DNA of 64,000 nucleotides from Candidatus Omnitrophota bacterium (GTDB lineage Bacteria > Omnitrophota > Gorgyraeia > 2-02-FULL-51-18). The notes under the pieces were generated by a model. That model searched no databases. It was not told the DNA's origin and was given only the letters and a program-made list of their open reading frames with translations. The DNA lies in the NCBI GenBank assembly GCA_016206805.1, contig JACQQX010000016.1, forward strand, positions 13,256 to 77,255, given 5' to 3'. Position 1 is the first letter of the stretch. Every line of letters starts with the position of its first letter. Below are positions 1-64,000 of the stretch, piece by piece. The position numbers were made by a program, and so were the translations under genes.

Positions 1-1277
1 ATGATGGATCGGGCTCCCAGCGCCCGCGGACCAAACTCCATGCGCCCCTGAAACCAGCCGATCACCTTTTCCTGCGCGATCAGCTCCGCCACTCGCCTAG
101 TCAAGCTTCCCTCATCCAGCCGCGTATAAGGAATATGACGCTCTTTTAAAAAAGCTTCGATGGTTTCATTGGAAAACTCAGGCCCCAAATAAGAGCCTTT
201 GAGCGAGTCGGCGGCTTTGGACGCCACACGTTTATTGCCCAACACCTCATACCAGGCAAAAAGGGCCGCGCCCAATGCCCCTCCGGCATCTCCGGCGGCC
301 GGCTGAATCCAGATTTTTTCAAAGATATTTTCCTTCAGGATCTTTCCATTGCCGACGCAATTGAGCGCGACACCGCCAGCCAAACACAAATTCTTCTTGC
401 CGGTGACTTTTCGCGCGTGACGAGCCATGCGGCGCATCACCTCTTCAGTGACATCCTGAACAGAGCGCGCCAAATCCATTTCGCGCTGCGTCAGGTGAGA
501 TTCCGGTTTTCGAGGAGGCCCCCCAAAAAGATCATGAAATTTGGCGTTGGTCATCGTTAAACCGGCGCAATAATTAAAATAATCGAGGTTCAGCTTGAAA
601 GAACCGTCAGCCTTTAAATCCATGAGTTTAGAAAGAATAATGTCTTTGTATTTCGGCTGGCCATATGGCGCCAAACCCATCACTTTGTACTCACCGGAAT
701 TCACCCTAAAACCGGTGTAATAAGTAAAAGCGGAGTACAAAAGCCCCAGCGAGTGGGGAAAGCGAATGTCCATGAGCATTTCCAGATGATTTTGATGACC
801 CACCGCGAGACTGGAAGTGGTCCACTCCCCAACACCATCCATCGTGAGAATGGCCGCCTCATCAAAACCGGAAGGATAAAAAGCCGACGCCGCGTGCGCC
901 TGGTGATGCTCGGGGAAAATGACCTTGCCCTTGAAGCCCAGCTCCTCCTGAATGAGGTCTTTGATCCAAAGCTTCTGTTTGATCCATACGGGCATCGCTT
1001 TGATAAACGAGCGGATGCCTAGCGGCGCGTAAGCCAGATGCGTTTCAAGGATTCTTTCAAATTTGAGAAATGGCTTCTCATAAAAAGCAACCAAGTCCAA
1101 ATCCTTGGAAGCAATCCCCGCCTCGCTCAAACAGTACGCGATGGCTTTATGCGGAAAAGCCGCGTCGTGTTTTTTGCGCGTAAAACGCTCTTCCTGCGCG
1201 GCCGCGATAATCTCACCATCCCGCACCAGACACGCCGCGCTGTCATGATAATAAGCGGAAATGCCCAATATATTCAT
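1..1277 (-). CDS. Carbamoyltransferase (NodU/CmcH family), partial; the C-terminal part lies beyond the window start
   Basis: Reverse-strand translation from the ATG at 1277 begins MNILGISAYYHDSAACLVRDGEIIAAAQEERFTRKKHDAAFP. This is the characteristic N-terminus of NodU/CmcH/TobZ-type carbamoyltransferases. The frame stays open to position 1, and the plus-strand ORFs 753..1328 are antisense shadows. Confidence 0.7.
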   Translation of the reverse strand, partial: MNILGISAYYHDSAACLVRDGEIIAAAQEERFTRKKHDAAFPHKAIAYCLSEAGIASKDLDLVAFYEKPFLKFERILETHLAYAPLGIRSFIKAMPVWIKQKLWIKDLIQEELGFKGKVIFPEHHQAHAASAFYPSGFDEAAILTMDGVGEWTTSSLAVGHQNHLEMLMDIRFPHSLGLLYSAFTYYTGFRVNSGEYKVMGLAPYGQPKYKDIILSKLMDLKADGSFKLNLDYFNYCAGLTMTNAKFHDLFGGPPRKPESHLTQREMDLARSVQDVTEEVMRRMARHARKVTGKKNLCLAGGVALNCVGNGKILKENIFEKIWIQPAAGDAGGALGAALFAWYEVLGNKRVASKAADSLKGSYLGPEFSNETIEAFLKERHIPYTRLDEGSLTRRVAELIAQEKVIGWFQGRMEFGPRALGARSI

Positions 1278-1281
1278 CGTG

Positions 1282-2421
1282 CTACCTTACCATCTTCTCA
1301 AGAGCCGTCAATACTTCATTCGGCGTGATCCCGGACATGCAGGGATGGCCACCCACCCGGCAGATTTCTTCATGACAGGGTGAACAGGAAACCGGGTTCC
1401 TCAAAGTGGTCGTATTCTCCTCGAGAGACTTCCACTGCTCAAAAACATTGGTGCCGCTGTAGAGAAAAAGCGTTGGCACACTCATTGCCGCGGCGATATG
1501 CGCGGGACCTGAGTCAGGACCAATAAAAATACTGAATTTTCTCATTAAAAGGCAAAGCTCCCGAAGGGTGGTCTTGCCCAAAAGAGAAATACCGCGCGGG
1601 CAAACATCAAAAACAGCGCGGCCGACTTTTGGACTGCCTGAACCGACAAAAACGATCCGGTGATCCGGAAAGCGGTCCGCGAAGGACAAAAGAAAAGCCG
1701 TCACGTTTTCTTCGGGCCAGGCCTTAGCGGAAGCGCCTGCGCCCAATTGCAGCCCTACGTACTTTTCGCCGTCCGTTAGTCCCAAACGCCGCACAAGCGA
1801 CGGAAAACCTTTTTCTTCTTCCGCCGAAAAATAAAGCGCGGGCCTAAGCGCCTGAACGCCGATCCCGATCGAACGCAGCAAATCCAGCGCGTGACCGCTC
1901 TCATGCGCGCCCCGCCGGTAAAACACTTCACGCGTCAAAAAAAATCCGCCTCCGGTGACCCCGTAACCGACCCTTTCGGGGATGCCGGCGGCCGCCAATA
2001 AAAAATTTTCCCGAAGATCTCCGCGGAGACTGATGGCCAGATCAATCCCCTTTTTCCGCAGCAACCGCATCAACTGAAAAAAAGAAAACCGGTTGCGCGA
2101 CGCGTACCGATTTTTGGAAAACCATGGGGCGTCATAAGTAATGACTTCGTCAATGAACGGGTTATTTTCAAGCAGTGGAGCGCCCCAGCTGGAGGTCAAA
2201 AAAGTCAGGCGGCACTCCGGAAAATTTTCCTTCACCGCTTTCGGAATAGCCGTGGCCCGGAGAACATCCCCCACGTGATCCATCCGGATCACCAAAACAT
2301 GCCGCGGCGGATAAGGAGAATGCGCTTTTTTAAAAAACCGCCGTGCCAGCGGGTAGCCCGCCGCGTCTAAAACGCCGGCAAGAAAACTCTTGGTTTTTTT
2401 TCGGAAAATATATTGTTTCAT
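1282..2421 (-). CDS. Glycosyltransferase family 9 (ADP-heptose:LPS heptosyltransferase-like)
   Basis: N-terminal RHVLVIRMDHVGDVL and C-terminal GPDSGPAHIAAAMSVPTLFLYSGTN motifs are typical of GT9 heptosyltransferases (RfaF/RfaC/RfaQ family). Confidence 0.7.
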   Translation of the reverse strand: MKQYIFRKKTKSFLAGVLDAAGYPLARRFFKKAHSPYPPRHVLVIRMDHVGDVLRATAIPKAVKENFPECRLTFLTSSWGAPLLENNPFIDEVITYDAPWFSKNRYASRNRFSFFQLMRLLRKKGIDLAISLRGDLRENFLLAAAGIPERVGYGVTGGGFFLTREVFYRRGAHESGHALDLLRSIGIGVQALRPALYFSAEEEKGFPSLVRRLGLTDGEKYVGLQLGAGASAKAWPEENVTAFLLSFADRFPDHRIVFVGSGSPKVGRAVFDVCPRGISLLGKTTLRELCLLMRKFSIFIGPDSGPAHIAAAMSVPTLFLYSGTNVFEQWKSLEENTTTLRNPVSCSPCHEEICRVGGHPCMSGITPNEVLTALEKMVR

Positions 2422-2424
2422 CGG

Positions 2425-3156
2425 TCATCTTCCGGGCTTTCTTGCGAAAATCGCCAGCGAACCGGCGATCTCCCTCACCAGAGGCACGGTTTCCATCCAG
2501 GATCCGATCTGCTCGGCGGGACGCACCAAAGCGCCGGGGATCCAGGGATGCAAAAAATCAAAAGGCGTGATTGAAATATCCTGAAAACCTTTTTGCTTTA
2601 AAAACCGTTTCATCGGCCACTTGAAAAATGCGGTTTCATCGGGAGTGTCCCCCATCAAACGTTTGATAAACGGAATATTTTTTTGAATCATGATTTGGGG
2701 GTTGAGCATATTGGGTTCACAAAAAGCGATCACGCCGCCGGGCTTTAGCGTGCGCCAAATCTCGGCAAAAGCGGGCTCAAGGTCCAGATGATGCAGAACG
2801 CGGACTCCAACTACCGCATCGAATGACTCCATTTCATAAGGCAGCGCTTCCACGTCGCAAACACGAAAATCGGCGGCAGCGCCACAGCGCTCCGTTGCTT
2901 TTTGAAGCAAATCAGCCGACAAATCAATCGCGTGCAAACGCGCGCCTGAGCGAAGAAAAACTTGTGAGAAAAAACCGGTGCCGCAACCGATTTCAAGCGC
3001 CTGCTGCCCCGCGCGAAGGCCCGTTCGGCTGACAATCCATTCCGCGCGGCGCATGGAGCCTTTATAACCGGCATCCGTACCGGAATTCCAATAAAACTCC
3101 GGATGATGCAATATTTTTTTAGCGTGCTCGAGTTCCTGAACTTTATTTTGCGGCAT
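2425..3156 (-). CDS. Class I SAM-dependent methyltransferase
   Basis: SAM-binding motif I LEIGCGTGFFS followed by acidic motif II (RLHAIDLS); Methyltransf_11/25-like. Confidence 0.75.
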   Translation of the reverse strand: MPQNKVQELEHAKKILHHPEFYWNSGTDAGYKGSMRRAEWIVSRTGLRAGQQALEIGCGTGFFSQVFLRSGARLHAIDLSADLLQKATERCGAAADFRVCDVEALPYEMESFDAVVGVRVLHHLDLEPAFAEIWRTLKPGGVIAFCEPNMLNPQIMIQKNIPFIKRLMGDTPDETAFFKWPMKRFLKQKGFQDISITPFDFLHPWIPGALVRPAEQIGSWMETVPLVREIAGSLAIFARKPGR

Positions 3157-3159
3157 GCC

Positions 3160-4668
3160 TTAGTCGGTGTCCGTACCGAAATTAAAAGCATGATTGCGGA
3201 TCAGGCGAAGTCCCGAGCGGACATAATTCAAAAAAATCCGGGGAGAACGGATATCTTTCAGGGTATTGATGATGTAGGAAGGGCGAAGATAAAAACCCAG
3301 AAGTGCTTTTTTTCGGTAACCGATAAGCTCCTCGGTACTCATGGACAAGGTGCGGACAATCGGACGGGCATAATCCCCTTTGGATAGGTTCTTGTCGTCG
3401 AAAAGATTCATTTCCTTGGCCAGACGGTAATATTCAGTTCCGGGCAGCGGATAAGCAATATTAAAATCCAGGAAACTGGGATTGAGTTTTTTGGCAAAAT
3501 CAATGGTCTGCTCCACCGTCTGCCGGGTTTCCCAGGGAAGCCCAATCAGAAAAAGACCATAGGTTTTAATGCCATATTTTTTGCATAACGCTATCGCGCG
3601 CTCGGCGTCCTCCAGCTTGGCGCGCTTTTTCATCTTGTCGAGCATTTCCTGGTTGCCGCTTTCGATACCGAAACCGATAACCCAGCAGCCGGCTTTCTTC
3701 ATCCACTCCAACCGCTTTTCGCTGATGGTGTCCACACGGCTGTTGCACCCCCAGCGGATCGAAAGATTGCGCTCGATAATCATCCGGCACAAATCCATCA
3801 CCCATTTTTCATCCCAGGTAAACGTGTCCGCGCGGAAAAAGAAGTTACGGATGTTGTGACGCTCAACGCATTCGGAAATTTCATCCACAATATTTTTGGG
3901 AGAACGGACTTTAAGCTTATAGCCGGAGGCGATGGTGACCGCGCAATAGATACACTGATGAGGACAGCCGCGGCCCGTATTGATCATCGTGATCGGCTCT
4001 CCGGTGTCGGGCGCCAGATACAAACTATTATTTAAAAGATGACGCGCCGGAAAGGGAAGCGTATCCAAATGCTCCACTTCGATATAAGGCCGGTCCGCAT
4101 TTCGAGCCGGCCGGCCATCCGCGCGATACGCCAAACCCAGAATCTCTGAAAAATCTTTTTTCTCGGCAATCTCGACAATCGCATGCTCCGACTCACCGCG
4201 GATCACCAGGTCCAGCTCCGGGTTCTGCAGGATAATCTCATCGTCTTTTGAAGAAAAATGGGCGCCCTTGGCGACTGTCACGATCGAGGAGTTGATTTTT
4301 TTGGCGATGCGGCAGGCAGCCAAATCATTTTGCACGGTAGGCGTGGTTACACTGACCAAAAGAATGTCCGGCATAAAAAGGGCAATGTCCCGCTCCACCT
4401 GCTCCCATTCGGCCTTGGACGCCGCGTAGTCGGCTATTTTGCATTGGATCTGGAGCTGCTCCAGCATCGCGGCCATGTAAGCCAGATCCAGTGGCGCGCG
4501 ATTCGGCTGGGCCGTCATCCCCTCCACGGGAGCTTGGCAGCGGTCATCCCGCATATAAACTCCCGTCGGCGGATAAATCAGGAAAACTTTTGAAGCGCGC
4601 TTGGCGATGGAGGAAGGGCTAGTCGACAAAACGGTATTTGATGAGGGTACAAACGGCTTCAAGTCCAT
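3160..4668 (-). CDS. B12-binding domain-containing radical SAM protein (class B radical SAM, putative C-methyltransferase or related)
   Basis: N-terminal cobalamin-binding-like segment (DILLVSVTTPTVQ...VTVAKGAHFS) followed by a CxxxCxxC radical SAM cluster motif (GRGCPHQCIYCAV). 502 aa. The true start may be downstream of M1, which overlaps the next gene by 50 nt. Confidence 0.75.
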   Translation of the reverse strand: MDLKPFVPSSNTVLSTSPSSIAKRASKVFLIYPPTGVYMRDDRCQAPVEGMTAQPNRAPLDLAYMAAMLEQLQIQCKIADYAASKAEWEQVERDIALFMPDILLVSVTTPTVQNDLAACRIAKKINSSIVTVAKGAHFSSKDDEIILQNPELDLVIRGESEHAIVEIAEKKDFSEILGLAYRADGRPARNADRPYIEVEHLDTLPFPARHLLNNSLYLAPDTGEPITMINTGRGCPHQCIYCAVTIASGYKLKVRSPKNIVDEISECVERHNIRNFFFRADTFTWDEKWVMDLCRMIIERNLSIRWGCNSRVDTISEKRLEWMKKAGCWVIGFGIESGNQEMLDKMKKRAKLEDAERAIALCKKYGIKTYGLFLIGLPWETRQTVEQTIDFAKKLNPSFLDFNIAYPLPGTEYYRLAKEMNLFDDKNLSKGDYARPIVRTLSMSTEELIGYRKKALLGFYLRPSYIINTLKDIRSPRIFLNYVRSGLRLIRNHAFNFGTDTD

Positions 4669-5356
4669 GTCTCCAGTTTATCTTTTTCCCCTGCTCATGG
4701 GTGCGGGGAGTATAAGTGATGGCTACTTCCTGAATTGCGTAACCCGCTTTTCTGACTTTTGCGGTGAATTCAGGACAAAACTCAAAACCCCGGCATCGAA
4801 GCCGGAATTTCTCTAATACCTTTCTTCTAAATGCTTTATAACAAGTCGCTTCGTCCGTTATGTTAGCAGAGTAGAGGCGGTTTGCCAAGCCGTTTAAAAG
4901 CAGAACGCCTAAAAAGTGGTGCAGATAAACGACTTCTTCATGGCCTCCCAAAAAGCGGTTTTTAAACCAATGTTGGATAAACGTCCATGGATTCAAATCT
5001 TTGTAACGTGAGCCATAAACCACGTCTATCGCGGGATTTTCAAAAAACCGGAGGATCTTCAGATAATCATTCGGATCATATTCCAGATCGGCGTCCTGGA
5101 TAATGAGAATATCCCCGGCGGCATGAGGCAGTGCTGTCCGGATAGCGCTCCCCTTTCCCAGATTGCGCTCATGATAAATGACTTTTAAATTTTTATATTT
5201 CCCATCGATCTCTTGGCGAAGATATTGGCGGGCGTCTTCGGAAGAACCGTCATCGACGAGTATTACTTCTTTCTCGACCGGCACGGCCATCACGCGGCGC
5301 AGCGATTCGGCGACCAGCGTTTTCTCATTGTAATGGGGAATAATGACGCTTAGCAT
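4619..5356 (-). CDS. Glycosyltransferase family 2 (DPM1-like polyprenyl-phosphate sugar synthase type, soluble)
   Basis: LSVIIPHYNE...ILVDDGSSED...IQDADLEYDP (DxD) motifs; 245 aa without C-terminal TM helices. Confidence 0.7.
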   Translation of the reverse strand: MLSVIIPHYNEKTLVAESLRRVMAVPVEKEVILVDDGSSEDARQYLRQEIDGKYKNLKVIYHERNLGKGSAIRTALPHAAGDILIIQDADLEYDPNDYLKILRFFENPAIDVVYGSRYKDLNPWTFIQHWFKNRFLGGHEEVVYLHHFLGVLLLNGLANRLYSANITDEATCYKAFRRKVLEKFRLRCRGFEFCPEFTAKVRKAGYAIQEVAITYTPRTHEQGKKINWRHGLEAVCTLIKYRFVD

Positions 5357-5367
5357 GTTCGCTGATT

Positions 5368-6417
5368 CTAAAGGCTTTGGCGGAATATCTCAATCATCAT
5401 TCTTGCCGTCTTCTGCCAGGTAAAGGCTTGAGAACGGCGCCAGGCGGCATCAGCCAGTTCGCGCCTTAAACCGGCATTGGAATAAAATAAAGACATTTGG
5501 CCGGCAATACTTTCGGGATTCAGCGGGTCGGCATACAAAGCGGTGTGCCCCGCCACCTCCGGCAATGAAGAAGAATCGGAAACAATGCCGCTCAAACCAC
5601 AACGCATGGCCTCCAGAACCGGCAAACCAAACCCTTCATAGATAGACAAAAAAACATAGCCCACCGCCTGATTGTACAATTGATTTAAATCCGGATCGGC
5701 CACATACCCCAAAAGACGCACTTCTTTTTCCAAATCAAGCTCTCGGATCAAACGCCTGATGTCGTTTTCAGCGCCACCGGCTTTGCCGGCTAAAATAAGC
5801 ATCACATCCGAAGGGGTTTCTTTTTTGAATAGGCTAAAAGCGCGCAACAGATTGGGGATATTTTTTCTGGGCTCAAGCGTTCCCACATGCAGAAAAAAGG
5901 GCCGTTCGGATACGCGGGCACCCAATGTATTTTCTTTGGAAAACGCGCGGTTGGGCGCCAAAGGGACCACATGGATAGAATCCGCGGGCCTTTTCAAAAG
6001 ACGGATGATGTCCCGCCGCGTGGATTCGGAGCTGGCCACGACGACCTTCGCGCGTTTGACGCAGTGGGGCAACCACCAGGACCAATAAAAACGCGCGGCA
6101 GGCGGAAGATTGCGCGGATAAAGAACGCCGATGAGATCGTGCACGGTCACGACTTGAGGAATAGTGGAAAAAAAGGCCGGCGCAAAACCCGGACTAAAAA
6201 GAAGGTCTGCCCCACGTGACCCTAGCCTCAGAGGAATTTCCACACTTTCCCAAAGAATACGCGCGGCAGCGCTTAAATCACGGGCACGAGCGGTGGTTAA
6301 ACAATTGAGCTCAATGGAGGGGTCTTCCTGTCCGAGAGCTTCAACGAGGTTTTCGGCATAAACGCCTATCCCCGTTTTATTTCCCTGAGCGGACTGAAAA
6401 TCAACCGCGATTCTCAT
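5368..6417 (-). CDS. Glycosyltransferase family 4 (GT-B, retaining)
   Basis: C-terminal EGFGLPVLEAMRCG (E-x7-E-like GT4 signature) and GTLEPRKN motif. Confidence 0.75.
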   Translation of the reverse strand: MRIAVDFQSAQGNKTGIGVYAENLVEALGQEDPSIELNCLTTARARDLSAAARILWESVEIPLRLGSRGADLLFSPGFAPAFFSTIPQVVTVHDLIGVLYPRNLPPAARFYWSWWLPHCVKRAKVVVASSESTRRDIIRLLKRPADSIHVVPLAPNRAFSKENTLGARVSERPFFLHVGTLEPRKNIPNLLRAFSLFKKETPSDVMLILAGKAGGAENDIRRLIRELDLEKEVRLLGYVADPDLNQLYNQAVGYVFLSIYEGFGLPVLEAMRCGLSGIVSDSSSLPEVAGHTALYADPLNPESIAGQMSLFYSNAGLRRELADAAWRRSQAFTWQKTARMMIEIFRQSL

Positions 6418-7532
6418 TCAATTACCGACAAAATTTTTTTCGCGCTGTGACCGTCTCCGAAGGGATTTTTCCAGCTTCTATGTTTACGCACCATTCGTCT
6501 GGCTAGTCCAGCGATCCGCGAAGGATTGTAACCCGCCAACATATTTGCGCCAACTTTTAACGTCTCCGGCCGCTCGGTTGTTGTCCGTAGCGTGACGCAA
6601 GGGACCCCCAAAATACAGGCCTCCTCCTGAACGCCTCCCGAATCCGTGAGAATCAACGACGCGTTTTTTTCAAGAAGCAGAAACTCCAGAAACCCGACCG
6701 GTTTTATCGGATAAATCTGTTGCGGAATTTTCAACCCAAAGCGTTCCAACTGTTTCAATGTTCTGGGATGAACGGGGAAAATAACCGGCATTTTTGATTC
6801 GATAGCCACCCGACCGATTCCTTCTAAAACCGCCGCGAGCCGCTGGGCATCATCAACGCTTTCCTGGCGATGCAAAGTCATCAGACAAAAACCTTTTTCC
6901 AGCGGCAACTTTAAATCCCTTAAATCAATATCCCGTTTGGCGATTTTCAAGTTTTCCTGCACGGCATCCACGATAGTATTGCCGGTTAACGTAATGTTGT
7001 GCGCTGGGATCCCTTCTTTCAAAAGAATGCGCTTGGCCAAAGGTGTCGGCGCGAATAGGTAATGAGACATGTGGTCCGTGAGAATGCGATTCACCTCTTC
7101 GGGCATATTGCGGTCATAGCTTCTGAGACCGGCCTCCACATGGCCTAATTGGATGGCGGGCAGTTTGGCGGTCGCCAGAGCGCCGGCCAAAACGCTGTTG
7201 GTGTCTCCCTGAACCAGCACGGTAGAAGGTTTTTCGGCGGTAAGGATTTTTTCAATCTCGGTCATCATAAAAGCGGTCGGACCGGTGAGACTTCCCTGCG
7301 CGGAAACATTGGTCGGTATTTTTAATTGAAATTGCGGCTGAGGAAGCTCCAGCTGCTCAAAAAAGAGGCTGTCCATCTCAAAAGAATAATGCTGTCCGGT
7401 ATGAATCATAAAATAGGGTTTACGCGAATGTTCCAAGAGACGAATCACCGGGCTAAGCTTGATAATTTCAGGCCGAGTACCGAATACTAACGCAATCCGT
7501 TTTTTCACGAAACACCCTTCCCCTTTTCCCAC
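6414..7532 (-). CDS. wecB: UDP-N-acetylglucosamine 2-epimerase (non-hydrolysing, WecB/MnaA type)
   Basis: RIALVFGTRPEIIKLSPV, HTGQHYS, GHVEAGLRSYD and NTIVDAV motifs match Epimerase_2 family non-hydrolysing enzymes. Confidence 0.8.
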   Translation of the reverse strand: MGKGEGCFVKKRIALVFGTRPEIIKLSPVIRLLEHSRKPYFMIHTGQHYSFEMDSLFFEQLELPQPQFQLKIPTNVSAQGSLTGPTAFMMTEIEKILTAEKPSTVLVQGDTNSVLAGALATAKLPAIQLGHVEAGLRSYDRNMPEEVNRILTDHMSHYLFAPTPLAKRILLKEGIPAHNITLTGNTIVDAVQENLKIAKRDIDLRDLKLPLEKGFCLMTLHRQESVDDAQRLAAVLEGIGRVAIESKMPVIFPVHPRTLKQLERFGLKIPQQIYPIKPVGFLEFLLLEKNASLILTDSGGVQEEACILGVPCVTLRTTTERPETLKVGANMLAGYNPSRIAGLARRMVRKHRSWKNPFGDGHSAKKILSVIE

Positions 7533-8266
7533 CGCTTGGCTAATTTCACAAATTCATAATAAGCGCTCAGAAAGCTAAAGAAAAAACCTTCCATCCCGTC
7601 CAGAATCCCCGCGCGCCAAAAAACCCTGTCTAAAAAAACTGCCGGCGGCCGCCAAAAAAGCTGCCGCTTTGAAAATGGCCTTCCCTGCTCCATCCATAAA
7701 GCCGCTTCCAGAGCCGTATACTGATTAAGCTTTTTCATATAATCCGTCATCCGTTCGGTGGAGTGATGCCATAACACTCCGGATAGACAAGGCGTTTTTT
7801 CCGGCCAGGCAATGGCCTCATGCACCAAACCTGAAAAAATCGCCTTCTCTTTTTGAACCAGCCTGAGCGGCCTGTCATTCCCGCTCACGCCATGCTTCAT
7901 CCATCGGCCAAAAATCCTATTTTTACGGTGAACGCGATAAGCGCTGGAGGCCGCGCGCGCAATGGTCTGGCGGATGGACTGGGCAAGCTCAGGGCTTACC
8001 CGCTCATCCGCGTCGACGAATAAAAGCCATTGGTTGGAGGCTTTTTGGGCCGCAAAATTCTTTTGAGACGCGTAGTCCGTAAACGTCCGGCTATAAACCG
8101 CCGCGCCTAAACGCCGCGCGATTTCAAGCGTGGCGTCCCGGCTTCCTCCATCCACTATCACTTTTTCATCACAAAAATCAAGCGCCTTGAGACAGGTTTC
8201 AAGATTGCGCTCTTCGTTGAGTGTAATAATAACCGCTGAAAGACCCATACCGCTAGACCACTCCAA
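7505..8266 (-). CDS. Glycosyltransferase family 2 (LPS-core WaaE/KdtX-like)
   Basis: LSAVIITLNEERNL...VDGGSRDAT...FVDADE motifs. The likely start is M7 (8248). Confidence 0.7.
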   Translation of the reverse strand: MEWSSGMGLSAVIITLNEERNLETCLKALDFCDEKVIVDGGSRDATLEIARRLGAAVYSRTFTDYASQKNFAAQKASNQWLLFVDADERVSPELAQSIRQTIARAASSAYRVHRKNRIFGRWMKHGVSGNDRPLRLVQKEKAIFSGLVHEAIAWPEKTPCLSGVLWHHSTERMTDYMKKLNQYTALEAALWMEQGRPFSKRQLFWRPPAVFLDRVFWRAGILDGMEGFFFSFLSAYYEFVKLAKRWEKGKGVS

Positions 8267-9185
8267 AAATTTGACGATCAGGCCGGCTTGTCAATAAACC
8301 GGATTTCTTTAAACCCTGCCGGCGCCGGTACACGCGAGGCAAATGCGGCAGTGCCTGCCAAAACCCCAGAAACAATTCCGGCTTTCCGCTGAAAAGGGAA
8401 TAAGCCAGTCTAAACGGCAGCCAGAAAAAAAACCTTAAAAAAGAGTCCCTGTCCCCCAGGTTCTTCCACATGAATAAAAATGTATTCCGCGCGTTGATCA
8501 CTAGCGTCCGATGGACCCCAAAAGCGCGATGAAAGCTGGTTCCCCCCTCATGCCACGCGCGGCTGGCCGGCTCATAAAGACAAACCCAGCCTTTTTTCTG
8601 GGCGCGAAAACAAATATCGGCATCCTCCAGCCGGCCCGGAAGATAAAGATCGTCATAGCCGCCCAACTCCAGAAACTTTTTCCGGTCAAAAGCCCCAAAC
8701 CCTCCCTGGAATGTGAGCCCGGGACTGTCTTTTTCTTTTTCATACCCCGGATATAACGCATACGCCCAAAAAATACCAAAACGCAGCCGGCCACGGGTTT
8801 TATTTCCTTCGTAATCGCCGGTTTTCAAGGAAAGGCATTGCGGTGTCACAAAAAAGACATCTTTCGAGTTTAAAAACGGCTGGACCAGCGGATCGACAAA
8901 ACCCGCATCGACACGGATGTCGTTATTCATCAAAATGAGAATCTCGTCGGGGAGACCCGTGGCGGCTTCATTGTAGGCGCAAAGCACACGGTTTTGCGCC
9001 ATCGGCATCCATCCCACCGAATTAAAACCGGCGACCACCGACTGACTGGCGTCGGTACTGGCATTGTCCACTACGCTGACGCGGCAATCATGCCGGGAAT
9101 TTTTAACAGCCTGGCAATAAGACGGCAGATACTTTCTCAACAGCTCCTCGCCGTTAAAATTCAATATCAGAATATGGACTTTCAC
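8253..9185 (-). CDS. Glycosyltransferase family 2
   Basis: KVHILILNFNGEELL...VVDNASTDAS...NNDIRV motifs of GT2 (GT-A fold). Confidence 0.7.
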   Translation of the reverse strand: MKVHILILNFNGEELLRKYLPSYCQAVKNSRHDCRVSVVDNASTDASQSVVAGFNSVGWMPMAQNRVLCAYNEAATGLPDEILILMNNDIRVDAGFVDPLVQPFLNSKDVFFVTPQCLSLKTGDYEGNKTRGRLRFGIFWAYALYPGYEKEKDSPGLTFQGGFGAFDRKKFLELGGYDDLYLPGRLEDADICFRAQKKGWVCLYEPASRAWHEGGTSFHRAFGVHRTLVINARNTFLFMWKNLGDRDSFLRFFFWLPFRLAYSLFSGKPELFLGFWQALPHLPRVYRRRQGLKKSGLLTSRPDRQIFGVV

Positions 9186-9937
9186 GGACGAACCTCAGGG
9201 TAAAACCGGTCGATTTTTTGAGTGACCACCGCGTGAGCGATAATGAGAATCCATACCGCCGTTGAAGAAGCCGCGTAATAAATCAATAGGGGCTCCAATA
9301 GTCTTTCCTGAAATAAAAAAATGCCTAATGTCAAAACCGGCAGAAAAACGGGAAACGTCACAGTTTCATGCCAGATGGAAAAAAACTTTTTTAAAAAAGG
9401 CCGTGAAGCGGCCTTATTCTCCTGCGATTTTTGCCCATAGGTATCCGGTGCTGTGATCCGTATCCTTCCCTGACGCACGCGCTGCAATATCACCATGGAT
9501 TCGCAAAAAGGAATTACCGAAAGCATCAGCGACCCATAAAAAGCCGTAAAACCCGCCGCCACCCACCCCAAACCCACTCCCAGCCCTAAAAAAGTAAATG
9601 GTGGGACAATGGCATTGGCTATCGTGTCAAAAAAAAGTCCGCTGGCGCAGGTAATGCCTTGAGCCCGGGCCACTTCGCCGTCCACATGATCCAGCAAATA
9701 CCAGCCGTTCACAAAAATAATCCCCAAAAACCATTGCCCTTGGGACAAAAACCATGCCCCCGCTAGACCGGAAACGATTGAGGCAAAGTTCACCCAAAAC
9801 GGCGAAACTGAAAACGGGACCAGAGTGGCCGTGATGTAAATAGAAATGCGCCGCATCACATGACGCCCATAAAAAGAATCCTTATTCCGTCGGGGTCCTT
9901 GCAGCTTTTCTCTCGAGAGTGCGGCCTGCTTCAGCAC
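9182..9937 (-). CDS. CDP-alcohol phosphatidyltransferase family membrane protein
   Basis: DHVDGEVARAQGITCASGLFFDTIAN matches the CDP-OH P-transferase signature D-G-x2-A-R-x7-8-G-x3-D-x3-D; multiple hydrophobic helices. Alternative start M28 (9856). Confidence 0.6.
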   Translation of the reverse strand: MLKQAALSREKLQGPRRNKDSFYGRHVMRRISIYITATLVPFSVSPFWVNFASIVSGLAGAWFLSQGQWFLGIIFVNGWYLLDHVDGEVARAQGITCASGLFFDTIANAIVPPFTFLGLGVGLGWVAAGFTAFYGSLMLSVIPFCESMVILQRVRQGRIRITAPDTYGQKSQENKAASRPFLKKFFSIWHETVTFPVFLPVLTLGIFLFQERLLEPLLIYYAASSTAVWILIIAHAVVTQKIDRFYPEVRP

Positions 9938-11469
9938 GAATCATTCTCCTTCATCTTTGAACAAACAAAACGATAAAACGCTTTGATAGATTCGCCGGCC
10001 GTTTGGCTGCCGGTTTTTATCACAAAATCAGGTTTCTGTGGCGGCTCATAAGGGCTTGCCGGCGAAAAACCGATAAGATCCGGCAATTCATTCCGCTTGG
10101 CCTTGGCATACAATCCTTTCACGTCGCGGCCCATCACGCATTCCAGATTGGCGTCAAAAAAGACCTCATAAAACGAGCCCGGTAAAAGCTCCCGGGCCGC
10201 TTGCCGCGAAACCCGGTAAGGCGAAATGATGGGGACCAGAATAACATCGAACTCCGCGCGCCTGGACGCGCAAAGTGAAGCGATGCGTTCATTGTTTTCC
10301 AGAATTTCTTCCCGGGCAAAGCCCAGATCCTTATGAAAATACTTTCTAATCTCATCTCCGTCCAGCACCAACACGGAACGGCCGCTTTTCTCTAGCAGAG
10401 CCTGGATGCCGGCGGCCACGGTTGTTTTACCCGAACCCGAAAGACCGGTAAACCAAAAAACAGGGGCGTGCCGGTAAATGCGTGAAAAATCAAAACCTTT
10501 TTCAAACTCGCGGATCAGCCTCACCATCATCTCCGCGCATCCGACCGGATCTTTTCCGATGGCCGTTTCCGCGGCCAGCACCAGTCCATCCGCGCCATCA
10601 ATCAAAGTATTGATGACGTCATTGACCTCGGCCCGCGTGGGGCCGGGAGACACCGTCATGGATTCCAGGAGATTGGTGGCCACATAAACTTTTTTCCGGG
10701 CTTTTTTGGCCTGGCGGATAATGTATTTTTGAAGCCAAGGGATCCGCTCGATAGGCTCTTCGCGCGACAAATCCCCACGGTCAATCAAAAGCGCGTCGGC
10801 CTTGGCGGAGATGTCATCCAAATGCACCAATCCATTGCGGCATTCTATCTTGGCGATCACAAAAGTATCGGGATCGCAATGCTTTCGGACTTCATCCACA
10901 TCGGAGGCGTGATTGGCAAAAGAAAGCGCCACATGACGCACGCCCATTTTCCGCCCGATCGCTAGCGCTTGAAGGTCCTTCGGCGTCATCACCGGCAGGT
11001 CAATCGGCCGCTCCACCGTCACGGCTTTATTCCGCCCGATTTTGCCGCCGTTGATCACTTTTAAAATCAGCTTGCCGCCTTCGCGCCTCACCACCTGAAC
11101 CAGCACGGCATTAAAATCAATGCTGATCCTGTCTCCCGCTCTCAACTGCGGGCCAATGCCCTCCGGATAAAAATTAAACTGACGGGCATCTCCCGGCACC
11201 GGTTCTTCGGGAATAGTCACGAGACTGTCTTTTTCTAATACCACTTCCGCCGCGGCAAAATTTCCAGTACGGATCTGGGCGCCTTCGGTGTCCAGACAAA
11301 TAGGCTTGGAGGTATGGCTTCGGATCTGCCGGATCACTTTTTCAACATCCTCGGCTTTAGTATGCGATAAATTGATGCGAAAGAGCCCGACGCCCAACTC
11401 ATCCAAACGCCGGATGACCTCCGGACCCATCGAAGAAGGGCCTAGCGTGCAAAGAATTTCTTTATTCAT
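9931..11469 (-). CDS. Fusion protein: pyruvate-kinase-like barrel domain + adenylyl-sulfate (APS) kinase-like P-loop domain
   Basis: N-terminal half is PK-like (NKEILCTLGPSS...LFRINLSHT...ICLDTEGAQIRTG...MTVSPGPTRAEVNDVINTLIDGADGLVLAAETAIGKDP). C-terminal half is CysC-like (FWFTGLSGSGKTT...LDGDEIR...ISPYRVSRQAARE...EVFFDANLECVMGRDVKGLYAKA). The start is set at MNKEIL, forming an ATGA-type overlap with the upstream flippase; the ORF could extend to 11580. Confidence 0.7.
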   Translation of the reverse strand: MNKEILCTLGPSSMGPEVIRRLDELGVGLFRINLSHTKAEDVEKVIRQIRSHTSKPICLDTEGAQIRTGNFAAAEVVLEKDSLVTIPEEPVPGDARQFNFYPEGIGPQLRAGDRISIDFNAVLVQVVRREGGKLILKVINGGKIGRNKAVTVERPIDLPVMTPKDLQALAIGRKMGVRHVALSFANHASDVDEVRKHCDPDTFVIAKIECRNGLVHLDDISAKADALLIDRGDLSREEPIERIPWLQKYIIRQAKKARKKVYVATNLLESMTVSPGPTRAEVNDVINTLIDGADGLVLAAETAIGKDPVGCAEMMVRLIREFEKGFDFSRIYRHAPVFWFTGLSGSGKTTVAAGIQALLEKSGRSVLVLDGDEIRKYFHKDLGFAREEILENNERIASLCASRRAEFDVILVPIISPYRVSRQAARELLPGSFYEVFFDANLECVMGRDVKGLYAKAKRNELPDLIGFSPASPYEPPQKPDFVIKTGSQTAGESIKAFYRFVCSKMKENDSC

Positions 11470-12959
11470 ACGATTTCCTTTCGTGCTCCCCAAAAACGTC
11501 TGCGCACCGCTCCAAAAAAATCTGTCTGCCGGTTTAATCTCCAAAGAAAAGGAGCATAAATGGCCGCGAAAATCAGCCATTGCAAAAGCGACTGCCCAAA
11601 TGACCGCTCCGCATCCGGAAAAAACGCTTTAACAATAAAGAGACAAGCCGTCATGAATAAAAACTTTCCGAGCTTGATGCCGTAATCCCGGAGACATTCT
11701 CCCAACGGAGTGATCACGCGGCAAGCGATGAAATAAGTCGCCGTGAAACGGACAAAAACCACAAAAGTCGTGGCCATGCCCACTCCAACCAGGCCCCAGC
11801 CATTCTGAAGAACCAAAAAATTGGATACAAAAGCCAGAAAGCAGACTCCGGCCATGATGGGCACCAAAATCATTTGTTTGCGCATCACCGTGATGAAATA
11901 ACTATACGGATGCGCCAAGGCCAGAAAATAGGCGCTAACGATCAAAAACCGCATCGGCTCAATGCTTCCCATGTAATCCGGCAGCACGATGCGCGCGAAA
12001 TAAGGCACCAAAAACCAACCCCCGGCGATCAAAAGCGGCATGATGGCGCTGAAAGCATCCGATGATTTGGATAGATAGCCTTTTAAATCCCGCAGATTTT
12101 CTGTTTCACCAAAGCGCTGATGAAAATTGGGGATCAAGACAACGCCGATTGAATTGGGAACCGTGCCCAGATAAGTGTAAGTCAAAATGGCGACGCTATA
12201 AATACCCAGCGCCTCCAAACCCAGCATTTTGGCGATCATGAGTTTATCAATGGTCAAAAAAAGAGCGCCCGTCAACCCTACCAGCAGCAACGGAGAACCG
12301 TAACGGATGAGTGAAATAATTTTTTCACGTTCCAAGCGCCACGCAAAAACAAAGCGGTGATGCGCGAGAATATAGACGATATTGAATAGAAAGCTGAAAC
12401 ACATGGCCCACATAAACCCATAAATTTGAAAACGATAAGACAAGACTGCCACCAACACCGCGTTGATGATAGAGGAGTAAATCATCTGCCGGGACGCCAA
12501 ACCAAAAAGCTTGTATCCCCTCAGAAAAGAAATATATAAATTATTCAACCGCTGCAGGATGACCAATGCCGACATAAAAATCAAACCATAGAAAACGACT
12601 TCCGATAAATGCGCGCGGCTCCAGAAAGCATAAACCAGAAGAGCCGCCGCCGAAATAACCGCCGTCAGGGCTGAGAAACTAAAAATCGTATCCGCGGTTT
12701 CCGTGATTTTGTCATCGTCTCCCTTCCCCTGATAATAGGGAATTTCCCGGGAAATCGCCTCCGCCACTCCAAAGGTGGTGTACGCCGAATAAACCAGGAT
12801 GATTTGCAGAAGCGACCATAAACCCATCTGGGTTGGCCCCAAAAAACGCCGGCTTAAAATTGCCGCAACCAGCGTAACCAGCTGAGTGATGATAGAAGCG
12901 GCTGAGTATAGCCCGGCGTCCAGAATAACTTTTTCTCTTTCGACCTGACGGGCATTCAT
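11466..12959 (-). CDS. Polysaccharide biosynthesis protein / Wzx-like oligosaccharide flippase (MOP superfamily)
   Basis: 497 aa with about 12 predicted hydrophobic helices throughout, and a topology and size typical of Wzx/RfbX flippases in glycan loci. Confidence 0.6.
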   Translation of the reverse strand: MNARQVEREKVILDAGLYSAASIITQLVTLVAAILSRRFLGPTQMGLWSLLQIILVYSAYTTFGVAEAISREIPYYQGKGDDDKITETADTIFSFSALTAVISAAALLVYAFWSRAHLSEVVFYGLIFMSALVILQRLNNLYISFLRGYKLFGLASRQMIYSSIINAVLVAVLSYRFQIYGFMWAMCFSFLFNIVYILAHHRFVFAWRLEREKIISLIRYGSPLLLVGLTGALFLTIDKLMIAKMLGLEALGIYSVAILTYTYLGTVPNSIGVVLIPNFHQRFGETENLRDLKGYLSKSSDAFSAIMPLLIAGGWFLVPYFARIVLPDYMGSIEPMRFLIVSAYFLALAHPYSYFITVMRKQMILVPIMAGVCFLAFVSNFLVLQNGWGLVGVGMATTFVVFVRFTATYFIACRVITPLGECLRDYGIKLGKFLFMTACLFIVKAFFPDAERSFGQSLLQWLIFAAIYAPFLWRLNRQTDFFGAVRRRFWGARKEIV

Positions 12960-14818
12960 ACGGAGACCTCGAAAGCTTTTTCAACAAATCGCACCGCGCG
13001 GTCGGAGGCCTTTCCATCGTTAAGGCCCAAATAATATCCGGGATTTCTGCGGGAAAAGCGGCTTTGATACTGATCTCTACCCTCACGCGCGAGCCATGTT
13101 AATTCTGACCGTAAGCTTTCGGCGCTGGAAACAACTTTACAATAACCATCCTGAGCATAACGGTTGAGAATATCGCTTTGAAAAGGTGGCAGCGCGACAA
13201 AAAAAGTCGGCACCTTGCCAATCGCCGATTCAATCATAGCGGTAGACCAGTAAGCCACCAGCATCGCGTCCGACTCCAAAAGGATTTTAAAAAAATCATC
13301 GGAGTGCTTGGCTAGCGTCACATGTTTTCCCGGAGATTCTTTTTCAAGAAAACTTTTCCATAGCGGAATGGATTCATAGCTATGCGGTTTGATGATTAAA
13401 TCTACCGGTAAACCCTCGATGGCTTGAAAAATCGCCCGAATCACCGGGATTTGTATTCCCCCAAAACAGATGTTGTGGTTTCCCAGATAACCCTGCTGGT
13501 CCGGCGAATGGAGCCATAATCCTGTCGCGCAAAATAAAAGCTGAAGTCTTTCATTTTTTGGAGGGGGGTTGCCGCTTTTTTCTTCCAGCATCCGGATCAA
13601 ACGGTCGTACCGGGGCGTTCCCGTAACCTGGATGCCCTCGGGATTCCATCCTCTGGCGGCGTACATATCTTTTTCAAAATCCGAATGGACTAGTGTCGTG
13701 GAATGATTGAACGTCATACCTTCCGCAGGAACCGCAAAGCTCACCGCCAGGTTCGCGTGGGAAACACAAAAAATAGGCACGCCTTTTTTTCTCATGAAAG
13801 CTGCCAGAAAAGACCCCCGAAGCGCGTAATCCTCATCCAGCACCACCGCTCCTATGAAAAAATCCTTCAATAGCCTTTCATAGAACATTTGCTCACCTTC
13901 CAGACGACCCCAATAGGTCCTTGTTGTTGGCAGGATTTCATCCCTCACAAAATCTGAAAAATCATACCCCTGATACACAAAAAGACTTTCTGCGCGCGCC
14001 GCCTCAAAAGCGGCCGCCAGCTGATTTTCAACTGTCTTTGAAAAATTTCCTGAGGATGGCAAAAGATAAGGCATGCCTTTTCGCGCTGCGAATAAAAACT
14101 GTTCCCGGTGAAATGCAAAATCATAAATCGCCGCGGGCACCCTCCGGGACTTGAGTCCTTCCAATACGGGAGCCAAATGCCTCAACGAGCCATGCACCAG
14201 AACCAATGGACGTCTGCCTGGCTTCATGCAAAACCTACAAAAGACTTCCATCGCTTTTTTGACCCATTTGGCGATACGGGACTTGAATGACTTGTCCTGA
14301 AAAGGCATAACATGCTCCCCTGCCCCCTCCTCTTCAGCGATAATCTCCTGAAAAGGGATACCCGCAGAAACACACCGCGCTTTAAGAAAAGTGTTCAAAT
14401 GCGCGTTCCCTGAGAAAAAAGGATAATCCCTTTTAGCGCTGGAAATAAAAATAAGAACTTCCTCCGGCCGCTCCTTTTCCACGATTCTTTGGGCATAATA
14501 ATAATTTTTAACAGCAGGGATGAGTGTGTAAGAGAAAAAAAGCCGGATAACGGAGATCAAATTCACATCGGGGAAAATACGTCTTTCCTGGGACAAACGT
14601 ACCCATCGTCCTGTAACCAAACATCCCCAAGTGTTGATGTCGGCCCAAAGATCTTTCAAACTAAATTCATCCAAAACCTCAAAAGCAATGCCCTTGGCCT
14701 TAAAAAAACCATAAAACCGCTCATTGTCGCAATAAATTTTCCAGGCATCTAAACGGCCTAAGGTGGCTTGCTCAAATTTTCGGTACTGGGACTGGTTGGA
14801 TAAGACAACGGCTTTCAT
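12956..14818 (-). CDS. Uncharacterised 620-aa protein; possible GT-B-fold glycosyl/glycerophosphotransferase or capsule-synthesis (KpsC/KpsS/TagF-like) domain
   Basis: No clear signature. The C-terminal half (LLFCATGLWLHSP...IKPHSYESIP...VTGTPRYDRL...) resembles GT-B C-terminal Rossmann domains. Function uncertain. Confidence 0.3.
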   Translation of the reverse strand: MKAVVLSNQSQYRKFEQATLGRLDAWKIYCDNERFYGFFKAKGIAFEVLDEFSLKDLWADINTWGCLVTGRWVRLSQERRIFPDVNLISVIRLFFSYTLIPAVKNYYYAQRIVEKERPEEVLIFISSAKRDYPFFSGNAHLNTFLKARCVSAGIPFQEIIAEEEGAGEHVMPFQDKSFKSRIAKWVKKAMEVFCRFCMKPGRRPLVLVHGSLRHLAPVLEGLKSRRVPAAIYDFAFHREQFLFAARKGMPYLLPSSGNFSKTVENQLAAAFEAARAESLFVYQGYDFSDFVRDEILPTTRTYWGRLEGEQMFYERLLKDFFIGAVVLDEDYALRGSFLAAFMRKKGVPIFCVSHANLAVSFAVPAEGMTFNHSTTLVHSDFEKDMYAARGWNPEGIQVTGTPRYDRLIRMLEEKSGNPPPKNERLQLLFCATGLWLHSPDQQGYLGNHNICFGGIQIPVIRAIFQAIEGLPVDLIIKPHSYESIPLWKSFLEKESPGKHVTLAKHSDDFFKILLESDAMLVAYWSTAMIESAIGKVPTFFVALPPFQSDILNRYAQDGYCKVVSSAESLRSELTWLAREGRDQYQSRFSRRNPGYYLGLNDGKASDRAVRFVEKAFEVSV

Positions 14819-15477
14819 GAAAGCTCGAGGTAACGGGCGAGGGCTTCATAATCGGGCAGAAGCTTGGCCTGGGGAATCGAGAGACCCTTTCCCGGAGAAA
14901 GGGCCACAAAATCCACTCCCGCTAGATGGGCACCTTCCCAGTCAGCCATGGAGTCCCCAATCATCAGCACACGACCGGCAGAATAACCATTTTCCCTTAA
15001 AATACGCGAGATGATTTCATGTTTTTTCGCCGGCACTCCATAAACGGAATGAAAATATTTATCCATGCCTCTTTTGGAAATAATGCGTCGTAGCTCCCCT
15101 TCCGGCGTGCCCGAAGCCACATGAAGCGGTAAAAGCTGGTGATGGCCGGCTAAAAAAGCATCGGCGCCCGCCATCCACGGCGCACGAGCCACCTCATCCT
15201 CGACGAGCCTTGAAAAACGGCTACCCATCGCGGACTCTTCCGAAGGCGTTAGCTCTTTATTCAAAAAAACTTTATGGCAGTGCTGAAATTTCAAAAAACG
15301 TGATACGCCAAAATTTTGCAAATGATACTCAACGGCTTTTTGGGTGATGTCCCGCCCATAAGGCGCGTAAAGCTCTTCAAAAGCCTTCACTTTGATAGCC
15401 TCGGAGTCCACTAATACGCCGTCAAAATCAAAAATCAGCGCGTCATACTTCAAAGCGGTCATGCGGTTTTGAGCCAT
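14815..15477 (-). CDS. HAD-IA family hydrolase (beta-phosphoglucomutase/phosphatase-like)
   Basis: Motif I LIFDFDGVLVDSE (DxDG), a downstream MIGDSMADWEGAHLAG motif III/IV equivalent, and a cap helical domain. Confidence 0.75.
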   Translation of the reverse strand: MAQNRMTALKYDALIFDFDGVLVDSEAIKVKAFEELYAPYGRDITQKAVEYHLQNFGVSRFLKFQHCHKVFLNKELTPSEESAMGSRFSRLVEDEVARAPWMAGADAFLAGHHQLLPLHVASGTPEGELRRIISKRGMDKYFHSVYGVPAKKHEIISRILRENGYSAGRVLMIGDSMADWEGAHLAGVDFVALSPGKGLSIPQAKLLPDYEALARYLELS

Positions 15478-16478
15478 TTTTCATTCACACAATGAAAAGG
15501 TTTTTTGCCTTCCAAAACACGCTTGGCTTCCAGCGCCGCCTTGGAACGCAGCTCGGCGTCCGCTTCCACAGAAACAAATGCCGCGTGCGGCGTAATCACC
15601 AAGCGATGCGCTATCCACGCCTCACGCTTGCGCCATGCTTTAATCAACGGGTGTTTGTTATCGGCTGGTTCTATTGGCAGAACGTCCAGTCCCGCACCGC
15701 GTAAACACCCGGACTTGAGTGCCGCATGCAGCGCATCCAAATCCATCAGCGCACCGCGCGAAGTATTGATAAAAAGAGCGTCTTTTTTCATCTTAAAAAA
15801 AAAGGAAGCGTCTGCCATCCCCTTGGTTTCAGGAGTCAGCGGCACATGCATCGACACGGCATCCGCGGCAGACAATAACTCATCCAGTGATCGGCAGCGT
15901 TTGATCCCCAACGCTTTTTCCTGTCCGGGGCCGATATAAGGATCATAAAAAAGAACCTGCATGCCAAAAGCCTTGGCCCTCATTGCCACAGCCGTCCCGA
16001 TGGGCCCCAAACCAATAATCCCCAGTACTGAACCAGTAATCCGGTGCAATGTGCCAGCCGAATGCCAATTCCAATGGCTATTGGAAGCGCGAACATTTTC
16101 ACTGAACGCGTAAATCCCCCGCGCCAATGTCAGAAAAAGCGCCAGTGCGTGATCGGCCACGTCTTCGGTTCCATAATCCGGCACATTGCACACCCGGATA
16201 CCGCGCTTGCCGGCGGCGGCCAGATCAACACTATCGACACCGACACCCATCCGGACGATCACGCGGCAACGGTCCAGCTTTTCAATAACATCCGCCCTCA
16301 TGGGCATCCAATGCCACACCAGGATCGCATCCGCGCTTTTCCAAACCTTGTCTGAAATTTCCTCTGGCCGATGCGCGCAGGGCGTCATAATCCGGGCCTT
16401 TTTCCCAAAAATCCCCTGCTCGAGGCGGGCCGGCGCCTTTAAAAGATCAGGAATGAGAATGAACGGGTGTTTTGTCAT
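15459..16478 (-). CDS. D-isomer-specific 2-hydroxyacid dehydrogenase (NAD-binding; phosphoglycerate/glycerate dehydrogenase-like)
   Basis: NAD-binding GIIGLGPIGTAVAMRAKAFGMQVLFYDPY plus a catalytic domain with the R/E/H arrangement typical of the family. The start is placed at MTKHPFILI; the ORF could extend to 16556, overlapping the upstream gene. Confidence 0.7.
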   Translation of the reverse strand: MTKHPFILIPDLLKAPARLEQGIFGKKARIMTPCAHRPEEISDKVWKSADAILVWHWMPMRADVIEKLDRCRVIVRMGVGVDSVDLAAAGKRGIRVCNVPDYGTEDVADHALALFLTLARGIYAFSENVRASNSHWNWHSAGTLHRITGSVLGIIGLGPIGTAVAMRAKAFGMQVLFYDPYIGPGQEKALGIKRCRSLDELLSAADAVSMHVPLTPETKGMADASFFFKMKKDALFINTSRGALMDLDALHAALKSGCLRGAGLDVLPIEPADNKHPLIKAWRKREAWIAHRLVITPHAAFVSVEADAELRSKAALEAKRVLEGKKPFHCVNEKWLKTA

Positions 16479-17208
16479 AAGGCGTCTGTGTTTCGGTAAA
16501 ACCATTTTTTCTAAGCCAAAACTCCACTTGCGGCATCTGCCATTCATAATCCACATCTAAACCACCCCATTGCTCCAGCGGATGCACTTTGCGGCCAATC
16601 CACGGAAAAGGCGGCACACCATAATCAAAATCAAAACATTTCGGGCGCACTACGAAAGCGGAGCAGTCCGGGAAAAAAGTATCCCCCTGCGAATCGCGAT
16701 CGCAGGTTGCTGAGCTAAAGGACTCATGGGAAATAAAAGGCTGGAGCCTTCCATTCACGATTTGATGGGCACGCAGCGGGCTCCACATGTTGTAGCGGCT
16801 TACGGTCACGGCCGAGTCCAGATCCGGATTGGCGCGAAGCGCCTCTATTCCCTTATCGATAATCCCCGGCGTCACCGTCGCGCCATTGCAAAACAAAAGA
16901 ACCATCATCTCCACTTTTTCAGGCTTGTTGCGGTCAATAATGATGTCATAACCGTTCTTAAACGCGTCTTGAGAAAGCGCTTTGTTGGTGGCCAAATTCG
17001 GATCGCGCATGATGATCTCCGCGCCGTATTCCTTGCCGATGGCCGCAATCTCAGGCGAATCCGTCGATACATACACTTTGTCCACGAGCTTTGAATGTTT
17101 GGCGGCCTGGATGCAATACGACGAAAGCGGCCTGCCGACGATTTTGGTCAGGTTTTTATTTTTGAAACCGGTGCTCCCGGCCCTTCCGATAGTGAGCGCT
17201 GCTATCAT
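16447..17208 (-). CDS. Acylneuraminate cytidylyltransferase-family protein (CMP-NulO/CMP-sugar-acid synthetase-like) with C-terminal extension
   Basis: MIAALTIGRAGSTGFKNKNLTKIVGRPL...YVSTDSPEIAAIGKEYGAEII matches CTP_transf_3 (NeuA/KdsB-like). The C-terminal ~90 residues are extra. Confidence 0.7.
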   Translation of the reverse strand: MIAALTIGRAGSTGFKNKNLTKIVGRPLSSYCIQAAKHSKLVDKVYVSTDSPEIAAIGKEYGAEIIMRDPNLATNKALSQDAFKNGYDIIIDRNKPEKVEMMVLLFCNGATVTPGIIDKGIEALRANPDLDSAVTVSRYNMWSPLRAHQIVNGRLQPFISHESFSSATCDRDSQGDTFFPDCSAFVVRPKCFDFDYGVPPFPWIGRKVHPLEQWGGLDVDYEWQMPQVEFWLRKNGFTETQTPYDKTPVHSHS

Positions 17209-17843
17209 TTTTTTATCCTTTCTCGTTGAATGGAGCTGGAAAGCTCTCCAAGGCCTTCGATCGTCATGCGGACTTCATCTCCGGGTTTCACCAACGACTG
17301 ACGAGCGCCGGCCGGAGTTCCGGTAAGGACCAAGTCCCCCGGTTCGAGCGTAAAAAATCGAGTGATCAGGCTCAACGCCTGACTATCATTGAGAATACGG
17401 TTGGCCGTCGTGCTTTTTTGAGTGATGCGCTCATTGATGCGGGTCGATAGCGCGAGGTCTCGCGTGTCCAAATCCGTCGCTAAAAAGGGTCCGACCGGGC
17501 AAAATGTCTCAAGCCCTTTGGAGCGCGCCAAATGCCAGTCGCGGCCATGAATATTTTCAGCTGTCACGTCATTGGCAATCGTGTAGCCTAAAATATAATC
17601 CCGCGCGCGCGAAACCGGCACATGTCGGGCTCTTTTTTTAATCACGAATGCCAGCTCCACCTCCACCCAAACGGTGTCGATGCCCTGCGGAATACGAATC
17701 GGCTGACCCGACAGGATCACTCCGCGCGGAGATTTGAAAAAAATAAGCGGTTCATCAAATTTCTTTTTAGGACCGACCAGGTCTTTGTAATTATAGGCCA
17801 GCGCGATAACGTTCTTGGGTTGACGGAGTTTTAAGCGTTTCAT
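17205..17843 (-). CDS. Fumarylacetoacetate hydrolase (FAH) family protein (hydratase/decarboxylase/isomerase-type)
   Basis: Matches the FAH fold consensus (NVIALAYNYKDL...PLIFFKSPRGV...WVEVELAFVIKKRA...ILGYTIANDVTAENI...GLETFCPVGPFLAT) with metal-binding acidic residues. Confidence 0.7.
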   Translation of the reverse strand: MKRLKLRQPKNVIALAYNYKDLVGPKKKFDEPLIFFKSPRGVILSGQPIRIPQGIDTVWVEVELAFVIKKRARHVPVSRARDYILGYTIANDVTAENIHGRDWHLARSKGLETFCPVGPFLATDLDTRDLALSTRINERITQKSTTANRILNDSQALSLITRFFTLEPGDLVLTGTPAGARQSLVKPGDEVRMTIEGLGELSSSIQRERIKK

Positions 17844-18871
17844 AGGAATGCGATCAAATCCGCCACGCGACGGCTATAGCCCCATTCGTTGTCATACCAT
17901 AGAACTAGCTTTACATTATTTTTTGAATTGGCACGGGTCCAGCGCCCATCCACCACCAGCGATTGGTCTATTCCCAGAAAATCCACCGAAACCAGACTTT
18001 CTTCCTGGTAACCGATAATGCGACGATTCGTGCGCGCATGCCGCTTAAAAAGCTCGTTGATGCGTTTAGCGGTGACCGGCTTGGCCAGCGTCAGCGTCAG
18101 GTCAGAAGCCGAAACAGCGCCTGTCGGCACGCGGAAGGAAATGACATTTAATTTCTCATTTAAATTGGGGAGCACGCGTCCCAAAGCCTGTCCAACGGTG
18201 GTCTCTTTGGGAATTAAGCTATAGCTGCTGGCCCGTCCAAGCGCGAAGTCTTGCCAAAAATGCCCTGGGCTCGAAACAGAACGAACAGAGCCATCCAACA
18301 GATTTTGATAAGAAAGCCAGGGATGAAGCGTTGTGATATACCCGTGGTCAATGCCATAGGCCTCATCCAGGATTTTTAGGACAGGTGCCGCCGCATTCAC
18401 ATCACAAATGCTGGCGCTGACCACGTGGTGCTTGGCCGAGTTATACTGTTTTTCGTTCACACCAAAGATAAGCGTAAAATCCACGCCGTTTTTTGGAGAA
18501 TGCGTGATGATCACTTTACGCGCCGCCTGGTCTTTCAGAAGTTTGCGGCCGGAAAGCACATTTTGATAAACGCCGCTGGCATCCACAACAACATCGACGC
18601 CATATTTTTTCCAAGGCACTCTCGCGATATCCTGCTCAGAATGAAATGAAACCTTTTGACCATCCACCGTCATGGCCATATTGCCATTGGCCGCGGCTAC
18701 TTTTCCTTTAAAGCGGCCATGGATGGAGTCGTATTTTAAAAGATAGGCGTGGTTTTCCACATTGGGGTCCAGGTCATTGACCGCGACGATGCGGAAACTT
18801 TTTTCTTTTTGATTGATCCTGAAAAGGACCCGGCCGATGCGGCCAAATCCATTGAGTCCTACGCGTATCAT
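17840..18871 (-). CDS. Glyceraldehyde-3-phosphate dehydrogenase-family paralog
   Basis: N-terminal Rossmann IRVGLNGFGRIGRVLFR...IVAVND and the catalytic Cys in VVSASICDVNAAAPVLKIL (equivalent to the S-C-T-T-N-C region). Start at MIRVGL forms an ATGA overlap with the upstream gene. Confidence 0.7.
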   Translation of the reverse strand: MIRVGLNGFGRIGRVLFRINQKEKSFRIVAVNDLDPNVENHAYLLKYDSIHGRFKGKVAAANGNMAMTVDGQKVSFHSEQDIARVPWKKYGVDVVVDASGVYQNVLSGRKLLKDQAARKVIITHSPKNGVDFTLIFGVNEKQYNSAKHHVVSASICDVNAAAPVLKILDEAYGIDHGYITTLHPWLSYQNLLDGSVRSVSSPGHFWQDFALGRASSYSLIPKETTVGQALGRVLPNLNEKLNVISFRVPTGAVSASDLTLTLAKPVTAKRINELFKRHARTNRRIIGYQEESLVSVDFLGIDQSLVVDGRWTRANSKNNVKLVLWYDNEWGYSRRVADLIAFL

Positions 18872-19848
18872 AATCTCTCCTTGGCGTATTGATCGCAAAG
18901 TCTATCCAGCATTTTGCGGTATTGAGGCCTGACTTTTTCTTTTTTGAGAATAGCTTCCATACGCTTGGCTTGTTCTTCCAGAAAAGTACTGGGAAAAACG
19001 CGTGGCACATTGGCTTCGCTCATGATTTGACGGGTGCGCGCCGTTGGCAGGGTTTTCAGGAGTTTTTGGATACGGTTTAAAAATAGCGCCGGGCCTTGGG
19101 CAAACCGCTCGAACGGAACCCGTAGGAATTTCTTTTTATCGGCATTGGAAAGCCGTCGGTAACGAGCCTGAAAACTTTTGTCAAAATGGTCCATCACGCG
19201 GATGGCCTGTTCCATGCGTCCCAAGGACGCGTATTCTTTAGCCCAACCCGCCGCAAACCACGGCACCACCTTGCCGCCCGACTGGCAGCATAGCTGAAAT
19301 TCACGCGGATCATTTCCAATGCGTTTATCCCATTGACCTTCATACCAGCTTTCGACAAGCCACAACGGATGGCGCTCCATGAGAATATAAAGCTTAAGAC
19401 GGTCCTTAAAAGCCCCGAACAAAATATCCGAAGCCCCAAAAATATAATGCGTCATGAGAAATAGAATTGATTTTTTCTTTTGGATCTGTCGGACAGTGGC
19501 ATCTCCGGCCGGAGAAGCGGCTTTGAGCCTGTAAACTTCTTCTAAACCGTTTTTAGCTGCGCCACTGTCATCGTCTTTTCTAAAATTGGTGTTGCGGCCG
19601 ATCGACTGATGATAAAGGTCAATGTCGGAAAAAAGCTGAAGCATCATCGCGCAGGCTTTTTTATCGATTTTTCCAAGCAGATGAAGCGTTGAAAGCGACT
19701 CAAAAAGATAATCCAGACACCAGAGCTCCGCCCGCTCCATCGAGGAAAGAACCGGCGCCAGAAGCGTTTTGCCGGAACGGGAAAATCCATCGATGATGAC
19801 GATATTCTTGGCCAGCCGCTGGGGCCGTATCATCTCAAGAGACGACAT
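18868..19848 (-). CDS. Putative sulfotransferase-family protein (P-loop PAPS-binding-like)
   Basis: IVIIDGFSRSGKTLLAP resembles the 5'-PSB loop (G-x-PRSGTTLL) of Sulfotransfer_3-type bacterial sulfotransferases. 326 aa. No other family motif recognised, so the call is tentative. Confidence 0.4.
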   Translation of the reverse strand: MSSLEMIRPQRLAKNIVIIDGFSRSGKTLLAPVLSSMERAELWCLDYLFESLSTLHLLGKIDKKACAMMLQLFSDIDLYHQSIGRNTNFRKDDDSGAAKNGLEEVYRLKAASPAGDATVRQIQKKKSILFLMTHYIFGASDILFGAFKDRLKLYILMERHPLWLVESWYEGQWDKRIGNDPREFQLCCQSGGKVVPWFAAGWAKEYASLGRMEQAIRVMDHFDKSFQARYRRLSNADKKKFLRVPFERFAQGPALFLNRIQKLLKTLPTARTRQIMSEANVPRVFPSTFLEEQAKRMEAILKKEKVRPQYRKMLDRLCDQYAKERL

Positions 19849-21037
19849 GTTTCAGTACCCATTGGTTTTCGGTTTTCTCCCAAACATTGGAGATCGCGCG
19901 GTAACGGTCCATCACTTCCCAGAAAAAAGGCTCTTCGATATCCATGTAATCCAAAAACCATTGAAAGTATTTTTGTGGGAACTCGCCGTCATAACGGCGC
20001 GTGAGACGCACACCCTCTTCTCGCGTCAGATGATGCCGGCGGATATCCTGCTGGGCGTCGCGTGAGGCGCGACACATGCCAAATTTCATATAACTCAAAT
20101 ACCAGTGAAAACCATCAGCCTTGTCGTCCAGGCTGACATATTTATTGTAAGTGCCTTCCGAGCGGCCATCGTCATTGCACTCGAACCCGCAATATTGGAC
20201 CGCGTAATAAAAATTCTCCTGCGGCGTCCACTTTTGATAATAAGAATACCAGTGGCCTTCCACTCCCAGCTTCCGGATTTCTTCGACGGGAGGCGCTTTG
20301 TACCATTCGAGTGCCTTGCCCACTTCACTTTCTTTGAGAATCCCCCTCTTCAATCCCACGGCCGCGATATCATCCACCGTGGCGCCCTTAAACTGCTCCA
20401 CAATCCAGTCTTCCGGACCCTGTTTGGGCAGATTTTTAAATTTTTCCTGTCCGCCGTATTCCAACTCCCCATTTTCACCGTAAAAAATGAGGCTCAAACC
20501 AAACCGCCGGGCCATGTGATAAGCCCATGATTTTTGGCCGTAAGTGAATGGCTCCCAAGCGTCACCCTTGAGCTCAAACGCCAGCTTGGTCAGCTTGCGG
20601 TGAATGGAGCCATCCGGCTGACCCAAGAGATTGCTGAATCCTGAGTTGATAAAGTTCTGGAGATTTTTATAGCCGATGTCGGTGTATTCAAACGGCGTCC
20701 ATGTCACGCATAAAGGGTGCATGCCCCAGCGGACCTTGAGCTGATGCGCTACAAAAACGCTGTCCTTGCCGCCGGAGCCCGGCACGATGCAGTCAAAACT
20801 GCCGTCTTTAGAACGATGTTTCTCCAGAAGTTGCTCAAGCTCCGATTCCCGTTTTTTCCAATTCACCGCATGGTCTTTTTCGTAAGCCCATAAACAGGCC
20901 GAGCAAATCCCGTCTTCCGTGAAGCGCGTACGCGGCCGCTGATTAGAAACTACACAGTTGCGGCAAAAACGCACCTCTTTGGGAAGCGAGTCCAATTGCT
21001 TATCGAGGATGAGTGTGGGTTTCTGCGCTGGGTTCAT
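19835..21037 (-). CDS. N-acetyl sugar amidotransferase (WbuX/PseA/PtmG family, PP-loop ATP pyrophosphatase)
   Basis: N-terminal Zn-ribbon CRNCVVSNQRP...CSAC, PP-loop SGGKDS (CIVPGSGGKDSVF), and the conserved C-terminal region of LPS-biosynthesis amidotransferases. Confidence 0.8.
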   Translation of the reverse strand: MNPAQKPTLILDKQLDSLPKEVRFCRNCVVSNQRPRTRFTEDGICSACLWAYEKDHAVNWKKRESELEQLLEKHRSKDGSFDCIVPGSGGKDSVFVAHQLKVRWGMHPLCVTWTPFEYTDIGYKNLQNFINSGFSNLLGQPDGSIHRKLTKLAFELKGDAWEPFTYGQKSWAYHMARRFGLSLIFYGENGELEYGGQEKFKNLPKQGPEDWIVEQFKGATVDDIAAVGLKRGILKESEVGKALEWYKAPPVEEIRKLGVEGHWYSYYQKWTPQENFYYAVQYCGFECNDDGRSEGTYNKYVSLDDKADGFHWYLSYMKFGMCRASRDAQQDIRRHHLTREEGVRLTRRYDGEFPQKYFQWFLDYMDIEEPFFWEVMDRYRAISNVWEKTENQWVLKHVVS

Positions 21038-21690
21038 TTTTTAGAAATAAAATTTTTAAGGATGCGTAAACCCATTTCCCCGCTGCGTTCCGGATGAAAT
21101 TGGCAACCCTGAATATTATCTTGTAACAACACCGAGCAAAAACGGTCCTGCCCATATTCGGTTTGAGCCAACCAGGCCTGAGCGCTCTCCGGATAAACGC
21201 AATAGGAGTGAACAAAATACATGCAAGGTGCTTCATCCAGCCCATTCAAAAGCGTATCGCGCCAATTCCCGCCCTTGGAAGCGAGGGTCAGCCGATTCCA
21301 GCCGATTTGCGGGATTTTATAAGACTGCCCATTGTTGGGCGCCTGGAAACGACGCACTTTTCCGGCAATCAAATTTAAACCATCGTGAGAACCGCCCTCT
21401 TCGGAATGCGTCATCAAAAGCTGCATGCCCAGGCAAATCCCAAGAACGGGACAGCCCTCAGCCGCACGCTTGCGGATCGCGCTCACCAAGCCGCGCTCAT
21501 TCAAATACCGCATGCCCGCCTCAAAAGCACCCACGCCGGGCAGAATCAGTTTTTTAGCGGATAAAATATCTTCCGGTTTTCCGGAGATCACCGAAGACGC
21601 TCCTAAAAGATCAAGGGCCCGCTGGACATTAAAAAGATTGCCCACGCCGTAATCGATGATCACCGCGTCCGGGCTTTTAGCGTTTGGCAT
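21034..21690 (-). CDS. Imidazole glycerol phosphate synthase HisH-like glutamine amidotransferase (WbuY-type)
   Basis: AVIIDYGVGNLFNVQRAL...ILPGVGAF and a class I GATase Cys-His-Glu context (GICLGMQLL, H..E). The ORF may start at 21723. Confidence 0.8.
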   Translation of the reverse strand: MPNAKSPDAVIIDYGVGNLFNVQRALDLLGASSVISGKPEDILSAKKLILPGVGAFEAGMRYLNERGLVSAIRKRAAEGCPVLGICLGMQLLMTHSEEGGSHDGLNLIAGKVRRFQAPNNGQSYKIPQIGWNRLTLASKGGNWRDTLLNGLDEAPCMYFVHSYCVYPESAQAWLAQTEYGQDRFCSVLLQDNIQGCQFHPERSGEMGLRILKNFISKK

Positions 21691-22582
21691 AAGCCAGTCC
21701 CCGCACCGGAACGCCGCATTCATCCAGATAATTTTTAAGCTCAGGCAAACCCACGTGATTCACCATAATATTTTTGTAACCGCCGTAACCGTCTTTCAAA
21801 AAATCAATATTGCCGGAGTCGATATCTTCCCCCATCCGCAGCCGAGACTCATCAAAAGACATCCATCGCCGGTTGTCGCCAGGTGCAGTCGCATAATAAT
21901 AATGAAAAACCGACGCCGCGCTGACCGCGTCAGCCGCGCCCTGTGCAATGACTGAAAGAAAATCTTCCTTCTTTCCGGCTCCGCCTCCGGCAATCACCGG
22001 CACCGGCACCGCCTTCGCAACTTTAGACGTAAAGTCGACATCAAACCCATTGCCCATGCCATCGCGACGGATAGAGGTCAAAAGAATTTCTCCGGCGCCC
22101 AGGTCTACCGCGCGCCGCGCCCAGTCAAAAGCATCAATACCGGTCGGTTGACGGCCATAGTCGGTCCACACTTCATAACCGCCATGCGTTGTTTGATAAA
22201 ACTCAATGCTGGCAACGATACATTGCGAACCAAAAATCTGAGCGGCTTCTTTTAAAAGATTGGGATTTTCGATGGCGGCGGTATTGATCGCGACTTTGTC
22301 GGCGCCCGCGCGAAGGATTTCCCGGATATCTTCAACACTGCGGATGCCGCCGGCGACTGTCATCGGGATAAAAATCTTGGCGGCGGTTTTACGGATGTAT
22401 TCCAAAAGCGAATTGCGCCGGTAAAGACTGGCCACCGTATCATAAAAAATAAGTTCGTCCGCCCCTTCGCGGTAATAAATCTCGGCCAGCGCGTCCGGAG
22501 TCCCCAAAACACGATTGCCGTCAAACTGTATTCCTTTGACGACATTAGGCCCTTTAATGTCCAGGCGCGGGATGATTCTTAC
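21677..22582 (-). CDS. HisF-like cyclase subunit (WbuZ-type) with C-terminal extension
   Basis: MVRIIPRLDIKGPNVVKGIQFDG...PDALAEIYYREGADELIFYD...VAGGIRS are HisF (beta/alpha)8 barrel motifs. The ORF could extend to 22615. Confidence 0.8.
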   Translation of the reverse strand, partial: VRIIPRLDIKGPNVVKGIQFDGNRVLGTPDALAEIYYREGADELIFYDTVASLYRRNSLLEYIRKTAAKIFIPMTVAGGIRSVEDIREILRAGADKVAINTAAIENPNLLKEAAQIFGSQCIVASIEFYQTTHGGYEVWTDYGRQPTGIDAFDWARRAVDLGAGEILLTSIRRDGMGNGFDVDFTSKVAKAVPVPVIAGGGAGKKEDFLSVIAQGAADAVSAASVFHYYYATAPGDNRRWMSFDESRLRMGEDIDSGNIDFLKDGYGGYKNIMVNHVGLPELKNYLDECGVPVRGLAYAKR

Positions 22583-23379
22583 CATACGCTCAAACCCCCA
22601 TCGACCACCAGGCACTGGCCCGTCACGTAACTGGAAGCGTCCGATGCCAAGAAAATAAGCGCGCCGGTCATTTCATTGGGCTTAGCCATTCTCCCCATCG
22701 GCACGCGTCGCGAATAATTTTGAATAAACGTTTTATCCTGCCCGTTTTCCACGCCACCCGGGACAATGGCATTGACACGAATATTTTTGGACGCCCAATC
22801 GGCGGCAAGATGCTTGGTCAGGCCAATCACACCGGCTTTGGACGCCGTATACACCGCCGGCGCGCTTAACTCCCGGGGTTTAGGATAAATACGCTGGTCG
22901 GGCGCCATGAGACCATAAATCGAAGCGGTTTGGATGATGCTGCCGCCTTGATGCCTTGCCATCCGGCCGCCCACGGTTTGCGCGACCAAAAACATGCCGT
23001 CCAAATTAACAGCCATGACTTCCCGCCAGGACGAAAGATCCATGCCCGCCGCGTTTTTGTAAAAATCGGAAGAATGCTTAAGTTTTGTAGCGGCGTTATT
23101 ATGCAAAATAGAAATGGGCCCTAGCGTCTTCTCCGCCAGGGAAACCATTCGCCGGACGCTTTGGGGATCGGAAACGTCACAACCGATGCCGACGGCTTTT
23201 ACCTCGTATTTTCCGGCAATTTCCAGCGCGAATTTTTTACAAACAGCCTCATCAACGTCCACGATGGCCACATTCGCCCCGTAATCCGCCAACGCCCGGC
23301 AAAAATAACGCCCTAAAAACCCCGAGCCGCCGGTCACCACGGCGTTCTTTTTTGAAAGGTCAAACAGACTGGGTTTCAT
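22579..23379 (-). CDS. SDR-family oxidoreductase (PtmA-like)
   Basis: NAVVTGGSGFLGRYF (TGxxxGxG), NNAA, and Y-x3-K in ASKAGVIGLTK. Start at MKPSLFDL. Confidence 0.75.
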   Translation of the reverse strand: MKPSLFDLSKKNAVVTGGSGFLGRYFCRALADYGANVAIVDVDEAVCKKFALEIAGKYEVKAVGIGCDVSDPQSVRRMVSLAEKTLGPISILHNNAATKLKHSSDFYKNAAGMDLSSWREVMAVNLDGMFLVAQTVGGRMARHQGGSIIQTASIYGLMAPDQRIYPKPRELSAPAVYTASKAGVIGLTKHLAADWASKNIRVNAIVPGGVENGQDKTFIQNYSRRVPMGRMAKPNEMTGALIFLASDASSYVTGQCLVVDGGLSVW

Positions 23380-23647
23380 GTTTATCCACCTTAAAATAAA
23401 CGCGCAAGTACATGGCGATACACGCCGCCAGGAAAATGAGAGCAAGGACGTACTTTACCTGGAGCGGCCGCTGGTCGATCAAAAGAGCATACCAGAGCGC
23501 AATAATGTTTCCGATAAAAGAAATCAGGAGCAGCCGGAAACTCAGCCCGGCCACCGTTTTTGTCTTAATCGTTTTCATGATTTGAGGCCAGTAGCAGGCG
23601 GTGAAAAGAACGGTGGCCGTCCAACCCAAAATGTCGGCGAGGGTCAT
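23360..23647 (-). CDS. Small PQ-loop (SemiSWEET/MtN3-like) membrane protein
   Basis: 95 aa with three hydrophobic helices and a PQ motif in helix 1 (FTACYWPQIMKTIKTKTVAGLS). Confidence 0.45.
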   Translation of the reverse strand: MTLADILGWTATVLFTACYWPQIMKTIKTKTVAGLSFRLLLISFIGNIIALWYALLIDQRPLQVKYVLALIFLAACIAMYLRVYFKVDKHETQSV

Positions 23648-24351
23648 GATTTTTTTTCTCCTTTTCTCGTCATCAAAAAGCCAACGATTTCAAAATCCAG
23701 CTCACTATCGATGTCCAAAGACCGCTCGGGCGGCATTTCATAAAACCGGGTGGCCTTGTTGAAAAGCGGGTCTTCGCGGAAAAGATTTTTCCGGTTCCAC
23801 ACGTAAATCGAGGCGTTCATGTCATAACACCGGGGGGAATCCTGCCTTCGCAAAACCGGCGCCGCCGGCGGTTTTGAAAGTTTCGGCGCGCCATTCTTGC
23901 CCAGCTCGACAAGGTTAAAATAAGGGGAACGCCGCGACGCGGCGCCAGTGATCACGTTGGCCGCGTCGCTTTTTTCGAGAAGGCTTACAGCTTTCAAGAT
24001 ATCGTCGACATGCCGCAAAGGAGAGGTGGGGTCCAGGTCGCATACTGTTTCAAAAATAAAACCCGTACTTTTCTCGACCGCTGACACGCAATGACGGATG
24101 GCCGGCAGCTTGGGAGCGTGGTCCGTGGCAAGTTTGGCCGGCCGCCGGATCAGAAAATCAGCCCCCCATTTCCTGCCGGCTTCGAGGATGGCAGCCGAGT
24201 CACTGGTGACCGCGATAGCGGTAAAAAGTCCCGAGGCTTTTGCCTGGGAAATCGTATGGGCGATCAGGGGTTTACCGGCCAGTGGACGGATATTTTTATT
24301 TTTTACGCCTTTGGATCCGCCGCGCGCGCAAATCACGCAAAGCCTTTTCAT
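23644..24351 (-). CDS. Acylneuraminate cytidylyltransferase (CMP-nonulosonic acid synthetase, NeuA/LegF/PseF-like)
   Basis: MKRLCVICARGGSKGVKNKNIRPLAGKPLIAHTI...IAVTSDSAAILEAGRKWGADFLIRRP matches CTP_transf_3. Confidence 0.75.
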   Translation of the reverse strand: MKRLCVICARGGSKGVKNKNIRPLAGKPLIAHTISQAKASGLFTAIAVTSDSAAILEAGRKWGADFLIRRPAKLATDHAPKLPAIRHCVSAVEKSTGFIFETVCDLDPTSPLRHVDDILKAVSLLEKSDAANVITGAASRRSPYFNLVELGKNGAPKLSKPPAAPVLRRQDSPRCYDMNASIYVWNRKNLFREDPLFNKATRFYEMPPERSLDIDSELDFEIVGFLMTRKGEKKS

Positions 24352-25256
24352 CGCTTCACCCAGCTTTTCTTTTTAGCCGCTTTTTCCGCGGCAGCAATGA
24401 GGCTCATGACTTCCATCCCCTCACTGAGCCTGGCCACATCGTGGAATTTTCCTTTGAGCGCCGATTCATGCTGCCACCGGTAAGTGGCGTCGCGATCGAT
24501 TTCAAAACTTTCAATCTCTCCATCCACCCGAAGCGTTCCGCCGATCAAATCCACCTTATAACTGTGCCGGTCCGTGTTGATAAAAACTTCACGGCGCGGA
24601 TTTCTATCGATATAATTGATCTGAAGTGAAACTGCCCGGCAGCGGCGCGTGGTCATCAAAAGACAAAACACATCGTCGCTAGTGATTTTGAGCTTGCTGA
24701 AATGTCCGCCAATAGCCGCCACCGAAGTCCAGCCACCCAATAACCAGTTCAGATAATCCAGCTCATGACTCAAATCCCTCAATACCCCGCCGCCGGCTTT
24801 TTTATCCGCCGAATAACCGCGGCGATAATCCGCTTGCCGCCAGGACGGCAGGAAACTGCCGGCATATACCTGCGTGGAAATAATAGTTTCCTTCTTCAGT
24901 AAGACGCTCAGTTTCTGCAGCGCCGGATGAAAACGCAAATTATAAGCCACGCCGATATATTTAAAATGATTCACGGGGAATGAGGCTGCCTGCGCGAAAA
25001 CCGGCTTCTCAATCAAAAGCGCGCCTTTAAAACCGCTCTGTTTTAATTCCAGCACCGTCTTTCGATGGTCACTTGTCTTATTGGCAATCACCACATAATC
25101 CGGTTTTTCTTTTGAAAGTGCCGCCGCCAGCGTTTTGTAGCTGGGTTTAAAATCAATATTCCGCTTGGACACCACCGCTATCGGACATCCCAATGCCTTT
25201 AAAATCCTCGCGTGCCGCGAACCAATGGAACCATAACCGATGACAAGGGTCTTCAT
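24348..25256 (-). CDS. Gfo/Idh/MocA-family NAD(P)-dependent oxidoreductase (PtmF-like)
   Basis: MKTLVIGYGSIGSRHARIL Rossmann N-terminus and the EKP motif (LLIEKPV) characteristic of Gfo/Idh/MocA. Confidence 0.75.
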   Translation of the reverse strand: MKTLVIGYGSIGSRHARILKALGCPIAVVSKRNIDFKPSYKTLAAALSKEKPDYVVIANKTSDHRKTVLELKQSGFKGALLIEKPVFAQAASFPVNHFKYIGVAYNLRFHPALQKLSVLLKKETIISTQVYAGSFLPSWRQADYRRGYSADKKAGGGVLRDLSHELDYLNWLLGGWTSVAAIGGHFSKLKITSDDVFCLLMTTRRCRAVSLQINYIDRNPRREVFINTDRHSYKVDLIGGTLRVDGEIESFEIDRDATYRWQHESALKGKFHDVARLSEGMEVMSLIAAAEKAAKKKSWVKR

Positions 25257-26728
25257 TTGACCGTGGCCTTTAACGCGCGATTCATCACGCGATGGTGTTC
25301 GATTTTTTCATGGATATCCTTGCAAACCCGCTCAATAGCCCCCGGCTTAATGCCATTGGAAGATGGCAAACTGATTCCGCGCGCGGAAAGCGCTTCGGTC
25401 ACTGGAAATGGGTCTGAGGAACGATAGGGCGGCTGGTGATGCAGCGGATAAAAGAAGGTACGCGTCTCAATCCCTTCCCTTTCCAGCCCGCGAACCAGCT
25501 CATCACGCGTGATGCCCGTCTTTTTTTCATCAATGAGAATCGAATACAACCAGTAAATGTTTTTGGCCCAGGGCATCTCGGGCGGCAATGTAATCCCAGG
25601 CAGGCCTTTGAAACCAGCCGTGTAATGCTGAGCAATTTTCCGGCGGCTGGCCAGGAAACGGTCGATCTGCTCTAGCTGCGCCAGACCAATCGCGGCCTGG
25701 AGATTGGTCATGCGGTAATTGAATCCGGCCACCTCATGCCAATAACGCCGGCCACGCCGCATGCCATGATCGCGCAAAACCATCATCTTGTCGTATAACG
25801 AAGCGTCCGCGCAGGTCACCATCCCGCCTTCTCCTGTCGTAATCACTTTGTTTGAAAAAAAACTAAAACAGGCGGCGTCCCCAAATGTCCCAACCTTCTT
25901 GCCTTTGTATTCAGCGCCCAGCGCCTCAGCGCAATCTTCAACAACAAAAAGTTTTCTTTTCTCGGCCAAGGCCATGATTGGGTCCATATCGCAAGGATGT
26001 CCATACAAATGAACCGGCATAATGACTTTTGTCCGTGGGGTCAGAACCGATTCAAGCTTAGCCGGATCCATATTCCAATAATTTTTAGTCACATCCACGA
26101 GAATGGGTTTGGCGCCGCTATGAATCACCGCATTGGCGCTGGCCGCGAACGTTAGATTGGGAACAATCACTTCATCGCCCGGCCCCACACCCAGCGCGGT
26201 TAATGCCAGGTGAAGCGCGGCCGTGCCATTGCAGGTGGCCGTCGCGTAAGACATGTCATGGTATTTGGCAAAAGCGACTTCAAAAGACTTCACATAAGGC
26301 CCTTGGGATGAAATCCAATTGGTCGCGATGCAATCCATCACGTATTTCATTTCATTGCCCGCCAACACCGGCTCCATAATGGGCATGCGCCACATTTCAG
26401 CCCATGAAAGCACGTCAACCAGGCGCCCTTTCGCGTCCAAAATAGGCAAATGGCGAATTTCATCGGTCAACAACCGCACATTTTCTTCATGGGAAGCATT
26501 CGCGCGGCCGCTGGTGAATTTCTGTCTCAAAAAACGGGTAGCCGGCATATCCAGCGTAGCGTCTTTCAAAAAGGCGCGGCGCACGTCCCCATCCGTCATC
26601 ACGCCAACCATGCGCTTATCAGTCCCTACAAAAAAAACAGCTCCCAACGCTCCCTGATTGAGCCTATCCAAAACATCCTTTAAGGTCGCCTTTTCAGAAA
26701 CAACGTTATTGAGGAAATCTTTAGGCAT
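25253..26728 (-). CDS. Fusion: tandem CBS domains + DegT/DnrJ/EryC1/StrS-family PLP-dependent sugar aminotransferase (LegC/PseC-like)
   Basis: The N-terminal ~120 aa form a CBS pair (FFVGTDKRMVGVMTDGDVRRAF...). The remainder has NGTAALHLAL, the VIVPNLTFAASANAV PLP region, and FSFFSNKVITTGEGG with the Lys of the DegT family. Confidence 0.8.
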   Translation of the reverse strand: MPKDFLNNVVSEKATLKDVLDRLNQGALGAVFFVGTDKRMVGVMTDGDVRRAFLKDATLDMPATRFLRQKFTSGRANASHEENVRLLTDEIRHLPILDAKGRLVDVLSWAEMWRMPIMEPVLAGNEMKYVMDCIATNWISSQGPYVKSFEVAFAKYHDMSYATATCNGTAALHLALTALGVGPGDEVIVPNLTFAASANAVIHSGAKPILVDVTKNYWNMDPAKLESVLTPRTKVIMPVHLYGHPCDMDPIMALAEKRKLFVVEDCAEALGAEYKGKKVGTFGDAACFSFFSNKVITTGEGGMVTCADASLYDKMMVLRDHGMRRGRRYWHEVAGFNYRMTNLQAAIGLAQLEQIDRFLASRRKIAQHYTAGFKGLPGITLPPEMPWAKNIYWLYSILIDEKKTGITRDELVRGLEREGIETRTFFYPLHHQPPYRSSDPFPVTEALSARGISLPSSNGIKPGAIERVCKDIHEKIEHHRVMNRALKATVK

Positions 26729-27596
26729 TCAAAGGCTCCTTGAGTCGGGAGTTAATGAGTTTGATTTGAGCGGCAATGGTTTCCGGCGAAAGACGGTAGG
26801 ACTCTAGCACCCAAGGAACCCGCGGTGGAATGTGATTGGCCAACGGTTTCCAAAACCAGGAGTCCTCACTCAACGGTTCATTGGTGTCGGCGGAACCGTC
26901 ATTGTCACTCAAATGAACCGCGCGAATCGCCTCGGAAAGCTCGTGTACCGCCCGTACGGCATTAAATCCTAGCGCGATGGCCGATACTTTCAAATGCGCG
27001 ACATCCAAAAGAAGTCCCAGGTTTTTTCTTCCCACCGCTTTCAAGACAGCCAAAACTTCGTCGGCGGTAACCGCCAGCAACAATTCGTTCTTTCCATCGA
27101 TTCGGTTAAACGGCGCGAACACATTATTCTCAAAAAGGAACCCCGTGCCACGATTGGCCGCATAATCGGCCAACATTCCTAAACTTTCGTGAAAAATCGC
27201 AAGGGCGGTGTCCTTAGAGATACGTCCCAATCCCGTTTGTTTCCGGCCCAAATGCTCGGGAGCCGCATGAAAACAAAATCCCGAATGCACGCTATAAAAC
27301 GGTGACTCCAAAAGCACGCATAAATCAATGGCAGCTTTGCAATGCTGACGGCTTTTTTCAAGTGTGTCTGCATCATCAGAAGCAAGATTTAAAACAAAAG
27401 GTTTGGCGGGCGTTGGAAAATAATTATGGACCAAAAACTGAAGATGGGACTTGGCTTTTAAAACCACCGGCAGCATGCTCTCGTCATAAAGCGCGGCGGA
27501 GCTGAGCTCAACGCGCTTCCATCCGCGGCTTTGGCAAAGCGCGATGATCTCAAGAACCGATTTTTTTCCGAAAGCGCCTGTAGAAAGATAAATCAA
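26721..27596 (-). CDS. Sugar phosphate isomerase/epimerase (xylose-isomerase-like TIM barrel)
   Basis: AP_endonuc_2/xylose isomerase-like barrel pattern (MIYLSTGAF...VELSS...HNYFP...SVHSGF...LFENN...HLSDN). Confidence 0.6.
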   Translation of the reverse strand: MIYLSTGAFGKKSVLEIIALCQSRGWKRVELSSAALYDESMLPVVLKAKSHLQFLVHNYFPTPAKPFVLNLASDDADTLEKSRQHCKAAIDLCVLLESPFYSVHSGFCFHAAPEHLGRKQTGLGRISKDTALAIFHESLGMLADYAANRGTGFLFENNVFAPFNRIDGKNELLLAVTADEVLAVLKAVGRKNLGLLLDVAHLKVSAIALGFNAVRAVHELSEAIRAVHLSDNDGSADTNEPLSEDSWFWKPLANHIPPRVPWVLESYRLSPETIAAQIKLINSRLKEPLNA

Positions 27597-28207
27597 TGGT
27601 AAACTCCGAGGATTTTTTTCTTGGCCGGAACGTCCCGCAAAACCACCGACCCCGCGCCCACCGTCACTTCTGGGCCGATAGTCAGCCGGTCCGCGATCGA
27701 AGCATTCACGCCGATAAAAGAAAGCGCGCCAATAGACGTGCGCCCGGCAACAACCGCCTGGGGCGCCAAATGCGAAAAATCCCCAAGGCTCGACTCATGG
27801 TCCAGCGAAGCGCCGGTATTGACGATACAGCCTTTTCCCACGATGGCTTCCGCGCCAAGGGTAGCTCCCAAACAAACGACACTACCCTCCCCTATTTCGG
27901 CGCTTTTTTCAACCAGCGCGCTGGGATGCACAAGGCTGGGCGTCCTAAAACCATGCCGCTTCAAAAACTCAAACGCTTTTTGACGCTTGGCATTATCTCC
28001 CAGGGCCAGGTAAACGTTTCCCGCTTTATTTTTAAATTTCAGAATAGATTCAAACCGGCCAAGCACGGGCGATCCGGCGATTTTCTCCGCTTTATGCGGA
28101 TCGTAAGAATCGTCAAAGAACCCTAATACCGTAATTTTTTGAGCCTTCAAAATCGAGGCGAGAACGCGCGCATGCCCTCCGGCCCCAAACACCACGGCTT
28201 TTTTCAT
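27593..28207 (-). CDS. NeuD/PglD/LegH-family sugar N-acetyltransferase (N-terminal Rossmann-like + left-handed beta-helix)
   Basis: MKKAVVFGAGGHARVLASIL N-terminus followed by hexapeptide repeats (IGEGSVV, GKGCIVNTGASL, SIGALSFIGVNASI). Confidence 0.75.
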   Translation of the reverse strand: MKKAVVFGAGGHARVLASILKAQKITVLGFFDDSYDPHKAEKIAGSPVLGRFESILKFKNKAGNVYLALGDNAKRQKAFEFLKRHGFRTPSLVHPSALVEKSAEIGEGSVVCLGATLGAEAIVGKGCIVNTGASLDHESSLGDFSHLAPQAVVAGRTSIGALSFIGVNASIADRLTIGPEVTVGAGSVVLRDVPAKKKILGVYH

Positions 28208-29223
28208 TGGACCACATCCGGCGTGATGAGCTCATCCGCCTGAATATTTTTACGGGTCTTACGGCCAAGCACCAGATGCAGCTGATTCCCCAAGAGTCCT
28301 TTAGCCGGTCTCTTAAAAAGAATGTGTTCGGCGGTCAATACCGTTCCGGCTGAAATGTCCTGGGCCGCGACAGCGCTTCGCCGCATTCCCGTCATATTCG
28401 CGCGCTCAGCGACGGTCGGTGTTTTTTCGGCGGAGCCTAGACACTTTTCCGCGTCACGGACTAAGCGCGCCCATTTTGAAAAATCATCCGGATTTAAAGA
28501 AGTCGATTGGTCGGGGCCGGGCATATTTTTGTCCAAAGTAAAATGTTTTTCGACCACACAAGCGCCGAGAGCCACAGCGGCAATCACCGCGGTGTTGCCC
28601 GGAGTGTGATCCGAATAACCGACAGGAATTTGAAATGTTTCCGACAGGGTTTTTAAAGCGCGCAGGTGAGTGTCTTCCAGTGAGGACGGGTAATTGGTGG
28701 TGCATTGCAAAAGAATGAGGGGCGCCTTACTTTCGGCGCGGATCACTTGCACCGCCTGACCCACCTCTTCCAAAGTCGCCATTCCGGTTGAAAGATAAAT
28801 CGTTTTGCCTTTACGGGCAACATGACGAAGAAAGGGATGCTCCACCACATGGATTGAGGCCAGTTTAAAAGCCCCGGCACCCAGACTCTCCAGAAAATCG
28901 GCGTCCAGCGCGTCGTAAGGCGTGGAAAGGAATTGGATGCTTTCTTTCCGGCATAAATTGATCAGCGCGGGATAGCTGTCGCGCGAAAGCTCGAGCTTCT
29001 TGAGCATGTCCAGTTGAGATTCGGCCCGCGGCGTGGTTTTGAGCTGATACTCGGCTTTAGGCGCATTGGCCAAAGCGACTCTTTGGGCTGAAAAAGTCTG
29101 GAATTTAACACAGTCAGCCCCCGCCCTCTTGGCTTCAATCACCAAGCGCTTGGCCAGCTCCGGATCACCATTATGATTGACGCCGGCCTCGGCGATAATC
29201 AAAACAGGATCAGTCTTCTTCAT
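28204..29223 (-). CDS. neuB: N-acetylneuraminate/legionaminate/pseudaminate synthase (NeuB family, PEP-condensing) with C-terminal SAF domain
   Basis: VLIIAEAGVNHNGDPELAKRLVIEAKRAGADCVKFQTF and GYSDHTPGNTAVIAAVALGACVVEKHFTLD are NeuB motifs; the C-terminal antifreeze-like domain is present. Confidence 0.8.
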   Translation of the reverse strand: MKKTDPVLIIAEAGVNHNGDPELAKRLVIEAKRAGADCVKFQTFSAQRVALANAPKAEYQLKTTPRAESQLDMLKKLELSRDSYPALINLCRKESIQFLSTPYDALDADFLESLGAGAFKLASIHVVEHPFLRHVARKGKTIYLSTGMATLEEVGQAVQVIRAESKAPLILLQCTTNYPSSLEDTHLRALKTLSETFQIPVGYSDHTPGNTAVIAAVALGACVVEKHFTLDKNMPGPDQSTSLNPDDFSKWARLVRDAEKCLGSAEKTPTVAERANMTGMRRSAVAAQDISAGTVLTAEHILFKRPAKGLLGNQLHLVLGRKTRKNIQADELITPDVVQ

Positions 29224-29443
29224 GCGCCCAATTTCTGGCTTTATTGTAGGCTTTCCCGACCTGGTCTTCGAGCTGGGGCGACAACACCCGCAAAAGCTCC
29301 TTACCCATGATGCGGTATTGCTTCCCCACCTTCGCCGTACGAATCAACCCCTTCTTAATCATGCGCGTAACGGTACTGGCGCTAACCTTCAGCAGCACCT
29401 GGGTCTCTTCATGCGTATAAACCTCATTTTCCTTAATTTCCAT
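29210..29443 (-). CDS. Excisionase-family helix-turn-helix DNA-binding protein (77 aa)
   Basis: YTHEETQVLLKVSASTVTRMIKKGLIRTAKVGKQYRIMGKELLRVL fits the HTH_17/excisionase DNA-binding domain pattern. The gene overlaps the neuB start by 14 nt and is preceded by the only large intergenic region. Confidence 0.55.
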   Translation of the reverse strand: MEIKENEVYTHEETQVLLKVSASTVTRMIKKGLIRTAKVGKQYRIMGKELLRVLSPQLEDQVGKAYNKARNWAHEED

Positions 29444-29566
29444 AGGTCCCCCGTAAGGTCAAATCATATCAATAGCAGTCACCAGTAGTCAACAGTAACG
29501 TTTATCCCCTGGGGACGGCTTTTTGGACTAAAAGTGCCAGGCTTTGCCCCTGGGGTAAGCCTAGAC
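29444..29566 (-). promoter_or_regulatory. Only substantial intergenic region in the minus-strand gene array; candidate internal promoter/operator region
   Basis: 123 bp non-coding spacer between the SGNH-like gene and the HTH gene. It contains the tandem 10-bp direct repeat GTCACCAGTA/GTCAACAGTA (29478..29497) and two copies of CCCCTGGGG. Confidence 0.3.
29478..29497. repeat. Tandem 10-bp direct repeat (GTCACCAGTA GTCAACAGTA), candidate operator for the adjacent HTH protein
   Basis: Read directly from the sequence; the repeat lies 35-55 bp upstream of the HTH start codon on the minus strand. Confidence 0.3.
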
Positions 29567-30991
29567 TTAGTTAGTAGAGCTCGCTGACTTTTTTAGGTAT
29601 GGGAGAATTTCTTGGGCTACTAGTTTGTTGCCGAGAGTGTTCATGTGGCCGTCTACTTCGAAGTATGGGAGGTCCGAGAGGTCTTTTCCCTGATCCGGCA
29701 GTCCATTCACATAGTTTAGGAATGTGGATCTTAGGTCCAGGAAGTCGATGTCGTTTTGCTGACACAGGCTCTTGATGGCTTCGGCAACCTGGTTCTCGTA
29801 ATGGCTGGGTGGAGCGGGTTGGCCCAGCACTTTTTGGTGATAGACGAACGCTTTAGATGGAAAGAAAATGATGGCCATGGCCCTGCCCCGTTCGGAAGCG
29901 GTTTGTTTGGCTCTGAGAATGGCTTCCTGGGTGAGGCGAAATTGCAATGCTTCGGCATCAAAGGGAATTTTGGCGCCCGTTAAAACAACTCCGCGATAAG
30001 GAAGAAAACGGGACTGGGCCTGCTGGCGGCGTTTGATCAAACGGTCAAATAAATCCGAAACCTGCTCTTTCAGAGCCTGCTTGGAAAAATGAATGGTTGA
30101 GTTGATGACTTTAAAGAATTTATAGCGGGCTCTTTCCTCATGCATGTAGTCATTAATGATACCAATGCCACCCGTAAATACTTTTCCTTCAAGTGCCTTG
30201 GTTTTATTCACATAGTTGAGCTCGCGCGTTTCAAATCCAGGCGTATACCCAAAAAAAACAATATCCGTTTTGAATCGCCCTCCAAACCGCTCCAAACTTC
30301 CCTTGATCTGAATAGGCGCGTATCCCTGCACCCCCAAATTGTAAACCGGAAAACCCCTCCGCGTTAAAAGCGTTGTCCACATCAATTCAACGGGAAGCCC
30401 CATTGCCTCAACAAAAGAATCGCCGGCGGCAATAGCGACCACCCTCTCTTGCCTAGCCAAATCAGGAATATTCTTGAAACCCAGCTCATCCGTCTGCCAC
30501 AAGTTGACAAAGTCCTCTCCCCTGGCGCCATGGCTTCGTATCGTCGTATTGGGCCGGAACTTTACCCAAGGACTGTCTTCTAAATATTCAATCATCTGAG
30601 CTTTCTTATGATGGGAATATAAAAGTGAGGGGTTGGTATTAATAATGGCCTGTGGCAGCGTCTGAGGAAACGTCGAGAAAAAAACTTCCAGAAGAAGCAG
30701 AATCCCAACCATAAAAAAGTGGGATGTATTCCATAAAAGCATGGCGGATTGGAATCGCTCCGATTTTTTCAAGCTCCACAGGCTGCCGATAACTAGCGCC
30801 GTAAAATAAGCGGCTACCCCAACCGTTTCAAAATCCAATAGTTCAATATTTCCCCGTAAAGCTATCCACCGGAGCGTAAAAAAAAGCGCGCCAAAACACG
30901 CGTTTATCCCCAACAAAACCGGAATCAGCATCCTATACAGCATACAAAGGTCCTTTTGATTGCTGAAGCCGGATTCCCATGGCGTCAGCAT
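29567..30991 (-). CDS. Membrane-anchored SGNH/GDSL-like protein (AlgX/AlgJ/PatB-like O-acyltransferase accessory)
   Basis: Several N-terminal hydrophobic helices, then an extracytoplasmic domain with a GDS motif (VVAIAAGDSFVEAMG). The start may be M17, which reduces the 59-nt overlap with the upstream gene. Confidence 0.5.
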   Translation of the reverse strand: MLTPWESGFSNQKDLCMLYRMLIPVLLGINACFGALFFTLRWIALRGNIELLDFETVGVAAYFTALVIGSLWSLKKSERFQSAMLLWNTSHFFMVGILLLLEVFFSTFPQTLPQAIINTNPSLLYSHHKKAQMIEYLEDSPWVKFRPNTTIRSHGARGEDFVNLWQTDELGFKNIPDLARQERVVAIAAGDSFVEAMGLPVELMWTTLLTRRGFPVYNLGVQGYAPIQIKGSLERFGGRFKTDIVFFGYTPGFETRELNYVNKTKALEGKVFTGGIGIINDYMHEERARYKFFKVINSTIHFSKQALKEQVSDLFDRLIKRRQQAQSRFLPYRGVVLTGAKIPFDAEALQFRLTQEAILRAKQTASERGRAMAIIFFPSKAFVYHQKVLGQPAPPSHYENQVAEAIKSLCQQNDIDFLDLRSTFLNYVNGLPDQGKDLSDLPYFEVDGHMNTLGNKLVAQEILPYLKKSASSTN

Positions 30992-32081
30992 CCATAACCC
31001 TTTCCAAAACCGGACTTTCCTGGGCGATTCGCGCTAAAAGACGTGCATAAGCCTTTTCGGAAGCATGAAAATCATTAAACGCCTCGTAGTCCGTGGCACC
31101 GGTCGACTGAAGATCCGAAAAATCATAAAACTCGTAACCTTGCGCTTGGAACGCGGCCGAAAGCGCGATGGGCAGACCATGCAGATAATCCCGAGATCGA
31201 GAAATCGCATCAAGCTTTTCCATCACCACATGTCTCATGGGTGTTGTAAAACCGATGACGTGAATATTCTTTTCCCGGCAAAGTTTCAAAAAAGCTTCTA
31301 ACTCCATCAACCCATCCTGTTTAAAAGTTTCAGCCTCCACCACATAAGCATAATCAATTTTTTCCTTATCTTCATAAGGCTTTCCCGATTCAAAGTCTTT
31401 TAAATGCTCGGCCGTGATCCGATTTACTCCTTGGCCATAATCGTAACTGCCATCCTTCCGAAATCCGCTATTCTCAATAACAGCTTTCAAGCCAATCTTT
31501 TCGGCGCCGTTCTCAAAAAGAGTTTTCAAGGTATACTTTCCAGAAAAATAGTCGGCATAAACCTTGGTCCAATTTCCAAAAAGCGTGGTCACTGGTTCAA
31601 AACGCGATGATGTCCCATCCCCCGCCAGATCACGAGCAAGAGGATTTTCCCAGGGCCAGCGTGGCATATAAAAATAAGCGTCCAACCCCAGAAGCACCAT
31701 CTCCGGCTCCTGGCCTTGCGGGATGCGTCTCAAAAAATCTCCGGCATCCGGCAGCCTGAAATTGCCGGCGCTGGCATTAAAAAACTGAGGCTCAGTGAAA
31801 AATTCCTTCCGAATCGGCATCGTGTGCGAATTCCCCAAAACCAAGATCTTGGGCCGGACCTGTAAAGCCGCGAGCTGTTTAAAATGCCCGCCGGTGTTCC
31901 GGTAAGCCAATCCCACCAAGACATCTTCTGAGGAAGATTGGTATTCCGATACAATCCGTTCCATCGGCCGGATTTCATGGGTCCGGTATAGAACCACTGC
32001 CGGGAATAAAAATAAAACCGCCAGTGGCAGCAAAAACAAAGGCAAGCGGACCAAAAATAAAGACAGAAGATGCCGGTTCAT
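30933..32081 (-). CDS. DltD/AlgJ-like membrane-anchored protein (putative acyl-transfer accessory)
   Basis: N-terminal TM anchor (LFLVRLPLFLLPLAVLFLFPAVVLY), then a soluble domain with ILVLGNSHT, a candidate nucleophile-Ser block. Size and topology match DltD/AlgJ. Confidence 0.4.
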   Translation of the reverse strand: MNRHLLSLFLVRLPLFLLPLAVLFLFPAVVLYRTHEIRPMERIVSEYQSSSEDVLVGLAYRNTGGHFKQLAALQVRPKILVLGNSHTMPIRKEFFTEPQFFNASAGNFRLPDAGDFLRRIPQGQEPEMVLLGLDAYFYMPRWPWENPLARDLAGDGTSSRFEPVTTLFGNWTKVYADYFSGKYTLKTLFENGAEKIGLKAVIENSGFRKDGSYDYGQGVNRITAEHLKDFESGKPYEDKEKIDYAYVVEAETFKQDGLMELEAFLKLCREKNIHVIGFTTPMRHVVMEKLDAISRSRDYLHGLPIALSAAFQAQGYEFYDFSDLQSTGATDYEAFNDFHASEKAYARLLARIAQESPVLERVMDADAMGIRLQQSKGPLYAV

Positions 32082-32087
32082 AGGCTC

Positions 32088-33464
32088 CTAGAACTTGAAA
32101 TAAATAAAATCTTTGGGCAACAATTGTCCAAAGCAGACAATAGAAAGCAGCGCCGCGTAATACACGCTATACCGCACCACTCTGGGCCTCCATAATCCCC
32201 GCCAGGCCGGTGAGGCTTGGGTCCAATGAACTAGCTCCATCAAGACGATGAATAAAATGACCATCATCAAATGGGCCTGGCTGATGCCCAAACCCAATTG
32301 CCAAAACGACCAATCCCCCTGAAACATGCGGCGGAATATTTCCGCGGCCTGTTCCGCGGAACGGGCCCGGATAAAAACAAAAGAGAAGACAACCAGATGA
32401 AAAGTGATCATGGGCGTGACAAAGCTTCTCACGCGTCCCAGCCGGACGGATTTTTTTGCGATTTTATTTCTCCATGGCAGCGTGATCGCTGAAACGCTCA
32501 TATAAATACTTTGAATCACGCCAAAAACGATAAAGTTAGTCGTCGCGCCATGCCAAATCCCGATGGCCATCATGCTGGCGCATAAGGACACTACCAGCCC
32601 CATCCGCCCCCAATAACGGGTGGCCATTTGCAAAGGCTTAAAAACATAATCCAAGATCCAGGAGGTGAGCGTCATATGCCAGCGGCGCCAGAACTCCTGG
32701 ATATTGGGCGCGTAAAAAGGCCGGTTAAAATTGGGGGGCGACTGGATGCCGAATACACGCGCGACACCGATGGCGATATCTGTTAAGCCAGAAAAATCAG
32801 CGAAAAGCTGAAGCGTGAAACAATAAACCGCTATCCAGACCGCCGCCGCGTTAAAATCAGCTGGGTGCCCAAAAACCTGATTGACGGGAATCGCCAAGGT
32901 ATCCGCGATCACAAGCTTTTTGAAAAAACCAAAGAGCATCAGCTTTAATCCGCTGGTAACCGTCTCCTCCGGAAGAGACGGCTGGCTTTCGACTTTCTGG
33001 ATTTCCGCAAAGAAATCGTCCGAACGCTGAATGGGCCCGCAAAGGATTTGCGGAAAAAAAGAAAAATACAGCGCCAACTTCCAAAAATCCCTCTGGGCCT
33101 TCATCTTCTCCCAGTAAACATCCAAAACATAACTGATCATTTTGAACGTGTAATAAGAAATGCCTAGCGGCATGAGAACGCGCGACCATAAACCTTCCCC
33201 ATGCGGCGCGTACTTGAAAAAAATAAGATTCAGCAGAATAACCGATAGGATGAACATCAACGCTTTTTTTCCGCCTTTACCGGCGGCGGCATAGACCAAA
33301 CCCGTCAAAACCACGAGCCAAATTAAAAACCAAACACTCCAAAACGCGTAGAAAAGACAGGATAAGAATAAAAGCCAGCGCCCTCTGGCGGCCCCAGGTA
33401 TTACAAAATAAGTCAGGGCGGCCGCGAGAAAAAAAAGCAGGAATTCAATCGAATTGAAAAGCAC
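32088..33464 (-). CDS. MBOAT-family membrane-bound O-acyltransferase (DltB/AlgI/PatA-like)
   Basis: Multi-pass membrane protein with the MBOAT signature EFWRRWHMTLTSWILDYVF containing the invariant His. Confidence 0.8.
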   Translation of the reverse strand: MLFNSIEFLLFFLAAALTYFVIPGAARGRWLLFLSCLFYAFWSVWFLIWLVVLTGLVYAAAGKGGKKALMFILSVILLNLIFFKYAPHGEGLWSRVLMPLGISYYTFKMISYVLDVYWEKMKAQRDFWKLALYFSFFPQILCGPIQRSDDFFAEIQKVESQPSLPEETVTSGLKLMLFGFFKKLVIADTLAIPVNQVFGHPADFNAAAVWIAVYCFTLQLFADFSGLTDIAIGVARVFGIQSPPNFNRPFYAPNIQEFWRRWHMTLTSWILDYVFKPLQMATRYWGRMGLVVSLCASMMAIGIWHGATTNFIVFGVIQSIYMSVSAITLPWRNKIAKKSVRLGRVRSFVTPMITFHLVVFSFVFIRARSAEQAAEIFRRMFQGDWSFWQLGLGISQAHLMMVILFIVLMELVHWTQASPAWRGLWRPRVVRYSVYYAALLSIVCFGQLLPKDFIYFKF

Positions 33465-33707
33465 TTAAGGCAGGCTCTTTTGGATAAGCTGAATAAAATC
33501 GCCGACATTTTTCAGCCGGACAATGTCTTTTGTGGAAAAAGATACGCCGAACTTCTTTTCCGAGGCGACAATCAGATTGATATGAGTCAACGAATCCCAG
33601 TTATCGACATCTCTGGCTGTCATCTGATCATGCACCTGTATCGAGTCATCATCAAACACATCCCTAAAAATCAAGTTGAGTTGGGTTCGGATCTGGTCAG
33701 CGTTCAT
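33465..33707 (-). CDS. Acyl/D-alanyl carrier protein-like (DltC-type, 80 aa)
   Basis: Four-helix carrier-protein size with a phosphopantetheine attachment Ser in DNWDSLTHINLIVASE, closely resembling the DltC pattern LDSxGxVELL. Confidence 0.7.
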   Translation of the reverse strand: MNADQIRTQLNLIFRDVFDDDSIQVHDQMTARDVDNWDSLTHINLIVASEKKFGVSFSTKDIVRLKNVGDFIQLIQKSLP

Positions 33708-35463
33708 TTTTCATATACGTCGCTTTAGAAACATAGGAAGTGACTTCTTTTTCCCAAACCACAGCGCCGTCTGGCGCCGGAGCGCTGGGCGTAAACGCGT
33801 ATCGGCCATAAAAATGCTCAACCATTCTATTTTTGGCGGTTGGGTGATACTGTCCGACAACTTTCGTGCAGCCATGCTCACTCGCATACCGGAATACCGC
33901 ATTCATCATCTGATCCTCGACGCCGCGATACAACACTCGGCAGCTCATAATCCATTCTTCAACAAAAGCCACCCGGCCTTCCCAGCGCATCACAACAACC
34001 GATATCAGGCCGCTGTCACTGAACTTGTCCTTCAAGGTGGCATACAACGGCAAATAGGCGTGATCACTGGCCATCTGTTCGCATTGGGCTTCGGAAAAAC
34101 GCCGCGTCATGAGATTGAACTGGTTGCTTCTTTGGATAAGCTGGGCGATCCGCGGCAGGTAAAACGAGTCAAAGCGGGCTATCTTCATCGTCATGTCCAG
34201 CGACTTCAAATAATCGTCGATGCTGGCATGCTGTTCGCGCAAAGACTGGCGCTGGGATTCCGCCTGATAAAACTCCGTCCGGCCGGCGTCTTCCTTCGCG
34301 ACTGCATTGGATTCAAAAAGATTCATTTCGGACAAGAGCCGCAACAAGCTCACCGGGTCCGCGGGAAATTCCGGAACGACCACCTCGGGCAAATGCTGCC
34401 TCACAAGATTTCTCTCGAAAGGGTCGTCATCGATGAATACCATCGAATCAAAACCGATGTTCAACGTTTGTTGGATGGTTTTGATATTTTCCACTTTGTT
34501 ATTCCAATTGGCGACAAAAACCGCAAAGTCTTTTTCATTCAAAACCATGTCCGGATGTTTTTGAAAAGGCAAAAGCGCGTTGTGCGCGTCATTTTTGCTG
34601 CAAGCGGCCAGCACAATCCCCCGCCGCTTAAGCGCCCGGAAGTACTGCTGGATTTTCGTGTAAATCTCCCCTTCATCCAAGTCGCCAATCTTAATCCCTT
34701 CCAGGCCATCTTCGCCGATAACACCACCCCACAGCGTATTGTCCAGGTCCAGCACCACGCATTTGATGCAACGGCCTCGAAAAGACAGCGAGATATCTAC
34801 CAGGTTTTGAGCGACCCGCGGCAAATGCTCCAGCGCGCATAAGGACTTGGACAAAAGCCAAAGCTTTTCATCATGCCACTCCTTGAGGCCCGCATAGGAG
34901 GCCAAATACTGGACGTCATGGATGAAAACATTTTTATGAGCCAGGGCTTTTTCCATGATCAAATGATTGATGGTCAAAACGGAGCGGTAAAACGTGGCTT
35001 TCACTTTCTGGTCGAAATTTCCGTAAAGTCTTTCATGGGGCAGCGAATAATTTCCCTGGATAATAATGGCATCCGGCAAATTTTTTGTGACCAAGTCCCA
35101 GACATGAAATATTTTTTCGGAGGTGATTGAAGCGAAGGAGTCCGTGGGATCTTCCTGTTCGTGGAACTCCTGCCGCAGCTTCATCACCGAATGCATGATA
35201 ATGACTTGTTCCGGCTTGAAGGCGTAAAGGCCGGACTGCGCATCCAAAACCTCATGCGTAATGGAGTCATACTCGGCTTCGTAAAGCTCGAGATTCACTC
35301 CTTTAGAGTGAAATAGGGTTTTCAGCAAAATCGCCAGCTGCTGCGTGGCAAAATCGGCGAGAATCGCCGCGCGCACAACAGGAAAGCCTTCCGAAGAAGA
35401 AAGCTTGCGGCTTTTTTTCATCAAATCAAAATAGTCTAATTCCGCGGAATGACCGTTCTGCAT
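33697..35463 (-). CDS. FkbH-like domain protein (HAD-superfamily subfamily IIIC; putative 1,3-bisphosphoglycerate-dependent glyceryl-carrier-protein loading enzyme)
   Basis: Central HAD motif I CVVLDLDNTLWGG (DxDxT), further HAD motifs (ACSKND, FIDDDPFE), an N-terminal FkbH-like region, and a C-terminal domain with Cys residues. 588 aa. Architecture is like FkbH/OzmB. Confidence 0.6.
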   Translation of the reverse strand: MQNGHSAELDYFDLMKKSRKLSSSEGFPVVRAAILADFATQQLAILLKTLFHSKGVNLELYEAEYDSITHEVLDAQSGLYAFKPEQVIIMHSVMKLRQEFHEQEDPTDSFASITSEKIFHVWDLVTKNLPDAIIIQGNYSLPHERLYGNFDQKVKATFYRSVLTINHLIMEKALAHKNVFIHDVQYLASYAGLKEWHDEKLWLLSKSLCALEHLPRVAQNLVDISLSFRGRCIKCVVLDLDNTLWGGVIGEDGLEGIKIGDLDEGEIYTKIQQYFRALKRRGIVLAACSKNDAHNALLPFQKHPDMVLNEKDFAVFVANWNNKVENIKTIQQTLNIGFDSMVFIDDDPFERNLVRQHLPEVVVPEFPADPVSLLRLLSEMNLFESNAVAKEDAGRTEFYQAESQRQSLREQHASIDDYLKSLDMTMKIARFDSFYLPRIAQLIQRSNQFNLMTRRFSEAQCEQMASDHAYLPLYATLKDKFSDSGLISVVVMRWEGRVAFVEEWIMSCRVLYRGVEDQMMNAVFRYASEHGCTKVVGQYHPTAKNRMVEHFYGRYAFTPSAPAPDGAVVWEKEVTSYVSKATYMKNER

Positions 35464-35466
35464 GGA

Positions 35467-36174
35467 TTAGCCGCCCGTAACGGGCAAATTGACATCGTTC
35501 ATGTAGGAGGATTCCGGTGACAGCAGAAATTGAATGGCGGCGGCGACCTCATCCGGCTCGGCGATGCGGCCCATCGGTAAACCATATTCCACAGTTTCAA
35601 TGAATCGGGCCGGCAGGTCCGCGTTAAAATCCGTCCGCGTCATCCCGGGTGACACGGCGTTCACGCGAATACCATATTTGGAAAACTCCGCGGCCTGAGA
35701 CCGGGCCAAACCCCAATGCAAATATTTTAAAGCCACATAAGCGCCCTGCTTTTCCGGCGCCGCGGCCAATACCACAGAAGACAAAAGATGGACGATGGAG
35801 CCACGGGCTTTTCTTTTTTGAATGCCGGAAGCGAACGCGCGGGAGACCTCAAAAACGCCACGGATCCCCGTTGTGACATATTCCATGAAAACGGCTGTTT
35901 CCATTTTGAGCAGCGCTTCACGGGCATAAAGCTGCGCGGCGCAATACACAAAACCATCAAAACCACCGTCTTCGGCCACCCTCGCCAATTTCTGTATGGA
36001 TTCAGCCGAATGAAAATCATAAAGCACGCGCTCAGCGCCTGTCGAGGAGGCCAGCTGCCCCGCCTCTTTTTCATGACGGCAATAAGTGAATGTGACGGAA
36101 TGGTTGCCCGCTCTCAAACGCCGCACAAGGCTGGCGCCAATTCCCTGACTGCCCCCGACAACGAGAACTTTCAC
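35467..36174 (-). CDS. SDR-family oxidoreductase (FabG-like, possibly acting on the carrier-protein-bound acyl group)
   Basis: MKVLVVGGSQGIGASL (GxxxGxG), a catalytic Y-x3-K (YVALKYLHWGLARSQAAE), and VNAVSPG. Confidence 0.7.
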   Translation of the reverse strand: MKVLVVGGSQGIGASLVRRLRAGNHSVTFTYCRHEKEAGQLASSTGAERVLYDFHSAESIQKLARVAEDGGFDGFVYCAAQLYAREALLKMETAVFMEYVTTGIRGVFEVSRAFASGIQKRKARGSIVHLLSSVVLAAAPEKQGAYVALKYLHWGLARSQAAEFSKYGIRVNAVSPGMTRTDFNADLPARFIETVEYGLPMGRIAEPDEVAAAIQFLLSPESSYMNDVNLPVTGG

Positions 36175-36584
36175 GACATCATCCCTATCTGCGTTTTTGC
36201 TGACGCGCTTAAATGCGACCGCGTTTTATTGAATAAATCCATTTTAACCACAACCACCTTCACCGACGGCACTATTTGCGCCACCCGGGCTTTGAGAATA
36301 ATTTCATCGTTAAGATAATTTGGGTTTTTGAACTCGATATGAACGGATTGCAGCAACGAACGCCCTGCCGGAAAAACCATGCCGACAAAATGCGATATGA
36401 AGCCATTCAAGATACCCCCATGCATGACACGGCCTTCAAAACCGGCTTTCCGGGCAAACTGATCATCGATATGGATAGGATTTTGATCTTTGAAAAACTC
36501 GACATACTGACGGTAAACGTCTTCCGTTATCCGGTAAACGCTTTCATGGCTGTCATCGACACGGATGTCGTCAAAAAGCTTCAA
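36171..36584 (-). CDS. MaoC-like (R)-specific hydratase/dehydratase, hot-dog fold
   Basis: FFKDQNPIHIDDQFARKAGFEGRVMHGGILNGFISHFVG matches the MaoC dehydratase active-site region (D-x4-H...G-x-HG). Confidence 0.7.
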   Translation of the reverse strand: MKLFDDIRVDDSHESVYRITEDVYRQYVEFFKDQNPIHIDDQFARKAGFEGRVMHGGILNGFISHFVGMVFPAGRSLLQSVHIEFKNPNYLNDEIILKARVAQIVPSVKVVVVKMDLFNKTRSHLSASAKTQIGMMS

Positions 36585-36608
36585 CCCGTTGGTCTCCTTG
36601 ATGTTGCA

Positions 36609-38396
36609 TTATATCGCATAGCGATAAATGCTGTACACATACTTTGCTTTACCCTCACTATGCGCATACTCAAAAACCTTTTCATACGGATGCGTCTGGA
36701 CATATTTCCGTATTTCCGGATCAGAGCCTTCTTCCACCCATATAAACGTAAAATGTTCGCGATCCAGATACTCTGCCCAAGCGATGCCCTGTCTCTCCAG
36801 CCTATTTTTCAAAGCCGCCGTATAAAATACGGCTTTATCCGGCCGCTGGCGATAAAACCGGCGGGGCTGGGCGGAAAGAAAAATACTCTCTTTTGGATCG
36901 GCGTGGCGGTTCAGATAATCAAACCCGCGAAAAGAGCGCTCATTTTTCAAAAGATAATCGCGGGCGTTTTCCGCTCCCAGCGCTACCGGCCAGGCATTCC
37001 ACGTTTGACACACAAATATCGCGCCATGAAGAACTAAAGCGCTGTAGAAAAGAAGCTGCGTTGTTTTCCATAGCGCCGCCCCATAACTCCTAGCTTTCGC
37101 AAAAGCAAAGCCGGCTCCGACAGCCGCGTAAGGCGCCAGCATAAAAAGAAAACGCGCGGCCTGCTGGGTGAATACAAGAAGATATATCGAAAACGTATAA
37201 AAAAGGAATGCTCTTTGTGTTTTTGTATTGCGCACACTAAGCGCCATAAGCGGGAGCAGCATCAAATAAAGAGGGCCTATTAATTCTCCCAGAGGAAACG
37301 CGTCCGGATGCAAGGTAAAATTCCAGGGCAGCTTAATAAAAGCCGGGAAATCCTGCCCCATGCCGGTCAGCCGGTCAACGGAGTCCTTAAAACCATTCCC
37401 TCCGAATAGGCCTGATAAAAAAGGATAAATAGGATTCCCCGCCAGGATCCAACTGCGCGCATACCAAATCCCTCCGGTCAACGCGCAAGCCGCCATAAAA
37501 TAAAAAAGAAGTGACGCCTTTTTTAAATTCCAGCTTTGGATAATCCATAAAACAACCAGCGGTATCAGCGCCCCAAAGGCGAGATACTTCGTCCCTAAAG
37601 CACCCCCGCACAGCAGGCCGGACAAAACCGCGTTATTTTTTTTATGAGAGAATGGGACGAGAAACGCGTAAATCGCCGCGAAAGTAAAAAAAACGATGCC
37701 CAGCTCCACATAAGCTTTTGAAGACTGAAAAAAAGCCAGCGGCGTGAATAAAAATACGAGCATCGCCCATTCCGCTTCTTTTTTCCCGCCCTGAAAACGC
37801 AGCACAAACGCGTAAATGGCGTAAGCGGTTAAAACATAAAATGCCCAATGAAAAAGATGGGCCAGTATCGTGCCCTGAAGCAGCAGCCCCAGCGTAAAAA
37901 ACATTTCCATTTGATACGGCCACAAGGATTCACGGGAATCTGGGATCGCAAAAATCTTGCCGCTTTCGATAAACTCGCGAGGATGCGCCAGATGATACAC
38001 CAGCGCGTCATGCCCAGTCGGAGGGGCCAGCGCCTGAAGCCAGGAGAGAAAAAGAGCTAATGCAATCCACATCCACGTCGTTTTGGAGAATTCGGGCCAG
38101 CCCTCCGCTTTTTCTTTTTGGCCGGTCAGTGAAAAAATAAACAATAAACCGGCCAAGCCAATGGCGACTTCTCGTCGCAGCATTCCCAAAAGGCCGATGG
38201 CTAAAACACCCAACGCCAAAAGCGCCATTCCCATAGCCGTAAAAAAGATGCGCTTTTCATGGACGGAGAACTCCGCGGCGGAGCCTCCGGATAAACCCCA
38301 AATCCTGGCGCCCACACGATAAGCCGACCACACCAGCAGGGCTAAAAGTGAGCTGGCCCAAAGGGCGGGCCCTATTCCCTGCGTCACAAAAGACAT
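36609..38396 (-). CDS. GT-C-fold integral membrane glycosyltransferase (ArnT/PMT family 39/83-like)
   Basis: More than 10 hydrophobic helices with an acidic/His-containing first extracytoplasmic loop (PPTGHDALVYHLAHPREF). Start set at MSFVTQG, forming a 1-nt overlap with the upstream gene; the ORF could extend to 38507. Confidence 0.5.
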   Translation of the reverse strand: MSFVTQGIGPALWASSLLALLVWSAYRVGARIWGLSGGSAAEFSVHEKRIFFTAMGMALLALGVLAIGLLGMLRREVAIGLAGLLFIFSLTGQKEKAEGWPEFSKTTWMWIALALFLSWLQALAPPTGHDALVYHLAHPREFIESGKIFAIPDSRESLWPYQMEMFFTLGLLLQGTILAHLFHWAFYVLTAYAIYAFVLRFQGGKKEAEWAMLVFLFTPLAFFQSSKAYVELGIVFFTFAAIYAFLVPFSHKKNNAVLSGLLCGGALGTKYLAFGALIPLVVLWIIQSWNLKKASLLFYFMAACALTGGIWYARSWILAGNPIYPFLSGLFGGNGFKDSVDRLTGMGQDFPAFIKLPWNFTLHPDAFPLGELIGPLYLMLLPLMALSVRNTKTQRAFLFYTFSIYLLVFTQQAARFLFMLAPYAAVGAGFAFAKARSYGAALWKTTQLLFYSALVLHGAIFVCQTWNAWPVALGAENARDYLLKNERSFRGFDYLNRHADPKESIFLSAQPRRFYRQRPDKAVFYTAALKNRLERQGIAWAEYLDREHFTFIWVEEGSDPEIRKYVQTHPYEKVFEYAHSEGKAKYVYSIYRYAI

Positions 38397-40855
38397 TATC
38401 CGCCCCACGCTTTCGGAACAATAACCCATAAAAGATAAAGGGAGAAAACAATTCCCATCCAAATCGCGATCAGCAGCGGAGCTTTCCGTTTTTTCCAATA
38501 GAGCCACAAAAACAAGCTTCCCAACAAGACCCAGGCCGCGTTCGAAATGAGTTCAAGAAAATCATGAAACCGGTAGTCATAAAAAAACTCAACTTGATGG
38601 CGGCCTGGCGTTTCAAGCCGTATTCCGCACAACGCGTGATTCACCGGCATCAGCCGGGTCTCCACTCCATCCACCGCGGCCTTCCATCGGGGATAAAACA
38701 CTCCTGAAAAAACAACAACCGTCGGCCGGTCAATATCCAGCGCTGCTCTTGCATGATCCTGGCTATCTTTTTCAATAACAACAGGGATATCCGCGCCGGA
38801 GGAGCCGATGGACGAATCGGCTTCTCCTTCCAAGACAGCTTCGCGGCGTGGATTAAAAGCGGGGCTTTTTAAATAGGCCAGCCTCTCCTCTTTGGCATCC
38901 AAGGATTTCCATTGGGCCACGGCATAAATCCTGGGCAACGCATCGGCGTTCCGGTAAATCCAATGCCGGCCCAATTGTTCCAAAAATACAAGGCCTTCCA
39001 AAACCAATTCTTTGTCCGCCACGACAACCGTAACGCCCAGCATATCCAAAAGCGGTTTTTGATTCCTCCACACGTGAACCGATGTCGGCCGGCGGCCTGT
39101 AGAGCTATCCACAAAACCTAAATCTCCAAAAAGCTCCTCATATCTTTTGATCGTTAGCGGCGAATAAATACCCGCATGCCGTATGCCGTAAAGCATATTG
39201 GAAGAAGCCTGCAGAGGCTCTCCGCCCGGATGATCGGATAACTCGGCGACCACTCCGCCCCACTCTTTTTGGAGGCCTTGCACGCGCTGGATAAGCGCGG
39301 TTTCTGTGAAAGGTATTTTTCCGGCATTCCCAATAAACCCAACGCCCGCCGGACCGCCCCACACCGCGGCGCCAAAACCATACAAATCCACGATCAAAAG
39401 CGCAAAAGCCCAATGCGCCAAACGCCGTCTTTTAGCCGGGGTTGCATCTGCCCGAAGCGCCGCGTAAACAATAAAAACGGAAAGGCTTGCGAAAACAGCG
39501 GTCAAAATATTCTGAATGGCCAAAGGGTTCAAATGCTCCTGCAAAACCGAGAATAAAAAGCGCATTTTATCCTGGTAATATTCAGGCGCTTTGGCCAAAG
39601 CGCCTTTTTGGAGGGCTATTTTTTCAGCGAAGGCATGGCCTTTTTGAAGCCAAAAATCCTGCGAGGCCCTGAAAAGAAAGGACGCGGCCAGAGGGAACAA
39701 GGCGATCAGGCTTCCCATAAGGGTCAGCGCCGGCAACGCCTTTTTCCAAACTGTTTCTTTTAAAAAAATCTTATCAAAACCAAAACCGGCCGCGAACGAT
39801 AACGCCATCGCCGAGAAAAAAAGAAACTTGGAGGGATTGCGAAAAGCGGTTAGCGAAAACTTTTCGACGACAAAAGCATACAAAGGATTATATTTTCCCA
39901 AAGCCAGCAAGGCGAAGATGAGTGCCAGCCATAAAAGTTTTTTTTCTTTCGCGGTTTTTGGTAAAACCAGCGATGCCGCCAAACAAAAAAGAGGAAAAAT
40001 TCCAATATAAAAACTGACGCTTAAAAAACGGCTGATACTGGGAAAAATAATCGAGGCTAAGGCCGGAGGCATCACCGATCCCCATAAAGCGAACTCCGGC
40101 GTTTGGCCCTGCCGGGTGGAGGCCGACGCCAGCTCTGCCGTAGCTCCGATTTGCGGCAAAGCCAGTAAAACAGAAAAAGCGAAACAAATTCCAAAAAAAG
40201 CAAAAAGATTCGGGCGTTTTTCACGGACCAGCGCCATGTCCAAAGCCAAATACCCAACCGCATAAACAGCCAACTGAGGAAAACCGGCTGTTTCCATTTG
40301 TGAAAATAAAAAGGCAAGCCACGCTCCCCAAAAACTTTTTTCCAGCCATCCCTCTCTTTCACGGACATGTTCTAAAATCCATAGACACCAGGGAAGCCAT
40401 GTCAAAACGCGTAAAGTGCCCGTCGTATAAAAACAACCGCCGTACGTGGTGGAAAATGAAAAAAGAATGGCCGAGAAAACCGCGGCTTTACCGCTTTGTC
40501 CGATTTTACCGGCGTAAAGATAGGCCCCTATCCCTCCGGCAAGCACATGAAGCACGATGCCCCAAGTATAGGCCGCCTCAAACGGCAGCAACCGGTACAA
40601 CCATTGATGCAGCCAATAATAAGCGGCCACTTGGCCCTCCGCCACCAGCGGAAAACCCAAAGCGACTAGATTCGTCCAATAAGGAAGGCTTCCCCCCTCC
40701 AACGCAGAGGCGTAATGAAAACTCCAGGGATAAAACTGCACCCAATAATCTCCGCCGATGAAAGTCTGCTTCAGAAATACCAGCGGCCATAAAAACAGCA
40801 GAAAAATCAGGCCATAATAAAAAATAAAATGGGAATGGCGTTTAGCGAAGCTCAT
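38396..40855 (-). CDS. YfhO-family membrane protein (large GT-C-like glycosyltransferase, 819 aa)
   Basis: N-terminal pattern FIFYYGLIFLLFLWPLVFLKQTFIGGDYWVQFYPWSFHYASALEGGSLPYW and overall topology (~12 TM plus a large C-terminal extracytoplasmic domain) are typical of YfhO. Confidence 0.55.
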   Translation of the reverse strand: MSFAKRHSHFIFYYGLIFLLFLWPLVFLKQTFIGGDYWVQFYPWSFHYASALEGGSLPYWTNLVALGFPLVAEGQVAAYYWLHQWLYRLLPFEAAYTWGIVLHVLAGGIGAYLYAGKIGQSGKAAVFSAILFSFSTTYGGCFYTTGTLRVLTWLPWCLWILEHVREREGWLEKSFWGAWLAFLFSQMETAGFPQLAVYAVGYLALDMALVREKRPNLFAFFGICFAFSVLLALPQIGATAELASASTRQGQTPEFALWGSVMPPALASIIFPSISRFLSVSFYIGIFPLFCLAASLVLPKTAKEKKLLWLALIFALLALGKYNPLYAFVVEKFSLTAFRNPSKFLFFSAMALSFAAGFGFDKIFLKETVWKKALPALTLMGSLIALFPLAASFLFRASQDFWLQKGHAFAEKIALQKGALAKAPEYYQDKMRFLFSVLQEHLNPLAIQNILTAVFASLSVFIVYAALRADATPAKRRRLAHWAFALLIVDLYGFGAAVWGGPAGVGFIGNAGKIPFTETALIQRVQGLQKEWGGVVAELSDHPGGEPLQASSNMLYGIRHAGIYSPLTIKRYEELFGDLGFVDSSTGRRPTSVHVWRNQKPLLDMLGVTVVVADKELVLEGLVFLEQLGRHWIYRNADALPRIYAVAQWKSLDAKEERLAYLKSPAFNPRREAVLEGEADSSIGSSGADIPVVIEKDSQDHARAALDIDRPTVVVFSGVFYPRWKAAVDGVETRLMPVNHALCGIRLETPGRHQVEFFYDYRFHDFLELISNAAWVLLGSLFLWLYWKKRKAPLLIAIWMGIVFSLYLLWVIVPKAWGG

Positions 40856-42591
40856 GCGGGATCGAAAGCGTATAGCTCGAGATAGGGGCCGGGACGGTTC
40901 CGGGAAAAAAGCTCTCCGGCATCAAAAGGCAGCGCCACATGGGCCCACCGGTCTTCAGTCATGATCTTGCGGCTGTCCTTGTAGGGCGAAAATACTTTGA
41001 GAAGCCGCATGCTCGGCTTTAACTGGCGGTCAAAAATCTCTGTTTCTCCCGGATAACGGTAACGGACAAAATAAGCCACGTTCTTTTCTCTGAACTCATT
41101 CACGTCCGCGCCAATCAGCGGCGGCCATAATAGAAAGGGGGTTTCCTCCAAACCTTCGGCGTTCAAATAAAAAATACGATGGGTCTTTTTGTCTTTCTGC
41201 GCTTCCAGCATCCATTGGATTTTTTTGGCCTTCAGCTGTCCATGCGGGTCTTCCGCGTTGATTTTTCCTGATTTTTTTAAGATTTCTTCCGGCACTTGAA
41301 CCAGTGGCGGAGAAAAGAAAGGGTGATCCACTACGATGGAGGCGCCCGCCGGCACTTCTTTTTGAATCCATTCATTCACTAAAACCCGTGTATCCGAAAC
41401 CGGCAGAAGACGCGACAACTGCACATCTTTGACCAGCGATGGAAGTGAAATAGCCAATACCACGGCCAGCCAGAATGGGCCGCGGACCCTGGACACCATC
41501 CAAGCCGCGCCCAAACATAGAAATGGAATAATGGGCATCGCGTAACGCTCGTAATGCTGGCTGAATAAAGCGATCATCACGTAATAAACAAAAGGAAAGG
41601 CCGTCAGCCATCGTTTTTCTGGAAATTTAATCCAGAAGGTCACAAGCCCCGCCACACCCACCGCCAAAAGCGGCCAGCCTACTCCCCCACCCAAAGAATA
41701 CCGCAGATGATGGAAAAAGGGCATGGCCGACTCCGACACCGCCTGCTGCCGTATCTCGGAGATGAAAAAAGGAAAGTCCAAAAAGCTGAAAGGGTTGAGT
41801 GTCGCGTAAGTAACCCCCGTCAAAACTGCGGCGCTCAAAAGCCGTTTTCTAAAAAATAAAAAAGGCAGGGCCACGGGAGCGGCGATGTATTTGAGCGCGA
41901 CGGCGATTCCCGCCGCTACGGCCGCCATATTCCAATAAAACACCTTTCCGCTTTTTTGATATTCCGCCAATAAATCAAAAGTCACCAGCATCGCCAGAAT
42001 CATGGGGATGTCCGCATACAGATAATGCGAGTCCCGAACGGGCATATAAGCCAGCGCCATGAAAAAAGCCGCCGCTACTGCCGTTTTTTCATCCCACAGT
42101 TTCCGCGCCAAACGGTAAAGAATGATAACCGAAGCCGCGCCCGCCAAAGCTCCAAAAATCAAGCGGCCAGCCAGATAAAAAACGGTTGGGTCCTTAAAAA
42201 ATAAAATCGCGAAATCCTGGACACTCCAGCGGTAAATCAGCGCCGCGGCCAGATAGAGGATGCCGTAAACGCCGGCCAAAAGATAAGACAAGAGCGGCGG
42301 GATTTTAAAAAAATGGGGATTCAGGTTCCCTGAAGCAAAAGCCAACGCATGATTGACGATGATAGGCTCATCCTGATGGAAAAGATGCGGCAATCCAAAA
42401 TCAATACCGATACAGCGTATCGCCAGCGCCCCCAAAAAAACGAGCCCAATCGCTTTTCCCTTCACCGGGCCACGGCCTTTACGATAAAAAGCAGCGCGAA
42501 ACGGTCCGGCCAAATACGCGCCATGCGATAACGGATGCCAAACGGCAAGAGACTCAACGTCAGGTTGACGCATTGAATGGCTTTGCGCCAA
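40852..42591 (-). CDS. GT-C-fold membrane glycosyltransferase (PMT_2/ArnT-like, polyprenyl-phosphate-sugar dependent)
   Basis: About 11 TM helices with conserved acidic residues in loop 1 (LFHQDEPIIVNHALAF) and a C-terminal soluble domain. A possible GTG start at 42465 would avoid the 130-nt overlap with the methyltransferase gene. Confidence 0.55.
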   Translation of the reverse strand: MAQSHSMRQPDVESLAVWHPLSHGAYLAGPFRAAFYRKGRGPVKGKAIGLVFLGALAIRCIGIDFGLPHLFHQDEPIIVNHALAFASGNLNPHFFKIPPLLSYLLAGVYGILYLAAALIYRWSVQDFAILFFKDPTVFYLAGRLIFGALAGAASVIILYRLARKLWDEKTAVAAAFFMALAYMPVRDSHYLYADIPMILAMLVTFDLLAEYQKSGKVFYWNMAAVAAGIAVALKYIAAPVALPFLFFRKRLLSAAVLTGVTYATLNPFSFLDFPFFISEIRQQAVSESAMPFFHHLRYSLGGGVGWPLLAVGVAGLVTFWIKFPEKRWLTAFPFVYYVMIALFSQHYERYAMPIIPFLCLGAAWMVSRVRGPFWLAVVLAISLPSLVKDVQLSRLLPVSDTRVLVNEWIQKEVPAGASIVVDHPFFSPPLVQVPEEILKKSGKINAEDPHGQLKAKKIQWMLEAQKDKKTHRIFYLNAEGLEETPFLLWPPLIGADVNEFREKNVAYFVRYRYPGETEIFDRQLKPSMRLLKVFSPYKDSRKIMTEDRWAHVALPFDAGELFSRNRPGPYLELYAFDPA

Positions 42592-43217
42592 TAAGAAGGG
42601 TTGCGGCGGATATCACTCACAATCGAGTCCCGCATCGAATAAGCCGGGACATAATCGGTCCATTCAATCGCAAAGCCGGCTTTCTTAAGATCATCAATGA
42701 GTTCATTCAGACGATAACGTCTCACATGATGCACGCCATCGGCGCGCATATTGGGCTGACCCACATATAAAACGCCGCCAGCCTTAAGAACATCATGAAC
42801 TCCACAAAGTGTTTTATTGGGATAATGCAAATGCTCCAGCACTTCAAAACAAAATGCGACGTCATAACTGGCCGCTTCCATCGGAAAACGCTTGCCAATA
42901 TCCCCAAAGATCGCATGAAACCCGGCCTGGCGGGCCGCCTCAAGCCCCGACTGACTGATATCCAGGATGTGCGCGCCTTTAAACCCTAAATACTGCATCA
43001 GTTGGCCATTTCCTCCGGCCACATCTAAAATCTTGTCGCCACTGCGAACCTGGAGGCGCGAACGAACCCGGTCATAAAGCTTTTGATAATAAGCCCGTCG
43101 CGTGCGCTGGAGAGCCTCATCTTTCCAATAATCTTTGTAATACTCCTGGGCATGCACGGAGGGGGATTCCATTAAACGGCCTTCTTTCGCAGCGGCAGCC
43201 ACCGGATATTGTCCCAA
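42462..43217 (-). CDS. Class I SAM-dependent methyltransferase
   Basis: ILDVAGGNGQLMQYL motif I, AHILDIS motif II, and VLYVGQPN post-II. Alternative start MESPS (43172). Confidence 0.7.
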   Translation of the reverse strand: MGQYPVAAAAKEGRLMESPSVHAQEYYKDYWKDEALQRTRRAYYQKLYDRVRSRLQVRSGDKILDVAGGNGQLMQYLGFKGAHILDISQSGLEAARQAGFHAIFGDIGKRFPMEAASYDVAFCFEVLEHLHYPNKTLCGVHDVLKAGGVLYVGQPNMRADGVHHVRRYRLNELIDDLKKAGFAIEWTDYVPAYSMRDSIVSDIRRNPSYWRKAIQCVNLTLSLLPFGIRYRMARIWPDRFALLFIVKAVAR

Positions 43218-44632
43218 CGGAAATCAAAAAGAACGTGTTTCAAGAAAAAAGCGGCAATCATCGCCATCAATATTTCCACTGGAAATCGGTATTTCCGGTC
43301 CGGGAAAATAATCATATGCTCAGCCATCCAGAAAAAAATGCAGCTGGCTACGACAAGCAGTCCGCGCCTGGAGGGCTCAGAAAATACTTTCCATCGCCGC
43401 CCGATCAAAATCATGGAAAAAATAAAACAAAAAAGAAGGCTGTAATAAAACGAAAATGCCGTCTCTTCCAGAAGATCCTTGGTGTGTTGCGCGATAGGCC
43501 GCGCCGGATCATAAGAACCCTCGTAATACTGGTACCATATCGGCCAAATCCCTCCGCTGCGGTCCCAGCCCATAAACACCAAAAGCCGCTTGCTTCCAAA
43601 ATTTAAAAACTCCAGCGGGTGACTGGCGATCCACCGGGTCATTAAACGGCTGCCCAGCACATGGCGCACGCCAATATTGTCGGTTTTCTGGGCCGCCTCC
43701 AGCTCTTCTGAAAAACCCGGCTCTCCCCGCTCAGGAAAACGGCCGGACCCCTCCGGAGTCGCGTATGAATTGACGACCTTGTAGAGACCGTCCCCGGTAT
43801 AGGTGTAAGTGATCACCTGCCCCCAGATTTTGTAATTGCGGATCACCCAAGGAAGATTGACCAGCTGCATCACCAGAAAAACCGATACGACCCCCAACAG
43901 AACCGAGCGCCAGGATTTCCGCATCAGAAAATAAGCCCAACCCACAACCAGCGGCATAAACACCGCATTCGTCCGGGTCATCGTGGCGTACCCGAAAATC
44001 AGGCCGTACCATAGACAGGCGAAGGGAATTTTTTTACCGGCAACCTCCGCCAGAAGCAGCAGCAAACCGCCGTACCAAAGCGGTAAAAATAGATGCTCGT
44101 CCGTAGCCATGTTGACACTGTAAACAGCGATGGGGTGAATCGCGTATAACAGTCCGGCGATTAGGGCCGCTTTCTGATCAAACACCCTTTTGGTGATGCC
44201 ATACACGAGAAAAAATGTCACCGCAAAAAGAAAAAGACTGGAAAGAACGATCACTTCAAAATGAACTCCAAAAATCTTATACAAAAGCCCTAAAAACATC
44301 GGGTAACCGATGGGCCGGCGCGCAACCGCTTCGCCCATGCCATCATGAAACCAGATGCCCTTGGTCAGTTCGATCGCATGCATGTTGGTATTGTCGCTCT
44401 CAATCATGTGGAACTGATTCCATTCCGTGCGAGGGGCATAGCTAGAAAAAGCGGCCCACCCCAGCCGAAGACCCAATCCCAGCAAGAGGAATAAAATCAA
44501 AAGGACGCGCGGAGAAATACGCAAAGACAGGCGGAGATATTTCCATAGCGATAAACCCGTCAGCAGAATGACCAGATGCAGCGTGAAGTGATTGGTCTCG
44601 AAATATTCGCCGAGATAAGACAGCAGGCTCAT
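43172..44632 (-). CDS. GT-C-fold membrane glycosyltransferase (ArnT/PMT_2-like)
   Basis: RPIGYPMFLGLLYKIFG and multiple TM helices, similar to 4-amino-4-deoxy-L-arabinose transferase-like proteins. Confidence 0.55.
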   Translation of the reverse strand: MSLLSYLGEYFETNHFTLHLVILLTGLSLWKYLRLSLRISPRVLLILFLLLGLGLRLGWAAFSSYAPRTEWNQFHMIESDNTNMHAIELTKGIWFHDGMGEAVARRPIGYPMFLGLLYKIFGVHFEVIVLSSLFLFAVTFFLVYGITKRVFDQKAALIAGLLYAIHPIAVYSVNMATDEHLFLPLWYGGLLLLLAEVAGKKIPFACLWYGLIFGYATMTRTNAVFMPLVVGWAYFLMRKSWRSVLLGVVSVFLVMQLVNLPWVIRNYKIWGQVITYTYTGDGLYKVVNSYATPEGSGRFPERGEPGFSEELEAAQKTDNIGVRHVLGSRLMTRWIASHPLEFLNFGSKRLLVFMGWDRSGGIWPIWYQYYEGSYDPARPIAQHTKDLLEETAFSFYYSLLFCFIFSMILIGRRWKVFSEPSRRGLLVVASCIFFWMAEHMIIFPDRKYRFPVEILMAMIAAFFLKHVLFDFRWDNIRWLPLRKKAV

Positions 44633-45615
44633 CGGGGCTGAATATCGATATTGACCGCCTCATGGACGATAAAAAGCGGCCGGCGTTTTACTTCCGAATA
44701 AGTCCGGCCGACATATTCACCGAGTATTCCAATGCCCAGACTGTTCAAACCGATGGCCGCCAGGATCAAAAGAATCACTGTCGGAATACCGGGAGGCGGC
44801 GTGCCTTGAATGGTCAACCAAAGATAAAAGATGAACGCCAGCGACGTTACACCCAGAAGAATAAACCCCATCATGGTAAAAATCCTCAGAGGTTTGAGTG
44901 AGAAACTCGTCACCGCGTTAAAAACAAAAACCAAAAGATACCAGAACGGCGCTTTGCTTTTACCGGCCTTACGGGGCTTGCGCTCATAAGGAACACCGGC
45001 CTGCTTGAAACCCAGCCAGGAAATCAGCCCTCTCAGATAACGGTTCACTTCCCCACATTCTAAAAACGCGTCGCGAACCTGCCGAGTGATCAACCGAAAA
45101 TCACCGGCATTAACGGGAATGGAAACATCTGAAGCCCATTGAATAAGGCGGTAAGCGATCTTCACGGCAAAATTCCGCCACGCCGGTTCGCCGGGCCTTG
45201 TAGTGCGAACCCCATAAACAACATCATACCCTTCACGCCATTTCTCAAGCAGCAGCGGAATGGCTGACGGCGGATCCTGCAAATCCGAATACAGCACAAT
45301 GATGGCGTCCCCAGAAGCGTAGCGGTAACCGGCCGTCATCGACATTTCAGCGGTAAAGTTACGACTCAGACGCAGGTATTTCCAGCGATTATCACGACCG
45401 CATATTTCTTTGACCAATTGGCCGGTGCGATCGGTGCTGCAATTATCGATGATAAGGAATTCAAAACGATACGGCAGGCCGTTCAGGGCCTCGTTGATTT
45501 CTTTTTCCAGAAAAGGAATATTTTCTTCTTCGTTGTAGGCCGGTATCACCACTGAAACCAGATTCATCGCTTGGATTCCCCCGCTTTCGTGAGTTTTTGC
45601 TGGGCCTGATTCCAC
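44629..45615 (-). CDS. GT2 polyprenyl-phosphate sugar synthase (GtrB/ArnC/DPM1-like, with two C-terminal TM helices)
   Basis: LVSVVIPAYNEEENIP...LIIDNCSTDRTGQL...DLQDPP plus C-terminal membrane helices (FTMMGFILLGVTSLAFIFYLW). Confidence 0.75.
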   Translation of the reverse strand: MESGPAKTHESGGIQAMNLVSVVIPAYNEEENIPFLEKEINEALNGLPYRFEFLIIDNCSTDRTGQLVKEICGRDNRWKYLRLSRNFTAEMSMTAGYRYASGDAIIVLYSDLQDPPSAIPLLLEKWREGYDVVYGVRTTRPGEPAWRNFAVKIAYRLIQWASDVSIPVNAGDFRLITRQVRDAFLECGEVNRYLRGLISWLGFKQAGVPYERKPRKAGKSKAPFWYLLVFVFNAVTSFSLKPLRIFTMMGFILLGVTSLAFIFYLWLTIQGTPPPGIPTVILLILAAIGLNSLGIGILGEYVGRTYSEVKRRPLFIVHEAVNIDIQPR

Positions 45616-46649
45616 AGAATCGTCCTTTTGATCGCCGTATCCAGGTCTACTGTGATTTCCAAACCCAAAGAATTTTGCGCCAGTGAAATATCCGGCACTA
45701 AACGCGAGCGCTGGGCCTTGCCGGGCGGCAAAAGGTGGGAGGCGATGCGCGGCTTATCGGGAAAAAGATCCGCGATTTTTTCAGCCAGCGCCAAAAGCGT
45801 CACCCCTTCCGGGCTGCCCACATTGTAATTTTGCCCAGGAACGCCATCAGTGAGAATGCGCAACAGCCAGAACGCCATGTCGCTGGGATACATATAACTC
45901 CGCACTGTTTGTCCGTCGCCGAGAATCCTGATGGCTCCCCCTAAAAGCGCGTCGCGCATGAAGTTATTGACCGCCCATGGCCTGTCCAGCATCTGATAGG
46001 GTCCGATAAAAGCAAAAGGCCGTGCGCACACCAGCGGCAAACGGTGCTGGCTACGGTAAACCGTGCAAAGGGTCTCCGCAAAACGCTTGGCTTCGGCGTA
46101 AGAGGACATCACAGAAGCGCAGTCAAGATTTCCAAAAAATCCTTCAGAAATTTTTTCAAGGTTATCCGGTTGATTCCCATAGATACTGGCAGAGCTGACA
46201 TTCAGCATCTTTTTGAGATTGGGCAAGCGTGTGGCGCAATCCAAAACAGCGGCAGTGCCGCGAGTGATCACTTCTATTCCCCTCAAAGGCTCAGAAGCAT
46301 AAACACGATTATCCGGATTACCGGCGGCATGGATAATCCAGGAAACTTCCTGCGGGATTTCCATCAAACCCCGGATATCACGCTCGATCAGCGTCACATC
46401 AGGCCGGACAGCGATATGCGGCGCGCGGGCGCTGAGATTATTGGCCCGACCAGACAAAAGAAAAAGTTTCGTGCCGAAACCGAAGTGGTCATTGAGAGTC
46501 GCGATCATTTCCGCCAGCCATGTCCCCATAAATCCGGTGCCGCCGGTGATGAGAACGGTTTCACCTTTCAGGGCGCCTAGCACCTCCGGGCGCTTTAACG
46601 CGTTCCGGCAATCTTCCTGCACAATATCCATCACGTAAGATGATTTCAT
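45564..46649 (-). CDS. NAD-dependent epimerase/dehydratase (extended SDR) acting on a nucleotide sugar
   Basis: VLITGGTGFMGTWLAEM Rossmann motif and an SxnYxxxK-type catalytic region (SSASIYG). Paralogous to 50335..51306. Confidence 0.65.
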   Translation of the reverse strand: MKSSYVMDIVQEDCRNALKRPEVLGALKGETVLITGGTGFMGTWLAEMIATLNDHFGFGTKLFLLSGRANNLSARAPHIAVRPDVTLIERDIRGLMEIPQEVSWIIHAAGNPDNRVYASEPLRGIEVITRGTAAVLDCATRLPNLKKMLNVSSASIYGNQPDNLEKISEGFFGNLDCASVMSSYAEAKRFAETLCTVYRSQHRLPLVCARPFAFIGPYQMLDRPWAVNNFMRDALLGGAIRILGDGQTVRSYMYPSDMAFWLLRILTDGVPGQNYNVGSPEGVTLLALAEKIADLFPDKPRIASHLLPPGKAQRSRLVPDISLAQNSLGLEITVDLDTAIKRTILWNQAQQKLTKAGESKR

Positions 46650-47662
46650 CGGCTAACCTTTTTACCGGCAAGGTCCATCGCCACTTCAATAATCAAGTCT
46701 TCTTGCCCAGCCACAACCTTACGACGGCCCAATTCAAAAAAAAGATCCCGGGGATCCACGCCATACTCCTTGGACGCGCGCTCAACATGTTTGGAAAACC
46801 CGGAAAATACTCCGGCCAGGCCGCTGACGATGCTAATGGATTGAATAGCGGGAATAACTTTCATGATCTCCCGCTCAGCGATCTCGGCGGCATCCAAAAG
46901 TTTATAAAAATCAATCCCTGTCGAGTAGCCCATTTTATCCAGAACCGCGATGAGCACTTCCAGCTGCGTATTTCCGGCGCCCGCCCCGAAACCGCGCACC
47001 GTGCCGTCCAGTATCGTCGCGCCCGCTTCAGCGGCCGCCACGGAATTAGCCACAGCCATACCCAGGTTATTATGCCCATGAAAACCCACCGGAATATTGA
47101 GTGCTTTGACGAGCTCCGCGATCCGTTCCGTCACATCCGACGGGAGATAAGCGCCGGCCGAGTCCATGATAATAATGCCTTCGGCGCCATAGGACTCCAT
47201 CTTGAGCGACTCTTCAGCCAAAGTTTCCTTGGAAACCATATGCGACATCATCAAAACGCCATATACTTCTTTTCCACGTTCGCGCACGTAACCAATGTGA
47301 CGGCGCGTGACGTCCGCTTCGGTGCAATGCGCGCCGACTCGAAACACATCCACGCCCACTTCGACCGCTTTTTCAATATCTTTGCGTATCGTCGCGAAAC
47401 CCGGCATCACATGGACACCCAATTTCGAACGCACCAGCTTCCTTCGCGCGGCCTTGAGCATTTCCATGTCACCGACGGCGCTCTCGCCCACCTGAAGAGA
47501 AGACGCGCCCAGCCCATTCCCATGCCCCACCTCGACAATGGGGATTTGAGCGGCTTCCGCGGCTTCGGCGTACCGCGCGATTTGTTCGGCGGTCAGCTGA
47601 TGCTTGACGGCGTGGTTACCGTCGCGGAGCGTGGGATCGCTGATCAGTATCTTTTTTTTCAT
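46646..47662 (-). CDS. 4-hydroxy-2-oxovalerate aldolase-like (DmpG/MhpE/BphI family, HMGL-like class II pyruvate aldolase)
   Basis: MKKKILISDPTLRDGNHAVKH, VEVGHGNGLGASS and GFHGHNNLGMAVANSVAA match DmpG. The start was verified as the ATG at 47660..47662. Confidence 0.8.
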   Translation of the reverse strand: MKKKILISDPTLRDGNHAVKHQLTAEQIARYAEAAEAAQIPIVEVGHGNGLGASSLQVGESAVGDMEMLKAARRKLVRSKLGVHVMPGFATIRKDIEKAVEVGVDVFRVGAHCTEADVTRRHIGYVRERGKEVYGVLMMSHMVSKETLAEESLKMESYGAEGIIIMDSAGAYLPSDVTERIAELVKALNIPVGFHGHNNLGMAVANSVAAAEAGATILDGTVRGFGAGAGNTQLEVLIAVLDKMGYSTGIDFYKLLDAAEIAEREIMKVIPAIQSISIVSGLAGVFSGFSKHVERASKEYGVDPRDLFFELGRRKVVAGQEDLIIEVAMDLAGKKVSR

Positions 47663-48521
47663 TTTTATTCGCGAAAGCTTCGGCGGTCGCGATGGCCGCG
47701 CAGTTGATGATATCCAGATTTCCCGCGTAACGCGGCAAATAATCGCCAAGCCCCTGAACTTTGACCATGATGACAATGCGGTTATTTTCATAAACAGGGC
47801 CGGCGAGAAGCCGGTAGCCCGGAACATAGGCTTGGATCTTGGCGACTATCGCTTTGACTTCGCGGTCAAGCGCCTCAAGATTCGGCTGTTTTACTTTTGC
47901 GAAAAGCGTGGTTTGCATGTCAATGCAAGGCACGGCGGGATTTTGAATCAGAATGGTTTTAGTTTTCGCGCAGCCTGAAAAAAATGCCAACGCGTCTTCG
48001 GTAGTTTCAACATATTCATCGATATTCAACCGTGTGGCGGGACCGGAGCTGCGAGAAGCGATGCTCGAAACCACTTCCACATAATCCACCTCATGCGTTC
48101 TACCCAAAGCGTGCGCCAGCGGGATCGAAGCCTGGCCGCCACAAGTGACCATGTTGACATTGCGCTGGTCCAAACATGGGTCAAGATTGATCGCCGGGAT
48201 GCACATGGTGCCGATTTTGGACGGCGTCATATCGATCACGATTTTTCCAAGGCTTTGTAGAACAGACCAATGATGGCGATGATCGATGGCGGATGTAGCG
48301 TCGAAGACCAGATCACAAGAGTCTGGCTCGCTGCGAATGGCTTCTATGCCCCGGTCCGAGATTTTTACCCCTAAGCTATTGGCTCGAGTCATGCCGGGCG
48401 AGGAAAGATTGCGGCCGATGAAAGCAGCGCATTCCAAGACCGGGGAACGCAGGGTCTTGATTAAAAGATCAGTGCCGATATTGCCGCTACCCAGAATCGC
48501 AACTTTGAGCTTTTTCATCAT
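47616..48521 (-). CDS. Acetaldehyde dehydrogenase (acetylating) (DmpF/MhpF/BphJ family)
   Basis: MKKLKVAILGSGNIGTDLLIK N-terminus and MVTCGGQASIP with the catalytic Cys are typical of DmpF. Confidence 0.8.
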   Translation of the reverse strand: MMKKLKVAILGSGNIGTDLLIKTLRSPVLECAAFIGRNLSSPGMTRANSLGVKISDRGIEAIRSEPDSCDLVFDATSAIDHRHHWSVLQSLGKIVIDMTPSKIGTMCIPAINLDPCLDQRNVNMVTCGGQASIPLAHALGRTHEVDYVEVVSSIASRSSGPATRLNIDEYVETTEDALAFFSGCAKTKTILIQNPAVPCIDMQTTLFAKVKQPNLEALDREVKAIVAKIQAYVPGYRLLAGPVYENNRIVIMVKVQGLGDYLPRYAGNLDIINCAAIATAEAFANKNEKKDTDQRSHAPRR

Positions 48522-50338
48522 TCCACCTTGATTTGCGCTGATTTTGGATGAAGGCCAATCAACATATTATCTTTAAGCTCTTGTCTGGGCAATAGCGGCG
48601 ACAGATCTTCCAGCGGAGGCGAAACAAGCGTCCCATCCGCCTGGGGAGCCAGCGAGAGCTTGGGCACAAAAGGCTGCTCCGGATGCATGAACACTTCGCA
48701 AATCAGAGGTCCTTTTTCTTTTTGAATTCCCGGAATCACACGCTCAAAATCCGGCCACGTGCGGATTTGAAAAGCCGTCATGTCGAATGCCTTGGCTAAT
48801 TTAGTAAAGTCGGGACATGAAATGCCGGATTTTTGGTCCGTCCCGGCATAATGACCTTTAAAAAGGGCTTTCTGCGTGTGCTTGATCATCAAATAACCAT
48901 CATTATTGAAAATAATGATTTTGATAGGAAGCTTATGATGAGCGATGGTTTGCAGCTCCTGCAAATTCATCATCATCCCGCCGTCGCAGTTCAGACAAAG
49001 CACTTCGCTTTTATTTTTGGCAAAGGACGCTCCGATAGCGCCGGGCAGACCAAAACCCATTTCCCCCAGCCCTGTCGAAGTAATGAGGCGCTGCCCCTCT
49101 TTTATCTTGAGCGCCTGATGCCCGGACAAAAGCGCGGTCCCCATATCCGTGACGACGATTTGATCCGGTTTCAAATGATTCGACAGCTTGTCCATGAAGG
49201 GGTAGGAATTTAAAAACCCGTTCTCATCGCGATGTTCCGACCCGACCCAGGGATATTTTGTTCGATAGCGGTTGCACGTTTTGATCCATTCATCAAAAAC
49301 TGGCGGCGAACGCTTACTCGCCTGATCCAGCAGCGAATCCAGAAATACATCCGCGGAAGCGCAAATCGGCAGATCCACCCGATTGCCCAGTTTCCGGGTT
49401 TCGGACTCCTCCACATCCACCATCACTATTTTGGCGGCGCGGGCAAACTCACTTAAGTCATAGCCTACTTGAGGAATGGCCAGGCGCGTGCCGATAGTCA
49501 AAAGAAAATCGCAATTCTGCAAAATAAAATTGGCCGATCGCTGCCCATAAACACCGGCACGCCCAAACACCAACGGATGGCCTGAGTCCACGATATCGAT
49601 ACCCGCCCAAGACACCAGCGTCGGCACACGCAAATTTTCTAAAAGCGTTTTAACTCGCGAAACAGCGTTGGCATGGCGGATACCAATCCCGAGCCAAAGC
49701 AACGGGCGTTTGGCTTGAGATAAAAGATCCAGCGTCTGACGGACCTGCTCCTCCAAATCGGTATTTTGGGAAGGCGAGGACGAGACTTTCCACTGTTCAT
49801 AATCTTTTTCTTCGACGGCCATAGACTGGATATTCATGGGAATATCAATCCAACAAGGACCGGGGCGGCCGGAACGCGCGATCGCATAAGCTTTTTCCAG
49901 CTCCGCGTCCACCTGCCGAGGATCCATAACACGATGGGCGTATTTGGTGACCTTGCGCACCATTTCCACGCTGTCATAGCCCTGGACGCCCCAAACGCGC
50001 AACGGATTTTCCGGTGTCGTGTATTTGGAGTTTTCATTTCCTGAAATGATAAGGCCCGGCATCGAATCCATCCAGGCGCCGACGACGCCCGTGACTCCGT
50101 TGGAGGAACCGCCGCCCGTGGTCAGAATAGCGGCCGTGACTTTGCCTGAAATACGGTAATAAGACTGCATCGCCATCGTCGCGGCCTGTTCATGATGGAC
50201 GCAAATGATTTCTGTGAAACCCAACCGCGCGATCGAATCAAAAATATGGGCATTGCCCGCGCCCACGATGCCGAATACGTGGCGGATGCCATGTCTTTTT
50301 AAAAACTTAGCGATGCGGTCGCTTGCCTTAACACTCAT
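48518..50338 (-). CDS. Thiamine-diphosphate-dependent enzyme, acetolactate-synthase-large-subunit-like (YerE-like candidate)
   Basis: Three-domain ThDP enzyme: N-terminal Pyr domain (HVFGIVGAGNAHIFDSI...VHHEQAATMAMQSY...GVVGAWMDSMPGLIISG), a middle domain, and a C-terminal PP domain with a GDG-x24-NN-type ThDP motif (NCDGGMMMNLQELQT...IIIFNNDGY). Confidence 0.8.
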   Translation of the reverse strand: MSVKASDRIAKFLKRHGIRHVFGIVGAGNAHIFDSIARLGFTEIICVHHEQAATMAMQSYYRISGKVTAAILTTGGGSSNGVTGVVGAWMDSMPGLIISGNENSKYTTPENPLRVWGVQGYDSVEMVRKVTKYAHRVMDPRQVDAELEKAYAIARSGRPGPCWIDIPMNIQSMAVEEKDYEQWKVSSSPSQNTDLEEQVRQTLDLLSQAKRPLLWLGIGIRHANAVSRVKTLLENLRVPTLVSWAGIDIVDSGHPLVFGRAGVYGQRSANFILQNCDFLLTIGTRLAIPQVGYDLSEFARAAKIVMVDVEESETRKLGNRVDLPICASADVFLDSLLDQASKRSPPVFDEWIKTCNRYRTKYPWVGSEHRDENGFLNSYPFMDKLSNHLKPDQIVVTDMGTALLSGHQALKIKEGQRLITSTGLGEMGFGLPGAIGASFAKNKSEVLCLNCDGGMMMNLQELQTIAHHKLPIKIIIFNNDGYLMIKHTQKALFKGHYAGTDQKSGISCPDFTKLAKAFDMTAFQIRTWPDFERVIPGIQKEKGPLICEVFMHPEQPFVPKLSLAPQADGTLVSPPLEDLSPLLPRQELKDNMLIGLHPKSAQIKVE

Positions 50339-51306
50339 GGTCTATGCCAATCCACTGTTTTTCGCACAGCCTCTTCCAAATTAACCGTTTGTTTAAGATT
50401 GAATTGATTTTGCGCGACCCCGATATCCGGCAAATAACGCTTCCCGCCCATGCCCGTCATATTTTGATTTTCCATTTCAATCTTGGGCCGCGGATTGAAT
50501 GCGCCAGCCACCGCCCGCGCGGCCTCAAAAATCGTAGTTGGCTGAGCGGAGCCCACATCCACCGCCTGCCCCGTCTTCGCTTTCAAAAGCACCGTCCAAA
50601 GCCATGCCGCCATATCGGAAGCATACAAATAAGAACGCACCGGCGTTCCATCCCCCTTCACTCGGATCGGACCGCCACTCAACGCGTCGGCGATAAAATT
50701 GCCTATCGCGTAATGCGCATCCAGCGGCAATCGCGGTCCGACAAAGGAAAAGCACCGCGCGATTTTCGCTTGAACGCCTTTGGCGGACGCGTCCTGACAC
50801 ATCCACTCGGCTTCTTTTTTGGCTTCAGCGTAAAGCGAGAGCGGCCCATACACAGCGCCCGAACTCAAAAAAAGAAATCGGACGTTCTCCTGCAGGGCCG
50901 CAAACTCCAAAACCTGGCGGGTTCCCTCAACCATCGTATCCGCCTGATCCGGTTGAGCGGCCGCGTGAATCACATGCGAAAAGCGGCCCTGGGGAAATTT
51001 AAAATCACGCACATCGCCCACAATCCACTCAACAACACTGGAAGAAACTTTCCCGGGGCCTCGTGTCAAACAAACCGCGTGAGCGCCCAAATGCATCGCA
51101 TGGTTGGCATGCAAAAAACTTTCCAGAAGCCATGAGCCGATAAAACCGCCGGCGCCCGTAAAAAAAACTGTTTTACCGCGAAGCTCATCCCACAAATCCT
51201 TCGTCGAATCTAAAACCGCGTCCAGGTCTTTAACGGGCAGAGACAAACTCATGGAAAGAACCGATAATAAAATCCAGCATGGGCCGGGTGAGTCCCGGAT
51301 AAACAC
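50335..51306 (-). CDS. NAD(P)-dependent epimerase/dehydratase-family reductase (candidate 4-keto/branch reductase of the dideoxyhexose pathway)
   Basis: [20 protein letters not shown] Rossmann motif, with SSGAVYGP and a YAEAK catalytic Y-x3-K. Alternative start M19 (51252). Confidence 0.65.
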
Positions 51307-52546
51307 CTATCCAGAACGACCGGTTCATCACAAAGTCGGACCGGTTCAAATCACTGGCTTGACGGTAACGGACATCCGCGTACGCGGGCTGTTTGGTGAG
51401 GTTTCCCCCAAAAACAAGACGGGCGTGAATGGCGTTTTTTTCCAAATGGGCGATGATTTCATTGCGTGAAAAAGGAGCTTTTTCTCGGACAGAAATAGGA
51501 AAACCAAACCAACTGGGCTCACTGCCGGCAGTGGCTTCCGGCAAAATAAAAAAATCTTCCAGGTCCTTCAGGCCCTGGTAAAGGATTTTGAAATTCTCTT
51601 TCCTTTTTTCGACAAAAGACGGAAGTTTTTTGAGTTGGGAAACGCCCACCGCGGCCTGCATGTCGGTGGCTTTCAAGTTATAGCCCACATGGGAATACGT
51701 GTACTTATGATCGAAACCCTTCGGAAGCTGCCCCAACTGCCAGTTAAAACGCCTGCCGCAGGTATTGTCCTTGCCCGGATCGCACCAACAGTCCCTGCCC
51801 CAATCCCGGAAAGACTCGACGATCACTTTAAGTTTCCCGTCCGATGTGAGCACAGCGCCCCCCTCTCCCATCGTGATGTGATGCGCCGGATAAAAACTCG
51901 TTGTCGCCAGATCCCCAAAAGACCCGACTTTTTTTCCTTTATAAAGCGACCCTACCGCGTCACAACAGTCTTCAATCAGCCAAAAGCCGTAACGCTTGGC
52001 AAAATCCGTCACCGCGTCCAAATCAAACGGATTGCCCAGCGTATGCGAAACGATAATGGCCCGCGTGCGCGGCGAAAGCGCGGCGTCTAACCACGAAGGA
52101 TCCAGGTTATAAGTCGGCAAGGAAATATCGATAAAAACCGGCACAAGATTATTTTGGATGATGGGATTGACTGTCGTTGGAAAGCCGGCGGCGACGGTGA
52201 TCACTTCGTCACCCGGCTTAACCTGCCGGGCGCCAAGCTTGGGCGAAGTGATCGCGGAAACAGCCAAAAGATTGGCCGAAGAACCGGAATTGGTCAAAAG
52301 CGCATGACGCACCCCGATAAAATCCGCAAATTCTTTTTCGAATTGTTTGGCAAACCGGCCCGTCGTCAGCCAAAAATCCAGTGACGCGTCGACCAATGAA
52401 TTTAAATCTTCGGAATCAAATACCTTCCCGGAAGCGGGAATCGGGGTTTTGCCGGGAACAAAAGACGGCGGGGAAAAAGAAAGCGCGTGATACTTTTCCA
52501 CCAGCCCAAAAATTTCCTTACGCAGCTGAGCGCCGGGCAAGGTCAT
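51230..52546 (-). CDS. ddhC: CDP-4-keto-6-deoxy-D-glucose-3-dehydrase (E1; DdhC/RfbH/AscC)
   Basis: A near full-length match to the RfbH pattern ([20 protein letters not shown]...[34 protein letters not shown]...[27 protein letters not shown]...HTLGNPFD); the [2Fe-2S]-ligating Cys residues [15 protein letters not shown] are present. Confidence 0.85.
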
Positions 52547-53559
52547 GAATTAAAAAAATCGCGGTACCAGCCGATGGTGCGCTCAAGACCCGCGTCCAAC
52601 GTGAAAAGCGGCGCCCACCCGAGGATTTTCCTGGCTTTGGCCGCGCTCAAATACTGGTGACGGATTTCATGTTTGGCCTCATTGCGGATATCCGGCTTGA
52701 GCTTCGAATCCATCAGCTTCAAGATACGCTCGACAATTTCCCGGACGGTGGTCTGCTCTTCATTGGAAAAATTAAACGCATGCCCCCTAAGGTCGGGATT
52801 TTTGGCCAGGCGCTCGGCCAACAGCATGTAAGCCGCCGCGCCGTCTTCAATATAAAAATAATCACGGATGAACTTTCCATCAGAACGGATCACAGGCCTT
52901 TCTCCGCGCAACACCGAGCGAACGGACCCTGGCACGATCCGATTCCAGTTCAAGTCCCCGCCGCCATAAAAATTCCCGCAGCGCGTAATCACAACGGGCA
53001 AATCAAAAGTTTCCGCGTAGGACTGCGCGAGAATATCCGTGCAAGCTTTGCTGGCATCGTACGGATGGCGGCCGCCAAGCGGCGTTTCCTCACTGTAGGG
53101 CAATTTTTTCTGCTCGCCATAAGCTTTGTCGGAGGAAGCCACGATCACCTGTTTCACGCGTGGGCTGCGACGGCAGGCTTCAAAGAGGCTCCAGGTGCCG
53201 CCGATATTGGTTTCAAAGGTGGAAACAGGGTTGGCGCTGGCAATACCCACGATGGTCTGAGCGGCCAGATGAAAAACCGTTTCGATTTCATATTCTCCGA
53301 GCACGCGCTCCAAAACCGCCTGATCTCTCACGTCTCCGCGCACAATGGTTGTTTTGTCATTCAGCTTGTCGCGGACAAAAAGACTTTGAGGAACCCAATC
53401 CCTGACCAGAGACACCACATCAGCGCCTTCTTCCACTAAACGCTTGGTCAGCCATCCGCCCGCAAGTCCGGTAGCGCCAGTGATCAAAGTCCGCCGGTCA
53501 CGCCAAAATCCGCTCGGTTTCAATTCCATATCCTCCAAGGCGCTTTTCCGCCCGTCCAA
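52543..53559 (-). CDS. ddhB: CDP-glucose 4,6-dehydratase (DdhB/RfbG)
   Basis: [31 protein letters not shown] and [15 protein letters not shown] (Y-x3-K) match RfbG. Alternative start M11 (53529). Confidence 0.85.
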
Positions 53560-54320
53560 AGCTCATTCAGATAATTGTATTCGCGGTAAGTGTCCATCGC
53601 GTAAAAGAACCCTTCATGCCGATAGGCCATCAACTCCCCCTCACGCGCCAGACGCTCCAGTGGGTCGCGCTCCAAAACACAATCGTCCCCGCCCAGATAT
53701 TTGAAAAAATTCTTATTGAACACCATAAAACCGGCGCTGGCCCAGCCATCCAGCTGCGGCTTTTCGGCAAAGTGTTTAATCCGGCCCTTGCTATCCAGAT
53801 CAACTACTCCAAAACGGGAGACAGGCTTCACGATAGTCACCGTCGCCATTTTTCCATGCGAACGGTGAAACCGAACCAGGTCCTGCACATCCACATCCGA
53901 TACCCCATCCCCATAAGTCACGATAAAAAGATCCGTATCGATATAAGGCTCGCTGCGCTTCACTCTCCCACCCGTCATGGTTTCAAGCCCCGTCTCCACC
54001 AACGTTACCCGGAAATCCTGCTCGGGATGGGCATCGTGATAGGTCACGCGGCTTTGGCGGCCCAGAGAAATTGTAAAATTATTGTTCATGGCCTCGTAAT
54101 TTAAGAAATATTCTTTAATCATATTGCCGCGATAACCCAGGCAAAGCACAAAATCATCTAACCCAAAGTGGGCAAAAGACTTCATGATATGCCACAAAAT
54201 AGGTTTTCCGCCTATTTCAACCAGCGGTTTGGGGCGATATTCGGTTTCTTCCCGCATGCGGGTTCCCTGTCCCCCGCAGAGGATCAGAACCTTGGAGCGA
54301 TTTTTAACTTTTTTAGGCAT
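53520..54320 (-). CDS. ddhA: Glucose-1-phosphate cytidylyltransferase (DdhA/RfbF)
   Basis: [38 protein letters not shown] matches the RfbF signature G-G-x-G-T-R...KP. Confidence 0.85.
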
Positions 54321-54335
54321 AAGAGTTGAATTTTA

Positions 54336-55949
54336 TCATAGTTTTTCCCTTAAATCATAGACAAAAACCGAGTGCCCAAGGACATGCGTGGGCCTAGCCC
54401 CGCGAGTCCATTCGAACCCCTCTAGGAAATGGGCGCCAAGCGCGTAAACTGTCTTTTTGGGATTATTAAACTCATCGGGTGTGGCGGAACGGCTAGGAAT
54501 GCCATAATAGGCCGGATCGGCAGATTGATGAAAAGCCAGGACCACTTCCGGGTATTTTTCTTTCTGAACCAGTTCACCCAATAGCTTCATGTCCTGCCCC
54601 CAATCCAGATTAGAGTCCCGAAGCACTTTATAACCATTTTGCGGACCGCCGGCCAGCTGATTGAAATAAGCCAGATGATGAGGAAAGATCCGCAAAGCCT
54701 CAGCCGCATGCCAAACCATGAAAACCACAACCACCGCCTTAAAAAACGCTTTCTTTTTCCATAAATAAGCGCTCACCCCTCCGCCCAAAATAAAAATCAG
54801 CGGGTAAATCGGCAGAAAATAACGAATACCGGCCTGAGCCTTATCCCGGAAAGTGACTAAAAAGAAAAATAGGATGGGGAGAATAAGAATAACTTTGCCA
54901 AGCTTGTCCAAGCCCAACCGCGAAAGAAAAGCCAGGGAAAGAATAAACAGCAAAAGAAGCGGAATGGTATTTTTCACCGCGAAAGCGACTGGATAATAAT
55001 ACCACCATCCCTGCCTTGACCATTCTCCCATCAAAAAAGCACGGGTTCCTTCACCGCGCGTATGCGTCATACCCGCCACCGCCGAAAAAAAGGTCGCCAG
55101 CGGAACGGGCGTCTTCCGCGCAAACTCTACCATGGACTCGCCACCCAACTCCCTGACAAATTCTGTTTTGGCTTCCACGTGGGTGACATGCGACAAAACC
55201 GGCTTCATTTCAAAAAAATAACCGGCCCAAACGGTGAACAAACACACCGATGAAAAAATAATGATGTTTCGGATGGAAAAAAACCGGCCGCGTCCCGTGA
55301 TAATCCCGGCAACCAAAAAAATCGGGAAAAGCAGGATCGCGCTAAATTTGGACAGAAGCGCCAAGCCCGTCAAAACTCCCGTTCGGTAAACCCCCGGAAG
55401 GCCAGGCGTTCGCAGCCACGACGCAAAACTCATCAAAGCCAGAAAAAAGAAAAACGCCACGGCCAGGTCCGCGGTCGCCAGTCCCGAATGGGCCACGATA
55501 TCCGGACAAAAAACATATAACGCTAGGCTCGCCACAGCCGCCCATTCCCCGAAAAATATTTTCGCGAAATAAAAAACAGCCCAGGCGAAAAAAAGCGACA
55601 GGAGGACTATCGGCATACGGGACCAAAAAAGAAAATGCTCCATCCCTTGATTGGAGCGGTAAAAAAGATCCTGCGCGAAAGCGGGACTATCGGCCGCCTC
55701 CCAAGCGGGGCCGGTCGGGAAATTTAATTTCATTATCACCAGCGGCAACGACGATAAAAGCCGCGGGAGAGGTGGCGAAGCCGGGTTCATCCGGAAATCC
55801 CGCCTCATCCAATACGAGTAACCGCTGGAAACGTGATGCGTCAGCTCATCCGCGGTCGGAGACTTGAATCGCATGGCAAAAACCGTTTGCAGAAAAAGAA
55901 CCGTCAGGAGCCCAATGACGGTGAGTCGAATAGACCATTTCGCTTTCAT
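54336..55949 (-). CDS. GT-C-fold membrane glycosyltransferase (ArnT/PMT-like)
   Basis: The first extracytoplasmic loop carries a DE motif (PTADELTHHVSSGYSYW). About 12 hydrophobic helices and a C-terminal soluble domain. Confidence 0.55.
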   Translation of the reverse strand: MKAKWSIRLTVIGLLTVLFLQTVFAMRFKSPTADELTHHVSSGYSYWMRRDFRMNPASPPLPRLLSSLPLVIMKLNFPTGPAWEAADSPAFAQDLFYRSNQGMEHFLFWSRMPIVLLSLFFAWAVFYFAKIFFGEWAAVASLALYVFCPDIVAHSGLATADLAVAFFFFLALMSFASWLRTPGLPGVYRTGVLTGLALLSKFSAILLFPIFLVAGIITGRGRFFSIRNIIIFSSVCLFTVWAGYFFEMKPVLSHVTHVEAKTEFVRELGGESMVEFARKTPVPLATFFSAVAGMTHTRGEGTRAFLMGEWSRQGWWYYYPVAFAVKNTIPLLLLFILSLAFLSRLGLDKLGKVILILPILFFFLVTFRDKAQAGIRYFLPIYPLIFILGGGVSAYLWKKKAFFKAVVVVFMVWHAAEALRIFPHHLAYFNQLAGGPQNGYKVLRDSNLDWGQDMKLLGELVQKEKYPEVVLAFHQSADPAYYGIPSRSATPDEFNNPKKTVYALGAHFLEGFEWTRGARPTHVLGHSVFVYDLREKL

Positions 55950-57469
55950 GGATTCCCCGCCTCATTCAGCCGGAATATCAGATACCGCTCCGCTTCCCGA
56001 TGTACCGAAAAATGCGTCCGCAGATAATCCTCAAAACCTTTTTCCGCTACGGCCAGGTTTTGCCGCGTCGTGACAAAATAATCCGCTCCTTTTTTCCTCA
56101 TTTCCTCCAACTGCGGGATGGATTTTTCGAGCGGGTGCGAAATCGTAATGCTCCATCCTTTCCGGTGGCAATAATAAAGAAGCGAGTGAGTGGACCCATA
56201 GGAGCTGACGATCAGCGAATCAGGCGCCGTCGTTTTCCGGACTTCCTCTCCCGCCTCAATCACATGAAGATGTTCCTTCGGAATAAAATAAAGCCCCCGA
56301 TAATAATAATAAAGTGTGGCAACCGTCATCAGCGTCATAATCCCCAGAACTATCGGCTTAAGCGCCCATTGACGTGTTTTCGGATCATCCAAAACCCGCT
56401 TGGTTCCCACACCCACAAAAACAGCGCACACCGGAAGCATGGCCAACAGATAATAATGATTCATGATGAAAATCGGCCATACCGCGGCCAAGAAAAGAAC
56501 GATGCCAAAAAACCAGACATAAAAAATCAGGCTTTCCTTTTCCGGTTTCCGGTTTAAAAAACCCAGCAGAAAAAGAATTGAGGCAACGGGTGTGAGCACG
56601 TGAATGAAAAATATTTTGAAAATCGTCACAAAGTGTCCGAGGGACAAAAGATATCCCCAGCTCAAAGGTACGACTCCCCGGTCATAGGCCAGTGTCCGGT
56701 AATTCTGGTTCATGGTAAGGGACAGCTCGTACATATTCCAGTACCAAAAAAGCGATAGGGCCGCCACCGCCAGATAAAAATAATATTTTGGGTCACGAAA
56801 AATACTCTTCCCTTGGGCGTTCCAAGCCATCACAAAAATAACCGGAAGCAAATAAAGCGTGTAAGGTTTGGTCCACAGCGCCAGCATCAAAAAAATGAGC
56901 GAGATGAAAAAATGCTTCAGGCCTCGCGTCCGACAGTACTCATAAAAAAAATAAAGGCAGGAAGCGCTGGCCAGCAACATAAACATGTCCGGCTGCACCG
57001 AACGGCTGAAGGCCACGCTAATGGGAGAAAACGCCAGAAAACATAAAGCCGCATTGGCCGCGACAATACCGTAGATCCGCTTCACGAACAAAAACATCAC
57101 CAGCATGAAAAGAAGGGAAAATAGAACCGAAACCATGCGACCGGCCCATTCCCGCACTCCGCCTGCCGCCTTGTAACTCAAAGCGATCAGATACGGCACT
57201 ACCGGCACTTCGGCGGTTTCATAATAAGGGCCTGGACCGTTCAGATCGATCTCGGGATAAAAAAAGTTGAAACCATGTTCGTAAAAATTCCGCGCGATCG
57301 TAGCGGTAGTCATCTGACGGCTGACGCTATTGTAAGGTTCCATGTAAGGCAGATCCAGATGATAGAAACGCACGGCCACCGCGGCAAAAATAATCAGCCA
57401 GAACGCGGCCTTTGCCTTACCCTTCACTTGACACCTCCCCGGCTCACTTGTAAAATCCTCGAATGCCAT
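55946..57469 (-). CDS. GT-C-fold membrane glycosyltransferase (ArnT/PMT_2-like)
   Basis: An ArnT-like N-terminal region (LDLPYMEPYNSVSRQMTTATIARNFYEHGFNFFYP) and about 12 TM helices. Confidence 0.55.
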   Translation of the reverse strand: MAFEDFTSEPGRCQVKGKAKAAFWLIIFAAVAVRFYHLDLPYMEPYNSVSRQMTTATIARNFYEHGFNFFYPEIDLNGPGPYYETAEVPVVPYLIALSYKAAGGVREWAGRMVSVLFSLLFMLVMFLFVKRIYGIVAANAALCFLAFSPISVAFSRSVQPDMFMLLASASCLYFFYEYCRTRGLKHFFISLIFLMLALWTKPYTLYLLPVIFVMAWNAQGKSIFRDPKYYFYLAVAALSLFWYWNMYELSLTMNQNYRTLAYDRGVVPLSWGYLLSLGHFVTIFKIFFIHVLTPVASILFLLGFLNRKPEKESLIFYVWFFGIVLFLAAVWPIFIMNHYYLLAMLPVCAVFVGVGTKRVLDDPKTRQWALKPIVLGIMTLMTVATLYYYYRGLYFIPKEHLHVIEAGEEVRKTTAPDSLIVSSYGSTHSLLYYCHRKGWSITISHPLEKSIPQLEEMRKKGADYFVTTRQNLAVAEKGFEDYLRTHFSVHREAERYLIFRLNEAGNP

Positions 57470-58203
57470 CCATAGCCGTCATACCCACTTACAATGAAAA
57501 ACAAAATATCGAAGAATTAATTTCTCAAATCCTGGAAACCGATCCCAACATTCACATCCTCATCGTCGACGACAAGTCTCCTGACGGCACGGATCAACTC
57601 GTCCGGGAAGCCGCCAAACGCTCCGCGCGCGTGCACCTTCTGTCCCGGGAGGGAAAACGGGGACGCGGCCTGGCCGGCATCACTGGGTTTCAATACGCCG
57701 TGCGCGAAGGATTCGATCCCATCCTGGAGATGGATGCTGACTTTTCGCACGACCCCAAAGAAATCCCCCACTTTTTGGAAGCGATCCGTTCCAGCGACGT
57801 AGTCATCGGATCGCGGTTTGTCGCCGGCGGCGGAGAGTCAGGAAGAGGCATGCACCGCCGCCTGCTATCACGGGCGGCCAACAAATTCACACGCACCGTT
57901 CTAGGCCTGGCCATCAAAGACTGCACATCCGGTTTCCGCTGCTTTCGCAGACGAGTCTTGGAGTCGCTTCCACTTCAGGATATGTTCTCTGAAGGACCCT
58001 CGATCATCGCCGAAGTCCTATGCGCCTGCAAAGCGCGCGGCTACTCCATCCGCGAAATACCGATTTGGTTTAAAAATAGAGGCCGCGGGAAATCGAAATT
58101 AAATGCCTGGAAAGTACTGATCGTCCTTTGGAATGTCGTGCGGGTTTCCCTCCACCCGCAACCGACCGTTCACGCGCGCGCCAGCGGATCGATTTCAAAA
58201 TAG
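57463..58203 (+). CDS. Polyprenyl-phosphate mannose/sugar synthase (DPM1/Ppm1-like GT2, soluble)
   Basis: IAVIPTYNEKQNIEEL...ILIVDDKSPDGTDQLV...LEMDADFSHDP...VVIGSRF are canonical DPM1-like motifs. This is one of only two plus-strand genes. Confidence 0.8.
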   Translation: MPSIAVIPTYNEKQNIEELISQILETDPNIHILIVDDKSPDGTDQLVREAAKRSARVHLLSREGKRGRGLAGITGFQYAVREGFDPILEMDADFSHDPKEIPHFLEAIRSSDVVIGSRFVAGGGESGRGMHRRLLSRAANKFTRTVLGLAIKDCTSGFRCFRRRVLESLPLQDMFSEGPSIIAEVLCACKARGYSIREIPIWFKNRGRGKSKLNAWKVLIVLWNVVRVSLHPQPTVHARASGSISK

Positions 58204-58766
58204 CAAACATTTCCAAAAAAAACGCCTCTTTGGCGGAACTCCCGAACGCTCAGCCCCTTCAGCGTTTCACGCCACTGATCTTTTCGAAGATAAGCTTTTC
58301 CGCCATCAAATAAATCCCAATATTTTTTTTGAAGCCATCCACGAAACCGCCCATCATGCCGGATATGGTCCAGGACCAGTACCCTCTCCTTGGCCACACG
58401 CTGGGCTTCGCTCAAAACCTTCGCCCATTTCTCGAAGTCGATGTGATGCAAAACAAAAAAAATGGTGACCAGGTCAAAACTTTTGTCCTTGAAAGGAAGC
58501 GCATCGGCGGAGGCCACAAGACATTGGGAGCGCGGATATTTTTGCTTACAAGCCTCAACCATTTCAGGCGAATTGTCGACAGCGGCATGTTGACGGGTCC
58601 GCTCAGGCGAATAATATAACTGCAGCGGCCCGCAGCCGATGTCCAGAACGCTCTTGCCTCCGGTCAAAGCATCCACCGAAAAACCGCCCAAACCATTCAC
58701 CGCGCTAAGCGCCCTATTTTTGTATTCATACAACGATGGAAAACGGAAAATATTTTCAGGGTTCAT
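58170..58766 (-). CDS. Class I SAM-dependent methyltransferase
   Basis: VLDIGCGPLQLYYS motif I, AVDNSPEM motif II, and FDLVTIFFVLHHI. Its 3' end overlaps the convergent plus-strand GT2 gene by 34 nt. Confidence 0.7.
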   Translation of the reverse strand: MNPENIFRFPSLYEYKNRALSAVNGLGGFSVDALTGGKSVLDIGCGPLQLYYSPERTRQHAAVDNSPEMVEACKQKYPRSQCLVASADALPFKDKSFDLVTIFFVLHHIDFEKWAKVLSEAQRVAKERVLVLDHIRHDGRFRGWLQKKYWDLFDGGKAYLRKDQWRETLKGLSVREFRQRGVFFGNVCYFEIDPLARA

Positions 58767-58769
58767 CGT

Positions 58770-59711
58770 TTAAAGGTTGACCGCTTCATCGATAATGGTC
58801 ATCGGCTGGTTTTTAACCTGCCGGTAAACCCGGCCCAGGTATTCCCCGATAATCCCTAAAAAAATGGCGTTCAGAGTGATCGAAATCAAAATTAAAACGG
58901 AGAGCGTGATAAAACCGGCGGGCCATTCCTGATGAAACAGGAATTTAATGGCCAGAAGAATGCCCAGGTAAATGACCAGACCCCCCGCGATGAGAAAACC
59001 GGTGAAAGACGCCAGGCGCAAAGGGACCAGCGAGTGGTTCAAAATACCGTCCATGGCCAAGGCCATCAATGAACCGAGACGAAACTTGCTTTCTCCATGC
59101 TGGCGGGCCAAACGATCGTATTCGATGCCGGTTTGATTGAATCCGAAAGCGGCGATAGTCCCGCGGATATAAGGGCTGGCATCGTAAAGTTTTCTCAACT
59201 GGTCCACAACCTTGCGGCTGACCAGCCTGAAATCCCCGGCATCATGCGGGAGGCCGTCATCCGATAAAAAGTCGATCAGTCGGTAAAAAATCCTCCTGAT
59301 CCGTCCCAATAACCAGCCTTCGCGCCTTGTCCGGCGAATGCCGTACACCACTTCATAGCCCTGTTTCCACTTTTTGACAAAATCCAAAATCAGCTCCGGA
59401 GGGTCCTGCAAGTCACAATCCATCTGGATGACAGCATCTCCCGAAGCCAGGCAATAGGCGGTAAAAATAGATTTTTGGTATCCAAAATTTCTTGAAAACC
59501 GGGCCACTTTCACGCGGGAATCACGCGCGGCCAGTTGTTTTAAAAGAAGAAAGCTGCCGTCCGTGCTCCGGTTATCGGTAAAAACAAATTCATAATCAAA
59601 CTCGGGGAGGCTGCTGAGAACGGCTTTTGTTTTTTCATAAAAAAGCGGGATATTCTGCTCTACGTTATAAACCGGGATGACAATGGATAGCATTTCTTTT
59701 TTATCGCTCAT
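58770..59711 (-). CDS. GT2 polyprenyl-phosphate glycosyltransferase (GtrB/ArnC-like, C-terminal TM helices)
   Basis: LSIVIPVYNVEQNIPLF...FVFTDNRSTDGSF...DCDLQDPP plus C-terminal membrane helices. Confidence 0.75.
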   Translation of the reverse strand: MSDKKEMLSIVIPVYNVEQNIPLFYEKTKAVLSSLPEFDYEFVFTDNRSTDGSFLLLKQLAARDSRVKVARFSRNFGYQKSIFTAYCLASGDAVIQMDCDLQDPPELILDFVKKWKQGYEVVYGIRRTRREGWLLGRIRRIFYRLIDFLSDDGLPHDAGDFRLVSRKVVDQLRKLYDASPYIRGTIAAFGFNQTGIEYDRLARQHGESKFRLGSLMALAMDGILNHSLVPLRLASFTGFLIAGGLVIYLGILLAIKFLFHQEWPAGFITLSVLILISITLNAIFLGIIGEYLGRVYRQVKNQPMTIIDEAVNL

Positions 59712-60594
59712 AGACGCGCCTGATCCCCTCTTTTAGAGAAACTTTCGCCTTCCAACCGGGCAAAAACCGGACATTCCCCGGATCCATGATTTCGCGTGGA
59801 CGATAGGGCCGCCCTCCCCAGTTCACCTTCAGCTTTTCGCCGGAAACATCCTCATAAATCCGGACGACTTCCCTCAAGCTGTGTTTGGCGCCAGTCCCAA
59901 CCGCATAGCTGGAATGCAGAGCGTCTTTTCTTTTTTTACACAACAGCTCCGCGGCATAAATAAAAGCGTCTACGACATCCGTGATATAAACATGGTCCAG
60001 TTTTTGGCGCCCCGGACTCAAATCCAATGTTTTTTTATTTTTGATCGATTGCGCGATGTGATGAAAGAGTTTGGGGCGAGTGTCATTGGGACAATACACA
60101 TTATAAAGCTTTAAAGTCAGGCTGGTGATCGGTGTTGTTTCGGTGTAATAACGGATGATGTCTTCAAAAGCCTGCTTGGTCGCGGCGTATAAATTGACCG
60201 GATTATACGCTTCATTGGCGTAATGCTGCCAATAAGTGCCGGCATTCACCAAATACCGGCAATCCGTCTGCCGCATGGCTTCCAGAATCTGAGTCCCCAA
60301 GAGAACATTGGACTGGATAAGGGGTTCAATGTCGGAAGGTTCATGCTCGATCAAAGTCGACGCCGCCAAATGAAAAACCACCTGAGGCTTTTTCTTCTGA
60401 AATACGCGCATAACCGACTGGGTGGACCCATCATAACTACAGATGGATCCTGAAGAAAGGGATTTGGCGGGGCTTTTTTTTAGGGAGCCGGGCCGCACCA
60501 AAAAACAGAGCTCCCATCCTCTGGCCAGAAGCTCCTGGGATAAGTGACGGCCAATGATCCCGGTCACGCCGGTAATTAACGCTGATGGACGCAT
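59701..60594 (-). CDS. NAD-dependent epimerase/dehydratase (extended SDR)
   Basis: ALITGVTGIIGRHLSQELLARGWEL Rossmann motif and a YAATKQAFE catalytic Y-x3-K. Confidence 0.7.
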   Translation of the reverse strand: MRPSALITGVTGIIGRHLSQELLARGWELCFLVRPGSLKKSPAKSLSSGSICSYDGSTQSVMRVFQKKKPQVVFHLAASTLIEHEPSDIEPLIQSNVLLGTQILEAMRQTDCRYLVNAGTYWQHYANEAYNPVNLYAATKQAFEDIIRYYTETTPITSLTLKLYNVYCPNDTRPKLFHHIAQSIKNKKTLDLSPGRQKLDHVYITDVVDAFIYAAELLCKKRKDALHSSYAVGTGAKHSLREVVRIYEDVSGEKLKVNWGGRPYRPREIMDPGNVRFLPGWKAKVSLKEGIRRVYER

Positions 60595-60660
60595 CTGACT
60601 CCCCTAAAAAGACTTAGGATAACGGATGAGATTATCGAATGCAATCGTTTTATGTCCGTC

Positions 60661-60690
60661 TTGGAAAAAGAGCCCTCTTTGTGCTAGAAT
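60661..60690 (+). promoter_or_regulatory. Candidate sigma70-like promoter for the plus-strand membrane-protein gene (TTGGAA -35, 18-bp spacer, TGnTAGAAT extended -10)
   Basis: Read from the sequence: ttggaa(60661..60666)-18 nt-TGcTAGAAT(60682..60690), only 5 nt before the ATG at 60696. This implies a leaderless or near-leaderless transcript. Sequence match only. Confidence 0.2.
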
Positions 60691-60695
60691 CCGGC

Positions 60696-62378
60696 ATGTC
60701 AAAAAAATGGATTATCGGGATCCTTTTGGCCCTCATCGGTTTTTCCTGGGCTGCCTTCCTCACCGAAAATCTTCCCTTTAACACGATGGACGACATGAAT
60801 TACCTGTACCAGGCAAAGGCCAATTCATTCCCCGCCGTTCTCAAGCGCATCGCCAATCCGCTGACGCCTACTTGGACCTATCAGTTTGGGAGCATTGTTG
60901 GAGACCAGCGGCTAATGGGCCTCAGGCCGGTAGAGCTTCTATCCTGGAAAGTGCTATTGGCCCTGTTTCATTATGATCCGGCGCCTTATTATCTTTTTAA
61001 GGCATTATGGCTGGGCATTATCGGCGTCTTTATCTTTGGCTTTATCTTATTTTTAACCCGCAACACGCTCATTTCTTTCTTGGCGGGGATTTTTTACTGC
61101 ACCACATTGCCCAACTTCATGACACTGTTTTATTTGTCCGATTTTGGATTGCTCGCCCAAATTTTTCAAGCGGCGGCAATCACTTTCTTTTTATTGATTT
61201 ACTTTCGGATTGAAGAAGGACGATTCACCGCCCGCCAAACTCTTTTATCTTGCCTGGGGCTTTTAGCCATCACGCTCTTGGGGATCAAAACCTATGAAAC
61301 GATTAAAATCCTGCCCCCTCTCTTTCTAGGCTTTTTATTCCTGAAAAATGTGCGCAATATTCCGCGATGGCTGGGCAACAGCCGGCAAATTATTTTACTC
61401 AGCGCCGTACTTCTCGGTTTTCTCATGGTCGTCCCGATAACCACAAGCTTTCAGGCTGTTGATACCAGTGGGAATGTTGCCAAAAACACTCCTCTGGTCT
61501 ATCACTGGGACACGGTGTACCGCTTTCTCATTCAAAATACCCGCAACGCCTGGGAAACCGAAGGGGACATCGCGTTTTTTTCGCTGAAATCCTATCTCCC
61601 CTTTTCCATCGCCAGAACGTTTGGGTTTTTTCTCTGCTGGCTCACTTTATTTTCAGCGCTTTGGATGGCCTTCAAACGCAACACGGGAAAGCTTGAGGCG
61701 CGGCAACGCCATACCGTTCATTTTCTGGCCCTCTGGGCGCTGGCTAATCTTGTGGCCCTGGGGCTGCCGCAAGAATCCGACGGCCGCCATCTCATGGCGC
61801 CGCTTATCCCTTTCACAATAGGCGCCGCGTTTTTAATCACGCAAACTTATCGCGGCCTCTCCAAAACCATAGCGAAGATTTTTGTCACTTTCGGCCTGGT
61901 GGGATGGGTTTTCGCTACCCTCACGAACATGAACCATGATATGTACTTCCGGAAGTTTCTGGGTGGCGTCTCAATCGCCCAGGAGAAATACATGCCTTTC
62001 ATCTATAAGGACGATCGTGGCAGCGAGTCTTACAATTTTGAAAACCTGATGGCGTACATGCGCGTGCCCGAGGGGTTATGCATATGGAACATGCGCTTTA
62101 TCGTGGACGATCTTTACGGAGACTTCAGCCAGCTGTCAAAACCGGAGAAACTTTTATCACTCCATCGCGAGTTTGGGAAAGCGTATCTGGTCACGCAGGA
62201 TGAAGGCTTGATACCGGCCCAGGACAAACGTTATGTGAAGCTGGGAAGCTTCGACCAGGTCAACAAAAGCTTATACAGCCGGTGGGTGCTCCGCTTCAAA
62301 AAAAAGAAGGCCGGAATCCATCACGTTTACAAATTTATTCCGATACAAGATTCTGCCGGGACAACCATTGCGCGATAA
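60696..62378 (+). CDS. Polytopic integral membrane protein, probable GT-C-like glycosyltransferase or polymerase (uncharacterised)
   Basis: About 12 hydrophobic helices, acidic residues in the first loop (NTMDDMNYLYQ), and a C-terminal soluble domain. Start chosen at MSKKWIIG; the ORF opens at 60639. No family signature recognised. Confidence 0.4.
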   Translation: MSKKWIIGILLALIGFSWAAFLTENLPFNTMDDMNYLYQAKANSFPAVLKRIANPLTPTWTYQFGSIVGDQRLMGLRPVELLSWKVLLALFHYDPAPYYLFKALWLGIIGVFIFGFILFLTRNTLISFLAGIFYCTTLPNFMTLFYLSDFGLLAQIFQAAAITFFLLIYFRIEEGRFTARQTLLSCLGLLAITLLGIKTYETIKILPPLFLGFLFLKNVRNIPRWLGNSRQIILLSAVLLGFLMVVPITTSFQAVDTSGNVAKNTPLVYHWDTVYRFLIQNTRNAWETEGDIAFFSLKSYLPFSIARTFGFFLCWLTLFSALWMAFKRNTGKLEARQRHTVHFLALWALANLVALGLPQESDGRHLMAPLIPFTIGAAFLITQTYRGLSKTIAKIFVTFGLVGWVFATLTNMNHDMYFRKFLGGVSIAQEKYMPFIYKDDRGSESYNFENLMAYMRVPEGLCIWNMRFIVDDLYGDFSQLSKPEKLLSLHREFGKAYLVTQDEGLIPAQDKRYVKLGSFDQVNKSLYSRWVLRFKKKKAGIHHVYKFIPIQDSAGTTIAR

Positions 62379-63588
62379 GCGCTTCGGCAAAAACATTTCC
62401 TTCGGCGGTCCAATGATGATCCAGCCGGTAATGCAGCCTGCCGGCAAAACCCTCCAAAGCCGCTTGACGGAAGGATGGCGTCAAATCCAAATAAGGAACT
62501 TCTTGGGCATCGGACCAAAACATCAGCTCTTTTTCTAAAACAGTGGTCCGGCGGACCCATTCTGGATTGATAACCATCCCTGCCTGCGACCAAACCGCTC
62601 CATACGAAGGATCATATTGAAATGGGGCGGGGGCCAATATCACACCAACCCAAATTTGCCGCGAACGGCACTCCTGAACCATGTCATTCAAGACGCCTTT
62701 CATAATGTCCCATTTCTTTTGGGATCTCTCCGAAGCGATATCCAAAGAATTGGCCCAATAATCCGGATCCAGGAGTCCAAGCGCCAATACCCAACCATCC
62801 ATCCTTCCGCGGTTGGCGGTTTCTACCCAATCGGGGTTCAAGGCCTCCCTCCATTGGTTGATTCTTGCTTCAGAAATCCCTCTGCTTTTAGCCAGATCCA
62901 CCGTGCTGTCTATCCATTTTTTGGGAATATTCTCGGACAAACCGCCAGTCTGCGCGCCAGCCTTCAAGCGCACACGCTGCAGCAACGTATACAACCGCGG
63001 AAAAAATCGATGAACCAACGGCTTGATACCCATTCCATAGCGGCCAAAAGACAACAAAGATCTGCCGGAAGCAACCTCATCCGGCGTATCGGAAACGTCA
63101 TTGGCATACAGCATGATTAAAACAGCGTCGGGATCGTATTTTAACCCTATATATTTCAAAACGCGGGCATAATCCAACGGACCTGTTCCCGCCAATCCTC
63201 CATTGATCACCCTGGTCGGACCGGATCGAGACAAGCGTGTCTCCAGAAGAGACGCCATCGATTGGCCTTCTGATACACCTACGCCCTGCGCGAATGAATC
63301 CCCTAAAAGAAGAAGACGACGTTCTTGTGGAGATTTTTTGAATGGAATTTCAGGATAACGCAATCCCTGGCTATTGGTAGTGAATTCATACGAATATTCC
63401 TCAAAATCAACACGGGAATGAAAGTGAGGCACGCAGGCTATCTGCATTTTTAAATTATCTTTGAAGCCCATGAAGGCCAAAAGCCCTTCCGCCGCAAAAA
63501 GGGACAGAAGGGATCCTCCAATCAACAAAATTCCTGCAAAAAAAAATTTTTTCACGGCGTCTTCAAGGCTCTTCGAAATCGCATCCAC
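62335..63588 (-). CDS. Secreted/membrane-anchored SGNH (GDSL-like) hydrolase/acyltransferase-family protein
   Basis: N-terminal signal/anchor, GDS block I (RLLLLGDSFAQGVGVS) and a DHHW block V (LDHHWTAEGN) as in AlgX/AlgJ-type SGNH proteins. Convergent 44-nt overlap with the plus-strand gene. Confidence 0.6.
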   Translation of the reverse strand: MDAISKSLEDAVKKFFFAGILLIGGSLLSLFAAEGLLAFMGFKDNLKMQIACVPHFHSRVDFEEYSYEFTTNSQGLRYPEIPFKKSPQERRLLLLGDSFAQGVGVSEGQSMASLLETRLSRSGPTRVINGGLAGTGPLDYARVLKYIGLKYDPDAVLIMLYANDVSDTPDEVASGRSLLSFGRYGMGIKPLVHRFFPRLYTLLQRVRLKAGAQTGGLSENIPKKWIDSTVDLAKSRGISEARINQWREALNPDWVETANRGRMDGWVLALGLLDPDYWANSLDIASERSQKKWDIMKGVLNDMVQECRSRQIWVGVILAPAPFQYDPSYGAVWSQAGMVINPEWVRRTTVLEKELMFWSDAQEVPYLDLTPSFRQAALEGFAGRLHYRLDHHWTAEGNVFAEALIAQWLSRQNLVSE

Positions 63589-64000
63589 AGAAGAATGTAA
63601 GATGCCACCCCGGCCAACAGCAGAAAGTTGATTCTTTTATAAAAGGACAAAACACCGGCCAGCGAATAAATCAATATAAGCTCAATATCCAACGGCCAAC
63701 GGGAAAGCACAATCCAGGGCAGTGCCCAAAATAAGTAGTTGTAAATGAAGGGGCTGGTTAACGAAACGTAAAAAAGAAGAAAAACCAATGCCAGAGTCCT
63801 AAAAAAGGATTCAGCCGAAATAAAAGGTTTCAAGGCCAGCCGAACCCATAACACCCCATATGCCACTATATAAGACGCCAGAAAAACTTTTCGCGCCAAG
63901 TTTTCGCTAACCGTTAAACCCGCCTTTCCCAGCGCCATCACAACAGCATAAGGAATCGTATTGGTATAAAACCGGTCTTGAAGCGCCGTCAACGCTCCAA
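63552..64000 (-). CDS. Hydrophobic membrane protein, probably N-terminally truncated by the window end
   Basis: The ORF begins with a TTG at 63992, and the frame is open to the window edge. The sequence is highly hydrophobic (LVFLLFYVSLTSPFIYNYLFWALPWIVL). No family assignment. Confidence 0.3.
   Translation of the reverse strand, partial: GALTALQDRFYTNTIPYAVVMALGKAGLTVSENLARKVFLASYIVAYGVLWVRLALKPFISAESFFRTLALVFLLFYVSLTSPFIYNYLFWALPWIVLSRWPLDIELILIYSLAGVLSFYKRINFLLLAGVASYILLWMRFRRALKTP

Follow-up and report, generated by a model that had tools for sequence, protein, structure and literature searches.

A segment of four genes, encoding a small GT2 glycosyltransferase, a radical SAM enzyme with a B12-type domain (rSAM), a class I SAM-dependent methyltransferase (MT) and a GT9 glycosyltransferase, is conserved as a functional module among Omnitrophota and other, related uncultured bacteria. 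The sugar-tailoring module is real and uncharacterised; its reading as a source of C-methylated and O-carbamoylated sugars on an LPS-core-like acceptor is only partly supported, with C-methylation no better supported than other radical chemistry on sugars. The module lies in a locus for cell-surface sugars near the start of the window, i.e., the whole 64-kb stretch of DNA that was analysed, in the following setting.

3-1277, minus strand: carbamoyltransferase, truncated (N-terminal 425 aa; runs off the window start)
1282-2421, minus strand: GT9 (379 aa)
2425-3156, minus strand: class I SAM-dependent MT (243 aa)
3160-4668, minus strand: B12-domain radical SAM enzyme, rSAM (502 aa)
3943-3966, minus strand: CxxxCxxC cluster motif of rSAM (C235, C239, C242), invariant in 89 homologues
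4168-4494, minus strand: Rossmann-type B12-binding domain of rSAM, residues 59-167 (PF02310, 52.6 bits)
4336-4353, minus strand: S106-V-T-T-P-T111 loop, invariant, inside the B12-binding domain
4528-4557, minus strand: loop Y38-M-R-D-D-R-C44-Q-A-P47, between Rossmann strand 1 and helix 1
4619-5356, minus strand: small GT2 of the DPM1/AglJ/ArnC/PpgS type (245 aa)
5368-6417, minus strand: GT4 glycosyltransferase, between WecB and GT2 (PF00534, 111.3 bits; syntenic in locus L002)
6414-7532, minus strand: WecB, non-hydrolysing UDP-GlcNAc 2-epimerase (TIGR00236, 373.7 bits; cut-off 210.15)
7505-8266, minus strand: second small GT2 (253 aa; PF00535, 56.5 bits)

The module and its conservation

According to the list of open reading frames and six-frame translation, all genes of the locus are on the minus strand and nearly touch. 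The GT2 gene at 4619-5356 overlaps the start of rSAM by 50 nt, and the remaining gaps are 3-4 nt. The annotated start of rSAM, an ATG at 4668, is backed by a preceding GGAG. The GT2, rSAM, MT and GT9 genes thus arranged are one translationally coupled operon segment. The gene calls of the first-pass annotation stand, as reading frames, translation and Pfam domains all fit, the Pfam scores being judged far above chance. The supposed cluster end of the first-pass annotation coincides with the window start, which cuts the carbamoyltransferase gene; in L002, the closest syntenic locus, glycan genes run on past GT9.

Eighty loci related to rSAM were retrieved using the motifs of the family. The commonest neighbour of rSAM is a small GT2, lying within 300 bp in 29 of the 80 loci and within 3 kb in 43, an adjacency that is frequent without being universal, and the overlap of the two genes is kept in L002 (-46 nt) and L003 (-40 nt). 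The MT is a conserved partner of rSAM: it is directly 3' of rSAM, or fused to it, in 10 of the 15 clade loci at 55% identity or more, the fusions being L057/P0050 (730-731 aa) and P0038 (751 aa). GT9 is linked to rSAM in 5 of the 80 loci; in L002, L006 and L009 its gene follows that of the MT, and in L007 the two are fused. WecB adjoins the module in these four loci and in L003, and homologues of the second GT2 (42-46% identity) are found upstream of it in L002, L003, L006 and L007. Contigs of the same size recur across the match lists of rSAM, MT and GT9, and a protein identical to GT9 is encoded in a Candidatus Omnitrophica MAG (contig of 85,234 bp). In many related loci, paralogous B12-rSAMs are arrayed in tandem.

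Among cultured organisms, the best relative is found on plasmid 1 of Lawsonia intracellularis, where an rSAM-MT pair is clustered with genes for a SIS isomerase, a GHMP kinase and a HAD-IIIA phosphatase, a set that looks like a heptose-nucleotide pathway. The plasmid carries five methyltransferases.

Placement of the radical SAM enzyme

The class B architecture assigned earlier was borne out by an HMM search, with Radical_SAM (PF04055) at 89.5 bits (GA 29.5) and B12-binding (PF02310) also above its GA of 32.1. In the AF2 model (pLDDT 90.6), the Rossmann domain has five strands and five helices, and the fold matches found by Foldseek are AprD4, MgmA, TsrM, OxsB and TokK, with CysS also strong. 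The family profile aligns the Rossmann region with the cobalamin domains of TokK, OxsB, CysS and QCMT, pairing Trp76 of TokK with P110. A T-(S/T)-T-P loop is common to rSAM, HpnJ and BchE, and the cobalamin dependence of BchE is experimental (PMC13598231). From the PF02310 score, the five-strand fold, the profile alignment and the T-T-P loop shared with BchE, it is predicted that the Rossmann domain of rSAM probably holds cobalamin.

The loop from Y38 to P47 is specific to the family and almost invariant in the 89 homologues (clade consensus YMRDDRCQxP). Its Arg43 is common to HpnJ and the Lawsonia rSAM, Cys44 is found in neither, and the loop is missing from BchE. The invariant Cys44 may act as a hydrogen-atom donor.

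No cut-off of a curated family (NCBIfam-type models) is reached by rSAM. Its best scores are 255 bits for HpnJ (cut-off 577.6), 173.5 for BchE and 142.6 for AprD4 (cut-off 500). All 20 family members tested have HpnJ as the top model (best E 6.2e-85) and BchE as the second, ahead of every methylase model, and none of the 20 reaches a family cut-off. The comparison with methylases was made with the models PhpK, HpnR, KedN5, TsrM and MgmA. All five models score below HpnJ and BchE and under their own cut-offs, PhpK (140 bits) and MgmA (127 bits) falling in the range of AprD4. The model for a ladderane-type lipid rSAM gives 118 bits, and that for ApyD, a RiPP enzyme, 140 bits.

In a rough neighbour-joining tree, the clade with the RCQ motif (82 tips) is sister to a group of HpnJ, the Lawsonia rSAM and paralogues from Sumerlaeota. 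This clade is large and uncharacterised, all its members coming from lineages without cultured representatives (Omnitrophota, Sumerlaeota, Nitrospirota, Planctomycetes, DPANN and others), and the nearest characterised relative of rSAM is HpnJ. Function is not transferable from HpnJ, however, since the identity of about 28% is near that to BchE (26%) and to the Lawsonia paralogue (29%). Among solved structures, the best match for rSAM is AprD4, both by sequence and by fold.

The partner enzymes

The GT2 adjacent to rSAM scores 113.8 bits with Glycos_transf_2 (PF00535). Its best NCBIfam matches are AglJ, ArnC and PpgS, no curated cut-off being reached, and its best PDB matches are Dol-P-Man synthase (5mlz), ArnC and GtrB. 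It is without a membrane anchor, unlike GtrB and ArnC with their helices, and is not specifically HpnI-like; an HpnK-like deacetylase is absent. The MT (Methyltransf_11, 85.2 bits) reaches no curated family cut-off and has BchM among its matches (45.7 bits).

GT9 enzymes are GT-B transferases that act on nucleotide sugars, typically ADP-heptose. The GT9 of the module, of GT-B type (Glyco_transf_9, PF01075, 84.7 bits; GA 22), has 3tov and WaaF (1psw) as its best PDB matches, and the similarity to both is full length. Nevertheless, it is under the cut-offs of the models for heptosyltransferases I, II and III and RfaQ (106.9 against 134.6 at best), so that it is rejected as an orthologue of WaaC, WaaF or WaaQ. 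It differs from these also in that it is fused to an MT in a relative and that no genes for Kdo, lipid A, the LPS core or nucleotide-linked heptose were found in the 64-kb window. The acceptor resembling an LPS core, which had been proposed from the presence of GT9, is therefore unsupported.

A possible pathway and its alternatives

The whole might be read, tentatively, as a route through a lipid-linked amino sugar. WecB, from which the HexNAc of the module probably derives, would provide UDP-ManNAc, or else UDP-GlcNAc would be used directly. The DPM1/ArnC-like GT2 would attach the amino sugar to a carrier lipid, polyprenyl phosphate being the likeliest, whereupon rSAM, splitting SAM at the CxxxCxxC cluster, would remove a hydrogen at an unactivated carbon of the sugar and, with its probable cobalamin, bring about a non-methylating change of the HpnJ/AprD4 type: a ring contraction or rearrangement, or perhaps a dehydration or deoxygenation. 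Cys44 may donate a hydrogen atom. The MT would methylate a heteroatom, either in the product or, on the model of BchM preceding BchE, already in the substrate, and GT9 would add a sugar to the tailored residue or transfer it. The non-methylating step is suggested by HpnJ as top model in 20 of 20 members, by the sister position in the tree and by AprD4 as the best match in sequence and fold. The lipid carrier is suggested by the closeness of the GT2 to synthases of polyprenyl-phosphate sugars and by the precedent of HpnJ, which acts on glucosamine that a GT2 has joined to a lipid (PMC9204698). A route that is lipid-linked throughout is hard to square with the use of nucleotide sugars by GT9 enzymes.

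No known system matches the module throughout. In the synthesis of bacteriohopanetetrol cyclitol ether (Burkholderia, Mycetohabitans), hpnI, hpnJ and hpnK adjoin one another, and as here, a GT2 is directly upstream of a B12-domain rSAM. HpnJ is the best-scoring curated family for rSAM and its sister group in the tree, and the two have in common the T-T-P loop and, between strand 1 and helix 1, a loop with Arg. It differs in the low identity, the score below cut-off and the lack of Cys44, which is specific to the RCQ clade, and the partners differ too: a class I MT and GT9 here, with no HpnI-like GT2, HpnK or hopanoid gene. AprD4, which with AprD3 forms the radical SAM 1,2-diol dehydratase of apramycin and tobramycin synthesis (PDB 6fd2), likewise acts on an amino-sugar ring, the glucosamine of paromamine, and resembles rSAM by phmmer (8.5e-35), profile (1.3e-44) and Foldseek (3.4e-29; TM 0.72-0.82). 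However, its N-terminal domain fails to align with the rSAM profile, with which true cobalamin domains do align, its score of 143 bits is far from 500, and an AprD3-like reductase is not adjacent here. AprD4, the closest solved relative, binds no cobalamin (PMC12931638), and this counts against the mechanism.

In anaerobic bacteriochlorophyll synthesis, BchM and BchE offer a class I MT and a B12-rSAM acting in turn, and the likeness extends to BchE as second-best family, to the match of BchM with the MT and to a T-P loop; but the substrate is a porphyrin, BchE is without the RCQ loop, and photosynthesis genes are absent here. The GT2 is closest to the enzymes of polyprenyl-phosphate sugar systems (Dol-P-Man synthase; ArnC/ArnD/ArnT; GtrB/GtrA/Gtr; PpgS; archaeal AglJ/AglP), from which it differs in having no membrane helices and in reaching no curated cut-off, with no GT-C or flippase adjacent to the module. 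We know of no rSAM step in systems of the ArnC, GtrB, PpgS or AglJ type.

C-methylated sugars had been suggested in the first-pass annotation. The class B architecture on which the suggestion drew stands; the methylase step is weakened by the better fit to HpnJ and BchE, the tree and the fold of AprD4. Should rSAM be a cobalamin-dependent C-methyltransferase like GenK, MoeK5 or Fom3, with the MT adding an O- or N-methyl group, the glycan would gain a C-methyl sugar. We consider this somewhat unlikely. It would accord with the cobalamin-type Rossmann domain, with the helices C-terminal to a TIM barrel and the context of sugar or glycolipid tailoring that those methylases share with rSAM, with the strong fold matches to MgmA, TsrM, TokK and CysS, with the PhpK and MgmA scores and with the abundance of methyltransferases in related loci, such as the five on the Lawsonia plasmid. 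Most characterised class B enzymes are methylases (PMC9204698, PMC13598231), and likeness to HpnJ is compatible with methylation, since published similarity networks cluster HpnJ with the C-methylases Fom3 and MoeK5 (PMC9204698). On the other hand, all methylase cut-offs are missed, and the top two families for each tested member, HpnJ and BchE, are not methylases; the clade is sister to HpnJ, and a dedicated class I MT, at times fused, already methylates. Moreover, an invariant cysteine of active-site type is, to our knowledge, foreign to cobalamin-dependent radical methylases, and C-branching has a route of its own in the same locus.

It is less probable still that rSAM and MT modify a nucleotide sugar, possibly heptose or a heptose-like extended hexose, that serves as the donor for GT9, the GT2 being a mere neighbour. 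The succession of MT and GT9 in the window and three other loci, their fusion in L007, the preference of GT9 enzymes for nucleotide sugars and the sugar genes beside the Lawsonia rSAM-MT pair would all be explained. But heptose-pathway genes are absent from the 64-kb window, GT9 is linked in 5 of 80 loci against 43 for the GT2, the Lawsonia enzyme, a paralogue, falls outside the RCQ clade, and the known sugar-acting relatives HpnJ, AprD4 and GenK use glycosides rather than NDP-sugars (in part PMC9204698). Very improbable is a lipid substrate (polyprenyl or membrane lipid, as in ladderane or GrsA-type proposals) or a peptide, with incidental glycan neighbours: the ladderane-type and ApyD scores and the tandem arrays, as in lipid and RiPP clusters, favour it, but the partners conserved with rSAM are glycosyltransferases, WecB and an MT fused in one case to GT9, the window showed neither a precursor peptide nor genes of lipid synthesis, and HpnJ and AprD4, closest by profile, tree and fold, act on amino-sugar rings.

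The carbamoyltransferase and the wider locus

The truncated gene encodes a carbamoyltransferase of the NodU/CmcH/TobZ/GdmN type, matching Carbam_trans_N (PF02543; 340.8 bits, E 1.5e-101) and the first 29 positions of Carbam_trans_C (PF16861), the C-terminal catalytic domain being beyond the window start. Its matches in PDB, strong over the N-terminal Kae1-like domain, are GdmN (3.8e-62), TobZ (1.6e-49) and NovN. With the NodU equivalog model, whose cut-off is 1000, it scores 70 bits and so does not count as a NodU equivalog. A carbamoyltransferase lies within 10 kb in only 2 of the 80 rSAM loci, and conversely, the 80 closest carbamoyltransferase loci include any GT9 in 3, a distant rSAM in 3 and an MT in 2. 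Linkage fails from either side. The gene is best read as a separate, strain-specific tailoring gene, co-transcribed here but outside the conserved module, and the O-carbamoylated sugars once attributed to the cluster are plausible in this strain only.

The locus also carries a ThDP-dependent, yersiniose-like route to C-branched sugars. In the same window, two further sets of GT2 with MT follow a repeated theme of GT2, MT and PMT-type GT-C, and five PMT-type GT-C enzymes are present.

Gene content at the start of the window

The minus-strand genes at the start of the window are packed as in an operon: the GT2 glycosyltransferase gene overlaps the start of the radical SAM gene by 50 nt, and the remaining junctions are gaps of 3-4 nt. 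The ATG at 4668, with GGAG just upstream, backs the start taken for the B12-domain radical SAM protein (rSAM). ORF calls and Pfam matches returned the same genes that the first-pass annotation had listed.

Genes at the start of the window, with Pfam scores (GA, gathering threshold)
3-1277, minus: carbamoyltransferase, first 425 residues, running off the window start; Carbam_trans_N 340.8 bits
1282-2421, minus: GT9 glycosyltransferase; Glyco_transf_9 PF01075 84.7 bits (GA 22)
2425-3156, minus: class I SAM methyltransferase (MT); Methyltransf_11 85.2 bits
3160-4668, minus: rSAM, 502 residues; Radical_SAM PF04055 89.5 bits (GA 29.5) and B12-binding PF02310 52.6 bits (GA 32.1)
4619-5356, minus: GT2, 245 residues, next upstream of rSAM; Glycos_transf_2 113.8 bits

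The N domain of the carbamoyltransferase is complete, and 29 of the 170 Carbam_trans_C positions lie inside the window. An exact 44-nt search of metagenome contigs for sequence beyond the window start gave no match, and exact matches to rSAM and MT came only from a 7-kb Logan contig, itself inside the window. The glycan genes of the closest syntenic locus run on past GT9 with a GT4 and an initiating transferase (Bac_transf).

Architecture of rSAM

The CxxxCxxC cysteines of rSAM (C235, C239 and C242) are unchanged across 89 homologues. An AlphaFold2 model made with these homologues (pLDDT 90.6, pTM 0.89) shows a Rossmann domain with five strands and five helices, then a TIM-barrel core and a helical bundle at the C-terminus, an arrangement that matches the 'class I' layout of TokK, OxsB, TsrM and QCMT (PMC12931638). 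When the model was compared by Foldseek with the PDB, AprD4 came first (E 3.4e-29, TM 0.72-0.82), followed by MgmA/QCMT, TsrM, OxsB, TokK and CysS.

The radical SAM core is nearest AprD4 in sequence as well. In a profile comparison the N-terminal domain lines up with the cobalamin domains of TokK, OxsB, CysS and QCMT, not with the N-terminal domain of AprD4. Trp76 of TokK, its lower-axial residue, aligns to Pro110 of rSAM, inside an invariant S-V-T-T-P-T loop. The lower-axial residue of TokK has been named as a tryptophan (PMC8992657). The T-T-P loop is common to HpnJ (TSTPSF) and BchE (AITPMI), and BchE is known from experiment to depend on cobalamin (PMC13598231). That rSAM holds the loop together with a cobalamin-dependent enzyme hints that it too may use cobalamin, a hint that is only suggestive. 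Class B enzymes bind cobalamin base-off/His-off, with no sequence signature, and relatives can lose the cofactor: AprD4, which of the solved relatives is the closest, binds no cobalamin (PMC12931638).

The first-pass annotation had called rSAM a class B enzyme and had made the call depend on alignment of the cobalamin domain. With PF04055 and PF02310 both above threshold and the alignment holding, the assignment appears to stand, because the N-terminal domain aligns with true cobalamin domains and shares the T-T-P loop. The additional invariant cysteines C267, C294 and C328 were judged unlikely to form an auxiliary Fe-S cluster: the secondary-structure map of the model puts them either in outer helices or at the barrel bottom.

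Placement among radical SAM subfamilies

rSAM reached the cut-off of no curated family model. The comparison with methylases took in the models for PhpK, HpnR, KedN5, TsrM, MgmA and Sden_1168.

Scores of rSAM against curated family models
HpnJ (TIGR03471): 255 bits, cut-off 577.6
BchE (TIGR02026): 173.5 bits, cut-off 481.35
AprD4 family (NF033070): 142.6 bits, cut-off 500
PhpK: 140.2 bits, cut-off 600
MgmA: 127.2 bits, cut-off 360
Sden_1168: 110.5 bits, cut-off 575
HpnR: 76.9 bits, cut-off 650
KedN5: 73.9 bits, cut-off 700
TsrM: 38 bits, cut-off 500

HpnJ ranked first and BchE second in 20 of 20 diverse family members, the best match (E 6.2e-85) falling below the HpnJ cut-off. In a simple and crude neighbor joining tree of 130 sequences, for which authentic HpnJ and BchE were taken from annotated plasmids, the rSAM family forms a clade of 82 tips whose sister group comprises HpnJ, the radical SAM protein of a Lawsonia intracellularis plasmid, and Sumerlaeota paralogues. 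A loop between Rossmann strand 1 and helix 1, Y-M-R-D-D-R-C-Q-x-P (residues 38-47; the RCQ loop), is nearly invariant and marks the family. The loop arginine is common to HpnJ and the Lawsonia enzyme, the cysteine is specific to the family, and BchE lacks the loop.

The nearest characterised relatives of rSAM are non-methylating enzymes, two of which, HpnJ and AprD4, act on amino-sugar rings. The function of HpnJ cannot be transferred to rSAM, because the two are only about 28% identical. Nor is this an HpnIJK system: the HpnJ score is under its cut-off, GT2 is not HpnI-like (the match is weak and local, 32 bits), and no HpnK homologue was found. A search of the window for hopanoid genes found none. 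The AprD4 system differs in its partners, AprD4 pairing with an AprD3-type reductase whereas rSAM adjoins GT2, MT and GT9.

Distribution and conserved partners

Homologues of rSAM in the protein database number 2,612 at E <= 1e-10, the closest of them 81% identical, with Omnitrophota, Verrucomicrobia, Deltaproteobacteria, Spirochaetes, Woesearchaeota and Nanoarchaeota among the named sources. A scan of species-representative genomes gave 80 loci, all of them in metagenome- or single-cell-derived assemblies of uncultured organisms. These loci were fetched by means of family motifs, their ORFs were called and the products clustered, and profiles made from the window proteins were searched against them.

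Loci, of 80, with a partner gene near rSAM (within 300 bp; 3 kb; 10 kb)
Small GT2: 29; 43; 53
Class I MT: 12; 23; 28
GT9: 1; 5; 9
Carbamoyltransferase: 0; 0; 2

The overlap of GT2 with the start of rSAM is kept in loci L002 (-46 nt) and L003 (-40 nt). In the clade of at least 55% identity, 15 loci have enough flank, and 10 of these have MT directly 3' of rSAM or fused with it; six loci of a clade near 50% identity have the order rSAM-GT2-MT. GT9 follows MT in L002, L006 and L009 and lies 2.3 kb upstream of rSAM in L078; in L007 the two are fused into a protein of 690 residues. Fusions of rSAM with MT (P0050, from L057, and P0038) have 730-751 residues. The fusions tie rSAM, MT and GT9 together. 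Contigs of the same size (153156, 38078, 182666, 8449) recur in the hit lists of all three, an indirect sign that their relatives sit on shared contigs. The UDP-GlcNAc 2-epimerase gene wecB, found nearby in the window (6414-7532), adjoins the module in five close loci.

What emerges is a conserved, uncharacterised sugar-tailoring module whose rSAM is a variant within a known enzyme class; the first-pass reading of these genes holds in part. Our literature search found no characterised B12-domain radical SAM enzyme in O-antigen, polyprenyl or heptose pathways, nor any description of the clade, though such reports may exist.

Other arrangements were seen among the loci. Two to five tandem paralogous B12-rSAM genes, mutually 25-35% identical, occur around position 10000 of each locus in L010, L025, L051, L081 and others, and in L029 a GT4 domain is fused to a B12-rSAM, giving a protein of 880 aa. 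In six loci of Sumerlaeota and unclassified bacterial MAGs (L052, L054, L058, L059, L060 and L064), GT2 is followed by a flavoprotein resembling FAD amine-oxidase/UDP-galactopyranose-mutase and then by an rSAM of the RCQ type; in all of these except L059, a second, HpnJ-like rSAM with a 'YLRDYYCSH' loop comes next. GTP cyclohydrolase I is the gene immediately upstream in other loci from Sumerlaeota. In Nitrospirota and Deferribacteres MAGs (L053, L061, L065, L067, L068, L070, L072, L074 and L075), rSAM has directly upstream of it a conserved protein, about 666 aa long, that matches no Pfam family, and in L067, L068, L070, L072 and L075 a 233-aa GT2 lies downstream.

Partner enzymes

GT2 most resembles AglJ, ArnC and PpgS among NCBIfam models (the best, AglJ, at 75.9 bits against a cut-off of 325), and in the PDB the Dol-P-Man synthase of Pyrococcus (5mlz), ArnC and GtrB. 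Polyprenyl-phosphate sugar synthases (DPM1/ArnC/GtrB/AglJ/PpgS) are its closest group. Theirs is the nearest catalytic domain, but GT2 does not have their membrane helices and reaches no curated cut-off. Among class I methyltransferases, MT is generic.

GT9 is similar over its full length to WaaF and to 3tov, and the first-pass annotation had called it heptosyltransferase-like and suggested an LPS-core-like acceptor. It fell short of every heptosyltransferase equivalog cut-off (II, 106.9 against 134.6; III, 84.4 against 170.2; I, 71.7 against 185.3; RfaQ, 72.4 against 467), and the 64-kb window yielded no genes for Kdo, lipid A or heptose nucleotides. These results lend that reading no support.

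The carbamoyltransferase, a homologue of GdmN, NovN and TobZ, had been read as a source of O-carbamoylated sugars beside the C-methylated ones. It lies within 10 kb of rSAM in just 2 of the 80 loci. In the reverse test, of its 80 closest relatives in metagenomes (59-74% identical), just three had any GT9, three a distant B12-rSAM and two an MT within 8 kb. Membership in the module was rejected from both directions; the carbamoyltransferase gene has its own wide distribution as an independent tailoring gene.

What the module might do

We tentatively put forward, as the likeliest reading but one well short of probable, that rSAM carries out a non-methylating change of the HpnJ/AprD4 type on a lipid-borne HexNAc, which would then pass to MT and GT9. 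WecB would supply UDP-ManNAc, and the small GT2 would load the HexNAc on its lipid carrier. rSAM, probably using cobalamin and possibly with Cys44 as hydrogen donor, would take a hydrogen from the sugar, leading to rearrangement, ring contraction or deoxygenation. MT would methylate a heteroatom, and GT9 would extend or transfer the product.

The first-pass annotation favoured C-methylation instead; that rSAM is a C-methylase of the GenK/MoeK5 type we consider only slightly less likely. Most class B enzymes are methylases, and HpnJ co-clusters with the C-methylases Fom3 and MoeK5 in published networks (PMC9204698, PMC13598231). The class B architecture behind that proposal was borne out, but the nearest characterised relatives of rSAM do not methylate: HpnJ and BchE rank first, and no curated methylase cut-off was reached. 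A plain C-methylase would be a routine addition to the enzyme class.

It is rather unlikely that the clade with the RCQ loop performs an undescribed radical SAM reaction on an amino sugar borne by polyprenyl phosphate. Carbocycle formation or ring contraction, deoxygenation and epimerisation would be the candidates, with Cys44 as hydrogen-atom donor beside the cobalamin and with the adjacent or fused MT and GT9 handing the product on. Tailoring at the level of an NDP-sugar that then feeds GT9 strikes us as improbable; it would accommodate the MT-GT9 fusion, as well as the paralogous rSAM-MT pair on the Lawsonia plasmid, set amid a heptose-looking SIS isomerase, GHMP kinase and HAD-IIIA phosphatase. 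A substrate other than a sugar is very improbable.

There are hundreds of thousands of cobalamin-type radical SAM enzymes, and the characterised non-methylating ones are only a handful; we know of none from ordinary cell-surface glycan assembly. If rSAM rearranges or deoxygenates a lipid-linked amino sugar, the reaction would be new to glycan biosynthesis and its product a new structural element in the envelopes of major uncultured phyla. If the RCQ loop does mark an undescribed reaction, the envelopes of Omnitrophota, Sumerlaeota, Nitrospirota, CPR bacteria and DPANN archaea may contain a widespread class of modified sugars that has gone unseen. The clade, which comprises > 2,600 detectable homologues from uncultured lineages only, brings its own context (GT2, fusion-linked MT, GT9 and WecB), and the module names a four-gene set tractable for heterologous reconstitution.

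The Lawsonia plasmid

The best cultured relative is found on the 27-kb plasmid 1 of Lawsonia intracellularis, an obligate intracellular pathogen (L082; NC_008012, 8023-19220), where a B12-rSAM gene overlaps that of a class I MT. The surrounding genes encode another rSAM, a further four MTs, GT2s and DUF2304 proteins, together with a SIS isomerase, a GHMP kinase and a HAD-IIIA hydrolase, and the whole looks like a heavily tailored heptose-type sugar pathway. We rejected it as an orthologous module and regard it as an analogy, because the MTs are only generically alike (20% identity over 104 residues between that of Lawsonia and that of the window).

The rest of the window

The remaining sequence forms a very large island of glycan genes, including one for a Wzx flippase.

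Features of the glycan island
9182-9937, minus: 251-aa ORF with no Pfam hit at 1e-6; 'DHVDGEVAR' recalls the CDP-alcohol phosphatidyltransferase motif
9931-11580, minus: one ORF, pyruvate-kinase barrel domain fused to an APS-kinase domain
21034-29223, minus: nonulosonic-acid (legionaminic/pseudaminic) type set
29567-35463, minus: MBOAT and AlgX/SGNH-like protein, then a 588-aa protein with an FkbH_N domain
36609-38507, 40852-42591, 43172-44632, 54336-55949 and 55946-57469, minus: five PMT/PMT_2 GT-C enzymes
44629-45615 and 58770-59711, minus: GT2s of GtrB/ArnC size
42462-43217 and 58170-58766, minus: class I MTs
46646-54320, minus: NTP-transferase, 4,6-dehydratase, DegT/E1-like enzyme and SDR
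46646-48521, minus: DmpG-type aldolase and acetaldehyde dehydrogenase
48518-50338, minus: ThDP enzyme

The GT2s and MTs of this list are interleaved with the GT-Cs, giving a repeated pattern of GT2, MT and GT-C over 36609-45615 and 54336-59711 (minus strand). Since the GT-Cs are arranged with these two GT2s and two MTs, which come in addition to those of the module, a theme of GT2 plus MT on lipid-linked monosaccharides seems to recur in this Omnitrophota bacterium.

The genes at 46646-54320 resemble a yersiniose/YerE-type route to a two-carbon-branched deoxysugar, which, if that is what they encode, would be a non-radical source of C-branched sugar within the same locus. Alongside the fused pyruvate-kinase/APS-kinase ORF, to about 18.9 kb, lie Wzx, a HAD hydrolase, a 2-hydroxyacid dehydrogenase, a cytidylyltransferase, and FAA-hydrolase-like and GAPDH-like proteins; the set from 9931 onwards may make an acidic or phosphorylated substituent by an unusual pathway. 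The nonulosonic-acid set comprises NeuB, a PglD-like acetyltransferase, a CBS-DegT aminotransferase, a cytidylyltransferase, and a HisH/HisF-like amidotransferase and cyclase. The MBOAT and AlgX/SGNH-like pair is consistent with O-acylation of a glycan.

Follow-up and report, generated by a model that had tools for sequence, protein, structure and literature searches.

A widespread gene cassette in an Omnitrophota glycan locus, proposed to supply a CMP-activated 2-keto acid independently of NeuB

Two alternative routes are known for 2-keto-3-deoxy acids, one that relies on an aldolase and another that combines an SDR with a diketo-hydrolase of the FAH fold. Acylated nonulosonic acids are exemplified by Pse5Am7Gra of Tannerella and by the di-O-methylglyceroyl Pse of Campylobacter, while the O-methyl phosphoramidate pathway of Campylobacter uses a 3'-phosphorylated cytidine donor. 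FkbH proteins, in turn, use 1,3-bisphosphoglycerate.

The window analysed here (a stretch of 64,000 nucleotides from Candidatus Omnitrophota bacterium) holds a set of five enzyme genes that matches no standard nucleotide-sugar pathway, as had been noted from the sequence alone, and no description of this set was found in the searchable literature. The block extends from 14815 to 18871:

14815 to 15477, minus strand: HAD-IA family hydrolase, probably a phosphatase, 220 aa (Pfam HAD_2, E = 3.5e-18)
15459 to 16478, minus strand: D-isomer-specific 2-hydroxyacid dehydrogenase, CtBP/PGDH-like (Pfam 2-Hacid_dh and 2-Hacid_dh_C, E = 2e-52)
16447 to 17208, minus strand: NeuA-fold cytidylyltransferase, 253 aa (Pfam CTP_transf_3, E = 6.6e-19)
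17205 to 17843, minus strand: FAH-fold enzyme, 212 aa (Pfam FAA_hydrolase, E = 2.9e-49)
17840 to 18871, minus strand: GAPDH-like NAD-dependent aldehyde dehydrogenase, 343 aa (Pfam Gp_dh_N and Gp_dh_C)

The coordinates and Pfam domains bear out the five contiguous enzyme genes proposed in the sequence-only reading. Neighbouring genes overlap at every junction, by ATGA-type overlaps and, in the case of the cytidylyltransferase and the 2-hydroxyacid dehydrogenase, by 32 nt, so that the block looks translationally coupled and appears to be a single unit. The GAPDH-like gene begins with an ATG codon just preceded by the Shine-Dalgarno sequence AAGGAG. For the 2-hydroxyacid dehydrogenase, the maximal open reading frame covers 15459-16556, and the N-termini of its orthologues suggest that the true start is likely to be at 16478 (MTKHPFILIPD), yielding a protein of ~339 aa. 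The domain E-values and the maintenance of the gene set across many phyla exclude a chance grouping of the five genes.

One reading of the block is that it consists of housekeeping gapA, serA, and phosphatase genes merely located by chance next to glycan genes, for which the family-level names of the proteins are the only support. Nevertheless, all five proteins fall below the NCBIfam equivalog cut-offs (GapA, Epd, SerA, PdxB, PseF, and KdsB). The GAPDH-like protein scores 307.6 against TIGR01534 (cut-off 367.2), the 2-hydroxyacid dehydrogenase 233 against the PGDH model (cut-off 454), and the cytidylyltransferase 82.5 against the PseF model (cut-off 205.7), while the HAD hydrolase matches no NCBIfam equivalog. 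The former label of PGDH/glycerate-dehydrogenase-like holds for the second of these proteins insofar as it is a 2-hydroxyacid dehydrogenase, but its closest solved relatives are CtBPs (1e-57), ahead of PGDH (2e-45) and McyI.

The active site of the GAPDH-like paralogue is also at odds with a housekeeping role. Alignment to solved GAPDHs and to members of its own clade reveals that Cys149, His176, and Arg231 are retained, which confirms the catalytic Cys recognized earlier and adds the His to it. In contrast, both anion (phosphate) sites are remodelled: the protein exhibits the changes S148I, T150D, and T179L, lacks Arg195, and carries a nine-residue insertion in the S-loop. All of these changes are kept throughout the clade. 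In this protein they show as the SICD motif, which is invariant, the sequence HPWLSYQN, and the S-loop insertion SVRSVSSPGHFW. As a consequence of this remodelling, glyceraldehyde-3-phosphate may not be the substrate. Orthologues with 45-76% identity are found in cassettes of other phyla.

Comparison of ~170 related loci revealed that the gene set recurs in more than 10 bacterial phyla as a conserved cassette, in which the GAPDH-like enzyme, the HAD, the cytidylyltransferase, and the 2-hydroxyacid dehydrogenase are joined by either an FAH or an HpcH/HpaI aldolase, and which is often followed by a TagB/BFO_1060-like transferase. Orthologues of four or five of these functions, in syntenic order, are encoded in KSB1, Elusimicrobia, Fibrobacterota, Thermodesulfovibrionales, and Rhodothermales, as well as in Acidobacteria, Myxococcota, Krumholzibacteria, Gammaproteobacteria, and Verrucomicrobia. 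Co-occurrence was scored in 80 genome loci centred on cytidylyltransferase homologues and in 40 well-covered, mostly metagenomic loci centred on GAPDH-like homologues. In the first set, the 11 loci with the GAPDH-like gene all encode an FAH, a cytidylyltransferase, and a 2-hydroxyacid dehydrogenase, whereas an FAH is found in none and an HpcH in one of the 69 loci without it. Orthologues of the 2-hydroxyacid dehydrogenase (41-78% identity) occur in every GAPDH-type cassette, and a HAD in 34 of 40, belonging either to the subfamily of the block (F7) or to subfamily F24, whose DxD, K, and DD motifs are intact. Some cassettes include a bona fide glycerate kinase, and O-methyltransferases are common. 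Co-inheritance with the cytidylyltransferase in many phyla, together with the absence of the set from the syntenic loci L171 and L172, also argues against housekeeping genes. With the GAPDH active site altered and the accessory synteny conserved, that reading is very unlikely, to the point of being almost negligible. The original view of specialised central-metabolism paralogues that form part of a glycan locus is upheld.

The same survey bears on the proposal, made in the sequence-only reading, that the block feeds 1,3-bisphosphoglycerate or other C3 acids to an FkbH/carrier/MBOAT O-acylation module. The first of these compounds is indeed the FkbH substrate, and the window also encodes an AlgX-like SGNH protein and the following proteins:

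32088 to 33464: MBOAT
33697 to 35463: FkbH

An MBOAT is seen again in loci L087 and L090. However, among ~165 loci with the cassette or its cytidylyltransferase family, only 2 hold FkbH and 4 an MBOAT, the block lies 15 kb from FkbH with nonulosonic-acid genes in between, and the cytidylyltransferase of the cassette would be left without a role. The co-occurrence data largely refute this proposal, which we regard as highly improbable, and the cassette also exists as a stand-alone operon.

The FAH-fold protein is predicted from its sequence to be a metal-dependent enzyme working through a 2-keto-acid enolate, and its nearest relatives are the HpaG/HpcE isomerase-decarboxylase, FAHD1, and diketo-rhamnonate hydrolase. 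Approximately half of the cassettes have an HpcH/HpaI class II pyruvate aldolase in its place, the two being almost mutually exclusive: the 40 well-covered loci comprise 20 with FAH only, 16 with HpcH/HpaI only, 1 with both, and 3 with neither. An SDR accompanies 17 of the 20 FAH cassettes and 3 of the 16 aldolase cassettes (p = 1.3e-4), a pattern which parallels the two known routes to 2-keto-3-deoxy acids. To our knowledge, C-C bond formation has never been shown for any FAH-fold enzyme. The HpcH proteins of the cassettes resemble HpaI/GarL/RhmA, a family that joins hydroxypyruvate, as the nucleophile, to glyceraldehyde or erythrose to give 3,4-dihydroxy-2-oxo acids (PMC7610986).

The cytidylyltransferase represents a separate family with strong conservation (4905 matches, 57-84% identity between phyla) and invariant R9, S12, K18, and D218-x-D220, so that the Asp-x-Asp Mg motif, comparable to D211/D213 of ElaB, is retained. 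Its AlphaFold model (pLDDT 87) superposes on CMP-sialic, CMP-Pse, and CMP-Kdn synthetases over 232-243 columns (TM 0.7-0.8), better than on KdsB or IspD. The extra C-terminal domain attributed to it earlier is not borne out, as the model can be aligned with CMP-NulO synthetases along its entire length; Pfam does not recognise the divergent C-terminal half. The enzyme is predicted to catalyse the CMP-activating step.

The explanation we prefer, to which we give an even chance of being right, is that the cassette makes a 2-keto acid of the ulosonic type out of triose-level metabolites, by C-C bond formation through an enolate and with no involvement of NeuB, and that CMP activation then readies it for a surface glycan. 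The GAPDH-like enzyme would oxidise glyceraldehyde-3-phosphate or a similar aldehyde to the acid/acyl level (phosphoglycerate), which the 2-hydroxyacid dehydrogenase would convert into phosphohydroxypyruvate, and the HAD would then remove the phosphate. The FAH, or elsewhere the aldolase, may take hydroxypyruvate or pyruvate as an Mg-bound enolate and link it by a C-C bond to an aldehyde or to an activated acyl compound, giving a polyhydroxy-2-oxo acid able to cyclise. No PEP-condensing synthase of the NeuB/KdsA type would be needed. The cytidylyltransferase would form the CMP derivative, and a GT-B transferase would place the unit on the glycan, possibly followed by sulfation. The gene set and its co-inheritance, the NeuA fold of the cytidylyltransferase, the exchange of FAH for aldolase, and the insertion into the locus are established; this order of steps, one that is consistent with them, and all substrate assignments are inferential.

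Synteny with the cassette-free loci L171 and L172 shows that a conserved backbone of legionaminic-acid type has received the cassette as an insertion. In this Omnitrophota locus it is positioned between the legionaminic-acid-type genes and the transferase and flippase genes, and between an acetamidino module (WbuX, HisH, HisF) and a NulO-type transferase. The following neighbours are relevant:

9182 to 9937: CDP-alcohol phosphotransferase-like membrane protein (weak match)
9931 to 11580, minus strand: pyruvate-kinase barrel fused to an APS kinase, 549 aa (Pfam PK 3.7e-64 and APS_kinase 9.8e-41)
12956 to 14818, minus strand: GT-B glycosyltransferase, TagB/BFO_1060/LIC12162-like, 620 aa (weak Glyphos_transf and TIGR04396 matches)
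18868 to 19848, minus strand: sulfotransferase-like protein, 326 aa (weak Sulfotransfer_3 match)

The GT-B gene lies directly downstream of the block with a start/stop overlap. Its product, with a GT-B fold in the AlphaFold model, is matched by the HMMs of transferase families F3 and F17 (6e-11 and 2e-9), both families in turn being matched by the BFO_1060 and LIC12162 models. Since its homologues in L171 and L172 follow a NeuB cluster without any cassette, it is probably the nonulosonic-acid transferase of the backbone and not a cassette-specific enzyme. The sulfotransferase-like gene, which has a start/stop overlap with the GAPDH-like gene, shares the inserted segment, is absent from the L171 and L172 backbone, and also adjoins the cassette in L006, L025, L087, L089, and L119. 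The kinase fusion surpasses the TIGR00455 cut-off (154.1 versus 138.7), is absent from L171 and L172, and is found elsewhere only in the close relative L006; it might supply PAPS to the sulfotransferase-like protein or act as a 3'-kinase for a cytidine nucleotide.

These neighbours could also suit a cassette that makes a non-sugar C3 acid (glycerate, phosphoglycerate, or a hydroxypyruvate derivative), activated with CMP or CDP and transferred by TagB/TagF-like enzymes as a phospho-acid or an ether/ketal substituent, by analogy with CDP-glycerol in teichoic acids and the phospholactyl/phosphoglyceryl nucleotide donors of F420 biosynthesis. Judged by their nearest families, the GAPDH-like, PGDH-like, phosphatase, and glycerate kinase proteins are all C3-acid enzymes. 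The transferases that go with the cassette show a GT-B fold of the TagB/TagF kind and weak Glyphos_transf matches, and some cassettes lack any C-C-forming candidate. The weak CDP-alcohol phosphotransferase-like protein and the kinase fusion lie nearby, and a donor of the Campylobacter kind, with a 3'-phosphorylated cytidine, could even be handled by the APS-kinase domain together with the sulfotransferase-like protein. However, the fold of the cytidylyltransferase is nearest to CMP-ulosonate makers, ahead of the CDP-alcohol-forming IspD, and the near-universal FAH/aldolase would have no role. Moreover, the CDP-alcohol transferase-like gene is part of the cassette-free backbone, and only the closest relative shares the APS-kinase fusion. 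We therefore consider a C3-acid donor rather unlikely.

The cassette might instead tailor the nonulosonic acid that the locus makes through NeuB, by producing and attaching, for instance, a glyceroyl- or hydroxypyruvoyl-type acyl group as in the Tannerella and Campylobacter sugars, the second cytidylyltransferase being specialised for the modified sugar. The position between the acetamidino module and the NulO-type transferase and the frequent O-methyltransferases are consistent with this role, and in L087, L089, and L119 the sole cytidylyltransferase is an ordinary NeuA-like one, with NeuB in the L087 locus. In addition, PseF/LegF homologues are believed to act specifically on modified substrates, and the genes behind glyceroyl synthesis in Tannerella are not known (PMC5378307). 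Against it, NeuB is rare nearby (within 7 kb in 2 of 40 cassettes and within 10 kb in 1 of the 11 cassette-bearing genome loci), and where it does occur, a second cytidylyltransferase is usually found beside it. L086 and L088 are compact operons that stand alone, devoid of other sugar genes, and neither amino-sugar genes nor NeuB occur within 10 kb of them. No acyl-carrier or ligase function is included in the cassette. A tailoring role consequently seems doubtful.

Synthesis of a CMP-activated 2-keto acid has points against it as well. Phosphoglycerate is already abundant, so the need for a dedicated GAPDH is not obvious, and the location inside a nonulosonic-acid sub-cluster would also fit tailoring. 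L090 and L156 lack both FAH and aldolase, no cassette-specific transferase is evident within the window, and the ordinary NeuA-like enzyme of L087, L089, and L119 also counts against it. Even so, the co-travel of the cassette genes in many phyla, the NeuA-fold cytidylyltransferase that every cassette carries, the exchange of FAH for aldolase, and the glycerate kinase of some versions favour the direction of the second hypothesis of the sequence-only reading, a CMP-activated unusual unit derived from a 2-keto or C3 acid. The cassette itself is widespread, mobile, and previously uncharacterised, and is very unlikely to belong to housekeeping metabolism.

The window holds a single long minus-strand surface-glycan locus, in which most of the larger ORFs were annotated by Pfam and NCBIfam scans. 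These scans recovered the block at 14815-18871 within the glycan locus just as it had been described from the sequence alone, with the following five genes:

14815-15477, minus strand, HAD phosphatase (Pfam HAD_2)
15459-16478, minus strand, D-2-hydroxyacid dehydrogenase (start inferred from ortholog N-termini; the maximal ORF extends to 16556)
16447-17208, minus strand, cytidylyltransferase (Pfam CTP_transf_3)
17205-17843, minus strand, FAH-fold enzyme (Pfam FAA_hydrolase)
17840-18871, minus strand, GAPDH paralogue with N and C domains (Pfam), preceded by an AAGGAG Shine-Dalgarno sequence

All junctions between these genes overlap, and the same holds for those with the flanking sulfotransferase-like and GT-B genes. 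None of the five proteins reaches the NCBIfam equivalog cut-offs for GapA, Epd, SerA, PdxB, PseF or KdsB. The block is embedded in a legionaminic-acid-type backbone, and the main features around it are:

9931-11580, minus strand, pyruvate-kinase (PK) barrel/APS-kinase fusion (barrel without the regulatory C-domain; full APS-kinase domain)
18868-19848, minus strand, sulfotransferase-like protein
19835-22615, minus strand, acetamidino module: WbuX, HisH and HisF (WbuX-type N-acetyl-sugar amidotransferase TIGR03573, 323 bits)
22579-25256 and 28204-29223, minus strand, legionaminic-acid-type module: GFO/NeuA-like/SDR and NeuB, respectively, with PglD-like and CBS-DegT proteins
29567-36174, minus strand, FkbH-domain protein, SDR, MBOAT, a protein without domain match and AlgX-like SGNH protein

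WbuX together with HisH-like and HisF-like proteins is the usual three-gene set for equipping an amino sugar with an acetamidino (Am) group. The window also encodes a Wzx flippase, several GT2/GT4/GT9 enzymes, a membrane protein that weakly matches CDP-alcohol transferases, numerous GT-C proteins and a CDP-sugar/ThDP-enzyme group. The segments 36609-44632 and 54336-57469 (minus strand) encode six or more membrane glycosyltransferases of the PMT_2/GT-C type, along with an 819-aa protein without domain match; such a number of transferases using lipid-linked donors is unusually high for one locus. Between them (46646-54320, minus strand), an aldolase resembling DmpG and an acylating acetaldehyde dehydrogenase resembling DmpF adjoin a ThDP enzyme, in the neighbourhood of a DegT-family protein, a 4,6-dehydratase, epimerase genes and a nucleotidyltransferase, a group reminiscent of branched-chain (yersiniose-type) dideoxyhexose pathways.

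Within the backbone, the order of the GFO/IDH/MocA oxidoreductase, NeuA-like cytidylyltransferase and SDR genes at 22579-25256 (minus strand) matches that of ElaA-ElaB-ElaC, and the trio is kept in L171, a cassette-free relative. In Acinetobacter and Vibrio, the ElaABC module serves to epimerise C8 of CMP-legionaminic acid (PMC13656337), and by this likeness of gene order the nonulosonic acid of the backbone may be an 8-epi-legionaminic-type sugar. A xylose-isomerase-like TIM-barrel protein (AP_endonuc_2) recurs inside NeuB-type clusters (26721-27596, minus strand, in the window; 4893-5726 in locus L001; 408-1247 in locus L089), and in L001 and L089 it adjoins a class IV aminotransferase and two SDRs. 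Hydroxypyruvate isomerase also belongs to AP_endonuc_2.

Two other Omnitrophota loci, L171 and L172, share the backbone (in the order NeuB, GFO, NeuA-like, SDR, WbuX, 620-aa GT-B, Wzx, CDP-alcohol-transferase-like, GT2, GT2 ... GT9) and lack the five-gene cassette. Compared with them, the window has two additional segments, shared by L006, a close relative: one comprises the sulfotransferase-like gene and the five-gene block and the other the PK/APS-kinase fusion, which indicates that the cassette is an accessory insertion. The fusion has been seen only in L006, the closest relative; it could supply PAPS for sulfation of the glycan or, by analogy with Cj1415 of Campylobacter, phosphorylate the 3' position of a cytidine nucleotide donor.

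The 620-aa protein encoded directly downstream of the cassette (12956-14818, minus strand) shows a GT-B fold in its AlphaFold model, and its profile matches to nonulosonic acid transferases of the BFO_1060/Tanf_01245 type are weak (TIGR04396, 27 versus 125; purpose-built HMMs of the transferase families F3 and F17, 6e-11 and 2e-9). NF046086 is matched by its F3/F17 relatives and not by the protein itself. This enzyme was considered as the cassette's own transferase in the window and discarded, because its homologues sit behind cassette-free NeuB clusters; it is more likely to be the nonulosonic-acid transferase of the backbone than a cassette-specific enzyme.

The GAPDH paralogue contains both Gp_dh_N and Gp_dh_C and scores below the models for GAPDH (TIGR01534, 307.6 versus a cut-off of 367.2) and Epd (NF010058, 271 versus 539). 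Its catalytic Cys is retained, as the sequence-only reading had noticed (Cys149), along with His176 and Arg231. Of the residues forming the Ps and Pi phosphate sites (S148, T150, T179, R195, T208/G209 and R231), R231 is the only one conserved, and these anion sites have been rebuilt by the changes S148I, T150D and T179L, the loss of Arg195 and a 9-residue insertion in the S-loop, all of them conserved in the 11 clade members examined. The change T150D predicts that the enzyme can do without phosphate. With this remodelling of the active site and the accessory synteny of the block, the idea that these are housekeeping genes is very unlikely, as judged from this contig.

The dehydrogenase had been described as PGDH-like. 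Its 2-hydroxyacid dehydrogenase domains are indeed present (PF02826, 2.2e-52; PF00389, 1.1e-25), but it scores 233 against the cut-off of 454 of TIGR01327, and its closest solved relatives are CtBP1/2 (1e-57), followed by PGDH (2e-45) and McyI. The FAH-fold enzyme (PF01557, 168 bits) reaches no specific equivalog and has HpcE/HpaG, FAHD1 and diketo-deoxyrhamnonate hydrolase as its closest solved relatives. The fourth enzyme is a putative HAD phosphatase of subfamily IA (PF13419, 66.8 bits), with the N-terminus FDFDGVLVDSE containing the DxD nucleophile motif. A second HAD subfamily found in cassettes (F24) was considered as an FkbH-like glyceryl-transfer domain owing to a weak HMM match to the FkbH of the window, and was ruled out by an alignment that shows the motif set of an ordinary HAD phosphatase.

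In the case of the cytidylyltransferase, the match to PF02348 (69 bits; cut-off 22.6) covers residues 8-85 only, and a family profile aligned just the first 90 residues with the ordinary NeuA of the window, so the presence of an extra C-terminal domain, claimed from the sequence alone, had to be decided by structure prediction. The AlphaFold model (pLDDT 87) is a complete single NeuA-type fold that includes the dimerisation/lid region, and the additional domain does not exist. This model superimposes on 6ifd, 9ftb/9ftc, 1qwj, 9t4z and 1eyr with TM values of 0.7-0.8 across 232-243 columns; the top full-length matches are CMP-Neu5Ac, CMP-Pse and CMP-Kdn synthetases, with KdsB (rmsd about 7 A) and IspD behind. 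Residues R9, S12 and K18, of the N-terminal Arg/Lys loop that binds CTP, and the C-terminal D218-x-D220, the putative Mg site, are invariant across 20 family members. In ElaB, Mg is bound by D211/D213, of which D218-x-D220 is, judging by the motif, the probable counterpart. The PseF model yields 82.5 versus a cut-off of 205.7, and the KdsB models 28-42 versus 155-281. The family comprises 4905 matches, reaches archaea and is unusually conserved, with 57-84% identity across phyla; a search of PLSDB plasmids gave no match.

The genomic contexts of three distant cytidylyltransferase members, 80 species-representative genome loci, 80 metagenome loci and five further contigs were compared, after annotation by clustering and purpose-built HMMs. 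The metagenome loci were chosen from 394 relatives found with a motif specific to the GAPDH clade. The cassette is spread over these 394 metagenomic stretches and over more than 10 bacterial phyla, in which the five functions recur together as one cassette; Endothiovibrio diazotrophicus is a culturable carrier. In all 11 genome loci whose cytidylyltransferase is at least 58% identical to that of the window, HMMs detected the GAPDH-like protein, the FAH-fold enzyme and the orthologous 2-hydroxyacid dehydrogenase. The more distant cytidylyltransferases, found in 69 bacterial and archaeal loci, are encoded without a GAPDH-like gene or FAH, and adjoin a radical-SAM/SPASM gene instead.

These distant members (49-57% identity; loci L016-L085) belong to a second cassette, with examples in Methanolobus psychrotolerans (L047), Methanoregula (L056), Methanoperedenaceae (L021) and L052. 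It consists of genes for a radical-SAM/SPASM protein, an SDR, a different 2-hydroxyacid dehydrogenase, an epimerase-type SDR, a HAD protein and a 650-aa BFO_1060-like transferase, often accompanied by GFO and HisC-like aminotransferase genes; it occurs in bacteria and archaea, with NeuB within 10 kb in only 14 of the 69 loci. In locus L088, the gene at 7822-10008, directly upstream of the minimal GAPDH-type operon, encodes a 728-aa protein whose N-terminal half is of the radical-SAM/SPASM type. Its size equals that of the separate radical-SAM (331 aa) and transferase-like (456 aa) genes of locus L086, which suggests a fusion of both functions.

Among 40 well-covered GAPDH-type cassettes, 20 encode FAH only and 16 an HpcH/HpaI class II pyruvate aldolase only, while both are found in 1 and neither in 3. 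An SDR accompanies FAH in 17/20 cassettes and the aldolase in 3/16 (p=1.3e-4). The enzyme set is strictly co-inherited, and within it FAH, mostly joined by an SDR, and the HpaI/GarL-like aldolase can replace each other. A HAD gene of either subfamily is present in 34/40, and a TagB/BFO_1060/LIC12162-like transferase in 18/40. One version of the cassette includes a bona fide glycerate kinase, and some versions combine homologues of a GarL-like aldolase and glycerate kinase. As the cassette product, a CMP- or CDP-activated C3-acid substituent would fit with the C3-type enzymes and with the TagB-like transferases; the proposal is doubtful, since the cytidylyltransferase fold is NeuA-like and nearly all cassettes encode an aldolase or FAH.

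Where the cassette sits in the window, as well as the versions found in loci L087 and L089, would agree with a role in tailoring a NeuB-derived sugar, for which the cassette would provide a dedicated cytidylyltransferase. This role is unlikely given that stand-alone operons exist and NeuB is rare: the operons of L086 and L088 (the latter encoding the GAPDH-like enzyme, HAD, cytidylyltransferase, HpcH and 2-hydroxyacid dehydrogenase) are compact and lack further sugar genes within 10 kb, and NeuB lies within 7 kb of 2/40 cassettes and within 10 kb of only 1 of the 11 cassette-carrying genome loci. In NeuB-containing loci, including the window, a second cytidylyltransferase usually adjoins NeuB; the NeuB of the window has its own NeuA-like gene and lies 11 kb from the cassette. 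The cassette is independent of NeuB.

It is independent of FkbH as well. One of the initial proposals was that the block feeds C3 acids to the FkbH/carrier/MBOAT module, which is contradicted by co-occurrence data and very improbable, as about 165 loci contain FkbH only twice (L062 and L135) and MBOAT four times. FkbH-type loading of a glyceryl carrier from 1,3-bisphosphoglycerate also diverts a glycolytic C3 acid to a secondary or surface product by means of a HAD-fold domain, but the cassette includes no carrier protein. The FkbH-SDR-MBOAT-AlgX-like group at 29567-36174 resembles an extracytoplasmic O-acylation module of the Dlt/Alg style; it could install a glyceryl-derived ester, and the same co-occurrence data separate it from the cassette.

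FAH-fold enzymes and class II pyruvate aldolases share a metal-bound 2-keto-acid enolate, and in L-rhamnose/L-fucose metabolism an aldolase and the pair SDR plus FAH diketo-hydrolase are known alternatives for 2-keto-3-deoxy acids. For these reasons, the FAH/aldolase step can be read as the C-C step that would create the skeleton of a 2-keto acid. The non-phosphorylative L-rhamnose/L-fucose pathways (aldolase, or 4-dehydrogenase plus FAH diketo-hydrolase) offer the same choice as the cassettes (HpcH/HpaI aldolase, or SDR plus FAH-fold enzyme), and GarL/GarK of glucarate catabolism resemble those versions with a GarL-like aldolase and glycerate kinase; however, these systems are catabolic and cleave 2-keto-3-deoxy acids, whereas the context of the cassette, with CMP activation, is biosynthetic. 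No FAH-fold enzyme is known to us to form C-C bonds.

The first three proposed steps have their nearest precedent in Epd/PdxB (pyridoxal phosphate) and SerA/SerB (serine), where a GAPDH paralogue and then a D-2-hydroxyacid dehydrogenase turn an aldose phosphate into the phosphate of a 2-keto acid, on which a HAD phosphatase acts. The cassette differs from them in the unmet equivalog cut-offs, the GAPDH phosphate sites and the coupling to a cytidylyltransferase in a glycan locus. By analogy, the GAPDH-like enzyme, the PGDH-like dehydrogenase, the phosphatase and glycerate kinase may form a coherent chain from triose phosphate to hydroxypyruvate. HpcH-family aldolases take hydroxypyruvate as nucleophile with glyceraldehyde or erythrose to yield 3,4-dihydroxy-2-oxo acids (PMC7610986). 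In the proposed route, an aldehyde would be oxidized, the 2-hydroxy group of the resulting acid would be oxidized in turn, and the product would be dephosphorylated; the enolate would then be added to an aldehyde or, in the FAH versions, to an activated acyl with a reduction as the next step, and the product would be activated with CMP and transferred to the glycan, possibly with sulfation afterwards. Two other, less likely routes were considered: an Epd/PdxB-type route from erythrose-4-P would end in a C4 acid unable to cyclise, and a pure KDPG-type route from pyruvate and glyceraldehyde-3-P would leave no role for the GAPDH-like enzyme or the 2-hydroxyacid dehydrogenase. As a possible product we tentatively propose a CMP-activated monosaccharide of a new class, namely a hex-2-ulosonic or 3-hydroxy-ulosonic acid that would be made from two triose-level units by the remodelled GAPDH paralogue, acting with a class II aldolase or else with an FAH Claisen/aldol-type C-C ligase and a reductase.

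CMP-nonulosonic acid pathways (NeuB/LegI/PseI plus NeuA/LegF/PseF, and the ElaABC 8-epimerase) share with the cassette the NeuA-fold cytidylyltransferase with the same CTP/Mg motifs, the location in surface-glycan loci and the frequent proximity of TagB/BFO_1060-like GT-B transferases. Unlike them, the cassette lacks a PEP-dependent synthase and hexosamine-modifying enzymes, and encodes a GAPDH paralogue, a 2-hydroxyacid dehydrogenase, a HAD protein, and FAH or aldolase; its cytidylyltransferase, which scores below the PseF cut-off, forms a highly conserved clade of its own. The Kdo pathway (KdsD, KdsA, KdsC and KdsB) also involves a phosphorylated precursor, a HAD-type phosphatase and a CMP-activated 2-keto acid sugar, but the cassette has no KdsA, and its cytidylyltransferase has a fold nearer that of NeuA than that of KdsB. 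The searchable full-text literature yielded no account of such a set of genes, only related work on Tannerella NulO transferases, ElaABC and the promiscuity of aldolases, and the cassette is best filed as a variant form of CMP-ulosonic-acid biosynthesis.

CMP-activated keto-acid sugars, such as sialic, legionaminic and pseudaminic acids and Kdo, are key determinants of microbial surfaces, and to our knowledge every known route to them begins with a PEP-condensing synthase. A widespread cassette devoid of this enzyme points to an undiscovered sugar or an undiscovered route of synthesis. It offers a testable function for a distinctive clade of GAPDH paralogues and for thousands of "NeuA-like" genes now annotated as sialic-acid synthetases, as well as a testable case of the biosynthetic use of an FAH-fold enzyme, and the existence of minimal five-gene operons makes the question of its product directly testable. 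Should the NeuB-independent route from trioses prove real, it would add a new mode of synthesis for CMP-ulosonic sugars and a third route to ulosonic acids beside those of NeuB and KdsA, used at the cell surfaces of many mostly uncultured bacterial phyla.

What the first reader, a model, noticed from the sequence alone, without database searches (positions are those of the whole stretch)
18868..19848. Putative sulfotransferase in the locus
The 326-aa protein carries a P-loop-like GFSRSGKTLLAP segment. This resembles the 5'-phosphosulfate-binding loop of bacterial Sulfotransfer_3 enzymes. Together with the APS-kinase-like domain 8 kb away, it raises the possibility of a sulfated bacterial polysaccharide, which is uncommon outside a few lineages. 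The assignment is weak because only one motif is recognisable.
Basis: inference. Interest (0 to 1): 0.55.

Follow-up and report, generated by a model that had tools for sequence, protein, structure and literature searches.

The report
Atypical sulfotransferase-like enzyme in sugar cluster
This gene encodes a previously unnamed, sulfotransferase-shaped enzyme inside a bacterial gene cluster for sialic-acid-like sugars; it most likely adds sulfate to that sugar, and its relatives may add a rare phosphoramidate group.

Summary
The ORF is real: minus strand, 18868-19848, 326 aa (or 321 aa from ATG 19833), translationally coupled to its neighbours, with GFSRSGKTLLAP at residues 21-32. HMM evidence is sub-threshold (Sulfotransfer_3, 18.5 bits against a cutoff of 27). 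A high-confidence model (pLDDT 94.8) matches only sulfotransferases in its top 37 PDB hits. The protein has the RxG PSB loop (R24-S25-G26), a 3'-phosphate motif (R159...S167) and a conserved His134. It also has an invariant Walker-A lysine (K27), which is atypical for sulfotransferases.

It belongs to an unannotated family of at least 1,575 cluster representatives, found almost always in legionaminic-type nonulosonic-acid clusters. Members that keep R24 and S167 co-occur with APS-kinase-like genes (9/12 against 4/32 loci). These belong either to PAPS cassettes or to Campylobacter-type phosphoramidate-donor cassettes.

The window's PK-APS-kinase fusion is a canonical-type APS kinase. It is syntenic with PK-ATP-sulfurylase plus APS kinase in a related Omnitrophica contig. 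The window itself has no ATP sulfurylase.

Best reading (about 0.5): a PAPS-dependent sulfotransferase that decorates the nonulosonic acid.

The parts
18868..19848 (-). Target gene: 326-aa (or 321-aa from ATG 19833) sulfotransferase-fold protein of an unannotated family
   Evidence: ORF. AF2 model pLDDT 94.8, pTM 0.92. Foldseek top 37 hits are all sulfotransferases. Family of 1,575 representatives.
19753..19788 (-). P-loop / PSB-like loop GFSRSGKTLLAP (residues 21-32): R24-S25-G26 'RxG' plus Walker-A K27-T28, between strand 15-21 and helix 27-35
   Evidence: K27 100% and G26 97% conserved. R24 is present in only some clades.
19564..19596 (-). Invariant loop R85-N-T-N88-F-R90-K-D-D93-D-S95 (family signature GRNTNFRxxDxS); inferred acceptor-binding loop
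   Evidence: R85 99%, N88 99%, R90 95%, D93 99%, S/T95 98%. The role is inference.
19447..19449 (-). His134 (T-H-Y), directly after strand 128-132; candidate catalytic base
   Evidence: 96% conserved. Position after a beta-strand. Aligns to 'wHDS' of a Sulfotransfer_3 family (a weak alignment).
19348..19374 (-). 3'-phosphate-binding-type strand-turn-helix: R159-H-P-L-W-L-V-E-S167 (RxxxDxxxS type, with D replaced by W here)
   Evidence: R159 99% and P161 99% conserved. hmmsearch aligns it to CurM-ST 'VRHPYSVIES' and OLS-ST 'VRHPYAVIES'. S167 tracks with APSK-like genes.
19000..19113 (-). C-terminal nucleotide-site elements: V-P-F246-E247-R-F-A-Q-G-P253 (the 'YEDLvxxP'-like region hit by PF13469) and P282-R283
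   Evidence: Pfam Sulfotransfer_3 partial hit over residues 211-264. Alignment to CurM, TPST1 and 3RNL. F246 89%, E247 90%, R283 91% conserved.
9931..11580 (-). PK-barrel / APS-kinase fusion (549-aa maximal ORF; 512 aa as called in NCBI): makes PAPS from APS; the inferred cofactor supply
   Evidence: Pfam PK 3.7e-64 plus APS_kinase 9.8e-41. TIGR00455 154.1 bits against 138.7. Syntenic with PK-Sat plus APSK in L090. The Sat-less fusion recurs at 71% identity.
19835..22615 (-). WbuX-type N-acetyl-sugar amidotransferase (19835-21037) with HisH-like (21034-21723) and HisF-like (21677-22615) subunits, immediately upstream
   Evidence: TIGR03573 323 bits against 203. Pfam GATase and His_biosynth. 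A frequent but not obligatory neighbour of the family.
22579..29223 (-). Legionaminic-type nonulosonic-acid genes: SDR (PtmA-like), CMP-transferase, GFO/IDH/MocA (PtmF-like), CBS-DegT aminotransferase, AP_endonuc_2 TIM barrel, PglD-like acetyltransferase, NeuB synthase. These give the inferred acceptor sugar.
   Evidence: Pfam. The same gene set flanks family members in 37 of 43 de-duplicated long loci.
14815..18898 (-). Downstream block: GAPDH-like, FAA-hydrolase, second CTP_transf_3 cytidylyltransferase, 2-hydroxyacid dehydrogenase, HAD phosphatase. It builds an unknown small-acid decoration or donor and is the basis of a rival explanation.
   Evidence: Pfam and NCBIfam. The block is variable among relatives but always ends in a CTP_transf_3 gene.
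9182..14818 (-). 620-aa unknown protein (weak TIGR04396 'surface carbohydrate biosynthesis' match), Wzx-type flippase and CDP-alcohol phosphotransferase, flanking the PK-APSK gene
   Evidence: No PDB sequence match for the 620-aa protein.

Best explanation
The gene encodes a cytoplasmic, sulfotransferase-fold group transferase of a large, unnamed family. In this locus it most likely uses PAPS to sulfate a hydroxyl of the legionaminic-type nonulosonic acid made by the same operon, either as the CMP-sugar or once the sugar is on the glycan. The proposed mechanism is inferred by analogy with solved sulfotransferases. The 5'-phosphosulfate of PAPS sits in the strand-loop-helix G21-T28, contacted by R24 and the unusual Walker-A K27. 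The 3'-phosphate is held by R159 and S167 of the strand-turn-helix, and by R283. H134 deprotonates the acceptor hydroxyl for in-line attack on sulfur. The invariant R85/N88/R90/D93/S95 loop holds the acidic sugar. PAPS comes from the PK-APS-kinase fusion 8 kb downstream in the same operon. APS must come from an ATP sulfurylase encoded elsewhere in the genome. What is shown: the ORF, fold, motifs, family, context and co-occurrence statistics. What is inferred: the donor, the acceptor and the residue roles.
For: Fold: the AF2 model has pLDDT 94.8. Foldseek PDB ranks 1-37 are all sulfotransferases (TPST1/2, CurM and OLS ST domains, Stf1, Stf9, 3-OSTs, SULT2A1), with E from 2e-6 to 1e-2. The first kinase appears at rank 38. 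Motifs: R24-S25-G26 is the 'RxG' PSB type described for NodH/Sulfotransfer_3 (PMC11625862). R159...S167 has RxxxDxxxS spacing and aligns to the CurM and OLS ST 'RHPY.VIES' motif. H134 is 96% conserved. Pfam: Sulfotransfer_3 is the top hit, though sub-threshold, for 12 of 29 members, and Sulfotransfer_1 for 5 of 29. Cofactor supply: the APSK domain passes apsK (154 bits against 139), unlike the phosphoramidate-type kinases (120-135 bits). Its PK barrel is 60-67% identical to the PK domain of hundreds of PK-ATP-sulfurylase and PK-Sat-APSK fusions, and one relative is a PK-Sulfotransfer_3 fusion. In the syntenic Omnitrophica contig the same position holds PK-Sat plus APSK. Co-occurrence: family members with both R/K24 and S/T167 have an APSK-like gene in the locus in 9 of 12 cases, against 4 of 32 without the pair (Fisher p=1.6e-4). 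The target has the full signature. In the PAPS-type loci L015, L017 and L048 the family gene is the only ORF with PSB plus R[DNH]P motifs. In the whole 64-kb window the target is the only sulfotransferase-like ORF.
Against: No HMM passes its threshold, and hhalign against a true Sulfotransfer_3 family gives only 1.6% probability. The invariant Walker-A Lys replaces the Thr of canonical PSB loops, which to my knowledge is unknown in sulfotransferases. There is no ATP sulfurylase in 64 kb. Relative to its syntenic cousin the window has lost the Sat domain, a 620-aa gene and a paralogue that also carries the R24/S167 signature. Most members of the target's own clade have no APSK within 10 kb (1 of 10). 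In L036 the family gene sits with the phosphoramidate cassette while a separate PF13469 protein sits with the PAPS cassette. I did not Pfam-scan the ORFs at 33-64 kb. Sulfated Leg/Pse sugars have not been reported in prokaryotes in the library searched.
Confidence: 0.5

Rival explanations
1. The protein is a nucleotide-dependent group transferase whose donor is not PAPS. Instead the donor would be a CMP- or CDP-activated small acid or phospho-acid made by the adjacent GAPDH-like/FAA-hydrolase/CTP_transf_3/2-hydroxyacid-DH/HAD block, possibly 3'-phosphorylated by the APSK domain. The protein would decorate the nonulosonic acid with that group. The PK-APSK would then serve that donor, or an undetected sulfotransferase.
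For: Family genes are very often directly adjacent to a nucleotidyltransferase. One form is the contiguous trio of family gene, HpcH/HpaI and CTP_transf_3 in L019, L020, L024, L058, L063 and L077. The other is a Cj1416-like NTP_transferase in L011, L016, L035, L049, L075, L076 and L083-85. The acid-building block varies while the family gene and the cytidylyltransferase stay. Most clade-A loci have no PAPS genes within 10 kb. The target's stop overlaps the start of this block.
Against: The window's APSK is the most canonical apsK-like of all those scored, and is syntenic with a Sat-linked APSK. The target carries the R24/S167 signature that tracks with APSK-like genes, whereas trio-type members mostly lack it: residue 24 is C or G, or residue 167 is E or Q. 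No sulfotransferase-fold enzyme is known to use CMP-acid donors (own knowledge).
Confidence: 0.2
2. The protein is a phosphoramidate (or other phosphoryl-X) transferase using a 3'-phospho-CDP-type donor. I infer this role for relatives that sit inside Cj1415-Cj1418-like cassettes.
For: In L010 (Leptospira ilyithenensis), L012, L013, L014, L036, L041 and L086 a family member is embedded among four cassette genes. These are a Gln-kinase-like gene (PRK05849 equivalog, 822 bits), a Peptidase_C26, an NTP_transferase and a PRK05541-type APSK-like kinase. That pathway makes CDP-phosphoramidate 3'-phosphate, a PAPS analogue (PMC11800397). All catalytic-site residues are shared between those members and the target.
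Against: The window contains none of the Gln-kinase, C26 or NTP_transferase genes. Its kinase is apsK-type, not PRK05541-type (89.6 bits against a cutoff of 127).
Confidence: 0.12
3. The protein is an ATP-dependent small-molecule or sugar kinase that retains the ancestral P-loop chemistry. For example, it could phosphorylate a precursor that the HAD phosphatase later dephosphorylates.
For: The Walker-A motif G-x4-G-K-[ST] is strict, with K27 100% conserved. There are weak NCBIfam and Pfam hits to P-loop kinases (PRK06547 E=0.005; cytidylate kinase and CPT in a few members). A HAD phosphatase is present in the locus. A family member occurs in a phage with no glycan genes.
Against: Kinases appear only from rank 38 in the fold search, with E-values 3-4 orders of magnitude worse. 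A His, not an acidic Mg-binding residue, follows the strand that corresponds to Walker B. The RxP...S strand-turn-helix is a sulfotransferase hallmark. There is a strong statistical link to genes that make 3'-phosphorylated donors.
Confidence: 0.1
4. The protein is a relic of a decaying sulfation module. On this view sulfation was lost when the ATP sulfurylase was deleted, and the gene has no current role.
For: Relative to L007/L090 the window lacks the Sat domain, a 620-aa gene and the paralogue.
Against: The ORF is intact, translationally coupled and of normal composition. All conserved residues are retained. The Sat-less PK-APSK fusion is conserved at 71% identity with the same synteny in another sample. 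The closest homologues, at 64-69% identity, are also intact.
Confidence: 0.03

Closest known systems
Bacterial Sulfotransfer_3-type PAPS sulfotransferases (CurM and OLS ST domains 4GBM/4GOX, NodH, Stf0/Stf1/Stf9) and tyrosylprotein sulfotransferases
   Same: Same overall fold. PSB loop of the RxG type. An 'RHP....S' 3'-phosphate motif almost identical to CurM ST. A (F/Y)E..h...P motif. A His after the neighbouring strand.
   Different: Below every Pfam threshold. An invariant Walker-A Lys where those enzymes have Thr. The PSB Arg is not conserved family-wide. An extra invariant GRNTNFRxxDxS loop. The context is nonulosonic-acid clusters, not polyketide, Nod-factor, glycolipid or peptide substrates.
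Campylobacter jejuni O-methyl-phosphoramidate pathway (Cj1415-Cj1418 donor synthesis; Cj1421/Cj1422 transferases)
   Same: Relatives of the target are embedded in the same four-gene donor cassette. The donor is a 3'-phosphorylated nucleotide analogous to PAPS (PMC11800397).
   Different: The window lacks this cassette. The genetically defined C. jejuni transferases are about 600-aa proteins whose relation to this family I could not test. The context here is nonulosonic acid, not capsule heptose or GalfNAc.
PAPS-synthesis fusions (Sat-APSK PAPS synthases; the PK-Sat and PK-Sat-APSK fusions found here)
   Same: The window's PK-APSK shares its PK barrel (60-67% identity) and its APSK domain (63.5% identity to the L090 APSK) with these.
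   Different: The ATP-sulfurylase module is missing, so only the APS-to-PAPS step, plus presumably ATP regeneration from PEP, is encoded locally.
Vertebrate sialate O-sulfotransferases (WSCD1/WSCD2; own knowledge, not tested here)
   Same: A possible functional analogue: PAPS-dependent sulfation of a nonulosonic acid.
   Different: Eukaryotic Golgi membrane proteins of the Sulfotransfer_1 type. No detectable sequence relationship was examined.

Membership tests
PAPS-dependent sulfotransferase superfamily (PF00685 / PF03567 / PF13469) | Alpha/beta fold with a central parallel beta-sheet that positions a strand-loop-helix (PSB) and a strand-turn-helix (3'-PB) (PMC11625862) | tested here: met
   AF2 model with pLDDT 94.8: strand 15-21, loop, helix 27-35; strand 151-158, turn, helix 161-171. 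The top 37 Foldseek PDB hits are all sulfotransferases, with TM 0.41-0.55.
PAPS-dependent sulfotransferase superfamily (PF00685 / PF03567 / PF13469) | PSB loop with a catalytic Lys, or Arg (the 'RxG' of NodH/Stf0-type enzymes) | tested here: met
   R24-S25-G26 is present in the target and aligns with the TPST1 'PRSGTT' loop (a non-significant stretch). It is not conserved family-wide (G75/R54 of 169). Its presence tracks with APSK-like genes.
PAPS-dependent sulfotransferase superfamily (PF00685 / PF03567 / PF13469) | 3'-PB motif: Arg at the strand end plus Ser on the following helix (RxxxDxxxS) | tested here: met
   R159-HPL-W163-LVE-S167 has correct spacing, with D replaced by W here. D is the commonest residue at position 163 in the family. 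The motif aligns to CurM and OLS ST 'RHPY(S/A)VIES'.
PAPS-dependent sulfotransferase superfamily (PF00685 / PF03567 / PF13469) | Catalytic base (His or Glu) near the acceptor site | tested here: inconclusive
PAPS-dependent sulfotransferase superfamily (PF00685 / PF03567 / PF13469) | Score above the Pfam gathering threshold for a sulfotransferase model | tested here: not met
   PF13469 gives 18.5 bits against 27, E=0.0026, over residues 211-264 only. 12 of 29 members hit PF13469 and 5 of 29 hit PF00685, all sub-threshold.
PAPS-dependent sulfotransferase superfamily (PF00685 / PF03567 / PF13469) | Profile-profile homology to a bona fide member family | tested here: inconclusive
   hhalign of A1 against A3 (the 428-aa PF13469 family) gives probability 1.6% and E=0.032. 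The alignment is nevertheless co-linear over 229 columns and matches the P-loop, DxSG, His, Arg and (F/Y)E motifs.
PAPS-dependent sulfotransferase superfamily (PF00685 / PF03567 / PF13469) | PAPS available: APS kinase and ATP sulfurylase | tested here: inconclusive
   APS kinase is present in the operon. ATP sulfurylase is absent from the 64-kb window but present at the syntenic position in L090. The rest of the genome was not available.
PAPS-dependent sulfotransferase superfamily (PF00685 / PF03567 / PF13469) | PAPS binding and sulfuryl transfer | not testable with these tools
   Needs biochemistry.
P-loop (NMP-kinase-like) small-molecule kinases | Walker-A G-x4-G-K-[ST] | tested here: met
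   G21-FSRS-G26-K27-T28. K27 is 100% conserved, and residue 28 is S/T in 75% of members.
P-loop (NMP-kinase-like) small-molecule kinases | Closest structural and sequence relatives are kinases; an acidic Mg-binding residue lies after the adjacent strand | tested here: not met
   The first kinase (AK3) is at rank 38 with E=9.5e-3. Kinase HMM hits have E of 0.005 or worse, far below cutoffs. His134 occupies the post-strand position.
MeOPN-type phosphoramidate modification system (Cj1415-Cj1418 plus transferase) | Gln kinase, gamma-glutamyl (C26) hydrolase, phosphoramidate cytidylyltransferase and a Cj1415-type kinase in the locus | tested here: not met
   None of the first three is in the window by tblastn. 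The window's kinase scores 89.6 bits on PRK05541 against a cutoff of 127. The cassette is present next to relatives in L010, L012-14, L036, L041 and L086.

The most novel reading that the evidence does not exclude
This unnamed family (at least 1,575 representatives at 50% identity) is a general class of '3'-phosphonucleotide-donor' decorating enzymes for nonulosonic acids. Some members, including the window's, would make sulfated legionaminic-type sugars, which are not described in prokaryotes. Others would be the missing biochemical class of phosphoramidate transferases that use 3'-phospho-CDP-amidate. That would extend O-methyl-phosphoramidate-like chemistry from Campylobacter capsules to Leptospira and many uncultured phyla.
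Probability: 0.35. Interest if true: 0.78.

Novelty: new variant of a known kind. Interest (0 to 1): 0.6.

Why it matters
Chemical surveys find both nonulosonic acids and sulfated glycoconjugates widely in environmental biofilm matrices, yet known sulfotransferases are rarely found in the producers' genomes (PMC10483923). A large family that current HMM libraries miss, sitting inside nonulosonic-acid clusters next to PAPS-making genes, is a concrete candidate for that gap.

The same family's tight linkage to the Cj1415-Cj1418-type cassette gives a testable candidate for the enzyme class that uses 3'-phospho-CDP-amidate. That step is defined only genetically in Campylobacter. One carrier, Leptospira ilyithenensis, is cultured.

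The family also shows a sulfotransferase fold that keeps the ancestral kinase Walker-A lysine, which bears on how sulfotransferases evolved from P-loop kinases. Finally, the PK-barrel fusions to ATP sulfurylase, APS kinase and a sulfotransferase point to an undescribed PEP-driven PAPS supply.

Tried and rejected

2. phmmer against PDB with the single sequence found nothing.

3. My early conclusion from five contexts, that the family is not linked to APS kinase, was wrong. It came from sampling one clade and from the +-10 kb limit, and it was corrected.

4. The search for related loci with the 29-sequence alignment failed for lack of a conserved stretch; a tighter alignment worked.

5. Viral contigs, INPHARED phages and PLSDB plasmids gave no relatives, although one metagenomic member lies in a phage-like contig.

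It has no PDB sequence match, so I could not exclude a hidden domain there.

7. I tested whether the window holds a homologue of the PF13469 sulfotransferase that accompanies the closest PK/Sat/APSK set (L036). It does not.

8. The first motif regexes were too strict or too loose and are used only as crude support.

9. The Taylor & Raushel 2018 paper (PMC5938747) is not held. Pathway facts are cited from PMC11800397 and PMC6429109.

The NCBIfam scores are the actual test.

Full report
OBSERVATION. The ORF is present at the stated coordinates but on the minus strand: 326 aa with an ATG start. The plus-strand frame is closed. GFSRSGKTLLAP occupies residues 21-32. A second ATG at 19833 (Met6) gives the 321-aa form found in the databases (P0001). 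The upstream WbuX gene stops at or just before the start. The target's TGA overlaps the ATG of the next gene (TTATGA), and an AAGGAG sequence lies upstream of it. The gene is therefore an internal, translationally coupled member of a long minus-strand operon. Its base composition is ordinary (GC 0.485 against 0.505 for the window).

SEQUENCE-LEVEL TESTS. Pfam gives only a sub-threshold Sulfotransfer_3 hit: 18.5 bits against a gathering score of 27, E=0.0026. The hit covers residues 211-264 and does not include the P-loop. NCBIfam gives only noise-level kinase hits, and PDB sequences give nothing. Among 29 close homologues, all labelled 'hypothetical' and none with a precomputed Pfam domain, 12 touch PF13469 and 5 touch PF00685, always below threshold. 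A family profile against PDB sequences ranks CurM ST first (E=0.012). It aligns 'lyilvvRhPlwlveew' with CurM 'KYIYLVRHPYSVIESF', and 'fipFEkfaadPekyl' with 'IRYEDLVKKPQQVL'. hhalign against a bona fide PF13469 family is statistically inconclusive (probability 1.6%). It is nevertheless co-linear across the P-loop, a DxSG loop, the His, the Arg and the (F/Y)E motif.

STRUCTURE. AlphaFold2 with the family alignment gives pLDDT 94.8 and pTM 0.92. Foldseek against the PDB returns sulfotransferases only for ranks 1-37: TPST1/2, the CurM and OLS ST domains, Stf1, Stf9, 3-OSTs and cytosolic SULTs, with E from 2e-6 upward and TM 0.41-0.55. The first kinase (AK3) is at rank 38. The secondary-structure elements match the architecture given as defining in PMC11625862. 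These are strand 15-21, loop, helix 27-35 (PSB), and strand 151-158, R159-H-P turn, helix 161-171 carrying S167 (3'-PB, RxxxDxxxS spacing). His134 directly follows strand 128-132.

THE FAMILY. An exhaustive profile search finds 1,575 representatives at 50% identity with E<=1e-3, of which 617 have E<=1e-30. All are about 320-350 aa. Across 169 of them the conservation is: K27 100%, G26 97%, R85 99%, N88 99%, R90 95%, D93 99%, S/T95 98%, H134 96%, R159 99%, P161 99%, E247 90% and R283 91%. Two features depart from canonical sulfotransferases. First, the loop is a strict Walker-A motif with Lys where TPST and SULT enzymes have Thr. Second, the canonical PSB Arg/Lys position (24) and the 3'-PB Ser position (167) are conserved only in some clades. 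This is a new, HMM-invisible branch of the sulfotransferase fold that keeps a kinase-like lysine.

CONTEXT IN THE WINDOW. Upstream lies a legionaminic-type nonulosonic-acid pathway: NeuB, a PglD-like acetyltransferase, CBS-DegT, a PtmF-like GFO, a CMP-transferase and a PtmA-like SDR. It also includes a WbuX/HisH/HisF acetamidino-forming trio. Downstream lie a GAPDH-like gene, an FAA hydrolase, a second CTP_transf_3, a 2-hydroxyacid dehydrogenase, a HAD phosphatase, a 620-aa unknown protein, a flippase, the PK-APS-kinase fusion, a CDP-alcohol phosphotransferase and glycosyltransferases. No ATP sulfurylase is present. tblastn with two Sat proteins finds nothing, and neither do Sat or CysN motif searches. 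No other sulfotransferase-like ORF is present. This was checked with custom HMMs of the family and of a PF13469 family, and with motif sweeps over all 64 kb.

CONTEXT OF RELATIVES. I collected 90 loci. Family genes lie almost always in Leg-type clusters: 37 of 43 de-duplicated loci with at least 8 kb of flank. They usually sit at the junction between the sugar/amidotransferase genes and a 'donor' block. Four kinds of block occur.
(a) PAPS cassettes, with ATP sulfurylase, APS kinase and pyruvate kinase: L015, L017, L048.
(b) Cassettes matching C. jejuni Cj1415-Cj1418. These have a PPDK-like Gln kinase (an equivalog-level PRK05849 match), a Peptidase_C26, an NTP_transferase and a PRK05541-type kinase. 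They occur in L010 (Leptospira ilyithenensis), L012, L013, L014, L036, L041 and L086. That pathway makes CDP-phosphoramidate 3'-phosphate (PMC11800397).
(c) An NTP_transferase plus an APSK-like gene only: L011, L016, L049.
(d) An HpcH/HpaI gene plus CTP_transf_3, or other acid-building genes ending in a CTP_transf_3, without a kinase.

L036 is a natural experiment. There the family gene sits with the phosphoramidate cassette and a methyltransferase. A separate 428-aa PF13469 protein sits with a PK-Sat fusion and an APSK.

THE KINASE PARTNER. The window's APSK domain is the most canonical of all those scored: TIGR00455 154 bits against a cutoff of 139, and PRK05541 only 90. The phosphoramidate-type kinases show the reverse pattern. 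Its PK barrel is 60-67% identical to the PK domain of hundreds of PK-Sat fusions and PK-Sat-APSK triple fusions, and one relative is a PK-Sulfotransfer_3 fusion inside another nonulosonic-acid cluster. In the syntenic Omnitrophica contig (L007/L090) the same slot holds PK-Sat (721 aa) plus APSK (183 aa). The window's fusion equals PK residues 1-332 joined directly to the APSK, at 66% and 63.5% identity respectively. The Sat-less fusion recurs at 71% identity with the same synteny in another sample, and the window's copy is seen in independent assemblies. It is therefore a stable gene. The operon encodes the APS-to-PAPS step but must import APS.

SIGNATURE TEST. I classified each family member by whether it has both R/K at position 24 and S/T at position 167. 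Among de-duplicated loci with at least 8 kb of flank, 9 of 12 signature-positive members have an APSK-like gene in the locus. Only 4 of 32 signature-negative members do (odds ratio 21, Fisher p=1.6e-4). One apparent exception, the L007 paralogue, does have PK-Sat plus APSK on its contig (p=2e-5 if recoded). The loci are not phylogenetically independent, so the p-value is indicative only. The target and its two closest relatives (64-69% identity) carry the full signature. The L007 'orthologue' (41% identity, while its neighbours are 58-84% identical) does not.

INTERPRETATION. The fold, the motifs, the in-operon canonical APS kinase of PAPS-cassette ancestry, the signature statistics and the absence of any other candidate make a PAPS-dependent sulfotransferase acting on the nonulosonic acid the best single explanation (about 0.5).

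The main reservations are as follows. The HMM and HH evidence is sub-threshold. The Walker-A lysine is atypical. ATP sulfurylase is missing. The window appears to have lost several genes relative to its cousin. Most of the target's own clade has no PAPS genes nearby. Finally, the family plainly uses other donor cassettes elsewhere.

The rivals are a transferase for a CMP/CDP-activated acid made by the adjacent block (0.2), a phosphoramidate-type transferase (0.12, since the cassette is absent here), a kinase (0.1) and a relic (0.03).

NOVELTY. The family has no Pfam, NCBIfam or PDB representative. I found no paper linking sulfate or phosphoramidate to Pse/Leg sugars in prokaryotes. I therefore file it as a new variant of a known kind, the sulfotransferase fold. 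Its donor range, if confirmed, would be new.

Noticed in passing
window 9931-11580 (-); L090 10001-12733; L036 8599-11237; L091 8001-10169: A dedicated pyruvate-kinase-barrel subfamily is fused to sulfate-activation enzymes in several permutations: PK-Sat (hundreds of examples), PK-Sat-APSK, PK-APSK (this window) and PK-Sulfotransfer_3. This suggests a PEP-driven PAPS supply. The window's version has cleanly lost the Sat module relative to its syntenic relative.
   Followed up: partly
L010 4884-14248 (Leptospira ilyithenensis NZ_RQHV01000061); also L012, L013, L014, L036, L041, L086: A complete Cj1415-Cj1418-like phosphoramidate-donor cassette, often with a methyltransferase, sits inside nonulosonic-acid clusters of Leptospira and MAGs from several phyla. 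A member of the target's family is always with it. I found no paper reporting this chemistry outside Campylobacter capsules.
   Followed up: partly
L021 10001-10987 (ENA ERZ27247789 k141_825422): A family member (P0023, 39% identical to the target) lies in a phage-like contig with Terminase_3, a P22-type portal, ParB_N, HNH, a PAPS_reduct/DUF3440 protein and an Acb2/Tad1-like hairpin protein. No glycan genes lie within 10 kb. Scans of IMG/VR and INPHARED found no further phage copies.
   Followed up: partly
window 14815-18898 (-); L019 10047-11563; L020, L024, L058, L063, L077: Downstream of the family gene there is always a variable 'small-acid' block ending in a second CTP_transf_3 cytidylyltransferase. 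Here the block is GAPDH-like/FAA hydrolase/2-hydroxyacid DH/HAD. Elsewhere it is a tight trio of family gene, HpcH/HpaI and CTP_transf_3, or HMGL-like aldolases and B12-radical-SAM enzymes. The product is unknown.
   Followed up: partly
L007 8983-9966 and 10001-10966: The syntenic Omnitrophica relative has two tandem paralogues of the family, 24-28% identical to each other and to the target. Only the first carries the R24/S167 signature. The window has a single copy that combines clade-A overall similarity with that signature. It is far more diverged from the L007 copy (41%) than the flanking genes are (58-84%).
   Followed up: partly
window 29567-33464 (-): Upstream of NeuB lie an AlgX/SGNH-like protein (474 aa), a 382-aa protein with no family hit (weak lipase-like PDB matches) and an MBOAT protein. 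This looks like an AlgI/AlgJ/AlgX-style glycan O-acetylation module.
   Followed up: no
window 2425-4668 (-) and 25253-27596 (-): Other unusual components of the cluster are a B12-binding radical-SAM enzyme next to a class-I methyltransferase, a CBS-domain/DegT aminotransferase fusion, and an AP_endonuc_2 (xylose-isomerase-like TIM barrel) gene between the aminotransferase and the acetyltransferase.
   Followed up: no
L033/L088 11049-16539; L049 6050-6928: In some family loci an ATP sulfurylase or APSK-like gene is next to an ABC transporter with a 'phosphonate-binding' periplasmic protein. This may be a dedicated anion (sulfate or phosphite/phosphonate) uptake system for the decoration pathway.
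   Followed up: no
They were screened only with two custom sulfotransferase-family HMMs and with motif searches, all negative.
   Followed up: no
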